A stretch of 64,000 nucleotides of DNA from Candidatus Omnitrophota bacterium. Lineage in GTDB: Bacteria; Omnitrophota; Gorgyraeia; Gygaellales; Profunditerraquicolaceae. Position numbers and translations under genes: made by a program. Every line of letters starts with the position of its first letter. Positions within the stretch are counted from its first letter, which is position 1. The notes under the pieces were generated by a model. The model did not search any database. It had not been told where the DNA came from and saw only the letters and a program-made list of their open reading frames with translations. Below, piece after piece: positions 1 through 64,000 of this stretch. The stretch is from assembly GCA_028716965.1 (NCBI GenBank), contig JAQUOV010000002.1, positions 2,113-66,112 of the forward strand, given 5' to 3'.

Positions 1-253
1 TGAATATAATCTCAGGATATTTGATAATAGAAAAAATGGCCCATGCCTTCTGGGCATGGGAACAGTATTTATCCCTTCCAGTTCTCCAATTTCTTGCTGA
101 TGCCATTCCAAGGGAAAATAGACCAGTTTTACCTTATGGCCTTTTTTATTGAATTCCTTGGCAATATAGACAATTCGCACCGTCCATGGTTCGAGGCTAG
201 AATATATATCATGGGGGTGAACCATAAGTATGTTCATTTTAGCCCCCCGGAAA
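1..253 (-). CDS. Partial CDS that runs off the left edge; N-terminus of a GT-B-fold (GT4-like) glycosyltransferase
   Basis: The minus-strand reading frame from ATG at 253 stays open to position 1. Translation is MNILMVHPHDIYSSLEPWTVRIVYIAKEFNKKGHKVKLVYFP..., which matches the typical GT4 N-terminal pattern (hydrophobic start, then ...LA..L...GH.V.l). A G-rich SD-like stretch lies upstream. It is absent from the ORF track, probably because there is no in-window stop. Confidence 0.4.
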
Positions 254-366
254 AATCAGGATTCGCTTGACCTTCTTTAAAACATATAAGCCTAAGTCCA
301 TTGCAAAACAAAGAAGAGCCAAATTTAATACCAATAATGCTCTAAGAAATTTATTTTCACGCATTT

Positions 367-2082
367 TTATTTATAATATTTATATAAATCATACTTCTTA
401 AGTTCATCCAAGCTTTTGATTATCGTCTGATGATTATCACAATGGTCACAATGTTCGTCGTATAGAATCTGGCCATTGAGAAATCTTATATTTGCATTTT
501 CTTTTAAATATTTAGCCTGTCTCCTCCAACGCCAGTATTCAATTGAATTCCAAATATCTTTAAATGAACATGCGTTTACATGTCCAACCGTACGCAGATG
601 ACAACAAAAACTCATATCGTATTTTGCAGGGATTAAATTAAAATACCAACCAATCGTACAGCCATGCTTAAGAAAGAAATCTTTTGACCAAGCACCAGTT
701 TTCTCGTCGTAATTCTCAAGCTGAAATTCAAAATTATCCACAAAGTCTATATTTTTTCTTTTAAAAATTCCTTTAATCGCTGGAATTTGTTCTTTTATAG
801 CCCTGACTTCTTCTGGCTTAAGTTGTAAAAACTTGTTCATTACATCCAAACGTATTAAATAGAATCTCACCGCATCGGGAGATATCTCGGCATCCATCTC
901 AGCCATATCTATGAGCTGATGACAGTTCATGGTATGAATAACATGAGTTACAATAAGCCTTGGCCTATCGCTAGCGCTTTCCTTTTTTAATTCCATAAAT
1001 CTTTTAAGGTTATTCTTGATCTTGTAAAATGTCTCAGGCGGCTGGATTGCCGATATTTTTTCATAGACATCTGCGGTGCCTGCGGGAAAACTGCAATAAA
1101 TTTCATTCACTCCCAATTCAATCACTTCTCTTGCCTTTTCTTCGTCAAATAAAATACCATTGGTGAAAAATAATACGCCCAGGCCTTTATTACGGGCATA
1201 CCGCAACATTGGCATAAAGTTCTCATACATTAAAGGTTCGCCATCACCCTGCAATATTATACCGTCGGTCATCATGCTGGAGGCATCATTAACAACCTCT
1301 TTAAAGATTTCAAAATCAAATTTACGATTAAGGAATTCCTCCGGATGTTTCACCTGAGGCGTATGCACCCAACAATGCTGGCACTTTGCATTACATCTGT
1401 GAAACGGGTCAAATACAATGGTCTGTGGCCCGATAAAAACCTGCTCACTTATTATTCCTAAGAGCCGCAATAAATCCTTTTCTCTATCTTCGTTGGCTTG
1501 TGCATGCAAAGCAACAGTATTAAGTATTTCCATCAACTCATTATCATCAATAGTAACGATAATCCCTTCAGGCCCAACTTGCTTCCTTATTTCTTCAACA
1601 TAGTTTTTAAAATTAACTGCAATATCTTTTACGGGAAAAACCTTAAACGAGACAGGAGGGAACTGATTTTTCTTGCCTAAAAGTTCAAATGAGAAATCAA
1701 CCATTCTATTCAAACGGGAAAAATTGTACCTGGAAAGGCTTATCTTTAAATGCACCTTTTCGCCTTTATGCGCTAAATTTCTTATCATGTCGGTATTTCT
1801 TTTAAAGCCTTCCTTATCGCCCGTTATTCTCTCATGCAACTCTTCAAAATCGGAGAAAATAATAACGGGCTGATTTTGATTCTTATTTATGTATTTGTTT
1901 GTAAGCAGCGAAGGGGCCGAAGCCAGATTATACCCAAACAAGGCTTTTATATGACGCGTAATAACTGCCGGATTAAATAAACGACGTTTTGCATCCCTTA
2001 AAGGAATGTGTTTCAATAGATTCTTGAAGATCCTGGCTTTTTTAAAGAATCCTTTTAAAGTGACCATACTCATTTTATTCAA
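367..2082 (-). CDS. Radical SAM protein with an N-terminal extension and a C-terminal SPASM-like Cys cluster; paralog of the C-terminal half of the 1063-aa protein
   Basis: CNAKCQHCW (CxxxCxxC). The C-terminal Cys-rich stretch is FCCHLRTVGHVNACSF...CDHCDNH. It aligns with the C-terminal half of ORF 22108-25299: LLRLLGIISEQVFIGPQTIVFDPFHRCNAKCQHCW against LIRLLGVIVEHPFIGPQTIVIDTFHKCNTNCIHCW. Confidence 0.7.
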   Translation of the reverse strand: MNKMSMVTLKGFFKKARIFKNLLKHIPLRDAKRRLFNPAVITRHIKALFGYNLASAPSLLTNKYINKNQNQPVIIFSDFEELHERITGDKEGFKRNTDMIRNLAHKGEKVHLKISLSRYNFSRLNRMVDFSFELLGKKNQFPPVSFKVFPVKDIAVNFKNYVEEIRKQVGPEGIIVTIDDNELMEILNTVALHAQANEDREKDLLRLLGIISEQVFIGPQTIVFDPFHRCNAKCQHCWVHTPQVKHPEEFLNRKFDFEIFKEVVNDASSMMTDGIILQGDGEPLMYENFMPMLRYARNKGLGVLFFTNGILFDEEKAREVIELGVNEIYCSFPAGTADVYEKISAIQPPETFYKIKNNLKRFMELKKESASDRPRLIVTHVIHTMNCHQLIDMAEMDAEISPDAVRFYLIRLDVMNKFLQLKPEEVRAIKEQIPAIKGIFKRKNIDFVDNFEFQLENYDEKTGAWSKDFFLKHGCTIGWYFNLIPAKYDMSFCCHLRTVGHVNACSFKDIWNSIEYWRWRRQAKYLKENANIRFLNGQILYDEHCDHCDNHQTIIKSLDELKKYDLYKYYK

Positions 2083-4135
2083 TCTCTTTGTAGCAATTTA
2101 CCATACCCGCACAATTCCTTTTACAGACCCTTATCTTTTCCCGCACCCTCTCCGCTCTTTCAGAAGTCCAGATCGCATGTACGTCTGAATCTTTAATATT
2201 TCCGATTGATTCCATCTCGCAGCAAAGGTAGACCTCTCCGGCAGGATTAACATGTAAGATATCATCCCCCAGATTGCATGGTGTTGATTTAACAAATTCC
2301 TCGGGATTTTGATAGTAAAGCTTAAATCGCTCCAGTTGCTCAATCTCTGTATCAATCGGATACTTGGCAATCTTTAAGGCTATCAGCTTATCAATCACCG
2401 CATGGACCTGGCCGATATCCTGCGGCCAAAGGAACTTATACGGTTCTTTTTTATACCAGGTATCATCAATAGGGAGCATATTGGGTCTCATTACAGCAAT
2501 GAAGGAAACGGTAAGTTTGTTATTTTTCGCCCATTCTGCCAATTCCGGGATACCTTTGAGGTTTTTTGCAGTGATAATGGTCTGGATACCTAGATTCTTG
2601 AGCTTCCCCCGATATTCGTTAAAATAAGCTACTGCCTGGATAACCCGCTGATAAGAATCTCTGAGGCCACGCAAGTAATTGTGCGTACCCTCATCAAGGC
2701 TATCAAGAGAAATCGAAAGAAAATTCAAACCAGAATCTGCAATTTTTCTTGCCATTCGCCTATTGATAAGATAGGCGTTAGTAACGGTTGAAAACCGGAA
2801 TCCCTGTTGAGCTACAAATTCAATAAAATTTAATATTCCTTTTTTTAGAAACGGTTCTCCGCCTGAAATATTCATCTCAAAAGGCCCGTCTACAAAATGC
2901 CTTAAACTTAATACAAAATTACTGAGTTCTTTTATGCTGGTTTCATGGCGATTCTTTTTTGTCTTCCAATAATAGCACATCTTACAGCGGAACATGCAGC
3001 GATGGGAAACCTCAATTACGCAGAATTTCGGTTTAACAATTTTATTTCTTGTCTCCATCGGCTCAATGTGCACTTTACTTTCAGGGATGGTTTGTATTGA
3101 TTTGACGTCACTGTCTGGGGGAAAAGCGCAAACAAAATTTATTACACAACATCTTTTGCCCGGCCCATGCTCATCAATCTTTTGTCTTAACTGGTTAGCC
3201 TTCTTAGAAAACCACAAACTCTTTATATCATCGCTATTTACATCTCCCAGCGGCTCTCCGCTCAGATAGATAGTGCCTTTTTCATCTAAATCTAAAATGT
3301 AATCATGCATCCTGTATTCTGTTTCCCGCATGAATTTATCCGGATCAACGTAATAAGATTTAAAGGCTTCAAGTTGAGAAATCGGATTCCATATCTTGTA
3401 TCCTTTTTTCCTAAGCTTGATTAACTCATCAATAAGCTTATGCGTTTTTGATATATTCTGAGGCCAAAGCTCTGCGTATGCGGCGCTCTTAAACCAATTA
3501 TGCCGGACAGGGACTAACCCATTTTCTAATAATGCCAAAAAGGAAATATTCTGAAATAAACCATTACGATTTACCCATTCCGTAAGCTCTAAAATATCAT
3601 CTAAATTCTTCTCCATAATAATGGCAAGGATACTTACCGTCAAACGACCCTTACAATATTTATCGATATATTCTATGGCTTTCATAGCCTTTGACAAAGT
3701 ACCCTCAACTCCTCTATAAAAATCATGCGTATTGCTTCTTAAGCTCTCCAGGGATATGGCCAGAACATCCAAATTCGAATCCGCTATTTTTTTTGCCATA
3801 TCTTCGTCTATAAGGGTTGCATTTGTGGAAATGATGGATTTAAACCCGCATCGATGTATAAAAGAACATAGATCCAAACACCAGTCTTTTAATAACGGCT
3901 CTCCCCCCATAACATTAATCTCAAGAGGGAATTTAATAAATTCAGACAAAGCGCTTACAAAATTCCTTGCCTGCTCATAAGTAATTTCGGCCGAATCACC
4001 CTGGCAACGCCAGGCAGTACACATTTTGCATTTTAAAACGCAACGATTTGAAATAACTATATCACAGAATCGCGGATAACCGGATTTTGCATCAATAATT
4101 GCATTGCGGTTTTCAAGAAATCTTTTAGCATCCAT
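2075..4135 (-). CDS. Fused double-domain radical SAM/SPASM protein (two tandem copies of the array-type domain in one polypeptide)
   Basis: Two CxxxCxxC motifs, CVLKCKMC near the N-terminus and CMFRCKMC at about residue 365. Each is followed by GGEPLL/GGEPFL and the TN(A/G)xLI block shared by the 5758-18455 paralogs. The C-terminal half has a full Cys cluster (CNLGDD...LCCEME...CKRNCAGMVNCY). The equivalent region of the N-terminal half lacks most of those Cys. Confidence 0.75.
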   Translation of the reverse strand: MDAKRFLENRNAIIDAKSGYPRFCDIVISNRCVLKCKMCTAWRCQGDSAEITYEQARNFVSALSEFIKFPLEINVMGGEPLLKDWCLDLCSFIHRCGFKSIISTNATLIDEDMAKKIADSNLDVLAISLESLRSNTHDFYRGVEGTLSKAMKAIEYIDKYCKGRLTVSILAIIMEKNLDDILELTEWVNRNGLFQNISFLALLENGLVPVRHNWFKSAAYAELWPQNISKTHKLIDELIKLRKKGYKIWNPISQLEAFKSYYVDPDKFMRETEYRMHDYILDLDEKGTIYLSGEPLGDVNSDDIKSLWFSKKANQLRQKIDEHGPGKRCCVINFVCAFPPDSDVKSIQTIPESKVHIEPMETRNKIVKPKFCVIEVSHRCMFRCKMCYYWKTKKNRHETSIKELSNFVLSLRHFVDGPFEMNISGGEPFLKKGILNFIEFVAQQGFRFSTVTNAYLINRRMARKIADSGLNFLSISLDSLDEGTHNYLRGLRDSYQRVIQAVAYFNEYRGKLKNLGIQTIITAKNLKGIPELAEWAKNNKLTVSFIAVMRPNMLPIDDTWYKKEPYKFLWPQDIGQVHAVIDKLIALKIAKYPIDTEIEQLERFKLYYQNPEEFVKSTPCNLGDDILHVNPAGEVYLCCEMESIGNIKDSDVHAIWTSERAERVREKIRVCKRNCAGMVNCYKEIE

Positions 4136-4137
4136 CG

Positions 4138-5739
4138 TTAGTGCCTTATCTTTTGGAAAACAGAGTCTACTTTGTTTTTTTCAGTTAAATTAGAATAAAG
4201 AAAAAATAACAAGTGTTCGTCATTAAAATTCTTTATTCCCCAAATACATTTTTCTAAAACTGTTTTTAACGAACGCTCTATCTGCCGGTTCTTATCATGC
4301 CAAGACAAACCATTCTCTTCATCAAACCCAAACTTTACATAACTGATAAAATCTTTTTCTGCATACTGGTTTACTTCAAAAATACGGTTTATTCCAAATC
4401 GAGCCGGCTGGTTATAAAATGGCGTATTCTCCCTTAAATCAAAATGGTTAGGATAAATGCGATTGATATACCTGCTATTTGAATTCAGGAACCTAACGGT
4501 AGCATCTATATCTTCATCCCTCTCGTGAGGCAAACCGCAAATTACTTCAACCCCAGTCCAGATTCCTGCTTCATGGGCCCATTTGAACGCATTCCTTAAT
4601 TGCCGTAAATCGATTCGCTTGTTAATATATTTTAATAAGCGGGGGCTGGCTGTTTCCATGCCGAATATTAATCTTATACATCCTGCCCTGCGCATTTTTA
4701 GGAGAGTTGATTTGTTTAAATTATCTGCCCTTGCACAATCGCTCCATAGAATTTTAAGTTTTTTTCTTATTATTTCAGAGCACAATGCATTTACAAACTT
4801 ACTGGAAATATTGATTGTGTCATTTAAGAATAAAAATCCCGTCGGATTATATAATTCTTTTAGCTGCATTAAATCAATGGTTATTTGCTCCGGGGTCAGT
4901 ACATCGCTAACCCGGGTGCTTGAAGAAACACAAAAAGCGCACTCGTAAGGACACCCCCTTATGAACCTATACGGCAAAACAAGTGTCTGAGACGCCAGAT
5001 ATCTATTCATTGTTTCCCGGATATCTTCAGAAAAATTCAAAATTTCTTCTTGCGACCTGTATTTTTCAATGGGCAATCCGGAAAAATCCGGCTGAATAAG
5101 CTTGGAAACAATATGCGACCTAATAATTTTACCGTCATCGGAAAACTCCAAGCCAGAGATATTATCTAACCGCTCATGATTTAAGATATGTTTTAAAAGA
5201 TAGTATAACGGGGCTTCCCCCTCGCCATAGATGATATAATCTATGTAGCGACCATCGTATTTATTTTTTAATAAATCAAGCCATAAGCTGTCTCCTCCTA
5301 TTATATTTAAACAGTTATATCTTTCTTTAATAAACCTTGTAAAAGCCACAAGGAACATCAAGTTGGTATCATTTTCTATATTATCCGATAGAGAGAGCAG
5401 CACGATTTGATTATTGCAAATCTTACATTTTAATGCTGCTTTTTCCATAATAGCAGAAAGATACGCATCAGCTCCACCACGCGCATAATCTAATATACGG
5501 GCAGTGTCTGATAAAATATCAGTATCAATCGCATCCTCAAGAGAACCCGGATAAGTATTATCATAATGAATCTTTATATTAAGATCATCTTGCTCAATCG
5601 ATATCCCATGAGAGCGCAGGAAACCAGAGATTAATCCTACACCTAAAGGCGGGATAAGGGTATAATTTAATTTCGCCGTAAACTGGCGCTTCCTAAAGAA
5701 ACTTGGTGACCTTATTAATTTAATACTTCGTTCTTCCAT
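4138..5739 (-). CDS. B12-binding-domain radical SAM protein (class B rSAM)
   Basis: N-terminal Rossmann-like B12-binding region followed by CPYECAFC (CxxxCxxC) at about residue 265. The architecture is typical of the cobalamin-dependent rSAM family. Confidence 0.65.
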   Translation of the reverse strand: MEERSIKLIRSPSFFRKRQFTAKLNYTLIPPLGVGLISGFLRSHGISIEQDDLNIKIHYDNTYPGSLEDAIDTDILSDTARILDYARGGADAYLSAIMEKAALKCKICNNQIVLLSLSDNIENDTNLMFLVAFTRFIKERYNCLNIIGGDSLWLDLLKNKYDGRYIDYIIYGEGEAPLYYLLKHILNHERLDNISGLEFSDDGKIIRSHIVSKLIQPDFSGLPIEKYRSQEEILNFSEDIRETMNRYLASQTLVLPYRFIRGCPYECAFCVSSSTRVSDVLTPEQITIDLMQLKELYNPTGFLFLNDTINISSKFVNALCSEIIRKKLKILWSDCARADNLNKSTLLKMRRAGCIRLIFGMETASPRLLKYINKRIDLRQLRNAFKWAHEAGIWTGVEVICGLPHERDEDIDATVRFLNSNSRYINRIYPNHFDLRENTPFYNQPARFGINRIFEVNQYAEKDFISYVKFGFDEENGLSWHDKNRQIERSLKTVLEKCIWGIKNFNDEHLLFFLYSNLTEKNKVDSVFQKIRH

Positions 5740-5757
5740 CGCCTATAGAACTTAAAG

Positions 5758-6783
5758 TTAAGCTATCTTTTCTTCCTCGTACCAGCAATTAATTATATGG
5801 TGGCAGTTTTTCTTACAAGAAGCCATCTCTCCCCTTCTCTCTTGCGCTTTTACAGAATACCAGATGTCCTTTATATCAGCATCCCTGATATTGCCTATAC
5901 TCTCCATATAAGGACAAAGTTTAATACTACCGTCGGGAGAAACGGTAAAGCTGTTTCCATTTGTTACATTGCAGGAATATTTCTTTACAAATTCATTTGG
6001 ATTGCGGAAATATGATTTAAAAAGCTCAAGCTGCGAAATAGGGTTATTTATTTTGTCCGCTGCGCCTTGTGCTAAAGGATCTTTTAATTTAATTAAACTG
6101 TCAATAACCATGTTAACCTCATTTAATGCTTTTGGCCAAAGAAAAGCGAATTCGTCTCTTCTATACCATTCATCCTGAGGTGCGCTATGGAAAGGCTGTA
6201 CTACCGCTTGAAAGAATACAGAACGAATCCGATGATCTTTTTTTACCCAATCGGCCAACGCCAGGAGTTCAGTCAAATTTGGCGCCATTATTACCGTATC
6301 AATTGCTATCTCTAAGGAAGAACGGAATTTATCAAGGAATGTTATTGCATCCATTAATTTTTTATGGCTATCAGGCTTCCCTCGTAGATAATCATGCGTT
6401 TCTTTATTCAAACTATATAATGTCAAGGCAATATAATTTAACCCGGCCTCAACAAGCCGCTGCGCACATCCTGCATCGATAAAATAACCACTTGTTGCTA
6501 ATGATGTCCTGAATCCGTTTCTGTTGGAAAAACTGATGAGCTCTATAAGTTTATCCGGAAACAACAAAGGCTCGCCGCCGCCGAATATCATATTAAAATC
6601 AGGGGCAGCGAATTTACCTAAAGAAAGGATGAAATTCTTCCAATCAGCTTGGCTTGGCCTTCTGATACCGGATTCATCGTTTTGCCAAAGCCGGCACATC
6701 CTGCAGCGCAAGGAACAACCAAGCGTAAGTAATAAAATGCAGGCTTTAGGGATATTTTCCTGGTGTTTATTTAATGTTTCCAT
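5758..6783 (-). CDS. Radical SAM/SPASM-domain protein, tandem-array paralog
   Basis: CSLRCRMC, GGGEPLL, SGYFID, and a C-terminal cluster C..C...CxxxCxxxxxC (CNVTNG...LCPYME...CKKNCHHIINCWY). Confidence 0.75.
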   Translation of the reverse strand: METLNKHQENIPKACILLLTLGCSLRCRMCRLWQNDESGIRRPSQADWKNFILSLGKFAAPDFNMIFGGGEPLLFPDKLIELISFSNRNGFRTSLATSGYFIDAGCAQRLVEAGLNYIALTLYSLNKETHDYLRGKPDSHKKLMDAITFLDKFRSSLEIAIDTVIMAPNLTELLALADWVKKDHRIRSVFFQAVVQPFHSAPQDEWYRRDEFAFLWPKALNEVNMVIDSLIKLKDPLAQGAADKINNPISQLELFKSYFRNPNEFVKKYSCNVTNGNSFTVSPDGSIKLCPYMESIGNIRDADIKDIWYSVKAQERRGEMASCKKNCHHIINCWYEEEKIA

Positions 6784-6807
6784 TGCCGATAAGCCTTGTT
6801 TTAATTT

Positions 6808-8238
6808 TCATCTATTTGTATTTTGCCAATATGGTTTTAAATTATAATCTAAACATGCCTTAGTTAACCTCTTATGCCTATTAAGCCTTATCTCTAAAGT
6901 GTTGGTTAAATCTTTAGTAAACCAAGCAAACCAGTCATTTATCAGTGTCGTATCTATACCAAAATCTGGCGCATGCTCATATAAATACATCCCAGGCTCA
7001 ATACTACAGATATTCAAGCTATTTACTTTATCTATCCATTTCGCATTCTTTCTTATGAACTGGATGTTCTTGTCGATATCCTGTTCTGTTTCTCCCGGGA
7101 AACCAACAATAAGATTGATTTCAACACGGATATCTGCTTTTTTAGCTTTTATAATCGAATCTCGCGCATCGCGAACAGTTATGCCTTTTCTCATCAGTTT
7201 TAAAACTCTATCTGAAAGACTTTCGCAGCCAAAGGTAAGCCCTCCGCATCCTGCCTGCCTCATTTTCTTAAACAACTTACTGCTCATATCCCTTCTTACT
7301 GCAGCCTGGCCTCCCCATGCGATACCTGTCTTTTGTTGAAGCAACAGATTGCAAAATGTATCCAAAATACCTAAATTGCCGTTAATTAATAAATCACAGA
7401 ACTCAAATCTTTTTCTTTTATATTTTTGTACATGATGTTGGATTTCGTCAAACACTGACTCGGGGTTACGCCAACGATAGGGTTTCTTTATGTAGAAATC
7501 TCGGCAAAACGCGCAGGCCCGGATACAGCCTCTGCTGCTGATTAAAGGCAAAAGGTCTTCCTGAGAATAATAATCTAAATTAAATTCTTCAAAAGTAGGA
7601 AAAGGTATTTCATTAATATTTATGCGGTTTTCTTCCCTCCCTTTAAGGCACAAAGGATGATCGAGCGGATTATCCTTCCAGGTGATATATTCCAAACACG
7701 GCTGCGCAGTTTTTCCTTGCCGTAAATCGCTTAAAAGGCAAAACAAAGGATATTCCCCTTCTCCAAGGACAAAATAATCTATGCAATCCTTTCTAAACCA
7801 GAAACGGCTTTCTTTGTAATTCACTCCTGGTCCGCCAATTATTATTATTACGTCCTTGCCTATTTTTTTTCTCAACCTCAGAAGAAGCGCATTAAGAAAA
7901 GGGATAGAAGCAAAAGTTGCTGAAAATCCAATTATTTTCGCCTGGAATGAAAGTATCCTGTCAGACCAGTTTTCCAGTTGGCTGAATAAAACTTTTGGTG
8001 CTTCTCCTAAGGCCCAAAAGTTAAAGTCCTGCGTAATCCATTTCTCCTGTAACTCTTTATCTGCTTGGTGGAATATCTCAATATTTAAATCGAATATTTT
8101 AGCGGGGAAACCTTTTGTTTTTAAGAAAGTAGCCAAGTAGGCGATACCCAGGGGAGGAGCATCCACTCCCCAAGGAGGCGCCTGAATTAATAAAATCTTT
8201 TCCTGAGAGCTAATTTCACTCATTAGATTCCGTTGCAT
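6808..8238 (-). CDS. B12-binding-domain radical SAM protein inserted in the tandem array
   Basis: CIRACAFC at about residue 238 after a B12-binding-like N-terminal domain. An alternative ATG at 8223 (M6) would give an 8-bp overlap with the upstream stop. Confidence 0.65.
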   Translation of the reverse strand: MQRNLMSEISSQEKILLIQAPPWGVDAPPLGIAYLATFLKTKGFPAKIFDLNIEIFHQADKELQEKWITQDFNFWALGEAPKVLFSQLENWSDRILSFQAKIIGFSATFASIPFLNALLLRLRKKIGKDVIIIIGGPGVNYKESRFWFRKDCIDYFVLGEGEYPLFCLLSDLRQGKTAQPCLEYITWKDNPLDHPLCLKGREENRININEIPFPTFEEFNLDYYSQEDLLPLISSRGCIRACAFCRDFYIKKPYRWRNPESVFDEIQHHVQKYKRKRFEFCDLLINGNLGILDTFCNLLLQQKTGIAWGGQAAVRRDMSSKLFKKMRQAGCGGLTFGCESLSDRVLKLMRKGITVRDARDSIIKAKKADIRVEINLIVGFPGETEQDIDKNIQFIRKNAKWIDKVNSLNICSIEPGMYLYEHAPDFGIDTTLINDWFAWFTKDLTNTLEIRLNRHKRLTKACLDYNLKPYWQNTNR

Positions 8239-9223
8239 TGGTTTTTTCGTTCTCGAAAAAACAATTAATCATTGATTTACAATTGCTCTTACAGTTTCTT
8301 ATATTATTTCGTACTATTTCCGCTTTCTCGGAGAACCAAATTTCTTCAATATCCTTATTTTCCCGGATATTTCCAATAGGCTCCAAAGATAGACACAAGA
8401 ATATCTTACCTTCCGCATTAACGCTTAATGAATTATAGCCCAAATTACAATGAAACATTTTTACAAATAGTTCGGGATGTTCAAAGTAAGACTTAAAAAC
8501 ATGAAATTGTCCAGGCGGGTTTGTAATTTTATATCCTTTTTCTTTTAAATCCTTAAGCCTCTCTAACACAAAGTTTACTTTTTCTAAGTCGCTTGGCCAA
8601 AGAAATGAATATTCTTTTTTTCTATACCATTCGTTATCAGGAGGAGTAAAAAAGGGCTGGGTTATTGCCTGAAAACTGATATTTGCAATAGCATCATGCT
8701 GGTTGGCCCATTCCGCAAGCTCCGATATGTCATCAAGGTTCTGATGCATTATAGTAGTGACAATGTGAAGGCGCATTAAATTATTTCTTTTCCTGGAGAA
8801 GCGATTAATTGTTTCCATTACCCTTTCATACACCCCATCTACCCCGCGCAAAAAATCATGCGTTTGTTTCTCCAGGCTATCCAATGAAAGGACCAGGGTA
8901 TCTAAACCTGAGTTCATAATTCTATCAAAGAAATCATCATTTAATAAAAAGGAATTTGTAGTCATTGTGGTTGTTAAACCTCTTTTATCGGCATGCTTGA
9001 TCAAGTCTAATATTCCTTTTTTTAGAAGAGGCTCTCCTCCTACAAATTGCACCTGGGCCTTGCCATTTACAAAATCAGCGAAAGAATCTATAAATCTCAA
9101 CCAGTGTCTGTAATCTAACTCATCCTCATTTTTCCTCTGCCACATCTTGCACATTTTACATTTCAAGATGCAAGATTCTGTAATAATTAAATCACAGAAA
9201 GAAGGTTTTTTGTGATTGTCCAT
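8216..9223 (-). CDS. Radical SAM/SPASM-domain protein, tandem-array paralog
   Basis: CILKCKMC, VGGEPLLKKG, TTNSFLL, SLDSL..THDFLRG, and C-terminal CNLGYN...LCLSLEPIGNI...CKSNCKSMINCFF. AAGGA SD before the ATG. Confidence 0.75.
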   Translation of the reverse strand: MDNHKKPSFCDLIITESCILKCKMCKMWQRKNEDELDYRHWLRFIDSFADFVNGKAQVQFVGGEPLLKKGILDLIKHADKRGLTTTMTTNSFLLNDDFFDRIMNSGLDTLVLSLDSLEKQTHDFLRGVDGVYERVMETINRFSRKRNNLMRLHIVTTIMHQNLDDISELAEWANQHDAIANISFQAITQPFFTPPDNEWYRKKEYSFLWPSDLEKVNFVLERLKDLKEKGYKITNPPGQFHVFKSYFEHPELFVKMFHCNLGYNSLSVNAEGKIFLCLSLEPIGNIRENKDIEEIWFSEKAEIVRNNIRNCKSNCKSMINCFFENEKTNATESNE

Positions 9224-9229
9224 ATATCC

Positions 9230-10207
9230 TTAAAGAAGTTTCTTGTTTTCAAAACAATTTAATACGTTAAGGCAGCTTTCTTTGCAATTACGCATTTGTT
9301 CTCTTCTTACCATTGCTTCTGTCGAATACCAAATATCCTTTATAAGACTATCTTTAATATTGCCCACGGCAACCCTAGAACCACATAGCAAAACATCCCC
9401 CGAGGGCCGTATATACATCACATAATTACCTTGGCTGCAAATCATATCCATGCCCAATTTGTTTGGTTGCCTAAAATAGGTTTTAAAAACCTGCAGTTGT
9501 CTTATGGAATTTGATATTTTATAACCCTGTCTTTTGTATTCAATAAGCTGGTTCATAACCGCGTCTAGTTCAATTTCATTGTGTGGCCAAAGATAGCGCA
9601 ATGACTCTCTTTCATACCATTGATCATCTTTATCCGTTGCGATTGGCTGGGATATTGCCTGTAAATAGATTGAACTTAAATCATTATTATTGTTGGCCCA
9701 CTCTACCAGCTCAACCAGATGCTGAATGTTCGGCCCCATAATAACTGCTAAGATACTAATACTTTTTACGCCCTCTTTCTTCAGATTCTTAATAGCTCGC
9801 ATCGCTTGAGCATGCGCCCCTTTAACCCCCCTCAAAGAATCATGCATATCGGCATCAAGGGTATCCAATGATATGCTAATTACATCTAAGCCGCAAGACG
9901 CTATTCTAGCTGCCATAGCTTCATCTATAAGGAAACCGTTTGTCACCATTACCGTGGTAAAACCTTTTCTATGGGCGTGTGCAAGCACATCGATGACCCC
10001 TTTTTTCACCAAAGGTTCCCCTCCTGCAAAATGCAGCTTTACTTTGGAAAACCCGCATTCTGCAAGGCTATCTATAAAATATTTCCACTCTTCAATGGAT
10101 AGTTCATCAGTGTTCTCTCTGGATTCCCATAATCTGCACATTTTACATTTAAAAATGCAGTTTTCGGTAATACCTATATCACAAAAGACAGGCGCATTTA
10201 TCTCCAT
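9230..10207 (-). CDS. Radical SAM/SPASM-domain protein, tandem-array paralog
   Basis: CIFKCKMC, AGGEPLVKKG, and C-terminal CSQGNY...LCGSRVAVGNIKD...CKESCLNVLNCF. About 45% identical by eye to the 8216-9223 product. GAAGGATG SD. Confidence 0.75.
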   Translation of the reverse strand: MEINAPVFCDIGITENCIFKCKMCRLWESRENTDELSIEEWKYFIDSLAECGFSKVKLHFAGGEPLVKKGVIDVLAHAHRKGFTTVMVTNGFLIDEAMAARIASCGLDVISISLDTLDADMHDSLRGVKGAHAQAMRAIKNLKKEGVKSISILAVIMGPNIQHLVELVEWANNNNDLSSIYLQAISQPIATDKDDQWYERESLRYLWPHNEIELDAVMNQLIEYKRQGYKISNSIRQLQVFKTYFRQPNKLGMDMICSQGNYVMYIRPSGDVLLCGSRVAVGNIKDSLIKDIWYSTEAMVRREQMRNCKESCLNVLNCFENKKLL

Positions 10208-10210
10208 GGG

Positions 10211-11245
10211 TCATCCTTCATCCTGAAAATAACAATTTACGATATTATTGCAACTCTTCTGACAACCTTTCATCAATTCTCTTGTTTTCTTCGCCTCTTC
10301 TGAAAACCATATATTCTTAATTTTACCATTCTTGATATTGCCTATCTGGCGCATAAAACAACATAAATGGACATGACCAATAACATTAATATTAAAGATA
10401 TACTCTCCAAAATTACAATTATGCACCCTGGCGAAAGAACCCGGGTTAGCATAATATCTCTTATATACTTCTAGCTGGGAAATAGGATTTAATACCTTGT
10501 ATCCTGCGCGCTTATAGGCAATAACTATATCTATTATCGAAGACAAGGAATCGGGATCTTTTGGCCAAAGTAAACCGTATTCTTCGTCTAAATACCATTT
10601 ATCAATACTTTCCGTCCTAAAAGGCTGCGCTAATGCGACCACTGCTATACCGTTAAAAAACTTATCATTATTCACCCATTCCACAAGATCCTTTAGCCCC
10701 TTGGCATTTTGATGAGTGAGCACGGTATTTATATGGACTGTTCCTTTTTGCCAATATCTTTTTAAATATTTGACCGCCTTCATCAGGCGCATGTACGAGC
10801 CTTGAGTTCCGGTAATAAAATCATGGACATCTGCATCAAGGCTATCCAGTGATATGCTCAACCTGCTTAATCCTGCCATGGCCAACCTTTTTGCCATTGC
10901 CTTATCAATTAAGGTAGCATTAGTAGCTATAGCCGGCTTAAATCCTAACTCAGCGCAAAAGGAAATCAAATCAAGTACGCCTTTCTTTAATAGCGGCTCC
11001 CCTCCGCCCAAATTTACTTCTAATGGCATGGTATCAAATTCTTTTAGAGAAACAAAAAAATCTTTATATTCTTCTATGCTGACCTCATTCTCGGTGCCAT
11101 TTTTCCAAAATCGGCATTTTCTGCATTTTAAATTGCATCTTTCAGTAATAAGTACATCGCAAAATAAAGGGTTTAAAGAACCGCCACTCAATCCTTCTTT
11201 TTGGTTCTTAAGCTGAGTATAAATTGAATCTTGGGCACCGCTCAT
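10211..11245 (-). CDS. Radical SAM/SPASM-domain protein, tandem-array paralog
   Basis: CNLKCRKC, GGGEPLLKKG, and C-terminal CNFGEY...LCCFMRQIGNIKN...CQKSCNNIVNCYF. Confidence 0.75.
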   Translation of the reverse strand: MSGAQDSIYTQLKNQKEGLSGGSLNPLFCDVLITERCNLKCRKCRFWKNGTENEVSIEEYKDFFVSLKEFDTMPLEVNLGGGEPLLKKGVLDLISFCAELGFKPAIATNATLIDKAMAKRLAMAGLSRLSISLDSLDADVHDFITGTQGSYMRLMKAVKYLKRYWQKGTVHINTVLTHQNAKGLKDLVEWVNNDKFFNGIAVVALAQPFRTESIDKWYLDEEYGLLWPKDPDSLSSIIDIVIAYKRAGYKVLNPISQLEVYKRYYANPGSFARVHNCNFGEYIFNINVIGHVHLCCFMRQIGNIKNGKIKNIWFSEEAKKTRELMKGCQKSCNNIVNCYFQDEG

Positions 11246-12225
11246 TTTTCCTCTTCTTCTTTAAAAAAACAGTTTACCATGTTGTTACAGTTAAGCTGGC
11301 AGCAATGCATAGCATCCCTGGATTCCCGAGCTGCTGCTGAATTCCATAATTCCTTTATATTGTCATTTTTAATGTTGCCTATTGGTTTCATAAAACAACA
11401 TAATGAAATATCTCCTTGCGGATTCACATTAATTACATAATCACCTGCGTAACAAGGGGCTTTCCGCGCGCGCTTCGAAGGGTCATTAAAGTAAGTTTTG
11501 AAAATCTCTAATTGCAAAGGAAAATTATGTATGGGGTAGCCTTGGTTTCTTAATCTGATTAGTGCATCCAGCGCAGAATGTACTTCTTGGATCTTCTCCG
11601 GCCACAATAATTGATAAGCGGGATTCAAGTACCAGTCATCACCGGCTTGGGAGAAAAAAGGCTTTGCTATCGCCTGGAAGTATACTCCGCTTAAGAAGCT
11701 GTTATTTTTAATCCAAACAGATAGTTCCCCTATTTCTTTGTAATTTACCCCCGAAATAACAGTAATGATACCCACTCTTAAATCGGGACAAAATCTTTGC
11801 AAATTATCAAAAGCTTTCATTACCCTATCATAGGAGCCCTTAGTCCCTCTTAAGAAATCATGGGTATCAGGATTAATGCTATCCAATGAGATAAACATCT
11901 CCTTTAATCCGGAATCAGCAATCCTTTTAGCCATCTCTTCATCTATAAGATAACCATTGGAAGGCATAAGCGTTTTAAATCCTTTGTCGGTCCCGAACCT
12001 GACAAGTTCAAGTATATCTTTCTTTAATAAGGGCTCTCCGCCGCTAAAAACTATTTCTTTGGAACCATCCAAAACACCTTCCAAGCTATCAATGAAAGAC
12101 TTCCAGTCTTCTGTAGTAATGCTACTTGCCTGAGCAGGTGATTTCCACATCTCGCACATTCTGCATTTTAAGATACACTGAGTTAAAAGTACTATTGAGC
12201 AGGAAGATGGCCTTCTCGTAAGCAT
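11242..12225 (-). CDS. Radical SAM/SPASM-domain protein, tandem-array paralog
   Basis: CILKCRMC, SGGEPLLKKD, and C-terminal CYAGDY...LCCFMKPIGNIKN...CQLNCNNMVNCFF. 4-bp ATGA overlap with the downstream gene. Confidence 0.75.
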   Translation of the reverse strand: MLTRRPSSCSIVLLTQCILKCRMCEMWKSPAQASSITTEDWKSFIDSLEGVLDGSKEIVFSGGEPLLKKDILELVRFGTDKGFKTLMPSNGYLIDEEMAKRIADSGLKEMFISLDSINPDTHDFLRGTKGSYDRVMKAFDNLQRFCPDLRVGIITVISGVNYKEIGELSVWIKNNSFLSGVYFQAIAKPFFSQAGDDWYLNPAYQLLWPEKIQEVHSALDALIRLRNQGYPIHNFPLQLEIFKTYFNDPSKRARKAPCYAGDYVINVNPQGDISLCCFMKPIGNIKNDNIKELWNSAAARESRDAMHCCQLNCNNMVNCFFKEEEEK

Positions 12226-12231
12226 CTTTCT

Positions 12232-13206
12232 TTATTCTCCATAATAACAATTGACCACTAATTCACAGTTATTCTTGCATCTCAACATTTTCTCCCTAAT
12301 ACTGCCGGCCCTGGCCGAAGACCATAAACGCGTAATATCCCCGTCCCTGACATTACCTAATTTATCCAGGAAGAAACATAAATATATATCTCCTACCGCA
12401 TTCACATTTATCGCTTGATAAGCAAGATTACACTTATTTGTTTTAATAAATCCGGCGGGGTTACGAAAATATGATTTAAAGTCTTCAAGCTGCTTCACGG
12501 AGTTTTGTAGTTTACTGCTTTTACTTTTTAGTCTAATCAAAGAATCAATGCCCCGGTCTAACTTATCTGCGTCAGAAGGCCAAAGGGATTCATATTCCTT
12601 TTTCTTAAACCATTCCCAGTCTACCTCTGCCCCAAATGGCCTCATCAGTGCCATAAAATATATGTAATCAAGCTTATGATTGCCTATAACCCATTCAGTA
12701 AGCGCAGACAAACCATCTAGATTGTAAGCGGAGATAACGGTGTTAATGCCCAACTTCAATCTTTCGCCTTTAAATTTGCTCAGATATTCGATTGCCCTCA
12801 TCAGGCGCTGAAAACTATCCTGCCTGCCTCTTAAATAATTATGTACTTCAGGGACAAGGCTGTCCAGCGACAAATTCAACAAACTTAATCCGGATTCAAC
12901 CAATGCATGGGCCATAGGCTCATCAATCGTGTAACCACAAGAAGTTATCACTGAACGCCAACCTTTGCGGCTGATATGTTTAACCAACTCACATATATCT
13001 TTCTTTATTAAAGATTCCCCGCCTATAATGTGTATTTCAAATTGCTCCTGCCTGAATTGCTCAAGGGAATCAACGAATCTCTTACAATCATCAACGCTAA
13101 TCTCATTTTCCTGTGTATTAAGTTGCCATAGATTACACATCTTGCAGCGCAATATACAACTATTGGTGACTGTCAAAAGGCAGGTTTTTGGGTTCTGGAT
13201 CTTCAT
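12232..13206 (-). CDS. Radical SAM/SPASM-domain protein, tandem-array paralog (start moved to the internal ATG)
   Basis: CILRCKMC, GGESLIKKD, and C-terminal CNLAYQ...LCFFLDKLGNVRD...CKNNCELVVNCYY. The ORF-track start at 13239 is a TTG that overlaps the upstream gene by 32 bp. The ATG at M12 (13206) removes the overlap and matches the N-terminal length of the paralogs. Confidence 0.7.
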   Translation of the reverse strand: MKIQNPKTCLLTVTNSCILRCKMCNLWQLNTQENEISVDDCKRFVDSLEQFRQEQFEIHIIGGESLIKKDICELVKHISRKGWRSVITSCGYTIDEPMAHALVESGLSLLNLSLDSLVPEVHNYLRGRQDSFQRLMRAIEYLSKFKGERLKLGINTVISAYNLDGLSALTEWVIGNHKLDYIYFMALMRPFGAEVDWEWFKKKEYESLWPSDADKLDRGIDSLIRLKSKSSKLQNSVKQLEDFKSYFRNPAGFIKTNKCNLAYQAINVNAVGDIYLCFFLDKLGNVRDGDITRLWSSARAGSIREKMLRCKNNCELVVNCYYGE

Positions 13207-13207
13207 G

Positions 13208-14290
13208 TTATCCCTGTATATTATCGGTAATATTTTCAATCTTATAAAAACAATTTACTACTGTATCGCAATCTTTTTTACAGGTATTTATTTCATTCCT
13301 GGCCTTTTCCATGCTTTTTGAAAACCATATTTGAGAAAATTTCTTTTCGCGGATATTGCCCAACGGCGCCATGCCAAAACACATATTTATATCGCCGTAC
13401 GCGTTTATTTCCGGAGCAAGATCGCCCCGGGGACACTTAATCTTTTCCTCGTGGATAAACCGGTGAGGATTCCTAAAATACTCCTTTACTAACCTTAATT
13501 GTTCAGGAGGATTGCAGATTTTATATCCTCTCTCCTTTAATATAGCGAGTTCTTCTAAAATAGCGGATACCTTCTTTATATCACGCGGCCAGATTTCATT
13601 ATAGTCCTTGTTAAGAAACCAATCCTGTTGATAATTTTCGCAGTCAAACGGCTGCAAGCAGGCATTTAGAAACAGGTCATTTATTTTCCCGTTGTTTTGC
13701 GCCCACTCAACAAGCGGTAAAATTTCATCTAGATTCTTCTCCATCATTGTCATGGTAACACCAATACTCAGCCTCTCAGCTTTATCTTCTCCCCTGTATT
13801 TATCTAATAAATCGATTGCTTCCATTACTTTTCGATGGCTACCCTTAATCCCTCTTAAATAGTCGTGGGTTTCCTCTTTGATTCCGTCCAAAGAAAGAAA
13901 TATGCCCTTAAGACCAGCCTGAACAATACGCTGTGACATTAATTCATCAATATAAAAACCATTCGTGGTGATAGAGCTATTAAATCCGCTCCCTTTGATG
14001 TACGAGATAATCTCCATGAGATCTTTTCTTAATAAGGCTTCCCCTCCGATCAAATGAATAAAAATAGGCTTGGAGGCGACCTTCTTAAAATCATCCACAA
14101 AATATTTTATTTCTTTCAAAGAGAGTTCTTTTCTTTCCGGAGATTTCTGTCTATTTTTCCACATATTGCACATTTTACATTTAAAGTTACATTTCTTTGA
14201 AACTACTAAAAGACAAAAAACCGGCTCTGGGACATCCTTCAAAGGAGTGCTTTTAAATAATGCTTTCCTTACAAATGATAGCATATTCAT
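13208..14290 (-). CDS. Radical SAM/SPASM-domain protein, tandem-array paralog
   Basis: CNFKCKMC, IGGEALLRKD, and C-terminal CPRGDL...MCFGMAPLGNIRE...CKKDCDTVVNCFY. Confidence 0.75.
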   Translation of the reverse strand: MNMLSFVRKALFKSTPLKDVPEPVFCLLVVSKKCNFKCKMCNMWKNRQKSPERKELSLKEIKYFVDDFKKVASKPIFIHLIGGEALLRKDLMEIISYIKGSGFNSSITTNGFYIDELMSQRIVQAGLKGIFLSLDGIKEETHDYLRGIKGSHRKVMEAIDLLDKYRGEDKAERLSIGVTMTMMEKNLDEILPLVEWAQNNGKINDLFLNACLQPFDCENYQQDWFLNKDYNEIWPRDIKKVSAILEELAILKERGYKICNPPEQLRLVKEYFRNPHRFIHEEKIKCPRGDLAPEINAYGDINMCFGMAPLGNIREKKFSQIWFSKSMEKARNEINTCKKDCDTVVNCFYKIENITDNIQG

Positions 14291-14300
14291 AACTATTGGC

Positions 14301-15338
14301 CTAAAAAGTGGGCTTATTCAACACAGGTTTATCTTTAAAAGGTAACTCATCTTCATAGAAACAATTAATCATAATATGACAATTTTTCTTACAACCATAT
14401 ACCTCTTTTCTTGTTTCTTGTGTTTTAACTGAATCCCACAATACAGCAAGATTATCGGTTTTAATATTCCCGATCCCCTCAGTCAAACAACAAAAGAAAA
14501 TCTTTCCATATGGATCTACGTGAAATTCATAATCGCCGAGATTACATTTTATTTTCTTTAGAAATATGTTCGGTTCAGCAAAATATTCATTAAAATGCAG
14601 GAAATGATTTTGATGGTTTCCAATTTTATATCCGCTAGCCTTCATTTTTTTTAAGCATCTCATAACTTTTGAAACTTTCTTCAAATCGTCGGGCCAAAGG
14701 AATCTGTTTTTGTCGTTCTTAAACCAGTCCCTATCCATCTCTTGGCAAAAAGGCTGCGTTACTGCCTGAAAGCTGATCATCTCTATTTTTCTGTTTCTTT
14801 GTGTCCATTTCGCAAGCTTTAAGATCTCATTCAGGTTAGTTTTCATTATTGTCGTAAGGATCGCTATCTTTAATTTACTGCCCTTGCGATACTTGTCTAA
14901 ATACTCTATGGCCTTGATTATCCTTCTAAAGCTACCCTTTACTCCTCTTATAAAATCGTGCGTTTGCGACCGTATACCATCCAACGATAAAGTGAGAGTA
15001 CCCAACTTTGAGTTAACGATCTCCTTTGCCATTAGTTCATCTATAAGGAAGCCATTAGTCACTATATTTGTCCTGTAACCTTCTCCTGAAATAAAATTAA
15101 CCAGCTCCAATACCCCCTCAGACATCAACGGTTCTCCTCCCGACAAATGAAACTCAAAATCCGTATCAACGAAGCCACGCAGAGATCGCACAAAATTCTT
15201 TTTTTGCTGCATAGTAGTCTGTGTATTATAATCATCCTTTATATTCCAGATATTGCACATCTTGCATCTAAACATGCAGCGGTAATTAATCACCCAGCAG
15301 CAAAAACGGGGCTTAAGTAGAGGATTATAGCTATCCAT
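14301..15338 (-). CDS. Radical SAM/SPASM-domain protein, tandem-array paralog
   Basis: CMFRCKMC, SGGEPLMSEG, and C-terminal CNLGDYEF...FCCLTEGIGNIKT...CKKNCHIMINCFY. Confidence 0.75.
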   Translation of the reverse strand: MDSYNPLLKPRFCCWVINYRCMFRCKMCNIWNIKDDYNTQTTMQQKKNFVRSLRGFVDTDFEFHLSGGEPLMSEGVLELVNFISGEGYRTNIVTNGFLIDELMAKEIVNSKLGTLTLSLDGIRSQTHDFIRGVKGSFRRIIKAIEYLDKYRKGSKLKIAILTTIMKTNLNEILKLAKWTQRNRKIEMISFQAVTQPFCQEMDRDWFKNDKNRFLWPDDLKKVSKVMRCLKKMKASGYKIGNHQNHFLHFNEYFAEPNIFLKKIKCNLGDYEFHVDPYGKIFFCCLTEGIGNIKTDNLAVLWDSVKTQETRKEVYGCKKNCHIMINCFYEDELPFKDKPVLNKPTF

Positions 15339-15348
15339 AATTTAAAAT

Positions 15349-16347
15349 TCAGGTTGAATATAGAGACTGGTCGTCTTCTATATAACAACAATTGAGCAAT
15401 AAGTGGCAATTTGTTTTACAGTCATTTACTTTATTCCTAATGGCCGCAGCATCCTGTGAATACCATAACTCCCTGATATCGTTATCTCTTATATTGCCGA
15501 TAAAATCTTTAAAAAGACAGAGCTGTATAAAACCATATGCATTAACGCTTATCGCTTTGCCGCCTACAATACACTTGGCTCTATTGACAAACTTCTGAGG
15601 ATTGTTAAAGTAGGCTTTGTAAGCCCTTAAATGCTCAACCCGATTACTTATCTTTGAACCGTTTTGCTTTCGCCTTATCAATTCCTCAATAACAGAAAGT
15701 ACTTTGTTTTTATCTTTCGGCCAAAGATATTGGTATTCATCCTGCCAGTTATCCGTTAAGGGCCCACTGTAGTTAGGTTGAACAACTACCATAAAATACA
15801 GCCAATCAACTAAATCATTTTCTTCAGCCCACCCGGTCAAAGTAAGCAAATCCTCAATATTCTCATTCATGATGATGCAGCAAATTCCTTTCTTCGTATT
15901 ACGGGAGTACCTGCTTAAGTTATCTAAAGCTTCCATGAGGCGCTGATAAACACCGCTTTTACCCCGGATCCTATCGTGTACTTCCGGACGAAAACTATCA
16001 AGAGAGAGGCTTATCGCATCAAGACCGGAATTGCCGATTTTTTTTGCCATTTCCTTATCGATAAGATATCCGTTTGAGGCTACCGTAGTTCTGAATCCTT
16101 TTTGTTTAGCAAATTTTATTAAATCCAAAATCCCGGGCATAGAAAGCGCCTCGCCTCCCCCAAAATCCAATTCAAAATCTTTATCAACTAATTCACGGAA
16201 TCCGCTGATAAAATTCTTCCATTCTTCCAACGAAGGCAACTCTTCTTTTTTCGGAAGGGGCTCCTGCCATTTATTACACATTTTACAGCGCAACATGCAA
16301 AAATCAGTAGCTGCAATACAGCAAAATTTAGGTTTTATATCATTCAT
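15349..16347 (-). CDS. Radical SAM/SPASM-domain protein, tandem-array paralog (start moved to the internal ATG)
   Basis: CMLRCKMC, GGGEALSMPG, and C-terminal CIVGGK...LCLFKDFIGNIRD...CKTNCHLLLNCCY. The track start at 16440 would overlap the upstream gene by 83 bp. The ATG at M32 (16347) is preceded by AAGGAG and gives the N-terminal length seen in the paralogs. Confidence 0.7.
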   Translation of the reverse strand: MNDIKPKFCCIAATDFCMLRCKMCNKWQEPLPKKEELPSLEEWKNFISGFRELVDKDFELDFGGGEALSMPGILDLIKFAKQKGFRTTVASNGYLIDKEMAKKIGNSGLDAISLSLDSFRPEVHDRIRGKSGVYQRLMEALDNLSRYSRNTKKGICCIIMNENIEDLLTLTGWAEENDLVDWLYFMVVVQPNYSGPLTDNWQDEYQYLWPKDKNKVLSVIEELIRRKQNGSKISNRVEHLRAYKAYFNNPQKFVNRAKCIVGGKAISVNAYGFIQLCLFKDFIGNIRDNDIRELWYSQDAAAIRNKVNDCKTNCHLLLNCCYIEDDQSLYST

Positions 16348-16357
16348 ACATATCTCC

Positions 16358-17401
16358 TTATTTAGTGATAAAAGGATAATCCCCTTCAAAAAAGCAATTA
16401 AGTAAAAAGTGGCAATTATCCTGACATTTTCTGATATCATTTCTGGCTAGCTCTGCTTTTTCAGAATGCCAAATTCTCCCTATATCGTCACCGTTCTTGA
16501 TATTTCCTAAAAGCGCATATCGAAAGCACAAAAATATATCCCCTATCGAACTAACGTGTATTGCCCGGTCCAGATTGCAGGGATTCTTCTTGACGAACCG
16601 GGAAGGGTTATTAAAATAAGCCTTGAATGCTTCCAACTGCTCTACAGAGTTTCCTATCCAGTGCCCTAATTTTCTGCGTCTTATTAACTCATCAATAATT
16701 TCATTGGTTTTTTTAAGATCCTTGGGCCAAAAATAATCATATTTATTTTTATACCACTCTTCGTCAAATTCCGTATTATTCGGTTGCATTGCTGCCATAA
16801 ATAAAATAGAGTTAGTCATATCTCTGTTGCTATTCACCCATTCCGCTAAATGCAGCAGTCCACCAACGGTCTGCTCCATGATAATACTGCAAATTCCCAC
16901 ATGGATAGTCTTTGAATAATGTCTGATATATTTAATGGCATTCAATACCCGCTGCGCGACACCCTCTACCCCCCGCATAGAGTCATGAATTTCCGGCAGA
17001 AGGCTGTCCAGCGACAGGATAATACTGTCTAAGCCTGAATTCACTATTTTTTGGGCCATTTTCTCATCAATAAGGAAACCATTTGAAGCAATAGTAGTCT
17101 TAAAACCTAAGCTTTTAGAATAAGAAATTAATTCAAAGATATCCTCTTTCATTAAGGCTTCCCCGCCGCCGAAATCAATTTCAAACCCTGGGTCAACCAC
17201 ATCCCTTAATTGCTTAATAAATCTCTTCCATTCTTCGGTAGCAGGCTGGGGGATTCCCATCGTTCCGGCATCTTCCTTCCATTTCTGGCACATTTGACAT
17301 TTTAACATGCAACTGTCCACAATACCGATACAACAAAAACCTGGTTTTGCAATTTCCGGTTTTACGCTTGCGCTCTTATTCTTTTCTAACATATCATCCA
17401 T
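16358..17401 (-). CDS. Radical SAM/SPASM-domain protein, tandem-array paralog
   Basis: CMLKCQMC, GGGEALMKED, and C-terminal CNLDRA...LCFRYALLGNIKN...CQDNCHFLLNCFF. Confidence 0.75.
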   Translation of the reverse strand: MDDMLEKNKSASVKPEIAKPGFCCIGIVDSCMLKCQMCQKWKEDAGTMGIPQPATEEWKRFIKQLRDVVDPGFEIDFGGGEALMKEDIFELISYSKSLGFKTTIASNGFLIDEKMAQKIVNSGLDSIILSLDSLLPEIHDSMRGVEGVAQRVLNAIKYIRHYSKTIHVGICSIIMEQTVGGLLHLAEWVNSNRDMTNSILFMAAMQPNNTEFDEEWYKNKYDYFWPKDLKKTNEIIDELIRRRKLGHWIGNSVEQLEAFKAYFNNPSRFVKKNPCNLDRAIHVSSIGDIFLCFRYALLGNIKNGDDIGRIWHSEKAELARNDIRKCQDNCHFLLNCFFEGDYPFITK

Positions 17402-17423
17402 AACTTTTCCTTTATTTAAATTT

Positions 17424-18455
17424 CTATTCTATGGTAAAGGGGTAATCGCCCTTGAAATAGCAATTAAGCAAGAAATGGCAATTGTTTTTGCAATTTCCAA
17501 TATCCTCTCGGACTTGCGCCGCATTATCAGAACTCCAAAGTTGCGCGATATCATCCGTTTTAATATTCCCTAATTTTCCCCAATGATAGCAGAGGAATAT
17601 GTCGCCGCAGGAACTGATGTGCAATGCAGAGCCCATATTGCATTTTGTGGATTTCACAAAACGTTCAGGAAATTGATAGTATAATTTGAACGCCTCCAGC
17701 TGACAAACCTGATTCGTTATTTTAGAGTTATTTTTCTTTAGTTTTATAAGTTCATCTATAACCACGCATGCCCTTAGGGGGTCTTTCGGCCAAAGGCAAT
17801 CAAACTCTTCTTTTAAGTACCATTGTGCATCTAAAACTGTATTATTCGGCTGCATTGCTGCCATAAAATATACTGAATTCAATCTTTTATCGTTATCTAC
17901 CCATTCTGCAAGCTTAACTACATCTTCAATGTTTTTATCATATATCACAGAACATATTCCTTTATAAAGCTCACTGCAGGATTTATCCAGGGAACTTATG
18001 GCGCCCATTACTGCCCTATACACACCCTTGACTCCTCTTAAATAATCATGCGTGTCTTCTTGCAAGCTATCTAAGGATAAAATAATACTATCCAATCTTG
18101 AATCGGAGATTTTTTTTACAGTATTTTCGTCAATCAGATAACCGTTCGTTGCGATATTAACGTCCAACCTCTTCGATTTGCAAAAACTTACAAGTTCCCA
18201 AAGCCCCTCCTTCAATAGCGGCTCACCTCCGCCGAAATTTATTTGGATTGGCTTATCGGTTATCTTCTTTAAAGAATTCACGCAACGCTTCCAATCTTCC
18301 AGCGTAGGAGCACCTGTCCTATCTTTAATAAAAATGTCTTCCTTCCATTTCCGGCACATCTTGCATTTCAAAATACAATCATCTATAATGCCAAAACATA
18401 TAAAATCGGGCTTCACTTTCTGCTTTTCCCTTTTTCTAGAAATAATGGTTTTCAT
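17424..18455 (-). CDS. Radical SAM/SPASM-domain protein, tandem-array paralog (first gene of the array)
   Basis: CILKCKMC, GGGEPLLKEG, and C-terminal CNMGSA...LCYHWGKLGNIKT...CKNNCHFLLNCYF. A 167-bp non-coding region lies upstream (18456-18622). Confidence 0.75.
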   Translation of the reverse strand: MKTIISRKREKQKVKPDFICFGIIDDCILKCKMCRKWKEDIFIKDRTGAPTLEDWKRCVNSLKKITDKPIQINFGGGEPLLKEGLWELVSFCKSKRLDVNIATNGYLIDENTVKKISDSRLDSIILSLDSLQEDTHDYLRGVKGVYRAVMGAISSLDKSCSELYKGICSVIYDKNIEDVVKLAEWVDNDKRLNSVYFMAAMQPNNTVLDAQWYLKEEFDCLWPKDPLRACVVIDELIKLKKNNSKITNQVCQLEAFKLYYQFPERFVKSTKCNMGSALHISSCGDIFLCYHWGKLGNIKTDDIAQLWSSDNAAQVREDIGNCKNNCHFLLNCYFKGDYPFTIE

Positions 18456-18622
18456 TATCTACTGAATTTTCTCCAATCTATTCCCTTGCTTATGCATATA
18501 TTACGCCACGCTATATATTTAAACCCTCGCTTAAGCGCGTAGAAAAAACCGCCTGTTTTATTATGCTTCATGAATTTCTGCCAGAGTGTTTCTGCCATAT
18601 TCTGCCTCCTTTATCAAACCGT

Positions 18623-19852
18623 TCAGGTTGCTCTTACGGTTTTCAGAAAATGCGCAACCTCTCCAAGGATATGTTTCTTGAACCTGCCCAGCTTTACAAT
18701 CTTTTTGTGCATCTCCATCGTATGCCCAATATTATCACAACTCTTGTAACAACCCATAGTTACATCGGGATCATTGCCTATAAGAGAAAAAAGATTACCG
18801 GTTTTTTTAACCTTTGAGGTCTTTTCTCTAAAATACTGCTGCAACGCGCTATTCCAAATTTTACTGAATTTATCTTTATGAATATTGCCAACGGGAAAAC
18901 GGTGTGACTTAAGGCATGAATTTACGCTACCATCAGCCAATACCCTAACAAATGCCCATCCCACATAACAAGGCAATTTATCAATTATATCTGAATCGTA
19001 ATGTGCTGATTTTGCATCGGCATTCTCAACTCTACGGATAAATTGTTCGAAATTTAATATATTTGTTTTTTCTCTATTCATCCCAAATCCATATGCCAGT
19101 TTTAATTTCTTACATCGTTGCAATAAGTCGTACCTGTCTTTTTCACTTAGAAGCAACGTATCGGTCTTACCGGGTATAGTATCTATAACAGTAAACTCTA
19201 TTGATTCGGAGTTTGTTAAATCCCTGAGTTCCATCATATGCTCTATATCATGGTAGTTCAAATTAAAAATAACGTTATAGAGCTTTACTATTGGATATTT
19301 CTTCTTTTCCCTGTTTAAAAATACAAGCATTTCTTTTATCTTGTTGAAAGTCTTTTCATTTTTATTCGGATGTACAAGAGCGTATATACCCGCAGAACCT
19401 GCCCAGACACTGACAGTAAGATGATCGATTTTTAAATGAGTAAGTTTCTTTACTATCTTCTCATCCACTAAAGTAAAATTAGTATTTACATAACAAGTAA
19501 ACCCCTTTTTTTTAGTATAAGCAAGAATATCCATAATCTGGGGGTGCATAAATGGTTCTCCCCCACCGGCATAATAAATACTGGTTGTGCCCATACTGCA
19601 CAATTCATCCAACAACCCGATAATCTTTCCAAAGGGGATAGTTTGCCTTTTTGTCTCCGGTAATATTTTCTTTTCTCCCAAGAGAGGCGAATTACACCAA
19701 CACCCTATACAATCATTATTGCAATTATTGGTAAGGTCTATCTGAACAACATTTGGACCTTTATAGGCAAACGTACCATCTAAGATCCCTACAATATCTA
19801 AATAATCTGCGAAAATCTTTTTAAAATTTAAATAGCGCATATAATTTATCAA
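18623..19852 (-). CDS. Radical SAM/SPASM-domain protein from a different subfamily than the array
   Basis: NCNNDCIGCW (CxxxCxxC) and C-terminal CYVGWAF...SCLKSHRFPVGNI...CYKSCDNIGH. The track start is a TTG; the first ATG is at 19840. Confidence 0.6.
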   Translation of the reverse strand: MINYMRYLNFKKIFADYLDIVGILDGTFAYKGPNVVQIDLTNNCNNDCIGCWCNSPLLGEKKILPETKRQTIPFGKIIGLLDELCSMGTTSIYYAGGGEPFMHPQIMDILAYTKKKGFTCYVNTNFTLVDEKIVKKLTHLKIDHLTVSVWAGSAGIYALVHPNKNEKTFNKIKEMLVFLNREKKKYPIVKLYNVIFNLNYHDIEHMMELRDLTNSESIEFTVIDTIPGKTDTLLLSEKDRYDLLQRCKKLKLAYGFGMNREKTNILNFEQFIRRVENADAKSAHYDSDIIDKLPCYVGWAFVRVLADGSVNSCLKSHRFPVGNIHKDKFSKIWNSALQQYFREKTSKVKKTGNLFSLIGNDPDVTMGCYKSCDNIGHTMEMHKKIVKLGRFKKHILGEVAHFLKTVRAT

Positions 19853-19919
19853 TTACAATAATATTTTACACTATCTATACTGATATTGCCTTATAGTTCA
19901 GGTATAAAAAATAGGTTCT

Positions 19920-22103
19920 TCATTTGTAATGGGCGAGTTTACGTTTTCTAAAATCTTCTTCAACTATTTTGATTTTGACAGAAAATAAATTATTTTGGTT
20001 AAAAGAACTTTTGCCATTAAGGAACCTGCTTTTTACCTCAAGTACCCTGCCTCCGAGCTTAGTTTCGGAATTTTTTATCGCGGGGGCATATTCGCCTTTT
20101 AATCCCGATACATCCAACAGGCAAGTCGGCAGCTGTCCTTTTATTTTTTTCCGACCTCTTAATCCTATAAAAGGCGTATAAGGATTCTTAAGCTCAACTC
20201 GCGTCGTCTGGCCGCCCGGATCAAATCTCCCTTCTCCCCAAGAATCTATCCAAGTATGATACCGGGTTGACAAAATAAGCATCGTTTTGCTTACAAAAGC
20301 CTTTGTCCCATTTTTTAAAGCAACTTCTATATCCCAATCAATCTGTTTTTCATCTAGTATTTTTATCTTCCATACCTCATCCAGGAACTTATTATTTCTT
20401 CTTAATAATAATTCTGAATCACTCAATTTTTGGCAATCCCAATACCCTTGAGCCGGTTCTATCCTCTCCCCGTTGTCAAATTCAAAACAATTTGCAAATC
20501 CCCTGCCTCGCGTTAACTTCCTCCCTTCCCAGAATAAACTTAAATTTCCGTTTTCAAAAAGCAACGACAGCCTGCCAACATTTAATCCGCTAATTTTAAC
20601 CTGGGAAGCAAGATTCCTTTTACGCCATACACCTTCTTGAGATAAAACAAAAACCGTTCGAATCAAAAACCGGATAATCTTAACAGCAGTAATCAATAAG
20701 CCATGTTTTTTAAGATTCTTTTTCAATAGTAAAAAATACCCTGATTTCTTCGGGGCCCTTTTTGCACAATGCAAAGCCCATTCTTTATATGCGTATCGAA
20801 TAGCAAATGCCAAATTTTTTTCCGACAGCCGAGGATATGTTATTACACTTTTATTGTTTCCATCATATTCTGCCAGATCATCTGAAATTATATATCCGCT
20901 TTCCTTCATCTCCTTAAAAAATACCGTACCTGGAAACGGCGTAGCTATAGAAAACTGGATCGTAGCAGGGTCAAGCCTAAGCGCTAACTCTACCGTTTTA
21001 TAAATACTCTCTTTCGTTTCTCCAGGCAACCCGAAAGTAAAAGTCAAATGACTTTTAATACCCAGCATTTTAGTGAGCCTGATTATTTCTTCTGTTTTCT
21101 TGAGATTCATATTCTTGCCTGCCTTATCGATAAGTTCTTGACTTGCAGATTCTACACCATATTTTATTGCATACAAACCTGCCTGGCGCATTGCAACTAA
21201 AATTTCTTCATCCATCAAATCTGCTCTCGCCATTATCCCCCAGGGCACATTCAACGAACGTCTTTTAATCTCATCACATAGGCTAAACATCCTTTCCCTG
21301 CCGCAATTAAAAGTATCATCGTCAAAATATACGGATTTAAAATGCATCTTTTTTACTAAATACTCCATTTCATCAACGATATCTTTTACGTCCCTAGTTC
21401 TATACTGGTTACTTTGGTACATAACCTGCGGCCAAAGGCAAAATTTACATCTATATGGACAGCCGCGGCTGGCAAGCATCTGTACTGAAGGAAGGGGCAT
21501 ATCTCCCGGTGTATCATTATATCTTTCCATAGGTAATCCTTCACGCAATGGCCAAGGCATCTTATTTAAATCAACCAACGCACGCAAAGAAGTTATTCTG
21601 ATACCTCCCGCATCACGGTAAATAAGCCCTGCGACATCATTTAAGCTATTATTTGCTTTTAAGTTAGTGACTAAATCCAAAAGCGTAAATTCATACTCGC
21701 CTACAAGCACATACTTAATGAAAGGGTACTTTTTAAGGAAGGCTGGCTGTCTTATGGTAATGTCCGGACCGCAAATTGCGATGGGAATATCCTTGCCGAT
21801 TTTTTCAAGTATCCCCATGTCATGGATCAGGCTTACCGTTGAGGTCTCGCATACTAAAAGCTGAGGATTTATTTTTCTTATCTGCCTGAAGAAAGTACCA
21901 TAACTCTTTTTCTCTGCAATCGCATCTACTAACTCAACGTCAAAGTTGTTTTGCTTAAGGAGTGCAGCCGCATACGCTAAAAAGAAAGGAAAAGGCAGGT
22001 AATCTTTTTCAGTTGGTCCTTTTAAATGCGGCCAGCGCGAGCCAGCTCTTACCCCTGTTTTTCCAAAGCTTTTCCAGGGTAAATTAGCAAGAATTATTTT
22101 CAT
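19920..22103 (-). CDS. B12-binding radical SAM protein with a C-terminal extension of about 220 aa homologous to the Wzt C-terminal repeat
   Basis: CPYRCKFC at about residue 214 after a B12-binding-like N-terminus. The C-terminal segment LSLLFENGNLSLFWEGRKL...VWKIKILDEKQIDWDIEV...YHTWID aligns with repeat C of ORF 25303-28125 (LFWEGVEL...QWEIALLNEKTIQWNIRQ...YREW). Confidence 0.7.
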   Translation of the reverse strand: MKIILANLPWKSFGKTGVRAGSRWPHLKGPTEKDYLPFPFFLAYAAALLKQNNFDVELVDAIAEKKSYGTFFRQIRKINPQLLVCETSTVSLIHDMGILEKIGKDIPIAICGPDITIRQPAFLKKYPFIKYVLVGEYEFTLLDLVTNLKANNSLNDVAGLIYRDAGGIRITSLRALVDLNKMPWPLREGLPMERYNDTPGDMPLPSVQMLASRGCPYRCKFCLWPQVMYQSNQYRTRDVKDIVDEMEYLVKKMHFKSVYFDDDTFNCGRERMFSLCDEIKRRSLNVPWGIMARADLMDEEILVAMRQAGLYAIKYGVESASQELIDKAGKNMNLKKTEEIIRLTKMLGIKSHLTFTFGLPGETKESIYKTVELALRLDPATIQFSIATPFPGTVFFKEMKESGYIISDDLAEYDGNNKSVITYPRLSEKNLAFAIRYAYKEWALHCAKRAPKKSGYFLLLKKNLKKHGLLITAVKIIRFLIRTVFVLSQEGVWRKRNLASQVKISGLNVGRLSLLFENGNLSLFWEGRKLTRGRGFANCFEFDNGERIEPAQGYWDCQKLSDSELLLRRNNKFLDEVWKIKILDEKQIDWDIEVALKNGTKAFVSKTMLILSTRYHTWIDSWGEGRFDPGGQTTRVELKNPYTPFIGLRGRKKIKGQLPTCLLDVSGLKGEYAPAIKNSETKLGGRVLEVKSRFLNGKSSFNQNNLFSVKIKIVEEDFRKRKLAHYK

Positions 22104-22107
22104 ATAG

Positions 22108-25100
22108 CTATAATTTCAATAAAAATTTACTTAAACTATATTTATCCATTAATTCATTTATTCTAAAAATTACCTGGTGAGTATCGCAATGCTTACAAAA
22201 CTCATCATATAACTTAATCCCATTGGCAAGTGTGGCCTCTTTATTCTCTGCGATGTATTTAGCCTGGATCCTTATCTTGTTATACTCTCCAGAATTCCAT
22301 ATCTCTTTAAAACATTTTCCGTTTATGCTGTCAATAATACGCAGATGGCAACAAATACTTACATCTCCTTTTGCTAAAATGAGGCTAAAAAACCAGCCCA
22401 CGGGACAACCAAGCCTAAAAGGCAGCTCTTCTGACCAATCTCCTGTTGTTGGATTATAATTCTCAAGTTGAAACTTTATATTATTCTGCAATTCTATATC
22501 CTCTTTCTTCAGGAACTGTTCAACATCCTTTAAAGACTTTCTTAAGAAACTAATATGCTCAGCTTCCAATTGAAGGGACTTAATATTTTTGTCTAAGCGC
22601 GCCAGATAAAACCTGGTTTTGTCCGCACCTATAAGCGCATCAATCTTTGCCATTTCTCCTAACTCATGATAATTTAAATTATGGATAACGTGTGTCATCT
22701 GCAGAAGCGGTTTATTTTTGCCGGACTTCTCTCTTAGATGCATTAGATGCTTTAAATTATTAACGACTTTATGAAATGTTTCTTTTGTACGAGATGAATT
22801 AATCCGTGCGTATGTCTCTTCCGTCCCAGCAGGAAGGCTGCAGAAAATCTCATTTATTTCCAGATCTACTATTTTCTTAGCTTTTTCTTCATCCAAAAGG
22901 ATGGCGTTTGTAAAAAATAACACCTTTAAACCTTTATCTCTGGCATAGCCGGCCATTTCAAAAAACCTATCATCTAAAAGCGGCTCTCCATCACCCTGGA
23001 ATATGATTTCATCACATAAAAGCTCGACTGCGTTATCCACTATTCCTTTAAATAATTCAAAATCCATCTTTGCTTTTACTCCTGGAACAGAAAGTTTGCG
23101 AACCGGTGTATGTATCCAGCAGTGGATGCAGTTTGTATTACATTTATGAAATGTATCGATCACTATCGTCTGAGGGCCGATAAAAGGATGCTCTACAATC
23201 ACCCCTAAAAGCCTTATTAGATCTTTCTCATTATACTGATCTGCCTGGGAAGACACAGTATGCAATAACTGCGGCAAGTCTTGGTCTTTTAAGAAAAAAC
23301 TAATGTTATCGGTTTGAATGCGCAGCTGAAGTTCTTTTACATACTCAATGAAGTTTGTATAAAGCTTTTTCACCGGGAAAATATCCAAAGTAACGCACCG
23401 CAAGTCTACCCGCTGATTAATGAGATTTGAATAAAATTGAGCAATTTCATTCAATCTAAAAAAGTTGTATTTTGATATACCGATTTTTATACTTATCCTC
23501 CTCTGAAACGGAAGCTTTAGTTTCGAAATGACTTTTTCAAAATCCCCTGTGGTCCCGCTTATCCTGTCGTGGATAATCTGGCTATCTCCAAACACAAAAA
23601 CTTCATTATCTTCAACTGTATGTGTTTTTAAGGAATCCAACTCCAGATTTTCTGCTAGCTGGAATACATCGGAACTCTTGACAAGTCTGCGATTAAACCT
23701 ATTCATTACGCGTTCCAAAACGGATACATCTTTATAAAACTTGATAGATATTTTAAAATTAGGATAAACTCCCGGATGAATCAATTCTTTTTTCTCTTCA
23801 TGAGCGGCAGTAAGGACTCGCGAACTCACTATGGCATCAGAATTTTGAATGGTTAAGACGTCATCTTTTCCGATATGGCGCACATACAATAATATGGAAG
23901 GAAAATCTTTCAAATGTGAGGTTAAGCCTATAAAAAACGGTTTTCTCTGGATGAGGTGGATGTCTTTAAATTCTGGAGAAAAGGCAGGGAAACCGCCCAT
24001 TTTTGCACGGGAAAACCAATCGTTATACCCCTTGCTTAAAAACAAGGAGGCATTGCTTTGATCTATGCGCAAAGAATCTCGCACCTGTATACTTTCCTCC
24101 CATAATAAATTGTTATCTTTTAAAACTAAATGCCATCGGTAGGTGATAGGAAGATGTTTATGGGTTAAATGCGCGACTAATTCCTGAGAAGACAAATTAT
24201 CTATCTGCGCTTCTGAATCTGAAGAACCAAACCAACGCCCCTCTGAAAGTATGCGCGTATAAAGCCCCCACCATTTAGTAATCTCAGATCCATTATTGTA
24301 TATATGAACACGGTTTTCTTCATCAATGTATATTTTAAGATTGCTATTTTGGAGAGTACGATTTCTTTTCTCCTGGGCCTTGCGTTCCTCCTGCCTTTTC
24401 CTCTCCTCCTCCGCTAGTTCCTCCTGCCTTTTCCTCTCCTCCTCCGCTAGTTCCTCCTGCCTTTTCCTCTCCTCCTCCGCTAGTTCCTCCTGCCTTTTCC
24501 TCTCCTCCTCCTGCTGTAAAAAAATACCTCTTTCGTAACTCTCCCTGATTTCTTGCAATTTATCTTCCAGTATAATCTTATCCGGATAGAATTCTATTAT
24601 TGCTTTAAAATAACGGTATGTTCCGCTGCTATATATTTCTTCTTTTTCCTCAAGTTGCATCTTAAGCACGCGGGCTGAAAAACGCTCGTCGGTATTCTGA
24701 ATCGCCAGCTCCGTATTTGGACCACCATCGTTCTTAAGGGTAATACTCGGAAAATCTTGGGATGAAGAAATTACTCCAATAAAGTCGGGGTTATTTTCTG
24801 ATAACACTATATTCGTCCACTCTTTAGTAAATTCCGTTTGAAAATTATCCTGCGCTAAAGGAACAGTCCATTCCTGATAATTCTTTGATAAAAATAAAGC
24901 CGCATTTCTTCTATCAACCCGTAATGAATCTTTTAGCTGGATGTGCACATCCCAGGAAATTATATTCTGGGGCATTAGTACAAGGTGCCAGACTTGAATA
25001 AGCGGAAGAGGCGTAAAATTAAAATAAATAAAAAACTCCCCTTGCGATACCTTTTCTATCTTGAGGCTGCAATCTGAAGAACTATACCATTTTCCGTCAG

Positions 25101-25299
25101 AAAATATCCCCGTGCTTAAGCCAAACCATTTGGTAATTTCGTTATCTTTATAATAAATCCTGAATCTGTTTTCTTCATCAATCCAAAGCCTTAATCCTTC
25201 CTGGGAGATCGTGCGAGAATTCATCTGTTTTTGAATCTGCGTTTTTCTATACCCCTTTAGCTTCCTTTTAATAGCTGCCATTAAACTTAACATATACAC
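22108..25299 (-). CDS. Giant multidomain radical SAM protein: two N-terminal Wzt-C-like repeats split by an (EEERKRQEELA)n charged linker, then an rSAM/SPASM catalytic region
   Basis: CNTNCIHCW at about residue 715 with a C-terminal Cys cluster. Residues about 34-250 and about 318-480 are internal repeats (WFGLSTGIFSDGKWY...PLPLIQVWHLVL...ISWDVHIQ against WWGLYTRILSEGRWF...HLPITYRWHLVL...LLWEESIQ). Both resemble the Wzt C-terminal repeats. The track start is a GTG; the first ATG is at 25293. Confidence 0.7.
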   Translation of the reverse strand: MYMLSLMAAIKRKLKGYRKTQIQKQMNSRTISQEGLRLWIDEENRFRIYYKDNEITKWFGLSTGIFSDGKWYSSSDCSLKIEKVSQGEFFIYFNFTPLPLIQVWHLVLMPQNIISWDVHIQLKDSLRVDRRNAALFLSKNYQEWTVPLAQDNFQTEFTKEWTNIVLSENNPDFIGVISSSQDFPSITLKNDGGPNTELAIQNTDERFSARVLKMQLEEKEEIYSSGTYRYFKAIIEFYPDKIILEDKLQEIRESYERGIFLQQEEERKRQEELAEEERKRQEELAEEERKRQEELAEEERKRQEERKAQEKRNRTLQNSNLKIYIDEENRVHIYNNGSEITKWWGLYTRILSEGRWFGSSDSEAQIDNLSSQELVAHLTHKHLPITYRWHLVLKDNNLLWEESIQVRDSLRIDQSNASLFLSKGYNDWFSRAKMGGFPAFSPEFKDIHLIQRKPFFIGLTSHLKDFPSILLYVRHIGKDDVLTIQNSDAIVSSRVLTAAHEEKKELIHPGVYPNFKISIKFYKDVSVLERVMNRFNRRLVKSSDVFQLAENLELDSLKTHTVEDNEVFVFGDSQIIHDRISGTTGDFEKVISKLKLPFQRRISIKIGISKYNFFRLNEIAQFYSNLINQRVDLRCVTLDIFPVKKLYTNFIEYVKELQLRIQTDNISFFLKDQDLPQLLHTVSSQADQYNEKDLIRLLGVIVEHPFIGPQTIVIDTFHKCNTNCIHCWIHTPVRKLSVPGVKAKMDFELFKGIVDNAVELLCDEIIFQGDGEPLLDDRFFEMAGYARDKGLKVLFFTNAILLDEEKAKKIVDLEINEIFCSLPAGTEETYARINSSRTKETFHKVVNNLKHLMHLREKSGKNKPLLQMTHVIHNLNYHELGEMAKIDALIGADKTRFYLARLDKNIKSLQLEAEHISFLRKSLKDVEQFLKKEDIELQNNIKFQLENYNPTTGDWSEELPFRLGCPVGWFFSLILAKGDVSICCHLRIIDSINGKCFKEIWNSGEYNKIRIQAKYIAENKEATLANGIKLYDEFCKHCDTHQVIFRINELMDKYSLSKFLLKL
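24385..24516 (-). repeat. Perfect 33-bp tandem repeat, 4 copies, in-frame within CDS 22108-25299. It encodes (EEERKRQEELA)4, an E/R/K-rich linker that probably forms a single alpha helix
   Basis: The plus-strand unit ttcctcctgccttttcctctcctcctccgctag is repeated head-to-tail from 24385; the last copy has a variant end. It translates on the minus strand to LAEEERKRQEE repeats. Confidence 0.8.
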
Positions 25300-25302
25300 C
25301 CC

Positions 25303-28125
25303 TTAATCTCCGACTGTTATCCTGCCACTGAAATAGAGTTTGTCGGCTTCCTGCTTTTCGAAACTGCTATTCAACATCAGTTCACATTGTAAAGCTCTTG
25401 CTTTAAAAAAACTATCAGTATTCTCAATCGCAAAGTAACGGGCTTGATGCCCATCATTGCAATCTAAAGTAATCGCAGGAAGGATCTGGCCATTGGATAC
25501 TGCCTCTCCGGTCCTGTCGCAATACACACCTATCGGCTTACTTGTATCGCCACACCATATCCTGTCCCAGAACATGCCATTATGTTCGATAAATTCATCT
25601 GAAAATGATCCTTTTATCTTATTGCGCACAGACCATTCCCTGTAGCTATCTGTGAGCATAAGATTAACCTGTCCTTTTTGCAAAATAAAATGCTCCCAAA
25701 TCTCCTGCCGTATATTCCATTGTATCGTCTTTTCGTTCAACAAAGCTATCTCCCACTGCTGTATAAGAGGGACCCATGGCCATCTGCTTACAACTACTAT
25801 CTTATTTTCTAACGACTCGTTTATCTGCCATAAAGCCTGGGTTGAATCACACCATATGTCTGAATATTGCACCGAAGTATAGAGCCCTAATTTCTTACTT
25901 AACTCTACCCCCTCCCAAAAAAGACGAATTTTACCATATTCAAAAACCAAAGACGTTCTTCCCCGTTCTAACTTGGCTAAAGCACACTTCTGCCGGCTGT
26001 CTATCATAATCTTATCGGTCTCTGCTGACGATGCTTCAAGCTCTTTTTCACCCGCGCCCACTCTTACCTCTCCCCCGAAATACTGGTATACTCCGGACTC
26101 CATATCGGGATCTTCTTGTTCGTCAACCTCTACAAAAAATAACCTCGTAATTAAATTATCATCTCTGGGTTGGGAAAGATAGGATACGTAAGGGACTGCT
26201 GCATTATGGCTAAATAAAACCTTTGGCAAGGCAACTTTACCGCTTTCATCCAACAACTCAACCCCGGTATATTTATTTATGTATTTATTAAGAATGGCTA
26301 ATTTCCCTTGTTTATCTTTCCCTTGAAAACTCCCCTTTTCATCCGGCGTTATCCAGTCTTTATACCGGCCGCTAAGCATAAGCTCTGTTTGTTTCTCTCT
26401 TATTTTTACTTTCCCGCTAATTTCCATCTTTACATTCCATGAAATTAGATTACCGCTTTTCAAGCTTAACTTCCAGACTTGGGACAATTGCGAAAGCATA
26501 TCCCAAGAAATAGCGATCGTAATCTCGTCCTTATTTTCCTTACGTATAATCCAATTCCCCTCCTGGGCGTTATATCTTTGATCATTGCATTTAAATCTTG
26601 TATTAAAACCTGTGGAATGCGTTATTAACTCATTATTAAAATATAATTCAACTTTTTTCTCATGGCAACGAAGGATAAGCGGCCCTTTACTTATTTCTGC
26701 CGATTCCTGCTTTACTGTTTTGGCATTCTCTATATAGGTTTTGAGAATTTTATCCTCGGCATCAAAAACAGTTATCTTAGAGAGAAAACAACGGCACTGC
26801 TCAAGTGAATCTTTGCCTGTCGAAGAGGGTAAAAGAGGCTGGAAATGGATTAACCTGGCTTCCAGATCAGCTCCAGTATTACCAACCCGGCAAATCGTCA
26901 CAAAATCATTTTGTAATCTTTCAAAAAGCAGGGTAGGCAATAAATCCTGCTTGTCCTTTTCTCCGGACAATCCAATAATTTTATTTGTCGTATCATCGAC
27001 TGTAATTAAGTCAAACCTGCTTTCGTGGATAAATGAAGGAGGAAAATCCATTTCTCTGCCCAAGGCAAACCACTTAGTAAACTCATTGCTGAACATCAGG
27101 TCTATTGTGCACTTTTTAATACTGCCTTTGGAAACTTTATCTAAAATTACTTCCCAAATAAATTCTTTTTCGCTTAATACAGTTATTTTCCAGCGCAAAG
27201 AAACAGGAAGGTCGGGCCATCTTCCTACGGCGTTAATTTCATTTTCCGCTCCACTGTCAGATACTTCCCAGCAGGCAGCAGCAGAAAGAAACTCTTTTCC
27301 CGATGAGATTAACCTGGAATGCCCTGCCGAATTAGGCGTTATAGTCTTTTCTTTCCATCTTAAAATAAGCTTACCATTGTTAAAAATAACGCCTAACTTG
27401 CCTTTCTGCGCAATAGCAATGCCTTTTTTATCGCCTATCGATTCAAGATAATAACTGCATACTTCTTCTATGGGGCCATCTTTAATCATTGAGCCTTCCC
27501 TGATAAGAATGCCCCGGGAGCATAACCGCTTTGCCATCTCTATATCATGAGTTACAAGTATGATAGTTTTACCTTTTTGCTTTAATTCAAACATCTTATT
27601 GATGCATTTTTTTTGAGCATACATATCGCCTACTGCAAGGATATCATCTACGAGCAAGACTTCCGGATCAATGTGTATTGCAATAGCAAATGCCAAACGC
27701 ATATACATGCCCTGAGAATAACTTTGTACAGGGGCATTGATGAATCTTCCTATGCCGGCAAAGTTTACTATATCGTTATACTTATCATCTGTCTGTTCTT
27801 TGGTAATGCCGAACAACGAAGAGATAAGATATATGTTCTCTCTTCCGGTAAGCTCTTTTTGAAAACCAGCCCCGATTTCCATAAGCACAGAAATCCTGCC
27901 CTGCACAGTTACGGCTCCCTTGTCCGGCTCCAACATACCGGCAATGATCTTTAATAGCGTAGTCTTACCCGCGCCGTTCTCCCCTAAGATAGCGGTACAT
28001 TCTCCTTTTTTTATGCTAAAGTGCATCCCTTTAAGCGCCCAAAAGTCTTCCCGGGATGTTTTCCCATTTATTTTAAATTCAACCCTATATTTTAACCAAA
28101 CGTCATTTAACGATACTGTTTCCAT
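25303..28125 (-). CDS. wzt: Wzt/TagH/KpsT-family ATP-binding subunit of a polysaccharide ABC exporter, with a C-terminal extension of about 700 aa holding three copies of a Trp-rich, presumed carbohydrate-binding domain
   Basis: Walker A GENGAGKTT, ABC signature YSQGMYMRL (the Wzt/TagH-type variant), and Walker B LLVDDILAVGD. It sits directly beside an ABC-2 permease. The C-terminus carries three mutually similar repeats of roughly 200 aa. Confidence 0.8.
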   Translation of the reverse strand: METVSLNDVWLKYRVEFKINGKTSREDFWALKGMHFSIKKGECTAILGENGAGKTTLLKIIAGMLEPDKGAVTVQGRISVLMEIGAGFQKELTGRENIYLISSLFGITKEQTDDKYNDIVNFAGIGRFINAPVQSYSQGMYMRLAFAIAIHIDPEVLLVDDILAVGDMYAQKKCINKMFELKQKGKTIILVTHDIEMAKRLCSRGILIREGSMIKDGPIEEVCSYYLESIGDKKGIAIAQKGKLGVIFNNGKLILRWKEKTITPNSAGHSRLISSGKEFLSAAACWEVSDSGAENEINAVGRWPDLPVSLRWKITVLSEKEFIWEVILDKVSKGSIKKCTIDLMFSNEFTKWFALGREMDFPPSFIHESRFDLITVDDTTNKIIGLSGEKDKQDLLPTLLFERLQNDFVTICRVGNTGADLEARLIHFQPLLPSSTGKDSLEQCRCFLSKITVFDAEDKILKTYIENAKTVKQESAEISKGPLILRCHEKKVELYFNNELITHSTGFNTRFKCNDQRYNAQEGNWIIRKENKDEITIAISWDMLSQLSQVWKLSLKSGNLISWNVKMEISGKVKIREKQTELMLSGRYKDWITPDEKGSFQGKDKQGKLAILNKYINKYTGVELLDESGKVALPKVLFSHNAAVPYVSYLSQPRDDNLITRLFFVEVDEQEDPDMESGVYQYFGGEVRVGAGEKELEASSAETDKIMIDSRQKCALAKLERGRTSLVFEYGKIRLFWEGVELSKKLGLYTSVQYSDIWCDSTQALWQINESLENKIVVVSRWPWVPLIQQWEIALLNEKTIQWNIRQEIWEHFILQKGQVNLMLTDSYREWSVRNKIKGSFSDEFIEHNGMFWDRIWCGDTSKPIGVYCDRTGEAVSNGQILPAITLDCNDGHQARYFAIENTDSFFKARALQCELMLNSSFEKQEADKLYFSGRITVGD

Positions 28126-28130
28126 GCGCT

Positions 28131-28913
28131 CTAAATATACTTTAAAATATCTGTCTCTCTCTTAATAAAAACATAATACCCGATGCTTATACTGATAAAG
28201 GAAGATACTGCAGCCAATACCCAGCAATACAATGAGCCGGGAGAACCACTATAAAGCAATGACCTGTATATAACCGCGAAACTTGAGGCGGGATTTAACC
28301 AGACAATCCAACGTAACCCTAAGGGGATTACCTCCGCGGAATAGAATATCGGCGTCATCCAAAACAGGAGCATTACTCCTATATTCAATAAATACGCTAA
28401 ATCCTTACAGTATACATTCACTATGCTAAATAGCAGACAGGCACCTAACGTAAAAATAAAATGCAGTAAAATTGCTGCCGGCAATAACCATATATATCTT
28501 AAAATATCCATATTAATTACGGCAAAAAACGGAAGAATAATGATAAAACCGAATAGGAAATTCATAAAGTTGGCGCAAACCACTGCTATTGGTATTATTT
28601 CCCGCACTATAATAAATTGATTTAATATCCCCTTGTTTTTTTCCATTGAGGTAGTGGATTCCGTCAAAGAATTCACAAAGAAAAAAAATGGCAGGAGCGC
28701 GCTTAAAACATAGGAAGGGAAGTTCTTTATTCCTGTTTTCATTAGATTCGTAAAGACAAAATTAATCGCGATCATCAGCAACAAAGGATTTATAATAGCC
28801 CAAAAATACCCTAAATGAGAACCGACGTATTTATCTCTAAGGTTTTTTCTCACCATGCCGGACAAAATTTGTCTTTGCGCCGATAATTTATTAAATCTCT
28901 TCTTTAAATACAT
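28131..28913 (-). CDS. wzm: ABC-2-type polysaccharide exporter permease (Wzm/TagG-like)
   Basis: 260 aa with 6 predicted TM helices. Its position 5-prime of the Wzt ATPase and its size are typical of Wzm. Confidence 0.7.
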   Translation of the reverse strand: MYLKKRFNKLSAQRQILSGMVRKNLRDKYVGSHLGYFWAIINPLLLMIAINFVFTNLMKTGIKNFPSYVLSALLPFFFFVNSLTESTTSMEKNKGILNQFIIVREIIPIAVVCANFMNFLFGFIIILPFFAVINMDILRYIWLLPAAILLHFIFTLGACLLFSIVNVYCKDLAYLLNIGVMLLFWMTPIFYSAEVIPLGLRWIVWLNPASSFAVIYRSLLYSGSPGSLYCWVLAAVSSFISISIGYYVFIKRETDILKYI

Positions 28914-29164
28914 ACTACATTCCTTAATTTTTAGACAATAACTTTACCCTACAATAAACAATCCTCATAGGAACGTATACCCAAACCTTATACCTGCTAG
29001 GGGAAAAGACGTCAAAGAATACGGGTTCACGATTAATTGGCCTGCCTCCGGGACTGGTTTAAAAACCTCTAAGGTAGGAGACCGGTAAATCAACAAACTA
29101 TACTGCCAGCTATATTATATTCTGTATTCCATTGTTCTACAAGTACTTTTGCTTCAAGAAACAG

Positions 29165-29194
29165 TTGACCATTGGACGCATGGAGAGGTATAAT
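29165..29194 (+). promoter_or_regulatory. Candidate sigma70-type promoter: TTGACC, 18-nt spacer, TATAAT
   Basis: Perfect -35 (29165-29170) and -10 (29189-29194) consensus hexamers with an 18-nt spacer. It lies in the divergent intergenic region between wzm (minus) and the plus-strand block. It overlaps the TTG start the track proposes for the deacetylase ORF. Confidence 0.35.
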
Positions 29195-30239
29195 CTTTAT
29201 ATATCACGACACTCGGATCAGCGCAAATTTTCCAATCAGAAAAAGTAAAGGAGCATATCTTTTCCATATATTTAATATTTTAATGCCTCGGTCCTTAAAT
29301 CCCAATAATAGTAAAAAGACTGGTACTATACAGGTTGATACTGATGGCCTATGGGTCATCTTTCAGCATTTTTGCCTTACATATGATCAAGAGAAAGATA
29401 TACTCTATGAATCGGCGATTCCCCGCTTCCTGGATTTATTTGATTACTATAATATTAAAGCCACATTCTTCGTGGTAGGCAAAGACCTCCTTTACCCTGA
29501 AAGGCTTCTCTTACTCAGAGAGGTGGTTAAGAGAGGCCATGAGATCGCCAACCACTCTATGACACATGCAGAAGGATTTTCATTTCTGCCCTATAAGAAG
29601 AAATTACGTGAAATAGTAGATGCCGAAACTATAATACAGGATAAGCTTGGTGTATTAACCAAGGGGTTTCGCACCCCATCTAACGACGTAGATAGTGATG
29701 TGCTGAATATCCTGGAAGACAGGGGCTACGCATATGATTCCTCAATCATGCCGACCTATTACGGACCGCTACTTAAACGCCTGAAATTTTCTTTTTTGGA
29801 AATTAATCATAAAAACCGTTATTTGGGTAGATTTATATATGGCCTGGCCCCGCTTGCACCATATCATCCACACAAAGAAAGATTATGGAAAAAAGGATGC
29901 ATGGGAATTATTGAGCTCCCTATTACCACTATGCCATGGCTACGCCTGCCTTTTCACGCCAGCTTTACGTTCGCGGCATATCAAATGGGCTTCGGCAGCG
30001 CCCTATTTGACCTGGGATACACACTGCTAAAGAAAACCTCCTGCCCCTTAAATTTTGTATTTCATACAAATGAACTTTCCGACCCCATATCAAACCGGAG
30101 GATTAAACGGCAATATGGACTTAATATTGCTTTAAATAAAAAATATGCACTATGTAACCATATGTTAAGCGTCATCAACAAGGATTATAAAATAATCACT
30201 TCCCTTGAATACACAAATCTATTGCAAAATAGTAAATGA
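29172..30239 (+). CDS. Polysaccharide deacetylase (CE4/NodB-homology domain)
   Basis: ATFFVVGKDL is the TFDDG-equivalent block and NHSMTHA is the H-S-x-x-H motif. The track start is a TTG; the real start may be the ATG at 29283 (M38), given the promoter-like hexamers at 29165-29194. Confidence 0.55.
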   Translation: MDAWRGIIFIYHDTRISANFPIRKSKGAYLFHIFNILMPRSLNPNNSKKTGTIQVDTDGLWVIFQHFCLTYDQEKDILYESAIPRFLDLFDYYNIKATFFVVGKDLLYPERLLLLREVVKRGHEIANHSMTHAEGFSFLPYKKKLREIVDAETIIQDKLGVLTKGFRTPSNDVDSDVLNILEDRGYAYDSSIMPTYYGPLLKRLKFSFLEINHKNRYLGRFIYGLAPLAPYHPHKERLWKKGCMGIIELPITTMPWLRLPFHASFTFAAYQMGFGSALFDLGYTLLKKTSCPLNFVFHTNELSDPISNRRIKRQYGLNIALNKKYALCNHMLSVINKDYKIITSLEYTNLLQNSK

Positions 30240-30964
30240 CAAATACAATGCTACCAATGGAAAATAAACAGGTATCCCTCATGTTCTCCGGTGGGCTGGA
30301 TTCAACGGCAGCCGCACTTAACCTTGCTCAAGAATACCATAAGGTCCACCTTCTAACGTATTATAACGGTTATGGCCATTTGTATATCAAAAACAGCGCC
30401 CGGCGGGCAGAAGAATTATCCAAAATGGTAAAAGATAAATTTACGCACAACATCATATCTATTGAAGAGCTCTTTAAGAAAATGGTTATTGATAAGCTTA
30501 CAGAAGATTACAAGGAATATAAATCTGGGTTCATCTGGTGCCTGGGATGTAAAATGTGCATGCATACCAGAAGTATCATCTATAACTTGGATAACAATAT
30601 TGGTCTCATGGCTGACGGCTCATCAGAAGACTCCGACGAAATGGTCGAGCAAACGGCTCTTAGTATTTCCTTAATCGCGATGCTCTATGAGGCATACAAG
30701 ATAAGTTATTTTGTTCCGGTTTACAAACGAACCCGTAAAGAAAAAATAAAGACCCTAAAAGCAATGAATTTTCGTATGGGCCTGCAAATCGGTGACAGGT
30801 TTTTAGGGATACAACCAAAATGTATCCCCGGCGAACTATATTATATGCCGTATCTTTTATTCAATAAAGCCATGAAACACGAAAAACCCTCAGTGGCTAA
30901 ATTCATCAAAGATAAGCATGGATTGGCCGAACAATATATTAAGGAGCATCTTAAGAATGGATAG
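30236..30964 (+). CDS. PP-loop superfamily ATP pyrophosphatase (QueC/ExsB-like adenylating enzyme)
   Basis: An N-terminal SGGLDST PP-loop motif (LMFSGGLDSTAAALNL) and a Cys cluster WCLGCKMCMH. 4-bp overlap with the deacetylase gene. Confidence 0.5.
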   Translation: MTNTMLPMENKQVSLMFSGGLDSTAAALNLAQEYHKVHLLTYYNGYGHLYIKNSARRAEELSKMVKDKFTHNIISIEELFKKMVIDKLTEDYKEYKSGFIWCLGCKMCMHTRSIIYNLDNNIGLMADGSSEDSDEMVEQTALSISLIAMLYEAYKISYFVPVYKRTRKEKIKTLKAMNFRMGLQIGDRFLGIQPKCIPGELYYMPYLLFNKAMKHEKPSVAKFIKDKHGLAEQYIKEHLKNG

Positions 30965-31203
30965 GGGTTGCAACGGTAAGAATGCTTATAAACCGATATC
31001 AAAAACCAGGTATTACCTGGGGCTGACAATATTTTATCTTCTTCATCTTAATCTTAAACTGACCATGTTCCTAAGGCATTATTTTATCAAAAAATACCCG
31101 GAATACAAAATTCTTAAAGATTTTCATGATGCGTATTTTTCGCAAATGCTTCAAGAAATAAGAAAAGGCGAGGGAATACGTACCAACAATAGTCAGGCGA
31201 TCC

Positions 31204-32679
31204 ATGAAAACCAAACATAAATCATTAATTTTAGCTAGTTTTTTTATTTTCGTATTCCTAAACTATCTATCCAGATTCGAAGGACCGGCTAGCGGTTACT
31301 GGGATACTTATATTACCGCGCCCGCATTTTTTATCACCAACCACCACATAAATTTTGTCTCAAAAGACGGCCAAAACCTTTATAATTACATGTTACCCGG
31401 TAAAATCCCCCAGAATCTTGTCGCAAAAGACACTTACGGCGTAATCTCCAAAGACCAGCGCATCGGCACGGGCATTATGTTCGCCCCCTGGTTCCTTTTC
31501 TTTAAACTTTTTGGCTTTCGCTTATTATTTGCTTTCATTGGCCTACTAATCGCTGTATTCACCTACTTAACTCTCAGGTATCTTGGGCTTAGATCCCCAA
31601 TCTGCCTGTTCGGAGCTCTTGCCGCAACTTTAAACCCTTATATGCTTTCATTAAATAAACTGAACCCGAATGTTGCAGGAATGATGTTTATCTCCATTAT
31701 CATTTATTTAATCCTGTCAAAGAAAACCAGTTGGTTATTAATAGGATTAATTTACGGAATTTTCGGAGGGGTGCGTAATGAGGGTATTTTATTTATACCG
31801 GCAATAACCTATTTTTTATACATATCTTCCAACAGAAAGATCAGAGACGCCCTGTTATTTTTTTGTGGAGCATTTACCACTATAATTCCAATGCTCTACT
31901 GGAATTATTTCGCCTTTGGGAATATGTTTATGCATCCGACACAATTCAGTGGGCTTGAAGGATTCCGCCCCACATTCCAGCATAGATTTCTTTTCTGGAA
32001 ATTTAGTTTTAACGGAATGCTCAATTGGCCATTATATACTCAGATTGTGCGTACCCCTTATTTTGCTTTTCCCGTTTTTCTTCTTTTGCCCCTGATTTTG
32101 ATAAACTCTTTTGGCGTTATTCTTTCTGCGCTTGCGGTTAACGGAGCTGTCCGGTTTTTCAAAGAAAAACGCCGATTATTTATATTCTTAATGCTCTGGT
32201 TTTTGCCGATGTATATTCTGTTGTCAGCTATGGAAAACTGGAGCGAACTTAAAACTACCTTTTTATTGTTATGTATAAGCCCCATAATCATCTGCATTTC
32301 TTTCGGGCTTGAGGAATTGACAAAGAAGATTTCTTCTCCAAGATACATTATCCGTACCGCCTCTCTGGCGGCCATTATCTGGGGGGCTGTTCGTCTTTTA
32401 ATTTTTACGGATTTCCAGGCTGACCCCCGATGGTACTTGCGTTTCCCAAGGGTACTGCAAAAAGGAGAAATATCTTTTATCGGGGATGACTTGAGGACAA
32501 GGCCTGAGGACCCAAAAGAGATTTTAGCGCAAAAAAAAGCTCTTACCAGCGCGAAGATAATTCCACCAATACCATGGCAGAAAATCGATTTCTATTATTT
32601 AGCAAAGAAAGTAAGTTCTGAGCTTAACCAAGATAATTTAACTACTATAGATTTCTGGAGATATATTTATGAACATTAA
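31204..32679 (+). CDS. Polytopic integral membrane protein, possibly a GT-C-like glycosyltransferase or polymerase
   Basis: 491 aa with at least 10 hydrophobic helices. No diagnostic soluble-domain motif was recognised. Confidence 0.35.
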   Translation: MKTKHKSLILASFFIFVFLNYLSRFEGPASGYWDTYITAPAFFITNHHINFVSKDGQNLYNYMLPGKIPQNLVAKDTYGVISKDQRIGTGIMFAPWFLFFKLFGFRLLFAFIGLLIAVFTYLTLRYLGLRSPICLFGALAATLNPYMLSLNKLNPNVAGMMFISIIIYLILSKKTSWLLIGLIYGIFGGVRNEGILFIPAITYFLYISSNRKIRDALLFFCGAFTTIIPMLYWNYFAFGNMFMHPTQFSGLEGFRPTFQHRFLFWKFSFNGMLNWPLYTQIVRTPYFAFPVFLLLPLILINSFGVILSALAVNGAVRFFKEKRRLFIFLMLWFLPMYILLSAMENWSELKTTFLLLCISPIIICISFGLEELTKKISSPRYIIRTASLAAIIWGAVRLLIFTDFQADPRWYLRFPRVLQKGEISFIGDDLRTRPEDPKEILAQKKALTSAKIIPPIPWQKIDFYYLAKKVSSELNQDNLTTIDFWRYIYEH

Positions 32680-32685
32680 TAAAAG

Positions 32686-32952
32686 ATGAGCCACTTGCTA
32701 TATTTATTTTTCATCCTTATTTATATCTTTTTCTTTCCCGGATATATCCTGGCGCTTTTATTCTGTAAGAAGCTTGGCGTTCTGGAGTATTTAGCGCTGG
32801 GGCTGGGATTAAGCATCATCGTGATCCCTCTGGTATCGTTTAGCGTAGCCATATTACTAGGAACATTCGTTAAAGAAACCATTGTCTTTGGCATTGCTAC
32901 TGCGATTAATCTTACAGGCTTAATCAGGTTTTTATCGAAGAAATTTAAATAA
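32686..32952 (+). CDS. Small hydrophobic membrane protein (3 predicted TM helices)
   Basis: 88 aa, very hydrophobic. It lies between the membrane protein and the carbamoyltransferase on the same strand with 6-bp and 2-bp gaps. Confidence 0.3.
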   Translation: MSHLLYLFFILIYIFFFPGYILALLFCKKLGVLEYLALGLGLSIIVIPLVSFSVAILLGTFVKETIVFGIATAINLTGLIRFLSKKFK

Positions 32953-32954
32953 AT

Positions 32955-34616
32955 ATGCATATCCTTACTTTACATGAAGACACTAATGCTAATATAACCC
33001 TTTTTAAAGATACGCAGATACTCTTCTCGGTTGCTGAAGAGCGCTTAAGCCGCGTAAAATACAAAGGAGGATTTCCTGTAAAAAGCCTGAATATGGCACT
33101 TGATAAACACGGATTATCGCTTAAAGATATCAGGTTAATCATCTGCGGGAACAAATATCATTTCCTCCCCAGAATCCTTTGGGATAAGTTCCCTTCTTAT
33201 GAACATTCCTTTTTAGGCACCGCGCAGAAAATATCCGTATATTACCAGCACGCCTTGTTTAAAAATAAATTTTTACGAAAGAGCGTTGAAAGTTTCAATA
33301 AGTTCATGCTCAAAAATAAGCTCAATAAGCCTGTCGCTCTTACAGATCACCATACTGCCCATGCTTATTCCGCTTATCTGACATCAGGATTTGATAAAGC
33401 AGTAACGATCACTACCGATAATTTTGGAGATGGCCTCTCCTGCGCTGTTTTTACCTGCGAAAACGGCATCTGCCGCTTACTTTATGGCTCATCCGCGCTT
33501 TATTCGCCAGGGCAATTTTACGGGGAGATCGCTCAAACGCTAGGTTTCCATCCGCTGCTAGCAGGAAAAATGACCGGATTGGCTGGATACGGAGACCCGC
33601 AGGCTGCCTACGATTTAATGAAAGGCCTGTTTGCTTTAAGTAAAGATAAAAAAGACTTTAAGCTGCCTGCGCTTATCTGGAAATTCCCCGGCCAAGGAAT
33701 ATACCGTAAGCTGCGCAAATATAAAAAAGAGGATATTGCCGCCGCTGCCCAAAGATTGTTTGAAGAGGTCATGCTGGATTATGTTGTAGAAACTGTTAAA
33801 AATACAGGGGTCTCTTCTCTTGCCCTTGCCGGCGGAGTATTTGGTAACGTCAGGTTAAATCAGAAAATCTCAGAGCTAAAAGAAATAAAGGAAGTTTTTA
33901 TTCATCCCGGGATGAGCGATCAAGGGATAAGCTTAGGCGTAGGATTAAAATACCTGGCAGAAAATCTGGGATTAAAGCCGTTTAAACTTAAAGATGTATA
34001 CTGGGGTGCTGAATACAGTAGCGAAGAAATAAAAGAAGCCCTTAAAAAAGAACGGGTAAATTATGAATACGTTGAGAATATTGAAAGTGCGGCGGCTAAA
34101 CTTTTAAGTGCAGGTAAAACAGTAGCCAGGTTTAATGGTAGAATGGAATACGGCCCGCGGGCGCTGGGGAACAGAAGTATTCTTTATCAAACTACCGACC
34201 CAAAAGTAAATGACTGGCTAAACAAAAAATTAAACCGCGCGGAATTCATGCCTTTTGCTCCTGTGACTTTAGAAGAATACGCGGAAAAATGTTATAAAAA
34301 CACCGAAAAAGTAAAACACAACATGAAGTTCATGACTATTTCAATCTACTGCACTGAATGGATGAAGAGTATATCACCTGCAGTAGTGCATGTAGACGGA
34401 ACAGCCCGGCCGCAAATTATAAACGAAGATGATAACCAAAGTTATTATAATATTCTAAAGGAATACCACAGAATAACCGGAATACCCAGTCTTATTAATA
34501 CCAGCTTTAACATGCATGAAGAACCTATTGTTTCCAGCCCTGATGACGCCATCAGGGCATTTAGAGCCGCAAAACTGGATTATCTGGCAATAGGAAACTA
34601 TCTTATAAGCCAGTAA
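32955..34616 (+). CDS. NodU/CmcH-family carbamoyltransferase
   Basis: N-terminal Kae1-like fold with DHHTAHAYSAY. The C-terminal motif NGRMEYGPRALGNRSIL...AEFMPFAPV marks the Carbam_trans_C/YrdC-like domain. Confidence 0.8.
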   Translation: MHILTLHEDTNANITLFKDTQILFSVAEERLSRVKYKGGFPVKSLNMALDKHGLSLKDIRLIICGNKYHFLPRILWDKFPSYEHSFLGTAQKISVYYQHALFKNKFLRKSVESFNKFMLKNKLNKPVALTDHHTAHAYSAYLTSGFDKAVTITTDNFGDGLSCAVFTCENGICRLLYGSSALYSPGQFYGEIAQTLGFHPLLAGKMTGLAGYGDPQAAYDLMKGLFALSKDKKDFKLPALIWKFPGQGIYRKLRKYKKEDIAAAAQRLFEEVMLDYVVETVKNTGVSSLALAGGVFGNVRLNQKISELKEIKEVFIHPGMSDQGISLGVGLKYLAENLGLKPFKLKDVYWGAEYSSEEIKEALKKERVNYEYVENIESAAAKLLSAGKTVARFNGRMEYGPRALGNRSILYQTTDPKVNDWLNKKLNRAEFMPFAPVTLEEYAEKCYKNTEKVKHNMKFMTISIYCTEWMKSISPAVVHVDGTARPQIINEDDNQSYYNILKEYHRITGIPSLINTSFNMHEEPIVSSPDDAIRAFRAAKLDYLAIGNYLISQ

Positions 34617-34629
34617 TATCCCCTTGCCG

Positions 34630-36033
34630 TTATTTATCAATATTTGAGATAACCTTCAGTAATGATTTAAAACAGTTTAGATAATCCGGGTGGATTCTGG
34701 TTATAAAAAAATAAAATAATTCAGAGAGTTTAGAGATCCGGAAATAGAAGCGCTTAACGATATCCTTTCGTAAAACAGATAGCTCTTCGCTAGTAATATC
34801 GTCATTAAGGACAATTGGTTTTCTTAAGAACACATAGTCATCCCAATTATCCGAAAGAATACGATTGCTCTGGAGACAATCTTGATATAATGCAGAACCC
34901 GGCAAGGGAGTAGCAAAGGATAACTGCAAGATATGCGGATTAAAATCAAATATCTTTTCTTTAGTTTCCTCTATTGATGCTTTTGTATCCCCCGGGAAAC
35001 CGATAATTGCATACCCCATGGCAACTATCCCGTTGCGTTTGATACGCTGGATAGCTTCTTTTATCTGGGACTCAGTTATATCCTTCTGTAATAACGCCAG
35101 CTTCCTGTTGCTGCCACTTTCAATGCCAATCCCAATCTGTATACAGCCGGCGCGCTTCATAAGTGAAACCAACCGCTCATTTAACATATCTACCCTTGTA
35201 TTAGATGCCCAACGAATCCTTCTATGCAAACCTCTTTGTATTATGCCATCGCATATTTCTTCTACAAATTCACGTTTTACCGTAAAGGTATGGTCAATAA
35301 TTGCAAAATATTTTATTCCTAATTTCGTAACACATTCTTGTATCTCATCCACTACGCGCGAGGGGTTCCGTGCGCGGTACTGCCGGCCGTTAATCAGGTG
35401 GCTGTCACAGAATATACACTGACCTGGACATCCCCGTGTTGCCTGAAGAGCGGTTACCCCGGAAGAATATGGTGAAAAATATAAGCTGTTAGGTAATAAA
35501 TCTCTGGCGGGAAATGGCAAAGAATCTAATTCTTTTAAAAGATCCCTGGCTTCTGTATTAAATATCTGGCCTTTTAATCGGTAATAGATACCTTTTACTG
35601 AAGATAACTGTTTCTTTTCAGCAAATGATTTGATAATTTCAAACACCGTAATCTCAGGCTCTCCGAAAACTACGATATCAAGTCCGGGGATAAAACGGAG
35701 AGTTGCTTCCGGAAAGGCAGAACCATGATGGCCGATAAGGATTATAGTTATCTTTTTATCTTGCAAGGCTTCACAGAGATACTTCACCGCATTAATAGAA
35801 TGCGTGGCTGCGGTAAGAATAAGTACGTCCGCATCTAGATCTTTAATACGCTTAAGCTGCGTTTCTGAATTAAGCCGCAAGGCGTTGGCGTCAAGGATAA
35901 CAATACTCGCTTCCGGAATATGCGTTCTCACCACGGCTGCGCAATACGCAAGGTCCAATGGGGGGATTACCGTTATTAAAGAGGTATATTCTACCCTTTC
36001 CTGATAAAATGTATTAGAGAAGATTATCTTCAT
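34630..36033 (-). CDS. B12-binding radical SAM protein
   Basis: B12-binding-like N-terminus followed by CPGQCIFC at about residue 192. Confidence 0.7.
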   Translation of the reverse strand: MKIIFSNTFYQERVEYTSLITVIPPLDLAYCAAVVRTHIPEASIVILDANALRLNSETQLKRIKDLDADVLILTAATHSINAVKYLCEALQDKKITIILIGHHGSAFPEATLRFIPGLDIVVFGEPEITVFEIIKSFAEKKQLSSVKGIYYRLKGQIFNTEARDLLKELDSLPFPARDLLPNSLYFSPYSSGVTALQATRGCPGQCIFCDSHLINGRQYRARNPSRVVDEIQECVTKLGIKYFAIIDHTFTVKREFVEEICDGIIQRGLHRRIRWASNTRVDMLNERLVSLMKRAGCIQIGIGIESGSNRKLALLQKDITESQIKEAIQRIKRNGIVAMGYAIIGFPGDTKASIEETKEKIFDFNPHILQLSFATPLPGSALYQDCLQSNRILSDNWDDYVFLRKPIVLNDDITSEELSVLRKDIVKRFYFRISKLSELFYFFITRIHPDYLNCFKSLLKVISNIDK

Positions 36034-36036
36034 TTT

Positions 36037-37107
36037 TTATGCCAGACAGAGGGATGAAACCCAGCTTGGCGTAATCTCGCATCCCAGCCAACAGGCACCG
36101 CAATTTTTAACTTTACTGATTTTTTCTTTAGTTTTCTGCTTTTTTAATATTTCGCTATAGCTTTCCACTCTGATATTTCCAAGCGCTTCGGTATCATAAC
36201 TGCATGTCACTATATCGCCATTCGGATTAAGCCTAAAGTGGGAAAATAGATTCATACAGCGATGATACATCTTATTCTTATTATACAGCAGGTTGAGCTG
36301 CCCTCTTAGATAGTGGTTAATAGTGATCTTTTCTATCCAAGCGGAAGAATTGTTCCATTTGACTTTACCGGGATAATCCTCCTTTATAAGCTGCTCACTT
36401 ACAAACTCTTTTGCTTCTTGGCTTAAATCAACCAACGAGTAATCATTTCTTCCGTTATTTGAATAAAGCGCGCGCTGTTTTAAGCCCACAAAACCAAAAT
36501 ACGCGGCGTTAAAATCATGCGCTATTTTCTTAACCTCGGGAATACTTTGATAATTATCTTCATAGATAGTCTGGTTTACCCCTATAAAAATATCTTCTTT
36601 TTTAAAAACACTACGTAACTTCTGCAGCGTATCAACGGCTTTCCTAAAACTCCCCCCCCTACCTCTGAGTTTATCGTGTTTTTCGTCTATATCGTCTATA
36701 CTTACCTTGATATCAAAACGAAGCCCCTTGGATTTTAAGAACCTTAGCGTGTCTCTTATTCTATCCGTCAGAAAGCCGTTGGTCGTGATATGAAATAGCC
36801 GCGCGTTTGTTTTTTTCTTAAACTCAAGGAGGATCTGCTCGAAATCATCTTTCAGGAACGGCTCTCCTCCTGAGATTATAATGGCCTCAAGCTTACTTAA
36901 TTTCTTATCTTCCAGGAAACCCGATATTTCTAAAGAAGTCAACTCTTCTTTTGCATAGTTATCCTTAAGCCTGGAGACACCGCAATATTTACAATCGAGA
37001 TTACAGCGAAAGGTCAAGGAATAATTCACTAAAAACGGCGCAGATGGGATATTTAAGACTCTCCGCAAATTATCCAGAAGGAACCTTGCAGGATACTGTA
37101 TCATCAT
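36037..37107 (-). CDS. Radical SAM protein with a twitch/SPASM-like C-terminus
   Basis: CNLDCKYCG and the C-terminal Cys CGACWLGCEI. The start was moved to the ATG pair M17/M18 to remove a 52-bp overlap. Confidence 0.6.
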   Translation of the reverse strand: MMIQYPARFLLDNLRRVLNIPSAPFLVNYSLTFRCNLDCKYCGVSRLKDNYAKEELTSLEISGFLEDKKLSKLEAIIISGGEPFLKDDFEQILLEFKKKTNARLFHITTNGFLTDRIRDTLRFLKSKGLRFDIKVSIDDIDEKHDKLRGRGGSFRKAVDTLQKLRSVFKKEDIFIGVNQTIYEDNYQSIPEVKKIAHDFNAAYFGFVGLKQRALYSNNGRNDYSLVDLSQEAKEFVSEQLIKEDYPGKVKWNNSSAWIEKITINHYLRGQLNLLYNKNKMYHRCMNLFSHFRLNPNGDIVTCSYDTEALGNIRVESYSEILKKQKTKEKISKVKNCGACWLGCEITPSWVSSLCLA

Positions 37108-38480
37108 ATCAGCTTTCTCGCAAAAAAATACTTTAGCAACATCAAAAATCTCCACGGGCGGATATAAAACAAAAAGAACGCCAAAAGTCTATAGAGTTCA
37201 ATTTCAAAGTTGTTAAGATGATTATAGGCAACAATCCCGGAAATGCCGTGAAAATAATCCCTCCAATTCCTATTGTTATATTTCCCGAAATACGCCGTAC
37301 CTGGGTATGGAGTTAAGGAATAAAATACGGCAAAGTCAAGTTTTGAATGTATAGCTTTTATTATAGTTCTCCATATGGTCTTTCTGGTTTCCCCTTCAAG
37401 ACCAAAAATAAAATAACCGTATGTCAAAATCCCGTATTTTTTAAGAAGGTTAATCCCTTGCTCAATTTGCCCTTGCATCAAAAACTTATTATTTTTCCTT
37501 AAAATCTCTTCTTCAAAAGTCTCAATCCCCAAAGAAACAAGGATACAGCCTGAATTTTTCATTAAAGAAATACTTTCTTCATCAAGCAAATCCAGCCTGC
37601 TATTAGATACCCACTGAATATGCAGGCCGTTTGAAATAATACCGGAGGTTAGTTTCTTTACAAATTCCCTGTTTCCGTTAAATGTATCGGATAAAAACAG
37701 GAAATTATCAATACCCTGCGTAAGTTTAACCTGCTTTATCTCTTCGATTATATTTTCCGGAGATCGCCCTCTCCACCCTCTGCCGTAATAAACTCCAGAG
37801 GTACAAAAGGAACAAGAAGAATCACAGCCCCTGGAAGTTTTAATCACGGTGAACCTCTTGTTGGTCAATGATAACCTGTACTTTTCGTTATCTATAAGCG
37901 ACCGGTCAGGGAAAAAAGTATAATCATAATTTTCAAGCGGGAGCCTTCTTTTGTTAATATGCGACTGCCCATTAGACTTGTACCCTAACCCTGTTATCTG
38001 GGATAAATCAATACTATCATCTAAATGGTAGCCGACTAAATCACAGATAATATCCTCCGGCTCACCTAAGACTGCGTAATCTACCGCCTCGTTTTTTAAA
38101 AGCTCCTCAGGCATAGTTGTCGCGGACAAACCGATAAAGACGGTCTTTAAAGCCGGAAGCCTGATTTTAAGCGAAGAGGAAAAAATCAAATCATCAACGA
38201 TAGTCGGGACGGTAGACTGAAGAATAACCATATCCGGCGATTTCACGGTGATATGTTCAATAAGATCTCCAAATGATAACGCCTTTGTTTCCCCGTCAAT
38301 AACCTCAGTATTCAAAAATCCTCTTTTTCTTAATTTAGCCGCGATCTCAAGGAGAGTTATCGGCGGCCAAAGACCTACTGGGGATAAAACTTTCTGCTGA
38401 CAGCGCCCTACCCGTAAAACTCTGGTTTTATTAATAGTTAACGGGTTAACTAAAATCAATTTCATCGCACTTTGTTCCAT
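37104..38480 (-). CDS. B12-binding radical SAM protein
   Basis: CDSSCSFC at about residue 220 after a B12-binding-like domain. The likely real start is M6 (38465), which forms an ATGA overlap with the upstream carbamoyltransferase stop. Confidence 0.7.
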   Translation of the reverse strand: MEQSAMKLILVNPLTINKTRVLRVGRCQQKVLSPVGLWPPITLLEIAAKLRKRGFLNTEVIDGETKALSFGDLIEHITVKSPDMVILQSTVPTIVDDLIFSSSLKIRLPALKTVFIGLSATTMPEELLKNEAVDYAVLGEPEDIICDLVGYHLDDSIDLSQITGLGYKSNGQSHINKRRLPLENYDYTFFPDRSLIDNEKYRLSLTNKRFTVIKTSRGCDSSCSFCTSGVYYGRGWRGRSPENIIEEIKQVKLTQGIDNFLFLSDTFNGNREFVKKLTSGIISNGLHIQWVSNSRLDLLDEESISLMKNSGCILVSLGIETFEEEILRKNNKFLMQGQIEQGINLLKKYGILTYGYFIFGLEGETRKTIWRTIIKAIHSKLDFAVFYSLTPYPGTAYFGKYNNRNWRDYFHGISGIVAYNHLNNFEIELYRLLAFFLFYIRPWRFLMLLKYFFARKLI

Positions 38481-40102
38481 TTAAGCAGGAATCTTCCTAT
38501 CGCCAGATAATCCAACTGAGCTTCATAAAAAGTGGCGATCGCGTCTTCCGGAGAACAAACGATAGGTTCATTATGCATGTTAAAGCTGGTATTAAGAAGA
38601 CTTGGGATTCCGGTTATTTTATGGTATTCTTTTAAAATCTTATAACAACTAGGATTATCCTCTTCCCTTACAAGTTGGGGCCTGGCTGTGCCATCGATAT
38701 GGATGACTCCCGGTGAAATATTTTTCATCTCATCAGTACATTCTAAGGATACAGTCATAAATTTCGCTGTCACCTCTACTGCGCGGACATTTTTATAACA
38801 TCGATTCCTGAATTCAAAAAGCGTAACCGGAGCAAAGGGCATAAATTCAGCCCTTTCCAGTTTCATGTTTAACCAGTTATTCACCGTAGGATCGTCCGTA
38901 CGGTAAAGGATGCTTCTGTTGCCCAGGGACCTGGGACCAAATTCCATCCTGCCGTTAAACCTTGCCACCACCTTACCCTGAGCAAGTAAACTTGCTATCT
39001 TTTTCTCGATCCCCTCTTCTTCGGAATAAACAAGTCTTTTCGCATTAAGCAGCCCTCTGATATATTCATCAGAATATTCCGGACCAAGATAGACATTCTC
39101 TAATTTGTTTGCGACAAATGATAACCCCCCATCTCCCATATGGGGGAAAACAAATATCCGCTCAAACAACCCGGATTCGTTAAGCAACTGGGTTACTTTT
39201 ATGTTTGCAAAAAACCCTCCGGATAGAAAAAGATCGGGTTTATTGCTTTCTGACACAAAATTCCTAATGAATTTAATAACAGTCTCCTCGGTTGTAACCT
39301 GTAAAGCATACGCAACATCCTCCCTGGAATAACCTGTAATCTTTTTTAAAAAATGTTTTTTTCTATAAACATTATTTACCTTCAGATTCCCGGAATTAAC
39401 CCCGAGGACCGCAGCAAATATTTCACAAAGCCTGCTTTTCTTCCCGTAATCCGCTAAAGCCATAACTTTGCCTTCTTCGCCCTCTTTAAAGCCTAGAATC
39501 GCGCATATGCTGCCATAGAAATGAGCAAGGCTGTTTTTATGAGAGTACTGCCTTTCTTGTGTTATTTTGCCCTGTCTGGACTCAACTACCAATCCTGATT
39601 TTCCATCGCCATAGGCGTCTAATGATACGGCAAGAAAATAATCAGAGGACAGGCCGCTTCTGGCTGTCAGGATATGCTGCCGATGATGATCGCTAAACTC
39701 AATTAAACGGTAAGGTATGCGCATGGCTTTAAGCCTTCTCTTAATTACCCATGCGCTAAGCAGGCAATCAATATCCCTAACCCAGGGAGTATGGGCAATC
39801 AGGCTCTCTAGCCCACAGGCCATTCTTGAATAAATCGAAAGGATGTCTTTGCTGGCAGAGGTCCTGGAATACAGCCTATTGAAAATCCTAAAAATTGCCC
39901 TTCCGGATCTTCCCGCCACATACACTTTGTCTATCCGTCTGTCCTGGATAAAGCTTTGTGCATATCTGAGCGCCTCAAAAGGAAAACCTTGCTGCATTTT
40001 ATTACGCGTGAATCTTTCCTCTGAAACAGCAAGCAAAACTTTTTCGTCTTCTACCAATGTAACAGAAGCATCATGACTGTCAGTTATCCCTAACGTCAAC
40101 AT
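38462..40102 (-). CDS. NodU/CmcH-family carbamoyltransferase (paralog of 32955-34616)
   Basis: DHHRQH (H-H-x-x-H retained). The C-terminal NGRMEFGPRSLGNRSILYRTDDPTVNNWLNMKLERAEFMPFAPV is near-identical to the other copy. Confidence 0.75.
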   Translation of the reverse strand: MLTLGITDSHDASVTLVEDEKVLLAVSEERFTRNKMQQGFPFEALRYAQSFIQDRRIDKVYVAGRSGRAIFRIFNRLYSRTSASKDILSIYSRMACGLESLIAHTPWVRDIDCLLSAWVIKRRLKAMRIPYRLIEFSDHHRQHILTARSGLSSDYFLAVSLDAYGDGKSGLVVESRQGKITQERQYSHKNSLAHFYGSICAILGFKEGEEGKVMALADYGKKSRLCEIFAAVLGVNSGNLKVNNVYRKKHFLKKITGYSREDVAYALQVTTEETVIKFIRNFVSESNKPDLFLSGGFFANIKVTQLLNESGLFERIFVFPHMGDGGLSFVANKLENVYLGPEYSDEYIRGLLNAKRLVYSEEEGIEKKIASLLAQGKVVARFNGRMEFGPRSLGNRSILYRTDDPTVNNWLNMKLERAEFMPFAPVTLFEFRNRCYKNVRAVEVTAKFMTVSLECTDEMKNISPGVIHIDGTARPQLVREEDNPSCYKILKEYHKITGIPSLLNTSFNMHNEPIVCSPEDAIATFYEAQLDYLAIGRFLLKWNKVR

Positions 40103-40111
40103 TTTGCGTCC

Positions 40112-42328
40112 TTACAAATAGCTCTCCGGCTCATTATAAAAGAATGTCGTCTTAAATTCTCCACGGGATCCGCGTTTTATTAACCAGCTGTCCACCTTAA
40201 AAGGCACTCCATTCTCCTGGTTAATAAACCAGTTCTTTATGATGATTTTCATATCTTGGGGGATTTTAAATATCAAAGACTTGCCTTCTGCATACAAAGG
40301 GAATGTTTGCATCCCTGTTTTATAACCCTCTTGTCTTAAGGCGGGGTCCAGGCTAAAATTCATTGAATTGACCACGTCGCATCCTAAATCGTCTTTTCCT
40401 AAGCTGATGAAAGCATTCAAATCAATAGTCAATTCTTTAAAATTACCGATGGCCTTGTTTTTGAGTATGATACAAATTGGCAGAACATTCTCCTGCCATT
40501 TTGTATCAAATTGCGCGTAAAAAACATCAGCTAACTGCTCTTTACTGCTTAAATCAAGAGAAACCATATCTACGCTTCCAATGCGGGTAACGGCTGCATC
40601 CATACTCTTAGCTAATTTATCAAAATTAATTTTTACGTATACATAATCTTCGGGTTTCCCCGTAGAAGGAATAATGATTTTGCTTTCCTTATTAAAGAAA
40701 TCCCTTTCCCACTGGCTGTAAAATTTATTAAGCCTCTGCACATTGGGCAGAACCGATGGGGAAAACAGGTTGGCCGCTACAATGCCCTCTTCAACTCTCT
40801 TGCGCTTTATGTCAAGTTTCTGGAACAACCGCGCATAGTCCGGAAAAAACCCTGCATGCAATAAAAAATTTTTAGCAAGTTCGTAATATTCGTCCGTTTC
40901 TTTTTGATACAGGTATTTCCTTTGATAAAACCCATTATCCCTATTGAAGTGAACGGCTGAAATACAAAACAGGAAAATAACTGGTAGTGCCAAAGCAATA
41001 ATCAATACGAAGATATTCTTCCTATAAGCGAACAGATTGGATATAGTTTTTAACCCAAAGGCAAGGAATATATATACCGGCAAAAACCCCGAAATCATGA
41101 TCCTGTATTTATCCCCCTCAAGCCAGTTTCTCTGATACGCTAAGAGAAGAACTACCAGCAAAAATATTGCCGATAAAGAAACAAATAATCTCTTGTTTTC
41201 CTTATAGGCACAATACGCCCCGAAACAAATAATACCCGAAATGAGCAATCCGAAATAATTGACAATATTGACCAGATAAAATATTAAATTCGGGAAAGGC
41301 AAAAAAGGTGTTCTTGCCCATTCAGCAAAAGCAATATACAACAATCGCGAAGAAGAAGTATTTTCTCCGAGGCTATTCAATCCGTTAATGAAAAGATGAG
41401 GGACATTAAAAAGAAATGTGATAAAAAAAGCGAAGCTAAATAAGGCTGTTCTTTTTAGATCATTATCTTTACCCCATAAGATAAAAACGGGAACAATAAA
41501 CAGCAGCGGCAGGAATCTCAAACCTGTTCCTGCCAATATGCCAAAGATAATCCCTTGCAGGAACCTCTTTTCTTTATGCTCTAATAAAACGTAAAAAAGA
41601 ATAACCGAAATTGATAATGCCATAAAATTCCTATCCAAAACCTCAACTGACAACACATAAGGATTTAAAACAGAGAAGGCCGAAACAGCTAAAGACACTA
41701 ACCTGTTTTTTACAAGCCTTCTGCAAATAAGATATGAAAAAATCAAAAGCAAAGCATTAAAAACTAAATAAATAATTCTAAAACAGCCGATTTTTAGGAT
41801 AGGCAGGAAAGTTGAAGTAAACAAGATATTGCCGGGGGTGCAGATAATCTGATATACTTTAACAAGCGGGTCAAGCCTGCTGGAGCCGGGATTCAACAGG
41901 CTTATTGTCCGGAAGCTCTGCATATAAAAGCACGATGCTTCTCCTTTAGTCAGGTATGAAGATAAAGACAACAGCAACTCGATATTCGAGTAATAAAAAA
42001 ACAAAAATACCAAAATAGCTATAAAGAATACTAAAGCTAACAATTCATCCTTTAGCATTGGGGGAAAAAGTATTTTTTTAAGGTTATTTATGTTAAATTT
42101 TCTTGCCGAAACTAAAAGAATTAAGAATAATAAGCATGAGGCGGAACTTATAACCACGGCAGGATTAATATAAATCCCCATTAAAAGCGCAAGATTTATA
42201 TTGATGAAAGGTACAGCAGTAATGGCAAAGAATAATGTTAAACCAAGTCTTTCCAGAAAAGTTGAGTTTTGAAATAAATAAACCGAAATAAGAAAACCGG
42301 CAAGTACGGCTAATATTATAATTGGCAT
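40112..42328 (-). CDS. Large polytopic membrane protein with a C-terminal soluble domain (GT-C-like or oligosaccharyltransferase-like topology)
   Basis: 738 aa. The first 480 aa or so are very hydrophobic (more than 12 helices) and are followed by a soluble domain of about 250 aa. Confidence 0.35.
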   Translation of the reverse strand: MPIIILAVLAGFLISVYLFQNSTFLERLGLTLFFAITAVPFININLALLMGIYINPAVVISSASCLLFLILLVSARKFNINNLKKILFPPMLKDELLALVFFIAILVFLFFYYSNIELLLSLSSYLTKGEASCFYMQSFRTISLLNPGSSRLDPLVKVYQIICTPGNILFTSTFLPILKIGCFRIIYLVFNALLLIFSYLICRRLVKNRLVSLAVSAFSVLNPYVLSVEVLDRNFMALSISVILFYVLLEHKEKRFLQGIIFGILAGTGLRFLPLLFIVPVFILWGKDNDLKRTALFSFAFFITFLFNVPHLFINGLNSLGENTSSSRLLYIAFAEWARTPFLPFPNLIFYLVNIVNYFGLLISGIICFGAYCAYKENKRLFVSLSAIFLLVVLLLAYQRNWLEGDKYRIMISGFLPVYIFLAFGLKTISNLFAYRKNIFVLIIALALPVIFLFCISAVHFNRDNGFYQRKYLYQKETDEYYELAKNFLLHAGFFPDYARLFQKLDIKRKRVEEGIVAANLFSPSVLPNVQRLNKFYSQWERDFFNKESKIIIPSTGKPEDYVYVKINFDKLAKSMDAAVTRIGSVDMVSLDLSSKEQLADVFYAQFDTKWQENVLPICIILKNKAIGNFKELTIDLNAFISLGKDDLGCDVVNSMNFSLDPALRQEGYKTGMQTFPLYAEGKSLIFKIPQDMKIIIKNWFINQENGVPFKVDSWLIKRGSRGEFKTTFFYNEPESYL

Positions 42329-42509
42329 CTGATTTCGGTTTTCTTAAGTTAATCGCATAAAAACTTTTAAAATAAGATTGAATTCTAAAAAATTAGTTAT
42401 ATTCCCGCACCTCAGAAGCATTAAATATCAGGCAGATAACCCGATATCTGGATATTCTAAGCAACAAGATAAAAACTTAAGGCGGTAATGAGAGACCTTA
42501 CATCCAGCA

Positions 42510-43262
42510 TCAAGATCCTGAACTTACTTTTAAGAGAGTAAATAGCCCCAATACTAAAATCAAGATCCCCACATATTTCTTTAACTTATCCAAATGAATA
42601 TTCTTTACAGTTACGGCTGCCAGGGGGACTGCGGGAATCGCGCTAATAAGCAATAAAGTTGTTAATTTCCAATCAATTGCCTTTCCCATAATGAGATAAG
42701 TTATAAACCCGACAAGACAAGTAACTGCTTCCGCAAAAGCTGTTATACCTACTGCATTCTTGGCAGTAACACCGGAAAGAATCTGCCCGCCCATAACTAA
42801 AGGTCCATATCCGCCGCCTACCATCCCCTTGTTAAAAGCCGCCAAGAAACTAACCCCCATTATCTTGCGCCATGAAAAAGAAATCTTTCTTTTACTATTA
42901 ACGAGGATTAAAAAGCCCATAACAGTTACCAGCAGTCCTACGTACATAGTCAATAACCATTTTGGGATTTTAATCGCTACGACAACAGAAACAAATACGC
43001 CTATGGAGCTTATTAATCCAAGGATGAGGGCTATTTTAAAGTCTTTGGCATTGATCTTTAAGTCTACGTTGCAGCAATTATGATGGAATATACACGCAGC
43101 GATATCTGTCACCAACTGGGAAACAAGGATAGCCGGCACAACTTTTAATGGGTGATATCCAAAAATAATCAGGATTGGAGCCAAAGCAGTCCCATACCCC
43201 ATACCAAGTCCGGAATCAAAATACTCGCTGATAAAAGCAATTACCCCAATTAAAAATAACAT
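42510..43262 (-). CDS. TauE/SafE (TSUP) family membrane transporter
   Basis: 250 aa with two internally repeated four-helix halves and Gly-rich helices (AFNKGMVGGGYGP), typical of DUF81/TauE. Confidence 0.55.
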   Translation of the reverse strand: MLFLIGVIAFISEYFDSGLGMGYGTALAPILIIFGYHPLKVVPAILVSQLVTDIAACIFHHNCCNVDLKINAKDFKIALILGLISSIGVFVSVVVAIKIPKWLLTMYVGLLVTVMGFLILVNSKRKISFSWRKIMGVSFLAAFNKGMVGGGYGPLVMGGQILSGVTAKNAVGITAFAEAVTCLVGFITYLIMGKAIDWKLTTLLLISAIPAVPLAAVTVKNIHLDKLKKYVGILILVLGLFTLLKVSSGS

Positions 43263-43277
43263 GGCTTGATTATTTTA

Positions 43278-44687
43278 TTAGAATTCTTTTATCTTAAGCA
43301 GCCCCTTGAACAACTTTATATAATAGTTTTCGTCTTGGCCCATTGATTTCAGCCAGGAAAATAGTTTTTGTTCAAGCTCATACGCTGTCCTCTTGTCTTT
43401 TTCAATCAAATTATTTAATTCACCGGGATCTTTATTTAAATCATACAATTCCCTGGATTCCGTATCCATAGAATAAATAAACTTTAGGCCTTCAGGGGTC
43501 CTGATAGATCTCTTGTGAGCATAAAAACGGTAATCTGTTTCGCTATATGCCGTTAAATTCATGTGCTTGCCCTGCATCAAAGAAAGAAGGCTAACCCCCT
43601 GTATCTGTTTTCTTAATTGCTCGGGTATTTTTACACCTAATAAATCCAGCAGCGTCGGCATAACATCTATAGCCCTTACTTGATCACTTATCTTAACCCC
43701 GGCCTTAAGATTGGGCAACCATATTATGAGCGGGACATGGATAAGCTCTTCATACAAACTAAACCCATGGTCGAATCTCTTATGCTCGTAAAATTCTGTC
43801 CCATGGTCGGAAAAAAGGATGAAAATTGTTTTATCTAAAACCCCCATCTTCTTTAGCTCTTTGATAAAAGACCTAAAGCGCTCATCGACATCTTTGATTT
43901 TTTCATCATAAAAGGCTCTCCAGAAACGCACATCTTCATTAGTTAAATAAACTGACCCTTTTCCCAGTCCTTCTTCCCTGATAGCAGCCTGTTCTTCCTT
44001 AGTTCCTTTAAAACGGCCTGTATAAGGTGGATCCACGAACTCCCTCGTAAATCCACCGGGCGGGTCAAACTGGCCGTGCACATCATAACCATGCAAAAAT
44101 ACAAAAAACTTTCTTGCATGATTTTTCTTTAACCACTCCAATGCCGCCGGGGCGCTTCTATCCATACCCCCAAACTTAGGGCCTTCAAAATACTCGTCAA
44201 AACCTTCTGCAAATCCAAAACAAGCCCCTACACCAGCATCACCCGTAAACCCTCCGGTTGCATAACCGTTTTCCTTTAAGACTTCTGCTAAGGTAAGCAC
44301 GCCGGGAGAAAGCTTTTTAAGATTAGAAAGTGTTTTCTCTTTTTCAGTATAGGTTGAGTATTTATTGATAAGTTTATGCTGAGAAGGGTATAAAGAAGTG
44401 AAATAGCTCATCGTGGATGGGACTGTCCAGCTTGATTGGGATACCGCATTCTTGAACAAAAAACCCTCCTTCGCAAACTTATCTATGGTAGGCGTAATTT
44501 TTCTGGGATACCCTAAACAACCAAGATGAGCTGCCTGCAACGCATCAAAGGAGACAAGTATAACGTTATATCCTGCAAAAATACCCGGTTTGATCATGTT
44601 TCTTGACTTAATGGACCAGAAAGCCCTGGCAACAAAGAACAAGATAGGAATAAGAACAAAAATCAAGCATATTTTTAGACTACGCAT
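43278..44687 (-). CDS. Sulfatase/alkaline-phosphatase-superfamily enzyme with Thr at the nucleophile position (phosphotransferase or LtaS/EptA-like), with an N-terminal TM anchor
   Basis: N-terminal TM helix, then SQSSWTVPST where sulfatases have C-x-P-x-R (Cys to Thr, Arg to Thr), and downstream SDHGTEF...HGF. This is the pattern of the non-formylglycine members of the family. Confidence 0.6.
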   Translation of the reverse strand: MRSLKICLIFVLIPILFFVARAFWSIKSRNMIKPGIFAGYNVILVSFDALQAAHLGCLGYPRKITPTIDKFAKEGFLFKNAVSQSSWTVPSTMSYFTSLYPSQHKLINKYSTYTEKEKTLSNLKKLSPGVLTLAEVLKENGYATGGFTGDAGVGACFGFAEGFDEYFEGPKFGGMDRSAPAALEWLKKNHARKFFVFLHGYDVHGQFDPPGGFTREFVDPPYTGRFKGTKEEQAAIREEGLGKGSVYLTNEDVRFWRAFYDEKIKDVDERFRSFIKELKKMGVLDKTIFILFSDHGTEFYEHKRFDHGFSLYEELIHVPLIIWLPNLKAGVKISDQVRAIDVMPTLLDLLGVKIPEQLRKQIQGVSLLSLMQGKHMNLTAYSETDYRFYAHKRSIRTPEGLKFIYSMDTESRELYDLNKDPGELNNLIEKDKRTAYELEQKLFSWLKSMGQDENYYIKLFKGLLKIKEF

Positions 44688-45450
44688 TATTACCCCTCTT
44701 TCTGGCTTTTACAATAATCATTCTCATTGAATCAAAGATATCATTGTTTTCAAATTTAAGGCGGTGTATTTTCTTGAAATCACAGGATGCATCCCTATAT
44801 AGCTGATTAATTTGCTTTTTTGCGTTCTTGCTGATGGAGGCGTTACCAACCCACCGGTTAACTGACTCTTTTGAAATATGTTCAGAAAAATCTATATCCA
44901 TAAAGGCATTATCCTTTAACAAGGACGGGACATCATCCGGCAGGAAGAAGTTTTTCCTGGCAGGATTACGAAGCCTCTGGATAAGAAAAGACTCATCTTT
45001 GTCCTGGTCGCTATAAGCTGTCAGATGACACAATACAATTCTTCCCCCTGGCTTTAAAACCCTGTGAATTTCACTTAAAACATCCTTTAGCTCCATAAAC
45101 TGCAATCCCTGCCGGCATACGCAAACATCAAATATATTATTTTTTAAAGGCAGGTTCTCTGCCGCAGCCAAAATAATATAATCCACAAAATGTTTTGCCT
45201 GCCGGGCCATTTCCCTACAGATATCCACCCCCACTACATACTTAACCTTTCCCTGGAATGTCTGCGCGATCTTTCCGGTGCCTGTGGCAATATCAAGCAC
45301 ATTGTCCTCGGATCCCGCTTCAGCCAAATCACGCATCTTTCCTATGAGAACGGCATCGTTAACCCAGCGAGAAGAAGAATTGTATTTTCCCGCCCTTTTT
45401 ATAAAATGTTTAACGGCGTTTTCTGGCGCCAAAGCTTTATGATGGCCCAC
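44680..45450 (-). CDS. Class I SAM-dependent methyltransferase
   Basis: Motif I VLDIATGTGKIA and a post-I acidic residue (VVGVDI). Confidence 0.65.
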   Translation of the reverse strand: MGHHKALAPENAVKHFIKRAGKYNSSSRWVNDAVLIGKMRDLAEAGSEDNVLDIATGTGKIAQTFQGKVKYVVGVDICREMARQAKHFVDYIILAAAENLPLKNNIFDVCVCRQGLQFMELKDVLSEIHRVLKPGGRIVLCHLTAYSDQDKDESFLIQRLRNPARKNFFLPDDVPSLLKDNAFMDIDFSEHISKESVNRWVGNASISKNAKKQINQLYRDASCDFKKIHRLKFENNDIFDSMRMIIVKARKRGNNA

Positions 45451-46852
45451 TACAAGACTCTCTTTCTCTGGTAATATTCCAAATTTGACGAAAATAACTC
45501 CTTAAAATACTTTCTTCTATGCCGGTGAGGTTGATAATCGGATCATCATAGTCACTTACTTTTCTGCGAGAAAGCATCCTTAAAAACACGAGGGTATCTT
45601 TTATCGCCCCGGTCTCTACTGCGTATTGGTATAAACTCGTTCCGGGAAAGGGTACTAAGTACTTGACCAAAGGCAGAAAATTATTTTGTTTTATAAAAGC
45701 CAACATATCCCTTAACGAATCCTCTGTCTCGCCGTATAGCCCCACAATAAATAACCCCCGGATATTTAACCCGGCATTTTCAGCCATTTTAATTGCACTG
45801 TCAACCTCTTCAATTTTAATGTTCTTCCTGTTGGCATCCAGCACTCTTTTGTCATAAGATTCTATGCCAAACCATATCCCCAGACATCCGGTATCTTTTA
45901 AAACAGAGACTAAATCACTGCTTACCTTTTGAACACGCGCAAAACAATGGTATTGGACATTATACTTTTTTAAAATTTTGCATATATCCATCGCGCGCTT
46001 CTCAAAAACATTGAAAGTAAGATCGTTAAGCCAAGTGTAATTAAAATTTGTTGACTTTTTAAGGCATGAGACTTCTTCTTCAAACCTTTTAAGGCTTTTT
46101 AAGTGTAAATCCGGAATTGTTTTAAAACAAAAGGAACACTCCTGAGGACATCCCCGCATAGAAGAAATCAATATCTGGCCGTTTTTAACAATACTCTCAT
46201 AATTAGGCCAAATGGTATAATCAAGAATAGGTAAATAGTCAAGATTCTTGATTTGAGGTCTTGGGGGGTTAATATGCACTTGACCGTTATTTTTATAAGC
46301 CATTCCTTTTATGCCTTCAAAAGTTTTTTGTTTTTTCTGAAAATACGCATCAAATAATTCGATAAGCGTAAGCTCGCCTTCTCCTAAGATAGCGCAATCC
46401 ACAGAGGTATTTTCTAGAATTACTTTAGGCAATGACGTTACTAACGGCCCTCCCAGAAATATCAATTTTTCGGGAAACTGTCTTTTAATTAAAGCCGTAG
46501 TTGTTTCTAGAAACATAAATGAATCACAATAAGTAGCAATGCCGATAATATCGGACTCCCTGGCGCTATTGAGAATCAATGTATCTATATTAACTTTTAA
46601 TCTGCAATCAACTACTTTCAACCGATACCCCATCTTCTTTATCAATGTCGCCATATATGTGAAACCCTCAAAAGGGCCAGTTACAAGAAATTCTCTGCCA
46701 GGTGTAGGGACTTGAGGGGAAGGCGGCACAATAAGGAGGACAGTTTTATTTTTCCATTCAACATCACTACAAAAAGATATCGTTTTTAATATTTCCTCAT
46801 AAGGATCTATCCCTATAGATTTATAATAAACGCACCGCGGAAGCCTATTCAT
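45437..46852 (-). CDS. B12-binding radical SAM protein
   Basis: CPQECSFC at about residue 235 after a B12-binding-like domain. Confidence 0.7.
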   Translation of the reverse strand: MNRLPRCVYYKSIGIDPYEEILKTISFCSDVEWKNKTVLLIVPPSPQVPTPGREFLVTGPFEGFTYMATLIKKMGYRLKVVDCRLKVNIDTLILNSARESDIIGIATYCDSFMFLETTTALIKRQFPEKLIFLGGPLVTSLPKVILENTSVDCAILGEGELTLIELFDAYFQKKQKTFEGIKGMAYKNNGQVHINPPRPQIKNLDYLPILDYTIWPNYESIVKNGQILISSMRGCPQECSFCFKTIPDLHLKSLKRFEEEVSCLKKSTNFNYTWLNDLTFNVFEKRAMDICKILKKYNVQYHCFARVQKVSSDLVSVLKDTGCLGIWFGIESYDKRVLDANRKNIKIEEVDSAIKMAENAGLNIRGLFIVGLYGETEDSLRDMLAFIKQNNFLPLVKYLVPFPGTSLYQYAVETGAIKDTLVFLRMLSRRKVSDYDDPIINLTGIEESILRSYFRQIWNITRERESCSGPS

Positions 46853-46873
46853 ACTTTTTGTTTTAATTAAAAA

Positions 46874-47761
46874 TTATATAGCGTTAATAATTGCAAAACA
46901 AATCCCGATTATTATTAAAATTGAAGACAAGATTAATCTCCTGGTAACGACTTCTTGCTTTTTAAGAAAAATTCTGCTAAAAAAAACAATGGTCAAAGGA
47001 GTCATCGCGAAGATGGGAACAACCAGGCTTACTTTGCCGTAAAGCAATGCAGAAAGATCAACAATCTCTCCAAGGGTAGTCAAAAGTGCTGCAGCAAAAA
47101 TAAGCCTCATCTCTTTTTTATGTTGAAAAAACAGAATGCTTTCTCTTCTGTATTTTGACACAATATAGATTGTTAATATCACCAGAGAACTGGAAGCAGC
47201 TATGGTCGAAGCAAAGATAGGCTGAGGCATTAAATTTAAGCCGTATTTACGCAAATTCGCCGCAAATCCAGCTAAAAAAGCAGCAAGCAGAGGATAGAAT
47301 AAATGGCGGGGTTTCCAATGAGTAAAATCAGAATCTTCTTTCTTTGATAACAAAACAATCCCGAAAACTATCAGTAAAATACCCAAGAATATCCCCGGCC
47401 TAGGAGATTCTTTTAAAAAAAGAATGGCTATTATCGTGGCAAAAAAAGGGGTCATCGCCCGCAAAGGTGCAGCACGACTTGCCCCCAGTTTATGTATGCC
47501 ATAGTATGTCCAAGTCCTCACCAACGTTGGGGCAAAACTTCCTATAACCACAAAGACTATTATTGCTTTGTAATTTGTAAAGAAACTTTTAGGAACAAAT
47601 AAGAATGTCAACATCCAAAGTAAAGCGGTACTTATAATTACAGAAAGGTATACCGCGATGAAAGGATCAATTTTAAAAAAACCCTTTTTTAAGATAACGT
47701 TTGAACTCGCGGTAATCAGCGTCATCAAAAGTGCAAATGTTATAGCTAAAACTATTCCCAT
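46874..47761 (-). CDS. EamA/DMT-superfamily transporter
   Basis: 295 aa with about 10 TM helices and duplicated EamA-like halves. Confidence 0.55.
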   Translation of the reverse strand: MGIVLAITFALLMTLITASSNVILKKGFFKIDPFIAVYLSVIISTALLWMLTFLFVPKSFFTNYKAIIVFVVIGSFAPTLVRTWTYYGIHKLGASRAAPLRAMTPFFATIIAILFLKESPRPGIFLGILLIVFGIVLLSKKEDSDFTHWKPRHLFYPLLAAFLAGFAANLRKYGLNLMPQPIFASTIAASSSLVILTIYIVSKYRRESILFFQHKKEMRLIFAAALLTTLGEIVDLSALLYGKVSLVVPIFAMTPLTIVFFSRIFLKKQEVVTRRLILSSILIIIGICFAIINAI

Positions 47762-47905
47762 ATTTTTTATGATAAATCAAATAAAACTATAAGCGTCCAA
47801 CAGCTTAGAAACTTTCTTTTCCATAGAAGCAAACCTTTTCAATCATATCAGCGTTACTTTAAAACTAAAGTTTTCAAGGTTTATTGGAATAAGCATCAAA
47901 AAAAA

Positions 47906-49711
47906 TTACTGCGCTACAACATACTTAAACACATAGAGCCCTGCGTCTTCCAGCGCTAAGTAAAGATACATACCATTTTGCCTTTGTTTTATAGAGAAAT
48001 CCCGGATAGTATCAGGAAGCAAAACAGAATCCAAAAGCTCCAAATCATTGCTCTTTTTTAAAAAAACATAAAGCATGCGATTCTTTGTAACATAAGTATA
48101 CGGCCCGTATTCTAATAATTTATCAAAATAATTTGTATTCAAAATACCTTGCACATATTCTCCCAAAGGATTGATTTTTGCATGAGAAATAAGACGTTTC
48201 TTTATCACCCTGCCGTTAGTATCCAGACTGAAAGCCAGCATGTCGGGATCGGAGTCTAGCGAGTTATATTCCGTAATAAATAACGTATTTTGATAAAAGT
48301 TTATGTACCGCAAAAAACCGGGGACAGAAACACTATACTCGAGTTTCGGAGATTGCTTTGAGTTGGTATCATATACATAAAGATGATGGGCGTCAATGGC
48401 AAACAATTTGTTTCCTCGGACTTGAATATCATAAGTTTCTCCTGGGAATTTTATAGATTGGGTTTTTTTAAACTCCGGCATTTCCAATATATCGACATAA
48501 CTAGGTCCGTAATCAGGAGATTCGTACAATATAAACATACGGTTTTGACTGATCCTAGCCTTTGTGATCCCGGGGTATTTGATAAATACCTTATCGCTGG
48601 ATTCTAATTTCAAAGGATCTGTAATATTGTATATGCTTAAGCCTTTATAGTCACTTACCAATAAATTATTATTATCCACAATTACTCCGGAGATTTCCCC
48701 TGAAGCCTCAATCTTTGACTTTAACGCCAATTTCTCGGGGACACTTACATCAAAGATTACGGTGCCAGCGTCTTCAGCTGATGTATACATATAGTTTTTG
48801 TACATAACGCCTTGCCTAATATGATCCCCGGGCAGGGAATTTTTTCCTTTATACTTCAAAGAAAAAGGTGTTTTTATTTGAAAAACATAGATCAATTCAT
48901 CGAAATATATATATGCATAATTGTTTTTGATAAGTATCTGGTAGATTTTTTTCGGACCTGATAGCGAAAGGATTTTCTTATATGTAAGCCTCTTTGTGTC
49001 TAACGCACAAATTGTACTGCCTAAGTTAAAATATATGTGCCCTTGAAAATCAGCAAGCGCATACGTTGTTTTGCCTTGCATGAAGATATGCCTTAAAGTC
49101 TTAAAATCGTCTTTTAAGTTAAAAACGTATAACCCTCCGCTTCTACAGGAAGCAAAAATCATATCCCCTTCAAAAAGAATATTCTCAACCTGACCCTGGA
49201 TGGATATTTCTTTAATCAGAGAAATGTCAACTGGATTTGTTGTATTAATTTTAAATACTCTTAGGCTTCCTTCCTGGCCTAAAAAAAGCAGCCCTCCCGA
49301 TACCGATATGCTTGAACACCATTTCACAAAAGAAAGGTGCAGAATTCGCTTTGGCGAGATGCTATCTTTAATATCATAAACATACATACCGTCGTTACCA
49401 GCAGCTATATACAGAAGATTACGGGAGATTGCCATCTTCATAATTATCCCTGGGATTCTAATTTCGGCCTTTTTTTCAGGTGCACTTATATTCTTAGTGT
49501 CATAGACCAAAATCACTCCCCCAGCACCCATAAAAACTATTTCATCCTTAACTACTACACAACGACTAGGGCCAAAAGGGAGAGAATCGAATATTTCAAA
49601 ATCTGAACCTCCAGAATCTGTAATACTGTCTGCAAAAGCATGGCAAGAAGCAAAGAAAAGGAAACTAACTACTAATAAAAAAAATGTGATTTTAAAATAA
49701 TTTCTTGCCAT
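47906..49711 (-). CDS. Secreted beta-propeller protein with LVIVD-like repeats
   Basis: N-terminal signal peptide (MARNYFKITFFLLVVSFLFFASCHAFA). It has repeated motifs of the LVIVD type: GMYVYDIKDSISPKRILHL, LRVFKINTTNPVDISLI, LYVFNLKDDFKTLRHI and LSIYNITDPLKLES. Confidence 0.45.
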   Translation of the reverse strand: MARNYFKITFFLLVVSFLFFASCHAFADSITDSGGSDFEIFDSLPFGPSRCVVVKDEIVFMGAGGVILVYDTKNISAPEKKAEIRIPGIIMKMAISRNLLYIAAGNDGMYVYDIKDSISPKRILHLSFVKWCSSISVSGGLLFLGQEGSLRVFKINTTNPVDISLIKEISIQGQVENILFEGDMIFASCRSGGLYVFNLKDDFKTLRHIFMQGKTTYALADFQGHIYFNLGSTICALDTKRLTYKKILSLSGPKKIYQILIKNNYAYIYFDELIYVFQIKTPFSLKYKGKNSLPGDHIRQGVMYKNYMYTSAEDAGTVIFDVSVPEKLALKSKIEASGEISGVIVDNNNLLVSDYKGLSIYNITDPLKLESSDKVFIKYPGITKARISQNRMFILYESPDYGPSYVDILEMPEFKKTQSIKFPGETYDIQVRGNKLFAIDAHHLYVYDTNSKQSPKLEYSVSVPGFLRYINFYQNTLFITEYNSLDSDPDMLAFSLDTNGRVIKKRLISHAKINPLGEYVQGILNTNYFDKLLEYGPYTYVTKNRMLYVFLKKSNDLELLDSVLLPDTIRDFSIKQRQNGMYLYLALEDAGLYVFKYVVAQ

Positions 49712-49719
49712 GTCGGTCG

Positions 49720-51129
49720 CTAAAAAATAAGGTTATTGGCCAACTCCATAATTAATCTAAGCATATTTCCGTTTAATACTTTATCTAGAGCCTCAATAAA
49801 AATATCGATTTCTTCTGGTGTAATGATCAATGCCGGGCTAATAAATAAGTTGTCCTCTCTGCCCCCGGTATAAAGAAGTATATTGTGTTTTTTAAACAAC
49901 TCAGAAACAATTGCGGCGGGTATTAGCCCCAAAAGGAAATCATCGATATGCGGAATGTTTTTAAAAAACCCTTTTCCGAAAACTTCACTTGTATTATACA
50001 GCTCAAATATGCACAAAAGACCTATGCCGCGTACTTCTCTTATATACCTGGGATATTTAGCTTTGAGAGTCTTCATCTTCGCAAGTAAGTACTCACCTTG
50101 TAACCTTGCATTCTCGACTAAATCTTCATCATTAATAATGTTAAGCGCTTCTATTGCGCTGGCACACTCTTCTCCCATCCCCCCAAAAGTGGTAGTATGA
50201 ATAGTACAATTTTTTAACGAACCATATGTTTTTTCAAAGATTCGGGGTTTGACAATATACCCGGCTATGGAAGCCTTCCCTCCTCCCAAAGATTTAGAGA
50301 AAGTTACGATATCGGGCACGATCCCTTCATGTTCAAACCCAAACATCTTCCCTGTTTTTCCAAATCCCGTGAAGATCTCATCTGCAATCAGGATAATCCC
50401 ATTTTTCTCACACAAAGTTGAAAGTTCCTGTAAGTACCCTTTCGGCGGAGTTATTACTAAATCCCCTTTTATCGGTTCTAAAATCATGCAAGCAATATCA
50501 TTTTGCCCGCTTGATTCTCTATCTCTAATTAACCTCCTGAGCGCCCCGATATCACCGTAGGGGACCTCTAAACATCCGTCCATTGACTTAAAAAGCTCTT
50601 TGTATGGCCGGGATATCAATCCGGAAACGGACATAGCCGCAAATGTTTTCCCATGGTACCCAATATCCGTATAAATGATTTTATCGCGGTGCGGCCTATG
50701 GAATAATAATGCTATCTTTAAAGCCCCTTCATTAGCCTCTGCTCCGCTATTACAAAAAAAGGAGTACTGCAAGTCCCCGGGAAAAATCTCGGCTAAATTC
50801 TTTGCTAAAACACTCTGATAGCCAGATATAAATGCCTTACAAATCTCTAATCTTTTGTTCTGGTTAAACCGCCTCCTTGCTTCCAGTATACGGGGATGAT
50901 TATGTCCATGGTTTAAAACACTCATACCGCCGGAAAAATCTAAGATTTTTTTCCCGCATTCAGTATAAATATACATCCCTTCGGCCTTTACTATTTTATA
51001 TTCATCAAAACCCAGCACTCTCAGAAAAATCCCTATCCCCGGGTTGATATGTTTAGCATAAAGACGGACCAATTCTTTCTGCGAAAGAAGTTCCGCTTCC
51101 GATAATTGCATAAGGTTATATTTTTTCAT
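49720..51129 (-). CDS. Class III PLP-dependent aminotransferase
   Basis: DEIFTGFGKTGKMFGFEH and TFSKSLGGG (PLP-Lys block) are typical of the acetylornithine/GABA aminotransferase family. Confidence 0.75.
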   Translation of the reverse strand: MKKYNLMQLSEAELLSQKELVRLYAKHINPGIGIFLRVLGFDEYKIVKAEGMYIYTECGKKILDFSGGMSVLNHGHNHPRILEARRRFNQNKRLEICKAFISGYQSVLAKNLAEIFPGDLQYSFFCNSGAEANEGALKIALLFHRPHRDKIIYTDIGYHGKTFAAMSVSGLISRPYKELFKSMDGCLEVPYGDIGALRRLIRDRESSGQNDIACMILEPIKGDLVITPPKGYLQELSTLCEKNGIILIADEIFTGFGKTGKMFGFEHEGIVPDIVTFSKSLGGGKASIAGYIVKPRIFEKTYGSLKNCTIHTTTFGGMGEECASAIEALNIINDEDLVENARLQGEYLLAKMKTLKAKYPRYIREVRGIGLLCIFELYNTSEVFGKGFFKNIPHIDDFLLGLIPAAIVSELFKKHNILLYTGGREDNLFISPALIITPEEIDIFIEALDKVLNGNMLRLIMELANNLIF

Positions 51130-52605
51130 TTATCTGCCCGTATTAGCATCCCGCTTATATAATCCTTCTAAAATCATTGCCTTCCCGTTGGCAGGATCCT
51201 GTGAAAATACATACGACAAGTACTTCCTGGCTTCATCATGCCGGCCTTCTCCGGTCAAGATTTCAGCCAATCTCAATGCGGCCTTTTTCTTTTCTTCCGG
51301 CATCTTTCCGGTTACTTTATAAACTTTTTCCAATGTATCCTTACCCCACTGGCTGTTCCCTAACCGCAAGATGTCATCGGCTTCATGTATAAAGTAGCTT
51401 CTTTTTAACAAATACTCCCTCCTGGGGAAATAAGCGTTCAAAGGATACAGCGTAATATCAACTGCCCTAAGGGCCATAAATAGTAAAAGCGCTGCGCAAA
51501 TAAGCATCCCTGACTTTCTGTATTTCTTTTGCATTGTCTCCAAGGTATAAGCGGCCAGGATAATACCCGGGATCATACCGATACAACCCCAATCCAGGCT
51601 ACCCAGGTTCCAAAAACTGTTGATTATGTTGCCCCGCCTGATAAAACTAAAGGTGATAAAATTAAAAAGAAAGCAGACGATAAGCATTCTTATAAAAGGT
51701 TTTTTATCCCTCATCCATTTTATCACTGAAATAAGTATCAATATTCCTAACGCAAGGTTTATCATGGTATATTCATTGTCTAAGCTGATGGCAACATAAT
51801 CAAAAAACTTGGGGAAAGGTTTAATTATGAGCAAAATTAGTTCTCCCAAGTATAGTCCTGTGGAATTAAGACTTACGCCGAAAGCAGACTCATCAAGAAT
51901 ATAGCCGTATCGGGGGGCATTGGAATTAAAACTTGCGTATAGAAGCGGCGATACCACAAGAAGAGATAGAGCAAACGAGGCCCAAAGCTCCTTCTTGCTC
52001 AACCAGCGCCTTGACTGCGGGCAAGCCATCAAGAATATAAGATATACCGGCACCAAAAAGGCGGCATTTTCCTTAAACCAGAAACCTATCCCTATGATAA
52101 TACCGTTAAGCAAAAGTAATCCGGCTTTAGAATACTTTAGTGCTTTATAAAACAGCCATAAAGAAAGGGTGGCCATGCAGATTACAGCGGGGTTAGTGAC
52201 ATCGGCGATCCTGGAGGTAGTTAAATTGAACTGGCAGAGGGCAAATAACGATGCCGCAAGCAGGGCTACCGGCGTGCCTAAGCCAAGCCTGGCGAGCAAA
52301 TAAATCAATAGAATATTTAACGAACCAATGACTACAAAAGGGATCCTGGCCCCCAAAAGATTGTTTCCAAAAATATCCCATCCGGCCTTTATCAGATATT
52401 TACCTGCCATAGGCGAACATTGGGCCCTGTTGTCAATCAAAGGCAGATTAAGATGCTTCAAATCTAATGATATTTCTCTGGCCGTAGGAAAATCATGGTG
52501 TCTTTCATCCCAGACAACGCAGCAATTTGAAGCGGCATAATACCGCAGCACAAAGCCAACAATAACAATGCCAAGCAATATTAATTTTCTATATTTTTCT
52601 AGCAT
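51130..52605 (-). CDS. GT-C-fold glycosyltransferase of the ArnT/PMT type (GT39/GT83-like) with a short TPR-like C-terminus
   Basis: Polytopic N-terminus with a DE motif in the first extracytoplasmic loop (VVWDERHHDF), as in COG1807-type enzymes that use lipid-linked donors. Confidence 0.5.
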   Translation of the reverse strand: MLEKYRKLILLGIVIVGFVLRYYAASNCCVVWDERHHDFPTAREISLDLKHLNLPLIDNRAQCSPMAGKYLIKAGWDIFGNNLLGARIPFVVIGSLNILLIYLLARLGLGTPVALLAASLFALCQFNLTTSRIADVTNPAVICMATLSLWLFYKALKYSKAGLLLLNGIIIGIGFWFKENAAFLVPVYLIFLMACPQSRRWLSKKELWASFALSLLVVSPLLYASFNSNAPRYGYILDESAFGVSLNSTGLYLGELILLIIKPFPKFFDYVAISLDNEYTMINLALGILILISVIKWMRDKKPFIRMLIVCFLFNFITFSFIRRGNIINSFWNLGSLDWGCIGMIPGIILAAYTLETMQKKYRKSGMLICAALLLFMALRAVDITLYPLNAYFPRREYLLKRSYFIHEADDILRLGNSQWGKDTLEKVYKVTGKMPEEKKKAALRLAEILTGEGRHDEARKYLSYVFSQDPANGKAMILEGLYKRDANTGR

Positions 52606-53687
52606 AGAAATATCTGGTCTTCGATATTATTATCCCGCTGCGCGCAATTACGGCAGATTTTAATATCATTTATTCTATCTTTGATTTCCGCGCGAAAATT
52701 ACGGTAATTTTCACTCTTCCATATTTGTTTAAAACCCAGGTATCTGCCTTCATAAAAAACCCTGCCCATGGGGTGAGTCTCTCCTATATCTTCTACGCAC
52801 GGCAAAACAAGACCGGAATAACGAATCAAAGTACCTTCCCATGGATTATTACAACGGTTAATCAGTCTTATGGAATCTTTATCAAGCACATAATCCCAAT
52901 TTTCAGGCAGGATATCATCGCGATTTAACAAATTGAATTTGCGGAAATTTATCTTTTCTTTATCAACCCTTAAGAAAGTTACTTTATTGACGCCTAACTC
53001 TTCTGAAAGCCTCTTAACTTGTGCAAGCTCGCCTTCGTTTTCTCTCATCACGATAAACTGCAGCTCAATAAAAGGAGTAAGCGATTTTAACTTTTTTTTT
53101 GCATAAACGAGCGCCTTGATATTTTCCGCTACCTTTTCAAAATAATCCGCGCCATGATATAAAGAATAGGTTCTGGCAGAGCCGCCGTCAAAAGAAACTA
53201 TGAGATAATCCAACCCGCAAGAGACAAGCCCCTCAGCTCCTGCGGCAGATAAAAGAGATAAATTTGAACTGACTGCAACAATTATGTTTTTCTTTTTGGC
53301 ATACGAAATCATACGAAAGATATCTTTATGGAGCAGCGGTTCCCCAAAATTCCACAACCGCACGGACAAAAGAAAATCTCCTATATCTTCTATAATCTTA
53401 CAGTAATGTTCAAACGGCATATGTTTACCTTGAACGATCTGCCCCTCATCGCGATAACTATCTGAAAACCTTTCACATTTTACGCATTCATAATTACAGC
53501 TTCCCGTTGGTTCAATATTTATATTAAAAGGCAGCCCCAAACAATCTTTCGTCTTCAAAAATCGCGATATGGAAACCAACAGGAAGTTTACTATTTTTTT
53601 GGGGCTCAAAAAAAGCTTAAAAATACTCCTTGAGAGAACTCTTAATTCTAAAAAGGTGTACCTTCGGCGCAATATTCTTATCTGCAT
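52599..53687 (-). CDS. Radical SAM/SPASM protein (type A; paralog of 60632-61717)
   Basis: CNYECVKC. About 60% identical by eye to the 60632-61717 product (LGLPFNINIEPTGSCNYECVKCE against LGLPFNILIEPTGDCNYQCIKCE). Confidence 0.65.
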   Translation of the reverse strand: MQIRILRRRYTFLELRVLSRSIFKLFLSPKKIVNFLLVSISRFLKTKDCLGLPFNINIEPTGSCNYECVKCERFSDSYRDEGQIVQGKHMPFEHYCKIIEDIGDFLLSVRLWNFGEPLLHKDIFRMISYAKKKNIIVAVSSNLSLLSAAGAEGLVSCGLDYLIVSFDGGSARTYSLYHGADYFEKVAENIKALVYAKKKLKSLTPFIELQFIVMRENEGELAQVKRLSEELGVNKVTFLRVDKEKINFRKFNLLNRDDILPENWDYVLDKDSIRLINRCNNPWEGTLIRYSGLVLPCVEDIGETHPMGRVFYEGRYLGFKQIWKSENYRNFRAEIKDRINDIKICRNCAQRDNNIEDQIFLC

Positions 53688-53705
53688 ATTATTAATGTCA
53701 AGATT

Positions 53706-54749
53706 TTACCGATGCAACTGTTTAAACGCATTGAATATACTTTGGGCATTTAAAGAAAAGAGCAGGTTATTTTCAACCCCACAAGCGTGAGAACAAGATT
53801 TACAGTCAAGCAGAGGAGTCAATTTATCCCATGACTGGCGGAATCCTTTTTCCAAAACATTTATTCCCTGCTGCTGTCTCAAGGCCCCCCAGCCGCAAGC
53901 ATGCAGGGAACCATTTACCTCCAAATGTCCAAATGCTCTTCCAGCCCAACAGTGATAACGTTTTGACGGATTGGCGTCCGTTATACGGTTGTCATGAGGC
54001 CATTCCAGGGCATTCTTAAGGTATGCCAAAGAAGAACCTATCGGTGCCCCGGATAATTTTAATGTAATAAGCTTCCGGAAAACATCTTTTCTTTCTTCTC
54101 CGGACAAAATTAAATCTTTTATCTCATTTATATGAGGATGGAGATACCCCGGAAATTCAGAAAAAAATTCCAATTTATTGAAATTAGCCAGGATGCCTTC
54201 TCGTCTGGAGAAATCAACGATATCATCAATAAATCCTGCATTCCAGCGGGTTAAAGTTGTAGAAGTCCACACCCTTATTCCTGCCTGTTTAAGCGCGTAT
54301 AATGCGTTTTGCACCTCTGCTACATTGCGTTTTCCTCTTAAACGCGCATGTACCTCAGGAGGTCCATCATAAGACAAAAAAACGACATCTATTCCTTTTA
54401 ATTCTTTTACACGCTCGGCAATCTCAAAACCATTAGTAGACATTCCGACAAAAAACCCCAGCCCCTTAGCATATCTTATAATTTCACCGATATCTTCCCT
54501 CAACATCGGCTCTCCGCCGGTAAGATGCAGGCGCCTGACGCCGCAGTCTTTCATATCCGAAAAAACTATTTTTAAAGATTCTATGCTCCAACCGTCTTTT
54601 TCAGGCATGTTTTGAACTCGGCAATAAACACATGGATTGTTGCAACGGTAAGTCAACACCACATACATGCTAAGCGGCACCCTGTAACTTGGACGCAAAT
54701 GCATTTTAATTACTTGTTTGGAAAAGTATGCTATGTCAACTAATTTCAT
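53706..54749 (-). CDS. Radical SAM/SPASM protein (type B; paralog of 58384-59379)
   Basis: CNNPCVYC, GGEPML, and C-terminal CWAGRAF...ACGWG...CKSCSHAC. Confidence 0.65.
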   Translation of the reverse strand: MKLVDIAYFSKQVIKMHLRPSYRVPLSMYVVLTYRCNNPCVYCRVQNMPEKDGWSIESLKIVFSDMKDCGVRRLHLTGGEPMLREDIGEIIRYAKGLGFFVGMSTNGFEIAERVKELKGIDVVFLSYDGPPEVHARLRGKRNVAEVQNALYALKQAGIRVWTSTTLTRWNAGFIDDIVDFSRREGILANFNKLEFFSEFPGYLHPHINEIKDLILSGEERKDVFRKLITLKLSGAPIGSSLAYLKNALEWPHDNRITDANPSKRYHCWAGRAFGHLEVNGSLHACGWGALRQQQGINVLEKGFRQSWDKLTPLLDCKSCSHACGVENNLLFSLNAQSIFNAFKQLHR

Positions 54750-54765
54750 AAATTAACCCGCACAA

Positions 54766-55428
54766 TTACTCGAAGAATATAAATGAATAATCCCCTTTAT
54801 AGCCAGACTTACCGAAAATCCAAATCCACTCCTGCGGCGTATAAAAACATTCGCACGTAAGCTGCCAGCATAATAAATTATTCTTTTCTTTTTCACTCCT
54901 GTAAGATTCAACGACAATATAACTGCTTCCCCTTTTTACCCTTTCTATCTCTCTTAGTGCCTCTTCTAATTCAAAAATATATAAATAATGCAATGTATTA
55001 AGGGAGATTACCAGATCAAAATAGCCCTGCGCATACGCCAACTTACAGGCAGAACCAAAATCAAGAAATGGCTTAACCTCTTCTTTAGCATGTTCCAAGG
55101 CATAACTGGATATATCCAGCCCCCTGATTTCCAGCTCCGGGATTATTAATTTTAACTCATATAAAAGAAAACCTTTTCCGCAGCCGATGTCTAAAACCCG
55201 CTGGCCGGGCTTAAGGCCATAATATTCAACCAATCTTTCAGCCATGGATTTCCATCTGCCGTCATAAGAATAGCCGCCATATCCATATTTTCTATCACCA
55301 TCCCAATAATCTTTATCCAGCCTCTTGGCCACCTGAGCGCATTCTGCTTTATCGTATTTAATGACCCGCTCAAGGTAATCCCGTTTTGTTTTGGTATGCA
55401 GATTAGATATAAAATCAATATATCCCAT
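54766..55428 (-). CDS. Class I SAM-dependent methyltransferase
   Basis: Motif I VLDIGCGKGFLL. Confidence 0.65.
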   Translation of the reverse strand: MGYIDFISNLHTKTKRDYLERVIKYDKAECAQVAKRLDKDYWDGDRKYGYGGYSYDGRWKSMAERLVEYYGLKPGQRVLDIGCGKGFLLYELKLIIPELEIRGLDISSYALEHAKEEVKPFLDFGSACKLAYAQGYFDLVISLNTLHYLYIFELEEALREIERVKRGSSYIVVESYRSEKEKNNLLCWQLTCECFYTPQEWIWIFGKSGYKGDYSFIFFE

Positions 55429-55678
55429 AATCGGCTCCTTTAAAAAATAAGTTTCACTGTTTATCTAAAAACTTTGTGCCCATGCAAGTGCACCTGTATT
55501 CCTGAAACCTGTTCATCTTAACCTTTTACCGCGCTGTATATCATGATGAGACTTAAAAACTCTTACCTTTAGGTCAATAAGCAACTCCGCAATCCTGCAT
55601 AAAACATTTCTTTTTGTATTTTTAAGAAAAGATCTCCATAATTATATGTATCCGGGACAAATATCTGCACATCTTCCA

Positions 55679-56758
55679 TTATACAAAATCTAAGTGTTCT
55701 TTATAAATGTCAATAAAATCCAATAATAGCAGGTTTTTAGAGTGCTGGGTGCAATGATGCAAGCAATCTTTGCCTGGATTCAATTTAAGGATCCTGTTTT
55801 TTGATTTTTTGCCAAACCATAACTCGGAAAAACTCATATTTTTAATAGAACCCAATTTACCATTCCTGACATATGCTTTATCTTGACAGGCGTATATATT
55901 CAAATCTGCCCCGATTACTGTCATGCATTGCATAAAATAACAACGGCTATAGCCCTTATTATAACTTGCGTCATCCCCTTGAAAATAGTCAAATCTGTCG
56001 ATAATTTCGAAACCGTTGTCTGCCAAATCGGCTAAACCTTTTGAAACCTGTTTTTTGATTAAATTTAAAACCGGAGTGTAATGTTTCCTGTTCTCTTCCC
56101 TGCTAGTGCTTATTACGGCTTCAGAAAGCTTGACGCATCTTACGCCGCTTTCTTTCATTAATTTTAAGAATTGATAAATCTCTGTACAGTTTTCTTTTGT
56201 CACAATAAAATTTATTCCCAGCCGGCACCTATCTTTTTTATTCTTTACAAAACAGCGGATATTAGCGCATATCCTGCCAAACTCTTTCGTACTGACACCC
56301 CTTAACTTGGCATATGTATCCGGATTAGCCGCATCCATAGAGATACGCACCCAATCAGCCTGCTTACCAAGTATCTCTGCTGTCTTTCCTTTCAACAAAC
56401 TGCCATTGGTTAAAATCCCAATCCTGACACCAAGGGAAAACAGCCTGTTAACAGTTTCATTAAAATAAGGATAATACAACGGCTCTCCCCCTCCGGAGAA
56501 TGTTACGGCCTTAACCCCCATATGTCCAAAATCCTCTATTATCCTTTTTATTTTCTCCCCCGGTATTTCGTCATTTTTCCTAAAACACTGATTGAGATAT
56601 AATTTGTTGTTGCGATAACAGCAATAGCGGCAATTATGGTTACAACGGTTAGTCGGTTTCAGGCGTACATGAATTGGCGATGAAAGCAACCCTCTTTCTA
56701 TATCGCTTATCTTGGAGCTAAAATGAAGTATCTTAAGGTCTGAATATAGTTTAGGCAT
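55679..56758 (-). CDS. Radical SAM/SPASM protein
   Basis: CNHNCRYC, GGGEPL, and C-terminal CYFMQCM...ACQDKAY...CLHHCTQH. Confidence 0.6.
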   Translation of the reverse strand: MPKLYSDLKILHFSSKISDIERGLLSSPIHVRLKPTNRCNHNCRYCCYRNNKLYLNQCFRKNDEIPGEKIKRIIEDFGHMGVKAVTFSGGGEPLYYPYFNETVNRLFSLGVRIGILTNGSLLKGKTAEILGKQADWVRISMDAANPDTYAKLRGVSTKEFGRICANIRCFVKNKKDRCRLGINFIVTKENCTEIYQFLKLMKESGVRCVKLSEAVISTSREENRKHYTPVLNLIKKQVSKGLADLADNGFEIIDRFDYFQGDDASYNKGYSRCYFMQCMTVIGADLNIYACQDKAYVRNGKLGSIKNMSFSELWFGKKSKNRILKLNPGKDCLHHCTQHSKNLLLLDFIDIYKEHLDFV

Positions 56759-57245
56759 TCTTAGTCAAGACGGTATTAATAAATTCTTTTGTCCCTTTGC
56801 CTGCTTCAGGGGCCCAAGATGCAAACTCTCTGCCCTTGGACCCTCTAAAGGGCCCTCTAATTATTTCATGGAAAACAACAAAATCAGACAGAGGGATAAC
56901 GGTATGCCACATATTTTCCTTGACCCTGCACAAAGGATAACCTTGAGAACTATTTTTTTTCACAAGGATTTTTTCTACGACTAGTCCGTTTGCATTAAAA
57001 ATAACAAGATAGAAAGCCCCTTCCATAACATGTATTGATTCGTCTTTTCCTTTATGCCTGTGCGGCCTTATATAGCTGTCTTTACATAAAACAATAACCA
57101 TTTCCTGTAACGGGTCTTTTTCGTCTTTATGCATACACAACCTTGTCCTTCTAAGAGGGGCCAGTTGCGCCTGATGTTTTAATCTCTTGATTTCTTCTTT
57201 ATTTATTCTTACGGTCCGGCATTTGCTAAATTCTTTTTTTTTCAT
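56751..57245 (-). CDS. Cupin-fold protein (WbuC-like)
   Basis: 164 aa with an RPHRHKG...H motif and beta-rich composition. This class of small cupin is common in O-antigen loci. Confidence 0.35.
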   Translation of the reverse strand: MKKKEFSKCRTVRINKEEIKRLKHQAQLAPLRRTRLCMHKDEKDPLQEMVIVLCKDSYIRPHRHKGKDESIHVMEGAFYLVIFNANGLVVEKILVKKNSSQGYPLCRVKENMWHTVIPLSDFVVFHEIIRGPFRGSKGREFASWAPEAGKGTKEFINTVLTKNA

Positions 57246-57289
57246 CCTTGGGTACGATTATGTTTTTGTTTACTTCTTTAACTTTCCGG

Positions 57290-58387
57290 TTAAATTATGC
57301 GTTTTATCTCTTTTAAGGTTTCAATGACATATAGCAAGTCATCCTTTGACTGATCAGGGCCGCTTGGCAAAATAAGACCGGACCCGGCGTACAATTCTGA
57401 TCGCTTATAACGCTTACCTTGAGCGCCAGGCAGCAATTCACAAATTGGGAGCTCATACGGCTTAGCCAGAATCCCCTTACGTTTAAGCAGTTGGATCAGT
57501 TTATCTCTTTGCACGCATAACGCTTCTACCCACAAAGGAAGCTCGCCTTCTTCTACCCGCACATCTATCAAATTAATATAATCCAGGCCTTTTAATCCGT
57601 TTTGATATAAAATATAGTTGTCTCTTATGGTTTTGATCTTTTCCCTTACTCTTTTAATCTGGCTTAAGCCGATAGAAGCTAATATATCGTTAAACTTAAA
57701 ATTAAACCCCGTGATACCCTGCTTAAGCAATAAACCATCCTTTTTTGTAATACCATAATCCCTGATTGCTCTTAATTTATCAAATAGTTTCTTACTTCTA
57801 GTAACTACCAAACCGCCTTGCACTGTGGTAATAAGTTTTGTAATCGCCAAGGAAAATATACCCATCTCTGATTGGGTACCCAGACAGCCGGAAGAATTCC
57901 GCGAACATAACGCTTGCGCAGCATCCTCTATTACTGTGATGCCGTGTCTTCTTCCAAGCTTATTAATAGCCCTTATGTCAGCGGCCCTGCCGTTTAGATG
58001 TACTGGTATGATCGCTTTAGTTTTTCCGGTTATGGATTTTTTTACTTGTTCTACGTCAATAAGTGGCCTTAAGTATTCGACATCAACTAATTTTATCTTA
58101 GCACCCAAAAGCCGCGGGGCAAGCGCCGTAGCTACAAATGTTAAATTGGGAATTATAATTTCATCTCCCGGTTTAATGCCGCAGGCAAGTAAAGACATAA
58201 GCAAGGCGGAGCTACCATTAATAGTCAATACCGCATATGGGACATCGAGAATCTCAGCTAAACAGCCTTCCAGCTTCTGCGTCACTGGTCCTTGCGTAAT
58301 ATGGCCAGCCAAGATAGATTGTCCAATTTTTTTTGTCTCTTTTTCCCCAAGATCTGTCTTCCACCAGGGGATCATATATTCTTTCAT
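57290..58387 (-). CDS. DegT/DnrJ/EryC1/StrS-family PLP-dependent sugar aminotransferase
   Basis: N-terminus MIPWWKTDLGEKE...ILAGHITQGPVTQKLE and the overall length are typical of the family. Confidence 0.7.
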   Translation of the reverse strand: MKEYMIPWWKTDLGEKETKKIGQSILAGHITQGPVTQKLEGCLAEILDVPYAVLTINGSSALLMSLLACGIKPGDEIIIPNLTFVATALAPRLLGAKIKLVDVEYLRPLIDVEQVKKSITGKTKAIIPVHLNGRAADIRAINKLGRRHGITVIEDAAQALCSRNSSGCLGTQSEMGIFSLAITKLITTVQGGLVVTRSKKLFDKLRAIRDYGITKKDGLLLKQGITGFNFKFNDILASIGLSQIKRVREKIKTIRDNYILYQNGLKGLDYINLIDVRVEEGELPLWVEALCVQRDKLIQLLKRKGILAKPYELPICELLPGAQGKRYKRSELYAGSGLILPSGPDQSKDDLLYVIETLKEIKRII

Positions 58388-59379
58388 AATCCATTCCGGG
58401 ATTCCAGAATCCGGCTTAACCTTGGACCTAAAAGTAAATTAAAATCTATTGTTGATGCCGACCAGCAGTGTTGACATGAGCAAGGGAGCTGTAAATTATC
58501 AAGAGTTATTTTAAGGTTTTGGCCGGCCGTAACCAGGTAATTCTGCGATCCCGGGAACATGTCACAGATAAATATTTTACCATCAGGACTTAAAAATGTG
58601 GAGAATAAACTTACCAAGCAGGGTATTTTTCTTGGGCACGGCCAATGGTAAAGGTGTCTTAAGCCTGCCAAGCTATTAATAATACGATTGTTCCCTTTAG
58701 ATTTTTCTTTTATGAGAAAAGAAACGGCTTCCCTGAAAGCTGCGGCTGCCGGAAGATCAGAAGAGATATCTTTCCCGATATTACCACAATGCGTTTGGTC
58801 TGCCGGCTGGAAAGACACCTCAATATTATATTCCTTCGCAATATCAAGGATATGAGCAAGGTGGGCAGAAAATACATTATACTTTGAAATTACGGTGGTT
58901 AGGCTTACTTTCAAATTCTCCCTCTTGCATGCCTCTATAGCCTCTATGACCTTGTCATAAGTTCCCTCACCTTTAACCCGGTCGTTTATTTCTTTCGGCC
59001 CGTCAAGACTTAATTTTAACCTATCAATGCTTTTGATCTCTCCTATTCTTTGTTTTACAAATATGCCATTAGAATTCATTGACACAAACATTCTTTTATT
59101 TTTACAAGATTTAATGACCTGCCCGAGATCATCCCTTAAAAGAGGCTCTCCACCTGAAATAACAATGAATCTTGTGCCTAAGCGATAAAATTCATCAATC
59201 AAAGAAAGCAGTTTATCCGTTCCTAATTCTCCGGTTTTTCTTTCGTGGTAGCCACAATACCTGCAGCTTAAATTGCATCTATAGGTAATGTGTAAGACTG
59301 TAATTAAAGGAACCTTTCTTCTGGATATAACCGCTTTGGCGGCTTTCCAATAAATAGGTATTCTATCGAGAAAATTCAT
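58384..59379 (-). CDS. Radical SAM/SPASM protein (type B-prime)
   Basis: CNLSCRYCG, SGGEPLL, and C-terminal CPRKIPC...ICDMF...CSCQHCW. Related to the 53706-54749 product. Confidence 0.65.
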   Translation of the reverse strand: MNFLDRIPIYWKAAKAVISRRKVPLITVLHITYRCNLSCRYCGYHERKTGELGTDKLLSLIDEFYRLGTRFIVISGGEPLLRDDLGQVIKSCKNKRMFVSMNSNGIFVKQRIGEIKSIDRLKLSLDGPKEINDRVKGEGTYDKVIEAIEACKRENLKVSLTTVISKYNVFSAHLAHILDIAKEYNIEVSFQPADQTHCGNIGKDISSDLPAAAAFREAVSFLIKEKSKGNNRIINSLAGLRHLYHWPCPRKIPCLVSLFSTFLSPDGKIFICDMFPGSQNYLVTAGQNLKITLDNLQLPCSCQHCWSASTIDFNLLLGPRLSRILESRNGL

Positions 59380-60619
59380 GATTACCTATCCCCTCTGCTA
59401 CGGTCTTGACCGCCTTGGCAATCTTAGATAAATCCGAATCTTCCATCTCGGGGTAAACCGGTAAATGAACCATTCGTTTAACCGCATCAAAAGCATTTTT
59501 GCATTCATTTGCCTCCTGGAACCCTAATAAATGCGGTCCTACGGACATATTACCGCCATGGGTGTCTATCCCTATTTTACGTAACCGGCTACGAAAAAGC
59601 TGACGGTTATCCGTCCGAATTACAAAGCTTGAGTAAATATTCTCTCCGGAACCAGCCGCTACAGGGAGTTCTATGCCGGCAATATCTTGCAGATATTCAA
59701 GAAGCTTATTTCCATTATAAATTCGTTTTTGATTTAACAGTTCCAGCCGGAGTAATTGGGAAAGACCGATCTTGCCATAAAATGGAGTCGGTAAATAAGA
59801 AATTCCCTTTGAAGATGATTTATCATTACCCGGCGATTCACTGGTCAAAGCTTCTATTAAGTCTATACCGCAGCGGTCAAATAAATTTAAGACAAAGGAC
59901 ATAATGGAATCCCAAAACCAGGGTCTGGTTACAAAACGCATTCCCGCGGCGTAAAGGATATTCTTTGTTAAAGCAATACTGCCGATACAGGGCGACTGTT
60001 TCATCCATGATGAGATTTTTTCTGCAAGGGCATATGACCCTGTGACAGCCATACCCATACCTAAAACCGGAATGTTTTTATGCGGGGAAAATGAAAATAT
60101 CGCCGCCTGGCCAAAACTCCCTGCCCGCTTCCCTGAATAAGATGCCCCGCAGGATTGGGCGCAATCCTCTATAATAACCAGATTATACCTGGCAGCTATC
60201 GCCTTTATACGTCTCATATCGCATACACGGCCATATAGGTGGACCGGAAATATTGCTACCGTAGATGAAGTAATAACTGGTTCTATCCTATCGGTATCGA
60301 TACAGTATGTCTTTGGATCAATATCCACAAACCGCGGTTGCAATCCAAACTCTCGGAAAATTGCAGGGATGCAATGAAAAATCAAAGACGGCAATATTAC
60401 TTCTCCGCCTTTCGGCAATTCCAATGCATGCAATATCCATTTTAACGCTACCCTTGCTGAAGGAGTAGGCACAGCACAGGAAACACCAATATAGTCGGCA
60501 AACTGCTTGGTAAACACGGCAAGGCTATCTTTGCTTCCAGCATTATGCCGGCGAGTAAACAAAGTTGACCGGATATCGTTAATTGTAAGTGAAGGAATAA
60601 AACGAGGGATATTCTTCAT
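59363..60619 (-). CDS. DegT/DnrJ/EryC1/StrS-family PLP-dependent aminotransferase (second copy)
   Basis: 418 aa. The family-typical order of Gly-rich PLP-binding segments is present, and it is a paralog of 57290-58387 by position and length. The assignment is weaker than for the first copy. Confidence 0.55.
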   Translation of the reverse strand: MKNIPRFIPSLTINDIRSTLFTRRHNAGSKDSLAVFTKQFADYIGVSCAVPTPSARVALKWILHALELPKGGEVILPSLIFHCIPAIFREFGLQPRFVDIDPKTYCIDTDRIEPVITSSTVAIFPVHLYGRVCDMRRIKAIAARYNLVIIEDCAQSCGASYSGKRAGSFGQAAIFSFSPHKNIPVLGMGMAVTGSYALAEKISSWMKQSPCIGSIALTKNILYAAGMRFVTRPWFWDSIMSFVLNLFDRCGIDLIEALTSESPGNDKSSSKGISYLPTPFYGKIGLSQLLRLELLNQKRIYNGNKLLEYLQDIAGIELPVAAGSGENIYSSFVIRTDNRQLFRSRLRKIGIDTHGGNMSVGPHLLGFQEANECKNAFDAVKRMVHLPVYPEMEDSDLSKIAKAVKTVAEGIGNHEFSR

Positions 60620-60631
60620 GGTCGGGTATTC

Positions 60632-61717
60632 TTAAGCCAGGTGTATCTGGTCGTTAGAATTATTATCTCGTTTTTCACAATACTGACAGGTCGATAATGC
60701 CTCTAAATTAAGTGCGACCTGACTACGGAAACCCCTGTAATTTTGGCTATTCCAGATATTCTTAAAACCGGTGTATTGGCCGTCCTGAAATAAGTTTCCC
60801 ATTGCATAAAGCTGTCCTATATCAAAACAACAGGGGATTACTTTACCTGAATAGCGTATCAAAGTTTCCTCCCAAGGGATGCGGCAGGAATTAAACCGTT
60901 TTCGCTCCCGGCTGCTGTAACAAAATCTTTTATTTATAGGCAACAGTTCATTAATCGAACTAAACCTGCCCAATTTATCAATATTCAAACGGTCGGCCTG
61001 CAGCTTTAGATAGGTCATTTTATTCACACCCAAATCTTTTGCGATTCTGGAAATATCATTAATTTCATTTTCATTTTCTTTCATTACTATGAATTGCAAT
61101 TCAATAAAGGGCAACTCAGAATGGAGATTTTTTTTCTCCCCTATCAAAGCCTTTATATTGTTTATTACTCTTTTAAAATAATCTTTCCCGTGGCAAAGCT
61201 TATAAGTTCGTTCGGATGCACCATCGCAAGAAACAATTAAATAATCTAATCCTGAAGTTACAACCTTACGGGATTTATCCCCTCCCAAAAGAGACAAATT
61301 TGAGCTGAGGACAACAAAGATATCTTTCTTTTTGGCATATTCAATCATAAGAAAAATATCATTATTCATCAAAGGCTCGCCATAATTCCATAGGCGCAGC
61401 GTAATAAGGGTATCTCCTATGTCATCGATAATCTTGCGATAATTCTTAAAAGGCATATCTTTGCTTCCAGATACCAAACCATCATCCGCATACAAATCTG
61501 TGAATTGTTCGCATTTAATGCACTGATAGTTACAATCCCCGGTCGGTTCAATAAGGATATTAAAAGGTAGCCCTAGATTTCTCTTAACTCTAAAGAACAA
61601 AGATAGCTCAACTAAAATAAAATTCATTACCTTGCGGTAATTTAATAAAATCTTTAACGCCGCCTTTCTAAAAATATAGAGTTCCGGAAAACTGTAATTT
61701 CTGCGTAGTATTTTCAT
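60632..61717 (-). CDS. Radical SAM/SPASM protein (type A-prime)
   Basis: CNYQCIKC. Near-collinear homolog of the 52599-53687 product. Confidence 0.65.
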   Translation of the reverse strand: MKILRRNYSFPELYIFRKAALKILLNYRKVMNFILVELSLFFRVKRNLGLPFNILIEPTGDCNYQCIKCEQFTDLYADDGLVSGSKDMPFKNYRKIIDDIGDTLITLRLWNYGEPLMNNDIFLMIEYAKKKDIFVVLSSNLSLLGGDKSRKVVTSGLDYLIVSCDGASERTYKLCHGKDYFKRVINNIKALIGEKKNLHSELPFIELQFIVMKENENEINDISRIAKDLGVNKMTYLKLQADRLNIDKLGRFSSINELLPINKRFCYSSRERKRFNSCRIPWEETLIRYSGKVIPCCFDIGQLYAMGNLFQDGQYTGFKNIWNSQNYRGFRSQVALNLEALSTCQYCEKRDNNSNDQIHLA

Positions 61718-62418
61718 TTTTTTAAGCGTATATCATAGGCCAGCCTCCATAAAGACGCCACTACTCCGGCAATATTAGCAAAGCTAAAAGCTTTAGTCTT
61801 TACGCATTTATCGAATTTATCTTCCACCGGCACTTCTATATAGGAACAACCGGCCTTTATTAATTTTACCAGAATCTCAGCCTGAAAGGCATAGCTATCT
61901 GTTTTAAGATCAATAGAATTGACTGCTGATCTTTTAGAGAGTACATAATGATTGTAATATTTCAAATTCAAGCCAAATATAAGATTTACAATGACAGTAA
62001 AAGCCCTGGAAACGCTCCTCCTAAAAAAAGACCTTTCCCGGGCATTGGTCATGTAAGGGATGACCAAATCCTTAACACCAGCTAAAGCAAATATCTTATC
62101 CAAGTTCTCCTCGGTAATGTCGTTTTTTCCGTTTATACGAATCAGGTACTCCATTTTTGCCAAGCTGATCCCTTTTTTATAACTACCTCCGATGCAAATC
62201 GGCTTTTTATGGTGGAACACCTGAATGCAATTATAAGTATCGGCCAATTTATCGGTTATTTCAGCTGTCCTATCCGTACTTCCATCGTCAAATATGATAA
62301 TCTCATACCGCGTAAACTTTTTCTTGAGCGCATTAAGAATAATTTTTATGGTATCTTCAATGCCTCTTTCTTCATTTAAAGCCGGGACAATAACGGAAAT
62401 AGAATTTTCACCTGACAT
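61714..62418 (-). CDS. GT2-family glycosyltransferase (polyprenol-phosphate sugar synthase-like, DPM1/ArnC type)
   Basis: SVIVPALNEE...IIIFDDGSTDRT is the GT-A fold DxD-containing N-terminus. The 234-aa soluble form resembles dolichyl- or undecaprenyl-phosphate hexose synthases. Confidence 0.6.
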   Translation of the reverse strand: MSGENSISVIVPALNEERGIEDTIKIILNALKKKFTRYEIIIFDDGSTDRTAEITDKLADTYNCIQVFHHKKPICIGGSYKKGISLAKMEYLIRINGKNDITEENLDKIFALAGVKDLVIPYMTNARERSFFRRSVSRAFTVIVNLIFGLNLKYYNHYVLSKRSAVNSIDLKTDSYAFQAEILVKLIKAGCSYIEVPVEDKFDKCVKTKAFSFANIAGVVASLWRLAYDIRLKK

Positions 62419-64000
62419 ATTTTTTTAACCTTATAATAAAGAATACGATCATGAAGAAGGCTGTACTCAACGAAATAGCCATGCCGATATTCCAAATTGG
62501 CGGCCTGAATCTTAACCTAATTTGGTGTTTTCCGTTTTCCAGCCAAATTCCACGCTGGCAGTAATTCACCCGGTATATTTCTATCCTTTTCTTTCCATCA
62601 AAGGCTTCCCATCCCGGAAACCAGACCTCTGTCAGGACCATCATCGAAGGTATATTTATTTCAACCTCTATTTTTATTTCATTTGGATTTGAGAAATCTA
62701 ACCTTTTGATAATATTATTATTTTGAAAATCTTCAAAATTAAAAGGAGAACTTGCAATATGTGCTTTTCTTGCAAGATCTTTATAATTACGGCTCATGTA
62801 AAGAGCTTCCCTTAAATCGCCCGATACCAATTTCCTAAATTCTTCCTTTTCATCAACAAAAACTATATTATTAATAGTATATACTCTGGGGATAGCCTCC
62901 TTATTTATATGGAGATACTTCGCGGATTCCCCGTTGATTGGAAAACATTCTTCCTGTCGGAATATCCTGCCGGAATGACGGGCAAGAAAATATTTTACTG
63001 AGAAATTATTTAGAAATTCGGTGTTAAGGGGCAAATTTCCTCCTCCTTCGTAAAATATAGATTGATCCATGGGGCGAGCATATGCCGCCTCCATGGCCTC
63101 CTTAAATCTTTTTTCCAAAGGAAAAGGCGGCTCCCCCATAAGCGCAAACCCTTGATTTAAATAAACCAGATTATCATAAAAAGGGTACTCCGAAGCAATG
63201 CGCATAGAATGATCGATTACGGGAAATACCTCTGATATCATCTGTTTGAACATAGCGTGTTCAGAAGGTCTTATAAACCTGACATTATGTGGCAAGAAAG
63301 CGCGCGAGTTTGTTTGGGCTTCATTAAAGGTACCGCCATAAAATGCTTTAGTTCCGAAGAAAAAGGACTCCAAGATTACGAGGATTGCCATTAGGTAACC
63401 GAATTTTTTTATAGAAAGAATTCGAATTCCTAAGATTATAAATACCGACACTATAAGCCAATAGAGAAGAGAAAAAACAACCGGCCTTTTCTCCACATAC
63501 CCGTTAATCAACCTGAAGAATAAAGCCGGCTTTAATTCATAGGATTCTTTATTAATATTGATTGCGCTGGAGCATTGATTAATGCGCCAGGCATTACTAT
63601 AGAGAAAACAATGGTCTTGATCGTTCCAATAACCAATCCGGCCTTCTCCGGAGACAGGAAGAATCCACAAGAATTTATCAGGGGAAATGTCAACCTTAAA
63701 CTCAGACCATCCTTTTTCCAAAACGGCATACTTTTTAATCAACACACCTCCTGTCGGCAATAGATTATGATTATCGGCAAAGCGTATTTCCCCTTGCGAC
63801 GCCCCATCAAAGATCACCCGTATTTTCTTCACTCTGGCTGTCTTAGGGGTATATACTCCAACAGGTTCATGCAGAGAAAAAAAACCATCTGCTTTGGTAT
63901 CGAAGCCGGCCGACCAGGTATTTCGCCCTTCTTTATGCCCGTATAAGAATAAGACTCCGGTTATCGCCAGAATAGAAATAAGGACGTATACCAGAGACAA
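62408..64000 (-). CDS. Partial CDS whose 5-prime end is beyond the right edge; membrane protein with a large soluble domain and a terminal TM helix (C-terminal portion of a larger polytopic protein, possibly YfhO/GT-C-like)
   Basis: The reading frame is open at position 64000; the first codon is TTG, not a true start. It has a hydrophobic block at about residues 170-215 and a final TM helix (WNIGMAISLSTAFFMIVFFII). Confidence 0.35.
   Translation of the reverse strand: MSLVYVLISILAITGVLFLYGHKEGRNTWSAGFDTKADGFFSLHEPVGVYTPKTARVKKIRVIFDGASQGEIRFADNHNLLPTGGVLIKKYAVLEKGWSEFKVDISPDKFLWILPVSGEGRIGYWNDQDHCFLYSNAWRINQCSSAININKESYELKPALFFRLINGYVEKRPVVFSLLYWLIVSVFIILGIRILSIKKFGYLMAILVILESFFFGTKAFYGGTFNEAQTNSRAFLPHNVRFIRPSEHAMFKQMISEVFPVIDHSMRIASEYPFYDNLVYLNQGFALMGEPPFPLEKRFKEAMEAAYARPMDQSIFYEGGGNLPLNTEFLNNFSVKYFLARHSGRIFRQEECFPINGESAKYLHINKEAIPRVYTINNIVFVDEKEEFRKLVSGDLREALYMSRNYKDLARKAHIASSPFNFEDFQNNNIIKRLDFSNPNEIKIEVEINIPSMMVLTEVWFPGWEAFDGKKRIEIYRVNYCQRGIWLENGKHQIRLRFRPPIWNIGMAISLSTAFFMIVFFIIRLKKYVR

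What the first reader, a model, noticed from the sequence alone, without database searches (positions are those of the whole stretch)
19920..27400. A Trp-rich domain of about 200 aa is shared by the Wzt exporter C-terminus (3 copies), a B12-rSAM C-terminus (1 copy) and the giant rSAM N-terminus (2 copies)
Seen by direct alignment of translations. Wzt repeat A is LILRWKEK...GHSRLISSGKEF...WPDLPVSLRWKITVL...FIWEVIL...FTKW. Giant rSAM repeat 1 is LRLWIDEE...GLSTGIFSDGKW...FTPLPLIQVWHLVL...ISWDVHI...YQEW. B12-rSAM C-terminus is LSLLFENGNLSLFWEGRKL...VWKIKILDEKQIDWDIEV...YHTW. All share an L.L.W....G...S.G.....W...P....W.+.+L.....I.W...+.......L.L.+..Y..W pattern.

In characterised O-antigen ABC exporters, the Wzt C-terminal domain is a carbohydrate-binding module. 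It recognises the chain-terminating modification and couples termination to export.

My inference is that the same recognition module has been recruited onto two radical enzymes. This would tether them to the same glycan, or to its terminal residue, that the exporter selects. That would be a physical coupling of radical tailoring and export, which to my knowledge has not been described.
Basis: partly seen in the sequence, partly recalled or inferred. Interest (0 to 1): 0.85.

Follow-up and report, generated by a model that had tools for sequence, protein, structure and literature searches.

The report
Shared sugar-binding-like repeat on exporter and radical enzymes
A previously unannotated ~215-residue all-beta domain, predicted to have the fold of sugar-handling "galactose mutarotase-like" domains, is present six times on a polysaccharide-type ABC exporter ATPase and two neighbouring radical SAM enzymes; in related uncultured Omnitrophota bacteria these proteins are even fused into one chain, which suggests that export and radical tailoring of one surface polymer are physically coupled.

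Summary

About 600 representative proteins carry REP, and the genome-derived ones come almost entirely from Candidatus Omnitrophota. Partner domains include Wzt NBDs (2-8 copies), rSAM/SPASM, B12-rSAM, GT-C glycosyltransferases and a sulfatase. Three loci encode single polypeptides of NBD + REPs + rSAM enzyme(s).

My best reading, which is an inference, is that REP is a new glycan-recognition module shared by the exporter and its tailoring enzymes. The main rival is a protein-protein docking scaffold. The literature searches found no description of it.

The parts
28131..28913 (-). Wzm-like ABC-2 permease (260 aa), directly upstream of the Wzt-like ATPase
   Evidence: Pfam ABC2_membrane, E 2.8e-12. 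The same Wzm-Wzt adjacency is seen in 11 related loci.
27430..28125 (-). Wzt-type nucleotide-binding domain (aa 1-232 of the 940-aa protein)
   Evidence: Pfam ABC_tran. NCBIfam best hits are TagH and galactan Wzt/RfbE. Best PDB sequence match is A. aeolicus Wzt 8dku/7k2t, E 1.2e-64, query aa 18-242 only.
26749..27414 (-). REP copy Wzt-1 (aa 238-459)
   Evidence: HMM envelopes. Falls in the position-specific clade wzt1.
26038..26703 (-). REP copy Wzt-2 (aa 475-696)
25309..25977 (-). REP copy Wzt-3 (aa 717-939), the C-terminal end of Wzt
24574..25218 (-). REP copy giant-1 (aa 28-242 of the 1063-aa rSAM/SPASM protein)
24384..24511 (-). Perfect 33-bp x 3.9 tandem repeat encoding the charged EERKRQEELAE linker between the two REP copies of the giant rSAM
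   Evidence: TRF, 100% matches; translation.
23722..24363 (-). REP copy giant-2 (aa 313-526)
   Evidence: Wzt-only HMM, E 7e-14.
22111..23664 (-). Catalytic part of the giant enzyme: a pre-domain plus radical SAM (aa 717-884) and SPASM (aa 965-1038)
   Evidence: Pfam. Cx3Cx2C at about aa 720. It is 44% identical to the REP-less paralog at 367-2082.
20604..22103 (-). B12-binding radical SAM catalytic part (aa 1-500), HpnJ-like but below the family cut-off
   Evidence: Pfam B12-binding + Radical_SAM. NCBIfam HpnJ scores 241 bits against a cut-off of 578.
19953..20591 (-). REP copy on the B12-rSAM C-terminus (aa 505-717)
   Evidence: Wzt-only HMM, E 6.9e-18. Falls in the position-specific clade b12.
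367..2082 (-). REP-less paralog (571 aa) of the giant rSAM catalytic part. It shows that REP is an add-on module.
   Evidence: BLASTP 44% identity, E 3e-153, to giant aa 564-1060; no REP hit.

Best explanation
REP is a previously unannotated domain family with a galactose-mutarotase-like beta-supersandwich fold. It serves as a shared substrate-recognition (most likely glycan-binding) module in an ABC-transporter-dependent surface-polymer pathway of Candidatus Omnitrophota.

Three tandem copies replace the canonical Wzt carbohydrate-binding domain behind the ATPase. One to three copies are appended to the first rSAM/SPASM enzyme and one to the B12-rSAM enzyme encoded next to the transporter.

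By binding the same cytoplasmic, presumably lipid-linked, polymer, the modules would hold the radical enzymes and the exporter on one substrate, so that tailoring and export are coupled. In some lineages the coupling is covalent, as NBD + REPs + rSAM enzymes in a single chain.

Shown here: the homology of the six copies, the fold prediction, the absence of the domain from Pfam and NCBIfam, the conserved gene order, the fusions, and the other partner enzymes.

Inferred: that the ligand is a glycan, and that binding is what couples tailoring to export.
For: 1. Homology of the six copies is robust.
3. REP begins right after the NBD hinge, the position of the known Wzt CBD (PMC9445017).
4. An exhaustive profile search finds 603 representative proteins at E<=1e-3. 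The partner domains of the best 150 are Wzt-type NBD (87), rSAM/SPASM (7), B12-rSAM, GT-C PMT_2 glycosyltransferases (8) and a sulfatase. All of these belong to families that include glycan-processing enzymes.
5. The sulfatase+REP protein has an N-terminal signal-anchor, and most GT-C+REP proteins have an odd predicted TM count with the N-terminus inside. REP therefore probably also occurs outside the cytoplasm. That fits binding to the transported polymer better than docking to a cytoplasmic protein (crude prediction).
6. The order Wzm - Wzt(3 REP) - REP-rSAM/SPASM - B12-rSAM-REP - rSAM/SPASM is conserved in an orthologous metagenome contig and in Omnitrophota MAGs.
7. There are Rosetta-stone fusions with intact Walker A and Cx3Cx2C motifs: NBD+5REP+rSAM/SPASM (RKY36779.1), NBD+2REP+rSAM/SPASM, and NBD+2REP+B12-rSAM+REP+rSAM/SPASM (a 1915-aa ORF).
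8. The window context is glycan biosynthesis: DegT aminotransferases, GT2, GT-C, YfhO, carbamoyltransferases, a polysaccharide deacetylase and methyltransferases.
9. REPs evolve faster than the catalytic domains in all three proteins in parallel (68-77% against 86-90% identity in the closest ortholog). This is what is expected of a specificity module.
Against: - No ligand has been shown, and fold similarity is not function. The same fold serves as a protein-interaction or structural domain in YidC P1, PBCV-1 capsid protein P19 and chloroplast PnsB2, all among the hits.
- No sequence-level link exists to any characterised carbohydrate-binding family.
- Only 2 of the 27 rSAM genes in the window carry REP, so most tailoring enzymes manage without it.
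- The conserved residues could not be mapped onto the model surface here, so a conserved binding cleft has not been demonstrated.
- The topology argument rests on a crude hydropathy count, and some proteins gave even TM numbers.
- Faster evolution of REP is equally compatible with a loosely constrained scaffold.
- The polymer itself is unknown.
Confidence: 0.55

Rival explanations
1. REP is a protein-protein docking or oligomerisation module. Heterotypic REP-REP contacts would assemble the rSAM enzymes onto the cytoplasmic face of the Wzm/Wzt transporter as a metabolon, with no direct glycan binding by REP.
For: - The galactose-mutarotase-like fold is used for protein contacts in YidC P1, PBCV-1 P19 and PnsB2.
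- Canonical Wzt CBDs dimerise (PMC9445017).
- The single-chain fusions of NBD, REP and rSAM are what Rosetta-stone logic predicts for interacting proteins.
- Copies fall into position-specific clades (wzt1, wzt2, wzt3, giant, b12) conserved across genomes. This fits fixed pairwise partners.
Against: - REP also occurs on GT-C glycosyltransferase C-termini and on a signal-anchored sulfatase. These are probably extracytoplasmic and are encoded in loci with no Wzm/Wzt within 12-15 kb, where there is no cytoplasmic partner to dock to.
- Copy number on Wzt varies from 2 to 8, which is hard to reconcile with a fixed stoichiometric interface.
Confidence: 0.25
2. REP binds a non-carbohydrate part of the substrate or a different substrate class. 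Candidates are the polyprenyl-diphosphate carrier, a lipid, or a peptide, in which case REP would function like a RiPP recognition element for SPASM enzymes.
For: - rSAM/SPASM enzymes are typically peptide maturases, and the best (sub-threshold) NCBIfam hits include several.
- YidC P1 binds peptide-like ligands in the same fold (my own knowledge).
- The B12-rSAM is HpnJ-like, i.e. related to a lipid-linked sugar-modifying enzyme.
Against: - I did not notice a precursor-peptide gene, but I did not search for small ORFs.
- No PqqD/RRE-like Pfam hit was found in the three REP proteins.
- The exporter is of the Wzt/TagH polymer-export type.
- The other REP partner enzymes, GT-C and sulfatase, and the cluster content are glycan-oriented.
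Confidence: 0.12
3. REP is itself catalytic, for example a mutarotase/epimerase-like or OpgG/GH186-like glycan-processing domain.
For: Aldose 1-epimerases and OpgG/OpgD, which are enzymes built on this fold, are among the structural hits.
Against: - Across 202 copies no His or Glu column reaches 60% conservation, and the only acidic column that does is D179, at 64%.
- Tandem arrays of 2-8 diverged copies, and appendage to five different enzyme classes, are typical of binding modules rather than catalytic domains.
- There is no sequence similarity to the Aldose_epim or MdoG families.
Confidence: 0.05

Closest known systems
C-terminal carbohydrate-binding domain of Wzt (Pfam Wzt_C PF14524; E. 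coli O9a, Raoultella terrigena, Aquifex aeolicus WzmWzt)
   Same: It is appended directly after the hinge helix of a Wzt-type NBD in an ABC-2 (Wzm/Wzt) polymer exporter. It is all-beta. Its presumed role is substrate recognition that licenses export (PMC9445017).
   Different: There is no sequence relationship: no PF14524 hit, hhalign probability 0.08%, and the E. coli control is positive. The fold and size differ, a 215-aa galactose-mutarotase-like supersandwich against a ~150-aa jelly roll. REP occurs as 2-8 tandem copies instead of one. It is also found on rSAM enzymes, GT-C transferases and a sulfatase. Cap binding is not shown.
Galactose mutarotase-like supersandwich domains of carbohydrate-active enzymes (N-terminal domain of GH36-type galactosaminidase 9awt, GH38, GH97, lacZ domain 5, aldose 1-epimerases, OpgG)
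   Different: There is no detectable sequence homology to any of these families. The epimerase catalytic residues are not conserved. REP occurs as a repeated accessory module on an ABC ATPase and on radical SAM enzymes, a context not seen among the structural matches listed.
YidC periplasmic P1 domain
   Different: P1 is a single periplasmic domain of a protein insertase, with protein or peptide contacts. REP is mostly cytoplasmic, tandem, and part of a glycan-type exporter system.
RiPP recognition elements (RRE, PqqD-like) shared by the tailoring enzymes of a peptide pathway
   Same: The logic is the same: one substrate-recognition module reused on several tailoring enzymes, including rSAM/SPASM enzymes, of one pathway.
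   Different: The fold is unrelated (RRE is a winged helix) and the ligand is a peptide. No RRE was detected here. This is an analogy of mechanism only.
Termination-export coupling in E. coli O9a (WbdD terminator, WbdA polymerase, Wzt CBD)
   Same: Export depends on a prior chemical modification of the polymer, and biosynthetic enzymes are organised at the membrane next to the transporter.
   Different: In O9a the tailoring enzyme does not share the transporter's binding domain and is not fused to it. The modification there is kinase/methyltransferase chemistry, not radical SAM chemistry.

Membership tests
Pfam Wzt_C (PF14524), the canonical Wzt carbohydrate-binding domain | Sequence match to the PF14524 profile | tested here: not met
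   No hit at E<=1 for the three window proteins. No hit at E<=10 for the 47 REP sequences. The positive control, E. coli HS O9 Wzt, gives PF14524 at E 2.9e-25 over aa 283-423. hhalign of the REP profile against the O9 Wzt C-terminus gives probability 0.08%.
Pfam Wzt_C (PF14524), the canonical Wzt carbohydrate-binding domain | Jelly-roll fold of ~150 aa that dimerises by C-terminal strand exchange (PMC9445017) | tested here: not met
Pfam Wzt_C (PF14524), the canonical Wzt carbohydrate-binding domain | Located immediately C-terminal to the Wzt NBD hinge helix | tested here: met
   The alignment to A. aeolicus Wzt ends at query aa 242 / chain 252, where that protein's CBD linker begins. REP-1 starts at aa ~238.
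Pfam Wzt_C (PF14524), the canonical Wzt carbohydrate-binding domain | Binds the chain-terminating cap residue of the exported glycan | not testable with these tools
   This needs the native polymer and binding assays.
Wzm/Wzt-type (ABC-2) polymer exporter | Wzt/TagH-type NBD encoded next to an ABC-2 permease | tested here: met
   ABC_tran hit and best NCBIfam hits TagH / galactan Wzt. PDB best match A. aeolicus Wzt, E 1.2e-64. Adjacent ABC2_membrane gene at 28131-28913.
Galactose mutarotase-like supersandwich superfamily (structural class) | Beta-supersandwich fold superimposable on members | tested here: met
Galactose mutarotase-like supersandwich superfamily (structural class) | Sequence-detectable homology to a member family (Aldose_epim, MdoG, GH accessory domains) | tested here: not met
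   No Pfam or NCBIfam hit. No PDB sequence hit at E<=10 with the REP profile.
Aldose 1-epimerase (catalytic members of the fold) | Conserved His/His/Asp/Glu catalytic set | tested here: not met
   Across 202 REP copies, no His or Glu column reaches 60% conservation. The conserved polar residues are T31, S49, Q77, N177, D179 (64%) and R185. Structural equivalence of positions was not checked.
CAZy-type carbohydrate-binding module | Demonstrated carbohydrate binding by the isolated non-catalytic module | not testable with these tools
   There is indirect support only: the fold, and partner enzymes from families that act on glycans.

The most novel reading that the evidence does not exclude
In Omnitrophota, an ABC polymer exporter and radical SAM tailoring enzymes form one physical machine, organised by a new substrate-reading domain family (REP). 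The polymer is radically modified while held at the transporter's cytoplasmic face, and export is licensed by those modifications. In some lineages evolution has welded the ATPase, the readers and up to two radical SAM enzymes into a single ~1,900-residue polypeptide. This would be the first case of radical SAM chemistry directly coupled to an ABC exporter, and a new non-Wzt_C solution to substrate licensing.
Probability: 0.4. Interest if true: 0.85.

Novelty: new variant of a known kind. Interest (0 to 1): 0.72.

Why it matters
ABC-transporter-dependent glycan export is understood mainly from a few proteobacterial and Aquifex systems. In those, a single jelly-roll CBD on Wzt reads a terminal cap.

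Here an unrelated, unannotated domain family occupies the same position in tandem arrays. It is also carried by the neighbouring radical SAM enzymes, by GT-C glycosyltransferases and by a sulfatase, and it is repeatedly fused with the ATPase and rSAM enzymes into one chain.

If REP binds the polymer, this gives three things:
- a new carbohydrate-binding family;
- a concrete, testable model for how dozens of radical SAM enzymes find a polymeric substrate (27 rSAM genes lie in this 64-kb window);
- an entry point into the unknown, heavily tailored surface polymer of an uncultured, largely host-dependent phylum.

Even if REP is a docking scaffold, the fusions show a direct exporter-rSAM association, which my literature searches did not find described.

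Tried and rejected
- The search for homologous proteins with the six-copy alignment returned nothing, because of the limits of its word index. The exhaustive profile search then found 603 representatives.
- Exact look-up of the window's Wzt found nothing: it is not on record.
- The search for related loci failed twice. The 47-sequence alignment had no stretch conserved enough, and the single Wzt repeat region gave no confirmed loci. A five-sequence alignment of the terminal-repeat subfamily worked.
- The first AF2 model, from six sequences, was poor in its C-terminal half (pLDDT 57). It was replaced by the 47-sequence model.
- The AFDB Foldseek library was unavailable.
- Membership in Wzt_C was rejected.
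- A seventh REP copy in the window was rejected, including in the 738-aa ORF at 40112-42328, which has no family hit.
- Membership of the rSAM enzymes in any named NCBIfam system was rejected, since all hits fall far below the cut-offs.
- A chance or low-complexity origin of the similarity was rejected.
- Five literature searches (Wzt + CBM + radical SAM; Omnitrophota/Omnitrophica + radical SAM; galactose mutarotase-like + Wzt) found no description of this domain or of exporter-rSAM fusions.
- A second Pfam scan of nine more REP proteins with unexplained regions found no further partner domains.
Full report
**1. What is in the window**

The region holds three co-directional minus-strand genes directly downstream of a Wzm-like ABC-2 permease (28131-28913; Pfam ABC2_membrane):

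| Gene | Coordinates | Size | Recognised domains |
|---|---|---|---|
| Wzt-like ATPase | 25303-28125 | 940 aa | ABC_tran at aa 31-161 only |
| rSAM/SPASM enzyme ("giant") | 22108-25299 | 1063 aa | Radical_SAM 717-884, SPASM 965-1038 |
| B12-binding rSAM | 19920-22103 | 727 aa | HpnJ-like over aa 13-444, 241 bits against a 578-bit cut-off |

About 700, 545 and 225 residues respectively have no Pfam or NCBIfam assignment.

**2.

- BLASTP among the three proteins aligns exactly these unassigned parts, at 20-27% identity and 38-82 bits.
- A MAFFT alignment of six segments shows a common ~215-aa unit.
- Jackknife HMMs were scored at a nominal database size of 1e6. An HMM from the three Wzt copies alone finds giant copy 1 at 1.7e-25, giant copy 2 at 7e-14 and the B12-rSAM copy at 6.9e-18. 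The reverse searches also succeed.
- A deeper HMM finds exactly six copies in the six-frame translation of all 64 kb. The next best E-value is 0.67.
- Envelopes are Wzt aa 238-459, 475-696 and 717-939; giant aa 28-242 and 313-526; B12-rSAM aa 505-717.
- Across 202 copies the conserved positions (giant-1 numbering) are T31, S49, W54, Q77, W79, Y116, W119, F128, P159, N177, R185 and F206. Trp content is 2.0-4.8%.

**3. It is not the known Wzt carbohydrate-binding domain**

- No REP copy matches Pfam Wzt_C (PF14524). This holds for the whole proteins at E<=1 and for 47 family members at E<=10.
- As a positive control I fetched the O9-family wzt of E. coli HS. Its C-terminus hits PF14524 at 2.9e-25.
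- Profile-sequence comparison of REP with that C-terminus gives probability 0.08%.
- The window's NBD is nevertheless a genuine Wzt type. Its best PDB relative is A. aeolicus Wzt (E 1.2e-64). The alignment stops at query aa 242 / chain 252, which is where the Aquifex CBD linker starts (PMC9445017).
- REP-1 therefore occupies the position of the canonical CBD without being homologous to it.

**4. Fold**

- A six-sequence AlphaFold model was mediocre (pLDDT 57), but it already pointed to galactose-mutarotase-like domains.
- With a 47-sequence alignment (A3), the model of giant copy 1 reached pLDDT 95.5 and pTM 0.92, with 17 beta strands.
- Foldseek agrees (E 1.4e-7, TM 0.72). None of the hits it lists is a Wzt CBD.
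But the fold differs from the jelly roll of Wzt CBDs.

**5. A family that the domain databases lack**

- The REP profile has no hit in PDB sequences at E<=10, and none in Pfam or NCBIfam.
- The exhaustive HMMER scan of 1.84 billion cluster representatives finds 603 proteins at E<=1e-3, and 504 at E<=1e-10.
- I annotated the best 150 locally and with Pfam:

| Architecture | Number |
|---|---|
| Wzt-type NBD + 2-8 REPs (mode 3) | 87 |
| REP only (at least 12 are fragments lacking a start Met) | 42 |
| GT-C (PMT_2) glycosyltransferase + 2-4 C-terminal REPs | 8 |
| REP x2-4 + rSAM/SPASM | 7 |
| B12-rSAM with REPs | 2 |
| NBD + REPs + rSAM/SPASM in one chain | 2 |
| B12-rSAM + REP + rSAM/SPASM + REP | 1 |
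| Sulfatase + REPs | 1 |

- Source names are generic: "ABC transporter ATP-binding protein", "hypothetical protein", "radical SAM protein". Every named organism is Candidatus Omnitrophota.
- A pattern scan of one genome per GTDB species returned 11 loci. Ten are from Omnitrophota MAGs or SAGs and one is from a MAG labelled Planctomycetales.
- The window is thus almost certainly Omnitrophota. Its closest relative found is a 95-kb JGI metagenome contig with the same gene order.

**6. Conserved cassette and fusions**

- The order Wzm - Wzt(NBD+3 REP) - REP(1-3)-rSAM/SPASM - B12-rSAM-REP - a ~410-aa rSAM/SPASM - tandem ~340-aa rSAM/SPASM paralogs recurs in L001, L008, L013 and L015. In L011 the same genes are present but three small rSAM/SPASM genes precede the REP-rSAM. 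Four shorter contigs end inside a REP-bearing gene that follows Wzt.
- Three loci encode covalent fusions, all with intact Walker A and Cx3Cx2C motifs:
  - L002 / RKY36779.1: NBD + 5 REP + rSAM/SPASM (1856 aa).
  - L003: NBD + 2 REP + rSAM/SPASM (1217 aa).
  - L018: NBD + 2 REP + B12-rSAM + REP + rSAM/SPASM (a 1915-aa ORF).
- L016 fuses the two rSAM enzymes with their REPs.
- These fusions are the strongest evidence that exporter and radical enzymes work together physically. They do not depend on what REP binds.
- A neighbour-joining tree of 53 copies, without bootstrap support, separates the copies by position: wzt1, wzt2, wzt3, b12, and a clade of giant copies that also contains one divergent L017 Wzt copy. 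The duplications and the recruitment onto rSAM enzymes therefore predate the divergence of these lineages.
- Within the window, ORF 367-2082 is a 44%-identical REP-less paralog of the giant enzyme's catalytic part. REP thus behaves as an add-on module.

**7. What REP most likely does**

The case for a glycan-recognition module rests on five points:

- (a) The fold.
- (b) The position behind the NBD.
- (c) The partner enzymes. Apart from the rSAMs, these are GT-C glycosyltransferases and a sulfatase, encoded in a cluster with GT1/GT2 and CysDN-like genes.
- (d) Probable occurrence on both sides of the membrane. The sulfatase has a signal-anchor, and most GT-C proteins have nine predicted TMs with the N-terminus inside. 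This would not suit a module whose only job is to dock onto a cytoplasmic partner (a crude hydropathy analysis with some ambiguous counts).
- (e) The glycan-biosynthetic content of the window: two DegT aminotransferases, GT2, two GT-C, YfhO, two carbamoyltransferases, a polysaccharide deacetylase, methyltransferases and a sulfatase.

REP domains also evolve faster than the catalytic domains, in parallel in all three proteins (68-77% against 86-90% identity to the closest ortholog; 35-52% against 60-69% to more distant ones). A specificity module would do this, but so might a loosely constrained scaffold.

I put 0.55 on the shared-ligand model. The rivals are:

- Protein-protein docking, 0.25. 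The fold does this in YidC P1 and PBCV-1 P19, and position-specific clades fit fixed partners.
- Binding of a non-sugar moiety or a peptide, 0.12.
- A catalytic role, 0.05. No His or Glu column reaches 60% conservation.

The specific idea that REP reads the chain-terminating residue has no support here.

**8. Novelty**

- No Pfam, NCBIfam or PDB relative exists at the sequence level.
- Five full-text searches found no description of this domain, of a non-Wzt_C supersandwich on Wzt, or of ABC-exporter-radical-SAM fusions. A 2026 Omnitrophota genome survey mentions radical SAM only as a Pfam module in giant proteins.
- The general concept is known: a substrate-recognition domain behind the Wzt NBD, and binding modules appended to carbohydrate enzymes. 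I therefore class this as a new variant of a known kind.
- Its genuinely new elements are the domain family, its sharing between exporter and radical enzymes, and the fusions.

**9. Limits**

- The fold is predicted, not solved.
- The ligand and the polymer are unknown.
- The taxonomic picture comes from a pattern-limited genome scan and a handful of source names.
- The tree has no support values.
- Topology was estimated with a simple hydropathy window.

Noticed in passing
window 367-19852, plus 34630-38480, 45437-46852 and 52599-61717: The 64-kb window encodes 27 radical SAM genes. Twelve tandem ~325-365-aa rSAM/SPASM paralogs lie between 5758 and 18455, interrupted by one B12-rSAM at 6808-8238. 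The window also has several other B12-rSAMs and a 686-aa protein with two rSAM domains (2075-4135). None reaches the cut-off of any named NCBIfam family. The same tandem paralog arrays follow the Wzt/REP genes in related Omnitrophota loci.
   Followed up: partly
window 24384-24511: A perfect 33-bp x 3.9 tandem repeat (100% matches) encodes the charged EERKRQEELAE linker between the two REP copies of the giant rSAM. This may be a length-variable spacer; the ortholog in L001 is 8 aa shorter overall.
   Followed up: partly
L018:6290-12034 (JAFGGP010000013.1, Omnitrophota MAG); L002:3489-9083; L003:2018-5686; L016:6392-10624: Natural mega-fusions. One is ABC ATPase + 2 REP + B12-rSAM + REP + rSAM/SPASM in a single 1915-aa ORF. 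Others are ATPase + 5 REP + rSAM/SPASM (1856 aa), ATPase + 2 REP + rSAM/SPASM (1217 aa), and B12-rSAM + REP + rSAM/SPASM + REP (1403 aa).
   Followed up: yes
window 40112-42328 (-): A 738-aa ORF has no Pfam or NCBIfam hit and no REP. It sits between a carbamoyltransferase gene and a TauE/SafE-like gene inside the cluster.
   Followed up: no
window 42510-44687 (-); L005-L007: A sulfatase (43278-44687) lies next to a TauE/SafE sulfite-exporter-like gene (42510-43262). In other metagenomes a sulfatase carrying REP copies lies in a cluster with CysD/CysN-like, GT1 and GT2 genes. This hints that sulfation or desulfation belongs to the chemistry of the polymer.
   Followed up: partly
window 15349-16440 and 16358-17401 (-): Two neighbouring rSAM/SPASM paralog ORFs overlap by 83 nt as listed. 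The start of the downstream gene (15349-16440) is probably further downstream than the first ATG.
   Followed up: no
window 30236-30964 (+); L003:11391-12386: A small QueC/PP-loop ATPase-like protein (DUF7411, with weak tRNA_Me_trans and QueC hits) is divergently placed next to the Wzm/Wzt operon. A QueC-like gene also recurs in related locus L003. Its function in the cluster is unknown.
   Followed up: no

What the first reader, a model, noticed from the sequence alone, without database searches (positions are those of the whole stretch)
24385..24516. Perfect 33-bp x4 in-frame tandem repeat encoding an ER/K-type single alpha-helix spacer between two glycan-binding-like repeats
Four head-to-tail, nearly error-free copies of a 33-bp unit encode (EEERKRQEELA)n inside the 1063-aa rSAM protein, exactly between its two Wzt-C-like repeats.

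E/R/K-rich heptad-free repeats of this kind form stable single alpha helices that act as rigid molecular rulers. Sequence perfection at the DNA level implies recent expansion, and slipped-strand copy-number change is likely.

Linker length could tune the distance between the two binding modules or between binding module and catalytic site. That would work as a ruler for the modification position along a polymer.
Basis: partly seen in the sequence, partly recalled or inferred. Interest (0 to 1): 0.55.

Follow-up and report, generated by a model that had tools for sequence, protein, structure and literature searches.

The report
Length-variable charged helix spacer in enzyme
A perfect 33-base repeat inside a bacterial radical-SAM enzyme gene encodes part of a long, highly charged single helix that separates two sugar-binding-like modules, and relatives carry different repeat numbers, so this spacer changes length quickly in evolution.

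Summary
Window 24384..24511 (minus strand) holds 3.9 copies of a 33-bp unit at 100% identity, the only strong tandem repeat in the 64 kb. It encodes (EEERKRQEELA)x3 + EEERKRQEE in a 1063-aa radical SAM/SPASM protein of a Candidatus Omnitrophota MAG.

AlphaFold2 places it in one continuous 73-residue helix (aa 241-313, about 11 nm) between two ~210-aa all-beta domains. The charge pattern matches ER/K single alpha-helices and does not fit a heptad coiled coil.

Orthologues at about 80% identity carry 2, 3 or 4 units. Units are identical within a lineage but differ between lineages, mostly at synonymous sites, so the arrays were recently expanded or homogenised.

Across the family the ER/K linkers span 28-301 aa, built from lineage-specific repeats. 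Two otherwise identical protein pairs differ only by linker indels.

The flanking domains are paralogues of three repeats in the adjacent Wzt ATPase and one in the next B12-rSAM. They are galactose-mutarotase-like supersandwiches, not Pfam Wzt_C.

The ruler function remains untested. Sister clades, including a Wzt-rSAM fusion, lack the helix. Verdict: a real and fairly interesting new member of the SAH-spacer kind.

The parts
24384..24511 (-). 33-bp x 3.9 perfect in-frame tandem array encoding (EEERKRQEELA)x3 + EEERKRQEE (ORF aa 264-305)
   Evidence: TRF 100% match, score 256; codon layout
24361..24579 (-). Whole predicted single helix, ORF aa 241-313 (73 aa, about 11 nm), running from the C-terminal helix of domain 1 through the ER/K repeat to the first strand of domain 2
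   Evidence: AF2 full-length model, DSSP H241-313, pLDDT 81 falling to 49 and rising to 86; ER/K charge pattern
24586..25212 (-). Supersandwich domain 1 (ORF aa 30-238), all-beta, putative glycan/polymer-binding module
   Evidence: AF2 pLDDT 91.4; Foldseek PDB hits to galactose-mutarotase-like domains, E down to 8e-8
23734..24357 (-). Supersandwich domain 2 (ORF aa 315-522), 43% identical to domain 1
25216..25296 (-). N-terminal basic helix (aa 2-28), role unknown
   Evidence: AF2 H2-28; modest amphipathicity, muH 0.40
22648..23151 (-). Radical SAM core (aa 717-884, CNTNCIHCW cluster motif)
   Evidence: PF04055 E=1.8e-14; best structural rSAM match is DesII
22186..22407 (-). SPASM auxiliary Fe-S domain (aa 965-1038)
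   Evidence: PF13186 E=8e-7
22108..25299 (-). Whole gene: helix, domain 1, ER/K helix, domain 2, middle region, rSAM/SPASM (1063 aa)
25303..28125 (-). Adjacent Wzt-type ABC ATPase (940 aa) with three C-terminal copies of the same supersandwich domain (about 25306-25974, 25990-26718, 26722-27420) and no ER/K linker
   Evidence: PF00005, NCBIfam TagH/Wzt; BLASTP/HMM to rSAM domains, E 2e-19
28131..28913 (-). Wzm-type ABC-2 permease
   Evidence: PF01061; NF050109
19920..22103 (-). B12-binding rSAM (727 aa) with one C-terminal copy of the same domain (aa 508-718, about 19950-20582)

Best explanation
The array is a genuine, recently expanded in-frame minisatellite. It supplies the central 42 residues of a 73-residue ER/K-type single alpha-helix.

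Shown by computation:
- The helix starts as the native C-terminal helix of the first supersandwich domain and runs without a break to the first strand of the second. It would hold the two modules about 11 nm apart.
- Each 11-residue unit would add about 1.65 nm and about 3.06 helical turns, so the relative rotation of the two modules would change by only about 20 degrees per unit.
- The length changes quickly. Units are gained, lost or homogenised by slippage or unequal recombination between identical 33-bp copies. The peptide itself is kept by purifying selection.

Inferred:
- The two modules, like their paralogues on the neighbouring Wzt ATPase and B12-rSAM enzyme, bind the same lipid-linked polymer that Wzm/Wzt exports.
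- The helix acts as a semi-rigid spacer or tether. It sets the reach and spacing of the distal binding module relative to the second module and the rSAM catalytic domain. It is not a flexible coil and not an oligomerising coiled coil.
For: - Repeat and frame.
- ER/K pattern: 0.86 attractive i/i+3 and i/i+4 charge pairs per residue and 7% strongly hydrophobic residues. The z-score is 4.7 against shuffles. This is close to the myosin VI ER/K helix (1.05) and unlike GCN4 or tropomyosin (0.18-0.27).
- Heptad a/d hydrophobic occupancy is 0.24, against 0.80-0.85 for true coiled coils.
- AF2 gives a single helix, aa 241-313, between two confidently folded beta domains.
- Copy number is 2, 3, 4 and 4 in orthologues. 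Units are identical within lineages and differ between them at 4-9 of 33 nt, mostly synonymous (7 synonymous against 1 non-synonymous codon, window vs L001).
- Gene-wide DNA divergence is 16-20%. About 15 substitutions would be expected in the array if the copies were ancestral and not homogenised; none is seen, Poisson P about 3e-7.
- Family-wide, ER/K linkers follow this domain, with lineage-specific tandem repeats of 21-126 bp, several of them perfect.
- Two protein pairs are identical apart from a linker indel of 157 aa or 36 aa.
- The domain is shared by Wzt (x3), this rSAM (x2) and the B12-rSAM (x1) in a conserved cluster. Natural Wzt-rSAM fusions exist (L027/L063).
- The domain fold matches carbohydrate-handling supersandwich domains.
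- SAHs are defined and used as spacers in PMC10335832.
Against: - AF2 pLDDT falls to about 49-51 in the middle of the helix (aa 271-290), so disorder or bending is not excluded.
- The L and A of each unit give a narrow hendecad stripe (a,d,e,h occupancy 0.43), so weak self-association cannot be ruled out.
- The segment has a net charge of -8.
- Linker length is extremely unconstrained across the family, and the helix is absent in the 3-domain clade and in the fusion. Any spacing role is therefore clade-specific and tolerant.
- Glycan binding by the domains is inferred only from fold and context. No ligand, polymerase or classical glycosyltransferase was identified next to Wzm/Wzt.
Confidence: 0.6

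Rival explanations
1. Neutral, slippage-driven low-complexity expansion. The exposed E/K/R-rich C-terminal helix of the domain is a tolerant site where tandem duplications accumulate. The segment is merely a permissive tether, helical or disordered, and its length has no tuned function.
For: - The length range is huge, 28-301 aa, and otherwise identical proteins differ by 36-157 aa.
- The helix is absent from the 3-domain clade and from Wzt-rSAM fusions.
- Repeat periods differ in every lineage.
- AF2 confidence is low in mid-helix.
Against: - All complete 2-domain members examined keep at least 28 aa of ER/K.
- The unit peptide is conserved while its codons diverge, 7 synonymous against 1 non-synonymous.
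- Long, degenerate linkers still keep the i/i+4 salt-bridge order far above shuffled controls, z up to 16. This implies selection for helix-forming pattern and not only for composition.
Confidence: 0.25
2. Oligomerising coiled coil, a WbdD/WbbB-type molecular ruler. [quoted passage not shown]
For: - In ABC-transporter-dependent pathways where Wzt carries a binding module, a protein with an extended helical ruler is a hallmark (PMC11231755 and PMC5082667).
- The locus has Wzm and a Wzt with binding-type domains.
- L/A recur every 11 residues, hendecad occupancy 0.43.
Against: - Heptad a/d occupancy is 0.24, against 0.80-0.85 in real coiled coils. There is one strong hydrophobe per 11 residues, and distant homologues have none (0.13-0.15).
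- The helix lies between two binding modules, not between a membrane anchor and a terminator domain.
- No kinase, methyltransferase or GT terminator, and no polymerase, was found.
Confidence: 0.08
3. Assembly artefact: the array, or its copy number, is created by mis-assembly of short reads.
For: The source is a metagenome-assembled genome. Perfect repeats are prone to collapse. The longer-linker indels (157 aa, flanked by repeats of at least 40 identical residues) could be collapses.
Against: - The array is 128 bp, short enough for single reads to span.
- Four independently assembled lineages carry the homologous array.
- The 3-unit protein is carried by five contigs, and the loci read from three JGI samples have identical arrays.
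- The reading frame is preserved in every case.
Confidence: 0.04

Closest known systems
ER/K (charged) single alpha-helix domains: myosin VI/VII/X lever extensions, caldesmon, drebrin, CAF-1 KER
   Same: High E+K/R content with i/i+3 and i/i+4 opposite charges and no hydrophobic seam. It is predicted as an isolated long helix bridging two folded domains as a spacer (PMC10335832).
   Different: It is bacterial (Omnitrophota) and sits in a radical SAM enzyme. It is built from a perfect DNA minisatellite, and its length is hypervariable between close relatives. Family members are predicted to reach about 300 aa, whereas the longest characterised SAH is 90 aa according to PMC10335832. Net charge is negative, so it is not a DNA binder like KER. 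No biophysical data exist.
Coiled-coil molecular rulers of ABC-transporter-dependent O-antigen assembly (WbdD of E. coli O9a; WbbB of Klebsiella O12)
   Same: The genomic logic is the same: Wzm plus a Wzt with C-terminal binding modules, next to a modifying enzyme that contains a long helical spacer. In those systems helix length changes product length (PMC5082667, PMC11231755).
   Different: The helix here is a single-helix type, not a heptad trimer. It lies between two binding modules, not between a membrane anchor and a terminator. The enzyme is a radical SAM/SPASM protein, not a kinase, methyltransferase or GT. No effect on chain length has been shown.
Wzt C-terminal carbohydrate-binding module (Pfam Wzt_C, PF14524)
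   Same: The position is the same, C-terminal to the Wzt nucleotide-binding domain, and the presumed role in recognising the exported polymer is the same. The flanking domains of the rSAM are paralogues of the neighbouring Wzt's own C-terminal repeats.
   Different: There is no HMM match to PF14524 or to any Pfam family. The domains are ~210-aa supersandwiches of the galactose-mutarotase type, present in 2-8 tandem copies.
In-frame variable-number tandem repeats in bacterial genes
   Same: Perfect head-to-tail units whose length is a multiple of three. Copy number differs between related strains, and the copies evolve in concert.
   Different: The repeat encodes an intracellular enzyme linker and not a surface antigen. 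Variation within a population was not examined.

Membership tests
ER/K single alpha-helix (SAH) | Dense pattern of oppositely charged E and K/R residues spaced i/i+3 and i/i+4 | tested here: met
   0.86 attractive pairs per residue, z=4.7 against shuffles, comparable to myosin VI (sequence from memory) at 1.05
ER/K single alpha-helix (SAH) | No hydrophobic heptad seam, so not a coiled coil | tested here: met
   Best-register a/d occupancy 0.24, against 0.80-0.85 for GCN4 and tropomyosin; 7% strong hydrophobes. Caveat: hendecad occupancy is 0.43 from L/A.
ER/K single alpha-helix (SAH) | Continuous helix without tertiary contacts | tested here: inconclusive
   AF2 DSSP gives a helix over aa 241-313, but pLDDT is only about 50 at aa 271-290.
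ER/K single alpha-helix (SAH) | Monomeric; helical CD spectrum; non-cooperative thermal unfolding | not testable with these tools
   Requires purified peptide. These criteria are as stated in PMC10335832.
WbdD/WbbB-type coiled-coil molecular ruler | Locus with a Wzm/Wzt exporter whose Wzt carries C-terminal binding module(s) | tested here: met
   Wzm at 28131..28913; Wzt at 25303..28125 with three C-terminal domains
WbdD/WbbB-type coiled-coil molecular ruler | Extended heptad coiled coil that oligomerises | tested here: not met
   No heptad core. Oligomeric state itself was not testable.
WbdD/WbbB-type coiled-coil molecular ruler | Helix separates a chain-terminating catalytic module from a membrane-anchor or polymerase-recruitment end | tested here: not met
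   In the window protein the helix lies between two binding-type domains. The catalytic rSAM follows domain 2 without an ER/K linker. Distant homologues do have a second ER/K linker before the rSAM domain.
WbdD/WbbB-type coiled-coil molecular ruler | Helix length determines polymer chain length | not testable with these tools
   Needs genetics or biochemistry
Wzt_C carbohydrate-binding module (PF14524) | Match to the Pfam model | tested here: not met
   No hit for the Wzt, the rSAM or any of 18 domain copies, even at E<=10
Galactose-mutarotase-like supersandwich (carbohydrate-binding type) domains | Fold similarity to solved members | tested here: met
   Foldseek against PDB: GH-type N-domains, OpgG, YidC P1, 1,2-beta-oligoglucan phosphorylase and aldose 1-epimerase-like proteins; E 8e-8 to 1e-4; TMq 0.5-0.69; identity about 10%
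Galactose-mutarotase-like supersandwich (carbohydrate-binding type) domains | Demonstrated sugar binding or conserved binding residues | not tested
   Only W79, W91, F128 and P159 are invariant in the alignment. No ligand modelling was done.
In-frame VNTR | Copy number differs between related genomes while the unit is conserved | tested here: met
   4 (3.9), 4, 3 and 2 units in the window, L001, L002-4 and L005
In-frame VNTR | Copy-number heterogeneity within one population or sample | not testable with these tools
   No reads were available

The most novel reading that the evidence does not exclude
The ER/K helix is an evolvable single-helix molecular ruler for a radical-SAM modification of an undecaprenyl-linked (or similar) polymer at the Wzm/Wzt exporter. 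The enzyme docks at the transporter, with which it is naturally fused in some genomes. The helices (linker 1, plus linker 2 in other clades) set how far along the polymer the rSAM site acts or terminates. Minisatellite gain or loss of 11-residue (1.65 nm, about 3-turn) units then gives strains different product lengths or modification positions. This would be a SAH-based, VNTR-tunable analogue of the WbdD/WbbB coiled-coil ruler.
Probability: 0.15. Interest if true: 0.75.

Novelty: new member of a known kind. Interest (0 to 1): 0.5.

Why it matters
ER/K single helices are well studied as rigid spacers in eukaryotic motors and are used as engineered linkers, but natural bacterial examples with a clear domain context are scarce in the literature I could search.

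This family offers a natural length series, 28 to about 300 residues, at one fixed position between defined domains. The length steps are traceable to individual repeat gains. That makes it a ready-made system to test how spacer length affects a tethered enzyme.

If the spacer does tune where a radical SAM enzyme acts on an exported polymer, it would extend the molecular-ruler principle of O-antigen assembly to a new helix type and a new enzyme chemistry.

The work also exposes a large, uncurated supersandwich domain family on Wzt-type exporters: 623 cluster representatives and no Pfam model.

Tried and rejected
- The word-indexed protein search with the domain profile returned one fragment only. 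The exhaustive HMM search was needed instead.
- PDB sequence searches found no relative of the domain profile or of the C-terminal 503 aa.
- I tested whether the ER/K helix replaces the middle domain of the 3-domain clade. Pairwise scores give no one-to-one orthology between d1/d2 and dA/dB/dC, so the idea is unresolved and was dropped.
- I tested whether the N-terminal helix is a membrane-binding amphipathic helix like the WbdD anchor. The hydrophobic moment is only 0.40 and conservation is poor, so this is inconclusive.
- ER/K linkers in the neighbouring Wzt or B12-rSAM were absent in all 16 cluster Wzt proteins, so the linker is not a cluster-wide property.
- Literature searches for bacterial SAH linkers, for Omnitrophota rSAM clusters and for Wzt tandem modules found nothing describing this protein family. 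The Mann et al. 2019 survey of Wzt CBMs is not held.
- A plus-strand feature was considered. No ORF of at least 80 aa overlaps the array on the plus strand.
Full report
**1. The observation**

Window 24384..24511 contains 3.9 head-to-tail copies of a 33-bp unit with 100% matches and no indels (TRF score 256). It is the only tandem array scoring above 51 in the 64-kb window.

On the minus strand it is in frame within ORF 22108..25299. The three full units read GAGGAGGAGAGGAAAAGGCAGGAGGAACTAGCG. The fourth diverges after 28 nt.

The peptide is (EEERKRQEELA)x3 + EEERKRQEE, ORF residues 264-305.

**2. The protein and its setting**

The ORF is a 1063-aa radical SAM (aa 717-884) plus SPASM (aa 965-1038) protein. 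An identical NCBI entry, P0001, is labelled Candidatus Omnitrophica MAG.

Residues about 28-250 and 312-535 are two copies of one domain, 43% identical, E=4e-57. The same domain occurs three times in the C-terminal 700 aa of the adjacent Wzt-type ABC ATPase (25303..28125; BLASTP E 2e-19). It occurs once at the C-terminus of the next gene, a B12-binding rSAM (19920..22103). A Wzm permease lies upstream (28131..28913).

No Pfam model matches the domain, not even Wzt_C at E<=10. No PDB sequence is related.

An AF2 model of the domain built on an 18-sequence alignment is confident, with pLDDT 91.4 and pTM 0.88. It is an 18-strand all-beta domain ending in a helix.

Foldseek against the PDB matches galactose-mutarotase-like supersandwich domains. 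These include the N-domains of GH36, GH63, GH97 and GH129 enzymes, OpgG, 1,2-beta-oligoglucan phosphorylase, YidC P1 and aldose-1-epimerase-like proteins. E-values run from 8e-8 to 1e-4, TMq reaches 0.69, and identity is about 10%.

So 'Wzt-C-like' holds by paralogy and position, but the domain is not the canonical Wzt CBM. 'Glycan-binding-like' is a reasonable inference from fold.

An exhaustive HMM search finds 623 cluster representatives. Most are Wzt-type ATPases with 2-8 tandem copies, and about 20 are rSAM proteins.

**3. The helix**

The full-length AF2 model (14-sequence alignment, mean pLDDT 72.7) draws one uninterrupted helix over aa 241-313. It runs from the last strand of domain 1 (226-238) to the first strand of domain 2 (315-318). 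At 1.5 Å per residue, 73 residues come to about 11 nm.

pLDDT is 81 at the start, 49-51 in the middle (aa 271-290) and 86 at the end.

My own salt-bridge count gives 0.86 attractive i/i+3 and i/i+4 pairs per residue in the repeat, with z=4.7 against shuffles, and 7% strong hydrophobes. Comparators, with sequences taken from memory, are the myosin VI ER/K helix at 1.05 and GCN4 and tropomyosin at 0.18-0.27.

Best-register heptad a/d hydrophobic occupancy is 0.24, against 0.80-0.85 for real coiled coils. The L-A pair recurring every 11 residues gives a hendecad occupancy of 0.43. That is a narrow stripe which does not amount to a core but stops me from fully excluding weak pairing.

These features match the sequence definition of a SAH quoted in PMC10335832. 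The biophysical criteria (monomer, helical CD, non-cooperative melt) cannot be tested here.

By arithmetic on ideal alpha-helix geometry, an 11-residue unit equals 3.06 turns. Adding a unit lengthens the helix by about 1.65 nm and rotates the distal domain by only about 20 degrees.

**4. Copy-number change and concerted evolution**

Three orthologous lineages at about 79-80% protein identity, in the same gene order, carry the homologous array with 4 units (L001/P0003), 3 units (L002-L004/P0002) and 2 units (L005/P0004). The 3-unit protein is carried by five contigs. The three loci I read, from three JGI samples, have identical arrays.

Within each lineage the units are identical or nearly so. 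Between lineages they differ at 4-9 of 33 positions. Window vs L001 gives 7 synonymous and 1 non-synonymous codon differences.

Gene-wide DNA divergence is 16-20%. If the window's copies had been inherited unhomogenised since the split from L001, about 15 substitutions would be expected in the 128-bp array. None is seen, Poisson P about 3e-7.

The arrays are therefore being re-expanded or homogenised in each lineage, while the encoded peptide is conserved.

**5. The wider family**

Scans of genome and metagenome collections returned about 70 loci, almost all Omnitrophota. They share the conserved order Wzm, Wzt (3 domains), this rSAM, then the B12-rSAM (1 domain).

In the 2-domain clade an ER/K segment always follows domain 1 and spans 28-301 aa. 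Outside the window's subclade a second ER/K segment follows domain 2, up to 122 aa.

The linkers are made of lineage-specific DNA repeats with periods of 21, 33, 42, 51, 78, 87, 108 and 126 bp. Several are 100% identical, such as L043 (51 bp x 3.3) and L012 (108 bp x 2.0).

- P0010 and P0011 are identical apart from a 157-aa linker indel.
- P0007 and L012 are identical apart from one 36-aa unit.
- L043 carries the same 17-aa unit in both linkers. Its close relative L046 lacks domain 2, as expected from recombination between the two linkers.

Long degenerate linkers keep the salt-bridge order far above shuffles, with z up to 16. This argues for selection on helix-forming pattern.

Against a necessary or finely tuned role:
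- About 16 loci encode a 3-domain version with no ER/K at all.
- L027/L063 encode a single 1856-aa Wzt-rSAM fusion with five abutting domains and no ER/K.
- None of the 16 cluster Wzt proteins has an ER/K linker. About 10 of 84 Wzt-type ATPases elsewhere in the domain family do, with segments up to 143 aa.

**6. Mechanism**

The best-supported reading is a SAH-type semi-rigid spacer whose length evolves through minisatellite dynamics. It separates two polymer-binding-type modules of an rSAM enzyme that works with the Wzm/Wzt exporter.

Two observations support a shared substrate and physical proximity: the domain is shared among Wzt, this rSAM and the B12-rSAM, and natural Wzt-rSAM fusions exist. 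The catalytic domain's best structural match is DesII, a sugar-nucleotide rSAM, followed by the peptide maturases SuiB, SkfB and PqqE (also TIGR04426, E 9e-7).

In those systems a CBM-bearing Wzt goes together with a helical-ruler protein (PMC5082667, PMC11231755). Here, however, the helix is not a heptad coiled coil, it sits between two binding modules, and no terminator or polymerase module was identified.

I therefore treat 'works somewhat like a ruler or spacer' as possible, and 'is a WbdD-type ruler' as not supported.

**7. Rivals**

- Neutral low-complexity expansion: about 0.25.
- Oligomerising coiled-coil ruler: about 0.08.
- Assembly artefact: about 0.04.

Each is set out with its evidence in the rival section.

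**8. Novelty and score**

ER/K SAH spacers and in-frame VNTRs are both known kinds, and this is a new member of them. Its context is unusual: a bacterial rSAM enzyme tied to an O-antigen-type exporter.

Its natural length series is striking. Predicted helices reach about 300 aa, against 90 aa for the longest characterised SAH according to PMC10335832.

Interest is 0.5. The most novel reading not excluded is a VNTR-tunable single-helix molecular ruler for polymer modification, at about 0.15 probability.

Noticed in passing
window 367..25299 (minus strand); also 34630..38480, 45437..46852, 52599..53687: An extreme radical-SAM island. All 18 consecutive genes from 367 to 25299 hit PF04055, including ten tandem ~325-363-aa rSAM/SPASM paralogues (8216..18455). 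At least five more rSAM genes lie further along. Two carbamoyltransferases, two PMT_2/GT-C proteins, a polysaccharide deacetylase, a sulfatase and an aminotransferase are interspersed. No classical GT-A/GT-B was seen beside Wzm/Wzt.
   Followed up: partly
window 25306..27420, 23668..25224, 19923..20606; proteins P0014-P0160: The ~210-aa supersandwich domain is a large uncurated family. It has 623 cluster representatives at E<=1e-3 and no Pfam model. It is mostly found in 2-8 tandem copies on Wzt-type ABC ATPases.
   Followed up: partly
L027 and L063 (ORF from nt 1579, 1856-1865 aa): A natural fusion of the Wzt-type ATPase (Walker A plus three domains) with the rSAM enzyme (two domains plus rSAM/SPASM) in one polypeptide, without any ER/K linker. 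This is Rosetta-stone evidence that the rSAM acts at the exporter.
   Followed up: partly
window 18455..18598 (minus); L001 16674..16817; L002 16647..16793: A conserved 47-48-aa ORF (MAETLWQKFMKHNKTGGFFYALKRGFKYIAWRNICISKGIDWRKFSR) lies between the 409-aa rSAM/SPASM gene and the first of the ten rSAM/SPASM paralogues. It could be a small partner or a precursor peptide.
   Followed up: no
P0007, P0008, P0010 (domain 1 and domain 2 C-terminal ends): Within each of these proteins the last ~55 residues of domain 1 and domain 2, plus the start of the following linker, are identical. This indicates gene conversion between the two domain-linker junctions.
   Followed up: partly
L043 vs L046: Close relatives differ by the presence or absence of the whole second domain. 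The same 17-aa ER/K unit flanks the missing segment, so recombination between linkers appears to change domain number as well as linker length.
   Followed up: partly
window 24384..24511, mRNA sense (minus strand): Each unit is purine-rich and contains three GGAGG Shine-Dalgarno-like motifs, about 12 in the array. A possible effect on translation or DNA structure was not examined.
   Followed up: no
window 25216..25296 (ORF aa 2-28): A basic N-terminal helix precedes domain 1 (AF2 H2-28). It is weakly amphipathic (muH 0.40) and poorly conserved. It could be a docking or membrane-association element.
   Followed up: partly
P0012 (819 aa, partial, NCBI Omnitrophota): An odd relative: domain fragments, ER/K stretches and a different, smaller rSAM core alternate repeatedly in one partial protein.
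   Followed up: no
L008 4591..4690 and 4730..4829: Two runs of exactly 100 N lie inside the homologous rSAM gene region of a MAG labelled Planctomycetales. This is a scaffold gap or masking near the linker/domain region, a reminder that these repeats trouble assemblies.
   Followed up: no

What the first reader, a model, noticed from the sequence alone, without database searches (positions are those of the whole stretch)
32955..40102. Mirror-symmetric module: carbamoyltransferase, B12-rSAM, rSAM-twitch, B12-rSAM, carbamoyltransferase
Two paralogous NodU/CmcH carbamoyltransferases (32955-34616 on plus, 38462-40102 on minus) flank two paralogous B12-rSAMs (34630-36033, 37104-38480). A twitch/SPASM rSAM (36037-37107) lies between them.

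The two outer genes converge. The inner three are co-oriented with the right-hand carbamoyltransferase. The arrangement looks like an inverted segmental duplication of a carbamoyltransferase plus B12-rSAM unit.

From established knowledge, NodU/TobZ-type enzymes O-carbamoylate sugars and class B rSAMs C-methylate unactivated carbons. This suggests two parallel routes, each installing a carbamoyl and a C-methyl group, possibly on different sugars.
Basis: partly seen in the sequence, partly recalled or inferred. Interest (0 to 1): 0.55.

Follow-up and report, generated by a model that had tools for sequence, protein, structure and literature searches.

The report
Conserved carbamoyl/radical-SAM sugar-tailoring cassette
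The five genes are real, but they are not a recent mirror-image duplication: they are the centre of an old, conserved 11-gene cassette in uncultured bacteria and archaea that probably decorates a lipid-carried sugar and moves it to the cell surface.

Summary
All five ORFs exist at the stated coordinates, with the stated domains. The order CT–B12–SPASM–B12–CT is palindromic by family only, because four of the genes are on the minus strand.

An inverted segmental duplication is not supported:
- CT1/CT2 are 38.5% identical and B12a/B12b 30%. That is family background level, and each has closer relatives elsewhere.
- B12a is nearly as close to another B12-rSAM in the window (28%).
- Both copies of each pair have separate orthologues in distant genomes.

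The real unit is larger, 29172–42328, in two convergent operons:
- CE4 deacetylase, PP-loop ATPase, GT-C transferase, 88-aa membrane protein, CT1.
- A GT-C paralogue with no Pfam match, CT2, B12b, SPASM-rSAM, B12a.

This order is kept in seven lineages. A smaller core (CT1-like, B12a-like rSAM, small membrane protein, PP-loop ATPase, often GT-C and GT2) recurs in other phyla.

The likeliest function is cytoplasmic tailoring of a polyprenyl-phosphate-linked amino sugar, followed by GT-C transfer. Carbamoylation is well founded. C-methylation is not: B12a's best structural match is AprD4, a cobalamin-free sugar dehydratase. The cassette is a new variant of a known kind and of moderate interest.

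The parts
29172..30239 (+). CE4 (NodB-type) polysaccharide deacetylase. It is cytoplasmic, and the true start is probably the ATG near 29283.
   Evidence: Pfam Polysacc_deac_1 at 70 bits. Orthologues are 58-80% identical in L001-L008. The DTDG and HEIANHSMTH motifs are present and there is no signal peptide or TM segment.
30236..30964 (+). PP-loop ATPase (DUF7411/QueC/MnmA-like) with an SGGxDS motif and conserved CxxC...C.
   Evidence: Weak Pfam and NCBIfam hits. The motifs are conserved in 8 orthologues. It co-occurs with the B12a-type rSAM in L011, L012, L021-L023, L025 and L092.
30918..31220 (+). 100-aa ORF. It is the 'CCDGKNAYKP' N-terminal module that is fused to the GT-C gene in other genomes.
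   Evidence: The same sequence forms the N-terminus of the GT-C gene in L006, L007 and L008, and is a separate 85-aa ORF in L003.
31204..32679 (+). GT-C fold membrane glycosyltransferase (PMT_2/ArnT-like), 491 aa.
   Evidence: Pfam PMT_2 is borderline. The AF2 model has pLDDT 90 and pTM 0.91. The top 24 Foldseek PDB hits are all GT-C fold proteins, including AglB, ArnT (TM 0.51), STT3, ALG3/9, PglB and the GPI-transamidase subunit PIG-U.
32686..32952 (+). 88-aa membrane protein with three TM segments, always next to a carbamoyltransferase.
   Evidence: ORF. Homologues of 87-96 aa are present in L002, L003, L007, L011, L012, L013, L017, L022, L023 and L025.
32955..34616 (+). CT1, a class III (TobZ/NovN/GdmN-type) carbamoyltransferase. 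It is the most conserved gene of the cassette.
   Evidence: Pfam hits. Full-length PDB matches to NovN, TobZ and GdmN at about 190 bits. All 90 family-conserved residues are kept, including HHxxH, D155 and D322. Orthologues are 62-92% identical.
34630..36033 (-). B12a, an rSAM with an N-terminal B12-binding-type Rossmann domain. Its reaction is unknown.
   Evidence: Pfam hits. CxxxCxxC motif at C202. No NCBIfam cut-off is reached. The AF2 model has pLDDT 89.7, and the best folds are AprD4 (TM 0.78) followed by MgmA, TsrM, OxsB and CysS.
36037..37107 (-). rSAM with a reduced SPASM/twitch C-terminal domain.
   Evidence: Pfam Radical_SAM + SPASM. CxxxCxxC at C35. Five conserved C-terminal Cys: 284, 302, 336, 339, 343. 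The best curated-family hits, NirJ/AhbD-like, are far below cut-off.
37104..38480 (-). B12b, a second B12-domain rSAM and a distant paralogue of B12a (30% identity).
   Evidence: Pfam hits. CxxxCxxC at C219. Pairwise comparisons. Orthologues are 52-68% identical.
38462..40102 (-). CT2, a second class III carbamoyltransferase with a divergent acceptor (Kae1-like) domain.
   Evidence: Pfam hits. Orthologue series P0001-P0036 at 51-73% identity. All conserved residues are kept. Domain-wise identity to CT1.
40112..42328 (-). 738-aa membrane protein with no Pfam match. It has about 12-14 TM segments plus a roughly 270-aa C-terminal domain, and is a paralogue of the GT-C at 31204.
   Evidence: No Pfam or NCBIfam hit. 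Hydropathy. hhalign against the GT-C family gives probability 99.8%, E 3e-30. phmmer also hits GT-C family members. The family is small: 224 representatives among 1.84 billion.
34325..34596 (.). Left arm of a 272-nt, 74% inverted repeat; the right arm is 38494-38765. The arms are the conserved C-terminal domains of CT1 and CT2.
   Evidence: Found. It is explained by domain conservation that is equally strong in L003 and L007, not by recent duplication or gene conversion.

Best explanation
**What it is (shown).** The five genes are the core of a conserved cassette of about 13 kb (29172-42328), built from two convergent, tightly packed operons:
- Plus strand: CE4 deacetylase, PP-loop ATPase, GT-C transferase (with a split N-terminal module), an 88-aa membrane protein, and carbamoyltransferase CT1.
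- Minus strand: a second, highly divergent GT-C paralogue, carbamoyltransferase CT2, rSAM B12b, a SPASM/twitch rSAM, and rSAM B12a.

The three paired families are GT-C at 24% identity, CT at 38% and B12-type rSAM at 30%. They are ancient paralogues, not a recent inverted duplication.

**How it probably works (inferred).**
1. A hexosamine is carried on polyprenyl phosphate. The GT2 that loads it is encoded inside the cassette in related loci.
2. On the cytoplasmic face, the CE4 enzyme N-deacetylates the sugar.
3. The two carbamoyltransferases carbamoylate it at two different positions or on two different intermediates. Both would make carbamoyl-AMP the same way but have different acceptor domains.
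4. The three radical SAM enzymes alter it further, by C-methylation, dehydration/deoxygenation or ring rearrangement. The PP-loop enzyme acts through an adenylated intermediate.
5. The product is flipped across the membrane.
6. The two GT-C enzymes transfer it to a surface polymer or lipid. In this window that polymer would be exported by the adjacent TagH/Wzt-type ABC transporter.
For: **Shown**
- Gene content and domains.
- The full cassette is conserved in seven lineages, with all nine large genes 37-92% identical.
- A reduced core (CT1-like, B12a-like rSAM, small TM protein, PP-loop ATPase, with or without GT-C and GT2) occurs in Ca. Lernaellota (L011), L012, L017, L018, L020, L022, L023, L025 and L026.
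- Starting instead from unrelated carbamoyltransferases gives the same neighbourhood in L092 and L093.
- The GT-C fold is supported by a high-confidence AF2 model whose top Foldseek hits are GT-C fold proteins.
- The 738-aa protein is homologous to that GT-C.
- Both carbamoyltransferases keep every family-conserved residue. These include the 2 His + 2 Asp iron site described for GdmN and TobZ (PMC9633730).
- CE4 catalytic motifs are present and there is no signal peptide.

**Inferred**
- The lipid-carrier logic follows ArnC/ArnD/ArnE-F/ArnT (PMC4402001).
- GT2 genes next to B12-rSAM relatives best match AglJ, Dol-P-hexose transferase, PpgS and ArnC.
- The best fold match of B12a, AprD4, acts on an amino sugar.
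Against: - No substrate, product or acceptor is known, and no member of the cassette has been studied. Two literature searches for this gene combination found nothing relevant.
- The window's cassette itself has no GT2. The nearest is 20 kb away, next to YfhO.
- Four B12a orthologues (L015, L016, L019, L024) have no carbamoyltransferase nearby. L022, L023 and L025 have no GT-C in the sequence held, and only L025 has long flanks on both sides.
- None of the rSAMs reaches a curated family cut-off, so their chemistry is open.
- B12-rSAM plus SPASM-rSAM pairs are also typical of peptide (RiPP) maturation.
- MAG taxon labels are unreliable, so the breadth of distribution is approximate.
Confidence: 0.55

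Rival explanations
1. An inverted segmental duplication of a carbamoyltransferase + B12-rSAM unit produced two parallel routes, each adding one carbamoyl and one C-methyl group.
For: The family order is palindromic, and both pairs are homologous. Within the window, B12b is nominally B12a's closest paralogue at 183 bits, against 167 bits for the next. A third pair, the GT-C paralogues, extends the two-fold pattern. An ancient duplication of a GT-C + CT + rSAM set therefore cannot be excluded.
Against: - B12a is on the same strand as B12b, not inverted.
- CT1 and CT2 are not each other's nearest relatives. The nearest member of the other group ranks 17th and 35th, and the mean CT1-CT2 distance of 1.09 is about the same as the distance to outgroups, 1.05-1.10.
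- The B12b group ranks 104th of 137 among B12a's neighbours.
- Both copies have separate orthologue series across phyla.
- The only DNA-level repeat is the conserved CT C-terminal domain.
- Pairings differ between lineages. In L011 and L012, B12a sits next to the CT2-like enzyme rather than the CT1-like one.
- Methylation is unproven.
Confidence: 0.12
2. The rSAM enzymes and carbamoyltransferases mature a ribosomal peptide (RiPP-like). The membrane proteins would serve export or immunity.
For: B12-rSAM C-methylases and SPASM-rSAMs are hallmark RiPP maturases. Several NCBIfam hits are to RiPP families such as ApyD, SkfB and WgkB, although all are far below cut-off. The window holds about 30 rSAM genes. 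Small ORFs of 88 and 100 aa lie inside the cassette.
Against: - The 88-aa ORF is a three-TM membrane protein. The 100-aa ORF is the N-terminus of the GT-C gene in other genomes.
- The cassette carries no protease, leader-binding domain or peptide-type exporter.
- Its constant partners are glycan enzymes: GT-C, CE4 and GT2.
- The adjacent ABC transporter is TagH/Wzt-type.
Confidence: 0.08
3. The cassette makes a soluble, aminoglycoside-like or aminocyclitol secondary metabolite. The model is tobramycin/apramycin chemistry, with a TobZ-type carbamoyltransferase and AprD4/GenK-type rSAMs.
For: The best solved relatives are TobZ, NovN and GdmN for the carbamoyltransferases and AprD4 for both B12-type rSAMs. 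DegT and class III aminotransferases lie elsewhere in the window.
Against: - Pfam found no 2-deoxy-scyllo-inosose synthase or soluble GT-A/GT-B glycosyltransferase in the cassette.
- Two GT-C membrane transferases are constant partners, and GT-C enzymes use lipid-linked donors.
- The cassette sits in surface-glycan contexts: Wzm/Wzt, Wzy_C, GT4, lptC/lptA/lptB.
Confidence: 0.1
4. The B12-type rSAMs are HpnJ/OxsB-like ring-rearranging enzymes or AprD4-like dehydratases, not methylases. The cassette would then make a deoxy- or carbocyclic (cyclitol-like) carbamoylated head group on a membrane lipid. This is a variant of the best explanation with different chemistry and a different acceptor.
For: The best curated-family hits are BchE and HpnJ (180-199 bits) and AprD4 (81-105 bits). 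The best fold match is AprD4 at TM 0.78. The hopanoid pathway HpnI/HpnK/HpnJ combines a glycosyltransferase, a deacetylase and a B12-rSAM; that description is from my own knowledge and was not checked here. L011 lies beside lptC/lptA/lptB. B12-rSAMs are known to catalyse non-methylation reactions, and AprD4 binds no cobalamin (PMC12931638).
Against: All of these hits are far below family cut-offs. Pfam found no hopanoid or isoprenoid-lipid genes in the window. Most characterised class B rSAMs are methylases.
Confidence: 0.15

Closest known systems
ArnC/ArnD/ArnE-F/ArnT-type lipid-carrier amino-sugar modification systems. From my own knowledge, unchecked here: LgmA/B/C, FlmF2/NaxD/FlmK and PpgS/Rv3779.
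   Same: Both have a CE4-type deacylase and a GT-C fold transferase. Related loci carry a small GT2 of the polyprenyl-phosphate-sugar synthase type. Both have small membrane proteins in the operon and sit in a cell-envelope glycan context. Pathway logic as described in PMC4402001.
   Different: This cassette adds two class III carbamoyltransferases, three radical SAM enzymes and a PP-loop ATPase. It has two GT-C paralogues, one with no Pfam family. The window's cassette has no GT2, and the 88-aa protein is not an ArnE/F homologue. The sugar and the acceptor are unknown.
Class III carbamoyltransferases (TobZ, NovN, GdmN, NodU, CmcH).
   Same: The Kae1-like + YrdC-like architecture is the same. 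There are full-length matches to solved structures, and all conserved catalytic and metal-binding residues are present.
   Different: They are not orthologues of NodU: 111-136 bits against a cut-off of 1000. They act in a membrane-glycan context rather than an antibiotic or Nod-factor context. Two copies with strongly divergent acceptor domains sit in one cassette.
Class B (B12-domain) radical SAM enzymes: GenK, GenD1 and Fms7 (sugar C-methylases), MgmA/QCMT, OxsB, HpnJ, BchE, and the cobalamin-free AprD4.
   Same: Both have an N-terminal Rossmann (B12-type) domain plus an rSAM barrel with CxxxCxxC. The fold matches AprD4 at TM 0.78 and MgmA, TsrM, OxsB, CysS and TokK at TM 0.63-0.72.
   Different: No curated family cut-off is reached. 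Cobalamin use and reaction type are unknown. The systematic linkage to a carbamoyltransferase, a PP-loop ATPase and a GT-C did not turn up in the two literature searches aimed at this gene combination.
Nod-factor tailoring set (NodB CE4 deacetylase, NodU carbamoyltransferase, NodI/J ABC-2 exporter).
   Same: The window combines the same families: a CE4 deacetylase, a NodU-family carbamoyltransferase and an ABC-2 exporter.
   Different: There is no NodA or NodC. The carrier is probably polyprenyl phosphate with GT-C transfer. Radical SAM enzymes are present. The ABC ATPase matches TagH/Wzt better than NodI.

Membership tests
Class III carbamoyltransferase (TobZ/NovN/GdmN/NodU type) | Two catalytic domains: N-terminal Kae1-like and C-terminal YrdC-like | tested here: met
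   Carbam_trans_N and Carbam_trans_C are above Pfam cut-offs in both proteins. CT1 aligns full-length to NovN 9s2t and to GdmN.
Class III carbamoyltransferase (TobZ/NovN/GdmN/NodU type) | Iron site of two His and two Asp in the Kae1-like domain (GdmN H133, H137, D156, D333; PMC9633730) | tested here: met
   H132/H136, D155 and D322 in CT1, and H139/H143, D162 and D324 in CT2, lie in columns that are 100% conserved across 134 family members.
Class III carbamoyltransferase (TobZ/NovN/GdmN/NodU type) | ATP- and carbamoyl-phosphate-dependent carbamoyl transfer to an acceptor | not testable with these tools
   Needs an enzyme assay.
NodU proper (NCBIfam NF041651 equivalog) | Score above the curated cut-off of 1000 bits | tested here: not met
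   135.7 bits for CT1 and 111.2 bits for CT2, both partial matches.
Class B cobalamin-dependent rSAM C-methyltransferase | CxxxCxxC radical SAM cluster motif | tested here: met
   C202-C206-C209 in B12a and C219-C223-C226 in B12b, conserved in orthologues.
Class B cobalamin-dependent rSAM C-methyltransferase | N-terminal cobalamin-binding Rossmann domain | tested here: inconclusive
   Pfam B12-binding is above cut-off, at 47.4 and 34.6 bits against 32.1, and the fold is of the class B type. The best structural match, AprD4, has the same domain but binds no cobalamin (PMC12931638).
Class B cobalamin-dependent rSAM C-methyltransferase | Membership of a curated methylase family (PhpK, HpnR, KedN5, MJ_0865, TsrM and others) | tested here: not met
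   All hits are far below cut-off. The best hits are BchE and HpnJ, which are not methylases.
SPASM/twitch radical SAM | C-terminal auxiliary Fe-S domain (7-Cys SPASM or reduced twitch) | tested here: inconclusive
   Pfam SPASM scores 30.4 bits against a cut-off of 21.5. Only five C-terminal Cys are conserved: 284, 302, 336, 339, 343. That is intermediate between twitch and full SPASM.
GT-C fold glycosyltransferase (ArnT/PMT/AglB type) | GT-C membrane fold | tested here: met
   The AF2 model has pLDDT 90 and pTM 0.91. The 24 best Foldseek PDB hits are all GT-C fold proteins, with ArnT at TM 0.50-0.51. The 738-aa protein is homologous (hhalign 99.8%; phmmer).
GT-C fold glycosyltransferase (ArnT/PMT/AglB type) | Conserved acidic residue in the first extracytoplasmic loop | tested here: inconclusive
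   An invariant Y32-W33-D34 follows the first TM helix in 53 sequences. Its position in the active site was not checked by superposition.
GT-C fold glycosyltransferase (ArnT/PMT/AglB type) | Polyprenyl-(pyro)phosphate-linked sugar donor | not testable with these tools
   Inferred from the fold only.
Arn-type lipid-carrier amino-sugar modification system | GT2 polyprenyl-phosphate sugar synthase encoded with the system | tested here: not met
   There is no GT2 in 29172-42328. The nearest is 61714-62418, next to YfhO. A GT2 is present inside the related cassettes L011, L012, L017, L018 and L092, with best matches to AglJ, Dol-P-hexose transferase, PpgS and ArnC.
Arn-type lipid-carrier amino-sugar modification system | Deacylase acting before flipping (ArnD-like CE4) | tested here: met
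   Polysacc_deac_1 at 70 bits with metal-binding motifs, and no signal peptide. Its substrate was not tested.
Recent inverted segmental duplication | The two copies are each other's nearest relatives, lie in inverted orientation, and show DNA-level similarity | tested here: not met
   B12a is not inverted. The pairs are at family background identity. The only repeat, 272 nt at 74%, is the conserved CT C-terminal domain, which is equally similar in other genomes.

The most novel reading that the evidence does not exclude
The cassette encodes a surface-glycan or glycolipid modification pathway that, as far as my searches show, has not been described. A polyprenyl-phosphate-linked amino sugar would be carbamoylated twice and remodelled by three radical SAM enzymes, by C-alkylation, deoxygenation or ring rearrangement. 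A new, rare GT-C family would then deliver it (224 representative clusters among 1.84 billion). The core module of carbamoyltransferase, B12-type rSAM, PP-loop ATPase and small membrane protein is shared by uncultured anaerobic bacteria of several phyla and probably by archaea.
Probability: 0.35. Interest if true: 0.65.

Novelty: new variant of a known kind. Interest (0 to 1): 0.45.

Why it matters
If the model is right, it adds radical-SAM and carbamoyl tailoring steps to the familiar "build on a lipid carrier, flip, transfer by GT-C" route for decorating cell envelopes. It would also assign a first functional context to three things: a GT-C family with no Pfam entry, the PP-loop family DUF7411, and a clade of B12-type rSAMs. 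All of these occur in phyla known almost only from metagenomes, including Omnitrophota and Lernaellota.

It also gives a clean comparative handle, the recurrent link between a carbamoyltransferase and a B12-type rSAM, for choosing enzymes to characterise.

For the scan itself, the lesson is that a palindromic order of gene families is not evidence of an inverted duplication.

Tried and rejected
- **Exact look-up of CT1.** It is not on record. The window's origin came instead from 100% matches of B12a (P0121) and the GT-C (P0241) to a 237-kb Candidatus Omnitrophica MAG contig.
- **Gene conversion between CT1 and CT2.** I considered this as the cause of the 272-nt inverted repeat and rejected it. 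The same C-terminal similarity (61-74% aa) exists in L003 and L007, and third-position identity is not clearly higher in the window.
- **Biopython neighbour-joining with bootstrap.** It timed out and was replaced by a numpy implementation. My predefined CT1 and CT2 sets were not exact clades, because I had left P0037, P0038, L011_CTa and L012_CTb outside them. The bootstrap counts are therefore uninformative. I rely on distance ranks and means instead.
- **Profile searches of both GT-C families against PDB sequences.** They found nothing. Fold comparison was needed.
- **Literature searches for the gene combination.** Nothing relevant turned up.
- **Promoter and terminator scans.** Counts did not exceed shuffled controls.
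- **NCBIfam on the tandem rSAM-SPASM genes.** Only sub-threshold generic hits were returned.
- **Anaerobic sulfatase maturase.** I considered this role for the SPASM gene because of the sulfatase at 43278. There was no support: the SPASM gene travels with the cassette even where no sulfatase is adjacent (L006, L007), and it had no anSME family hit.

Full report
**1.

Pfam confirms the domains, all above gathering scores:
- Carbam_trans_N + Carbam_trans_C in 32955-34616 (+) and 38462-40102 (-).
- B12-binding + Radical_SAM in 34630-36033 (-) and 37104-38480 (-).
- Radical_SAM + SPASM in 36037-37107/37155 (-).

Four of the five genes lie on the minus strand and are packed tightly, with gaps or overlaps of 3 to 19 nt. 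Only CT1 is on the plus strand. Its stop codon lies 13 nt from that of B12a. The palindrome is therefore one of family names, not of strands.

Both carbamoyltransferases look catalytically intact. They keep all 90 columns that are at least 93% conserved across 134 family members. These include the two-His/two-Asp iron site described for GdmN and TobZ (PMC9633730). All three rSAMs carry CxxxCxxC.

**2. It is not an inverted segmental duplication**

- An inverted copy of a CT+B12 unit would place B12a on the plus strand. It is on the minus strand.
- CT1 and CT2 are 38.5% identical (377 bits). The database holds many non-orthologous carbamoyltransferases closer to each of them: 46-48% and about 480 bits for CT1, 43% and about 440 bits for CT2.
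- In a 134-sequence distance analysis, the mean CT1-CT2 distance (1.09) matches the distance of either group to outgroups (1.05-1.10). The nearest member of the other group ranks only 17th and 35th.
- B12a and B12b are 30% identical. B12a is 28% identical to the B12-rSAM at 19920-22103 (183 against 167 bits).
- About forty non-orthologous database proteins are closer to B12a than the B12b group is, which ranks 104th of 137.
- The only DNA-level repeat is a 272-nt, 74% inverted repeat (34325-34596 / 38494-38765). It is the C-terminal YrdC-like domain of the two enzymes. That domain is 61-74% identical between CT1 and CT2 in every genome examined, whereas the N-terminal acceptor-binding domain is only 10-31% identical. 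This reflects domain conservation, not a recent event.

**3. What is really there is a larger, conserved cassette**

B12a and the GT-C match at 100% identity to a 237-kb contig of a Candidatus Omnitrophica MAG.

Relatives of CT2 at 51-73% identity all sit in the same neighbourhood:
- One operon: a 740-aa protein with no Pfam match, then CT2, B12b, SPASM and B12a.
- Converging on it: CT1, preceded by an 88-aa protein, a GT-C, a PP-loop ATPase and a CE4 deacetylase.

Seven distinct lineages share this order, while the flanks differ: sulfatases, GT4, TPR, Wzy_C or cellulase. In the window the unit spans 29172-42328.

The 491-aa membrane protein is a GT-C fold enzyme. Its AF2 model has pLDDT 90 and pTM 0.91. 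The 24 best PDB matches are all GT-C fold proteins: AglB, ArnT, STT3, ALG3/9, PglB, Pmt1/2, PimE, Emb and AftB, plus PIG-U.

The 738-aa protein without a Pfam match is a paralogue of it (hhalign probability 99.8%, E 3e-30; confirmed by phmmer). It belongs to a small family of 224 representative clusters among 1.84 billion.

The cassette therefore holds three ancient paralogue pairs (GT-C, CT, B12-type rSAM) plus single genes.

**4. The link between carbamoyltransferase and B12-type rSAM is real and deep**

A scan of one genome per species with a B12a profile returned 79 loci. My HMM mapping of cassette genes gave the following picture:
- Of 20 non-redundant loci with a B12a-type gene, 15 have a carbamoyltransferase within 2 kb. 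It is usually CT1-like.
- The small membrane protein, the PP-loop ATPase, a GT-C and a GT2 are often present too.
- A minimal unit of PP-loop ATPase, rSAM, small TM protein and carbamoyltransferase stands among housekeeping genes in a Myxococcales MAG (L025).
- Ca. Alcyoniella australis (phylum Ca. Lernaellota) and a 606-kb contig carry two carbamoyltransferases and two B12-type rSAMs, but paired differently.

I also started from the other side. The nearest non-orthologous relatives of CT1 (P0044, P0047) again sit next to a 466-467-aa B12-type rSAM. In one case they are convergent exactly as CT1 and B12a are, and they lie with a GT2, PMT_2 GT-Cs, a SPASM-rSAM and a PP-loop homologue.

The widespread core is CT1 + B12a. 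CT2 + B12b + SPASM + the 738-aa GT-C form a narrower addition.

**5. Likely mechanism (inferred)**

- All characterised GT-C enzymes, to my knowledge, use polyprenyl-(pyro)phosphate-linked donors.
- The CE4 enzyme has no signal peptide and has intact NodB motifs.
- GT2 genes next to relatives of these rSAMs best match AglJ, Dol-P-hexose transferase, PpgS and ArnC.

This parallels the ArnC/ArnD/ArnE-F/ArnT logic, in which a sugar is built on undecaprenyl phosphate, deacylated, flipped and transferred (PMC4402001).

I therefore propose that the cassette tailors a lipid-linked amino sugar on the cytoplasmic face. The steps would be deacetylation, two carbamoylations on different positions or intermediates, radical SAM chemistry and a PP-loop (adenylation) step. 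The two GT-C enzymes would then transfer the product. In this window a TagH/Wzt-type ABC exporter lies next door.

**6. What the rSAMs do is open**

- No curated family cut-off is reached. The best hits are BchE, HpnJ and AprD4.
- The AF2 model of B12a (pLDDT 89.7) matches AprD4 best, at TM 0.78. AprD4 is a diol dehydratase acting on the amino sugar of paromamine. Next come MgmA, TsrM, OxsB, CysS and TokK.

The expected +14 Da may therefore not exist. Carbamoylation (+43 Da) is the safer prediction.

**7. Novelty and limits**

Two searches aimed at this gene combination found no relevant paper. All the enzyme families are known, and the overall logic resembles known lipid-carrier modification systems. 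I therefore rate it a new variant of a known kind.

The limits are these:
- Every functional statement beyond domains and fold is inference.
- MAG taxon labels are unreliable.
- The trees are distance-based.
- The window's cassette lacks its own GT2.

Noticed in passing
window 5758-18455 (-): An array of 11 tandem rSAM-SPASM paralogues of about 325-363 aa, each 37-50% identical to its nearest neighbour paralogue. A B12-rSAM at 6808-8238 interrupts the array. None reaches an NCBIfam cut-off. Together with the rSAM genes at 367-5739 and 18623-25299, the window holds about 30 rSAM genes in 64 kb.
   Followed up: partly
window 25303-28913 (-): A TagH/Wzt-like ABC ATPase of 940 aa with a C-terminal extension of about 700 aa that has no Pfam match, plus an ABC-2 permease. 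This suggests ABC-transporter-dependent export of a glycopolymer, directly upstream of the cassette.
   Followed up: partly
window 29172-34616 (+): This is the only plus-strand block in an otherwise all-minus window, and GC skew rises from about -0.2 to about 0 there. The same convergent arrangement is kept in all related loci.
   Followed up: partly
window 30918-31220 (+); L006-L008 GT-C genes: The 100-aa ORF with a Cys-rich 'CCDGKNAYKP' start is a separate ORF here and in L003. It is fused to the N-terminus of the GT-C gene in L006, L007 and L008. It could be a split gene or a detachable subunit.
   Followed up: partly
L006 14148-15557 and L008 14159-15574: The 'B12a' slot of the cassette is filled by a different rSAM subfamily. 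It is 35-38% identical to the window's B12a, and the two are 61% identical to each other. The other eight genes are orthologous. The same subfamily forms the minimal unit in L022, L023 and L025.
   Followed up: partly
L027, L032, L042, L063, L067, L069, L071, L083, L088: Many distant (about 30% identical) relatives of these B12-type rSAMs, from several phyla, have a GT2 of about 225-245 aa directly upstream. Those tested (L042, L063, L067) best match AglJ, PgfS, ArnC, Dol-P-hexose transferase or PpgS. The GT2-rSAM pairing may be general.
   Followed up: partly
window 51130-52605, 61714-64000: The window holds further GT-C-type genes: a PMT_2 gene, and a GT2 + YfhO pair of the CsbB/YfhO type. 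That makes at least four GT-C-class membrane transferases in the window.
   Followed up: no
window 30236-30964 (+): The PP-loop protein keeps SGGxDS plus a conserved CxxC...C. This resembles Zn- or Fe-S-binding PP-loop enzymes such as QueC and TtuA/TtcA. Its substrate is unknown.
   Followed up: no
window 42510-47761 (-): A TauE-family membrane protein (sulfite exporter family), an arylsulfatase-type enzyme, a SAM methyltransferase, another B12-rSAM and an EamA transporter follow the cassette, both here and in L001/L002. They are absent in L003, L006 and L007, so they look like a lineage-specific add-on.
   Followed up: no
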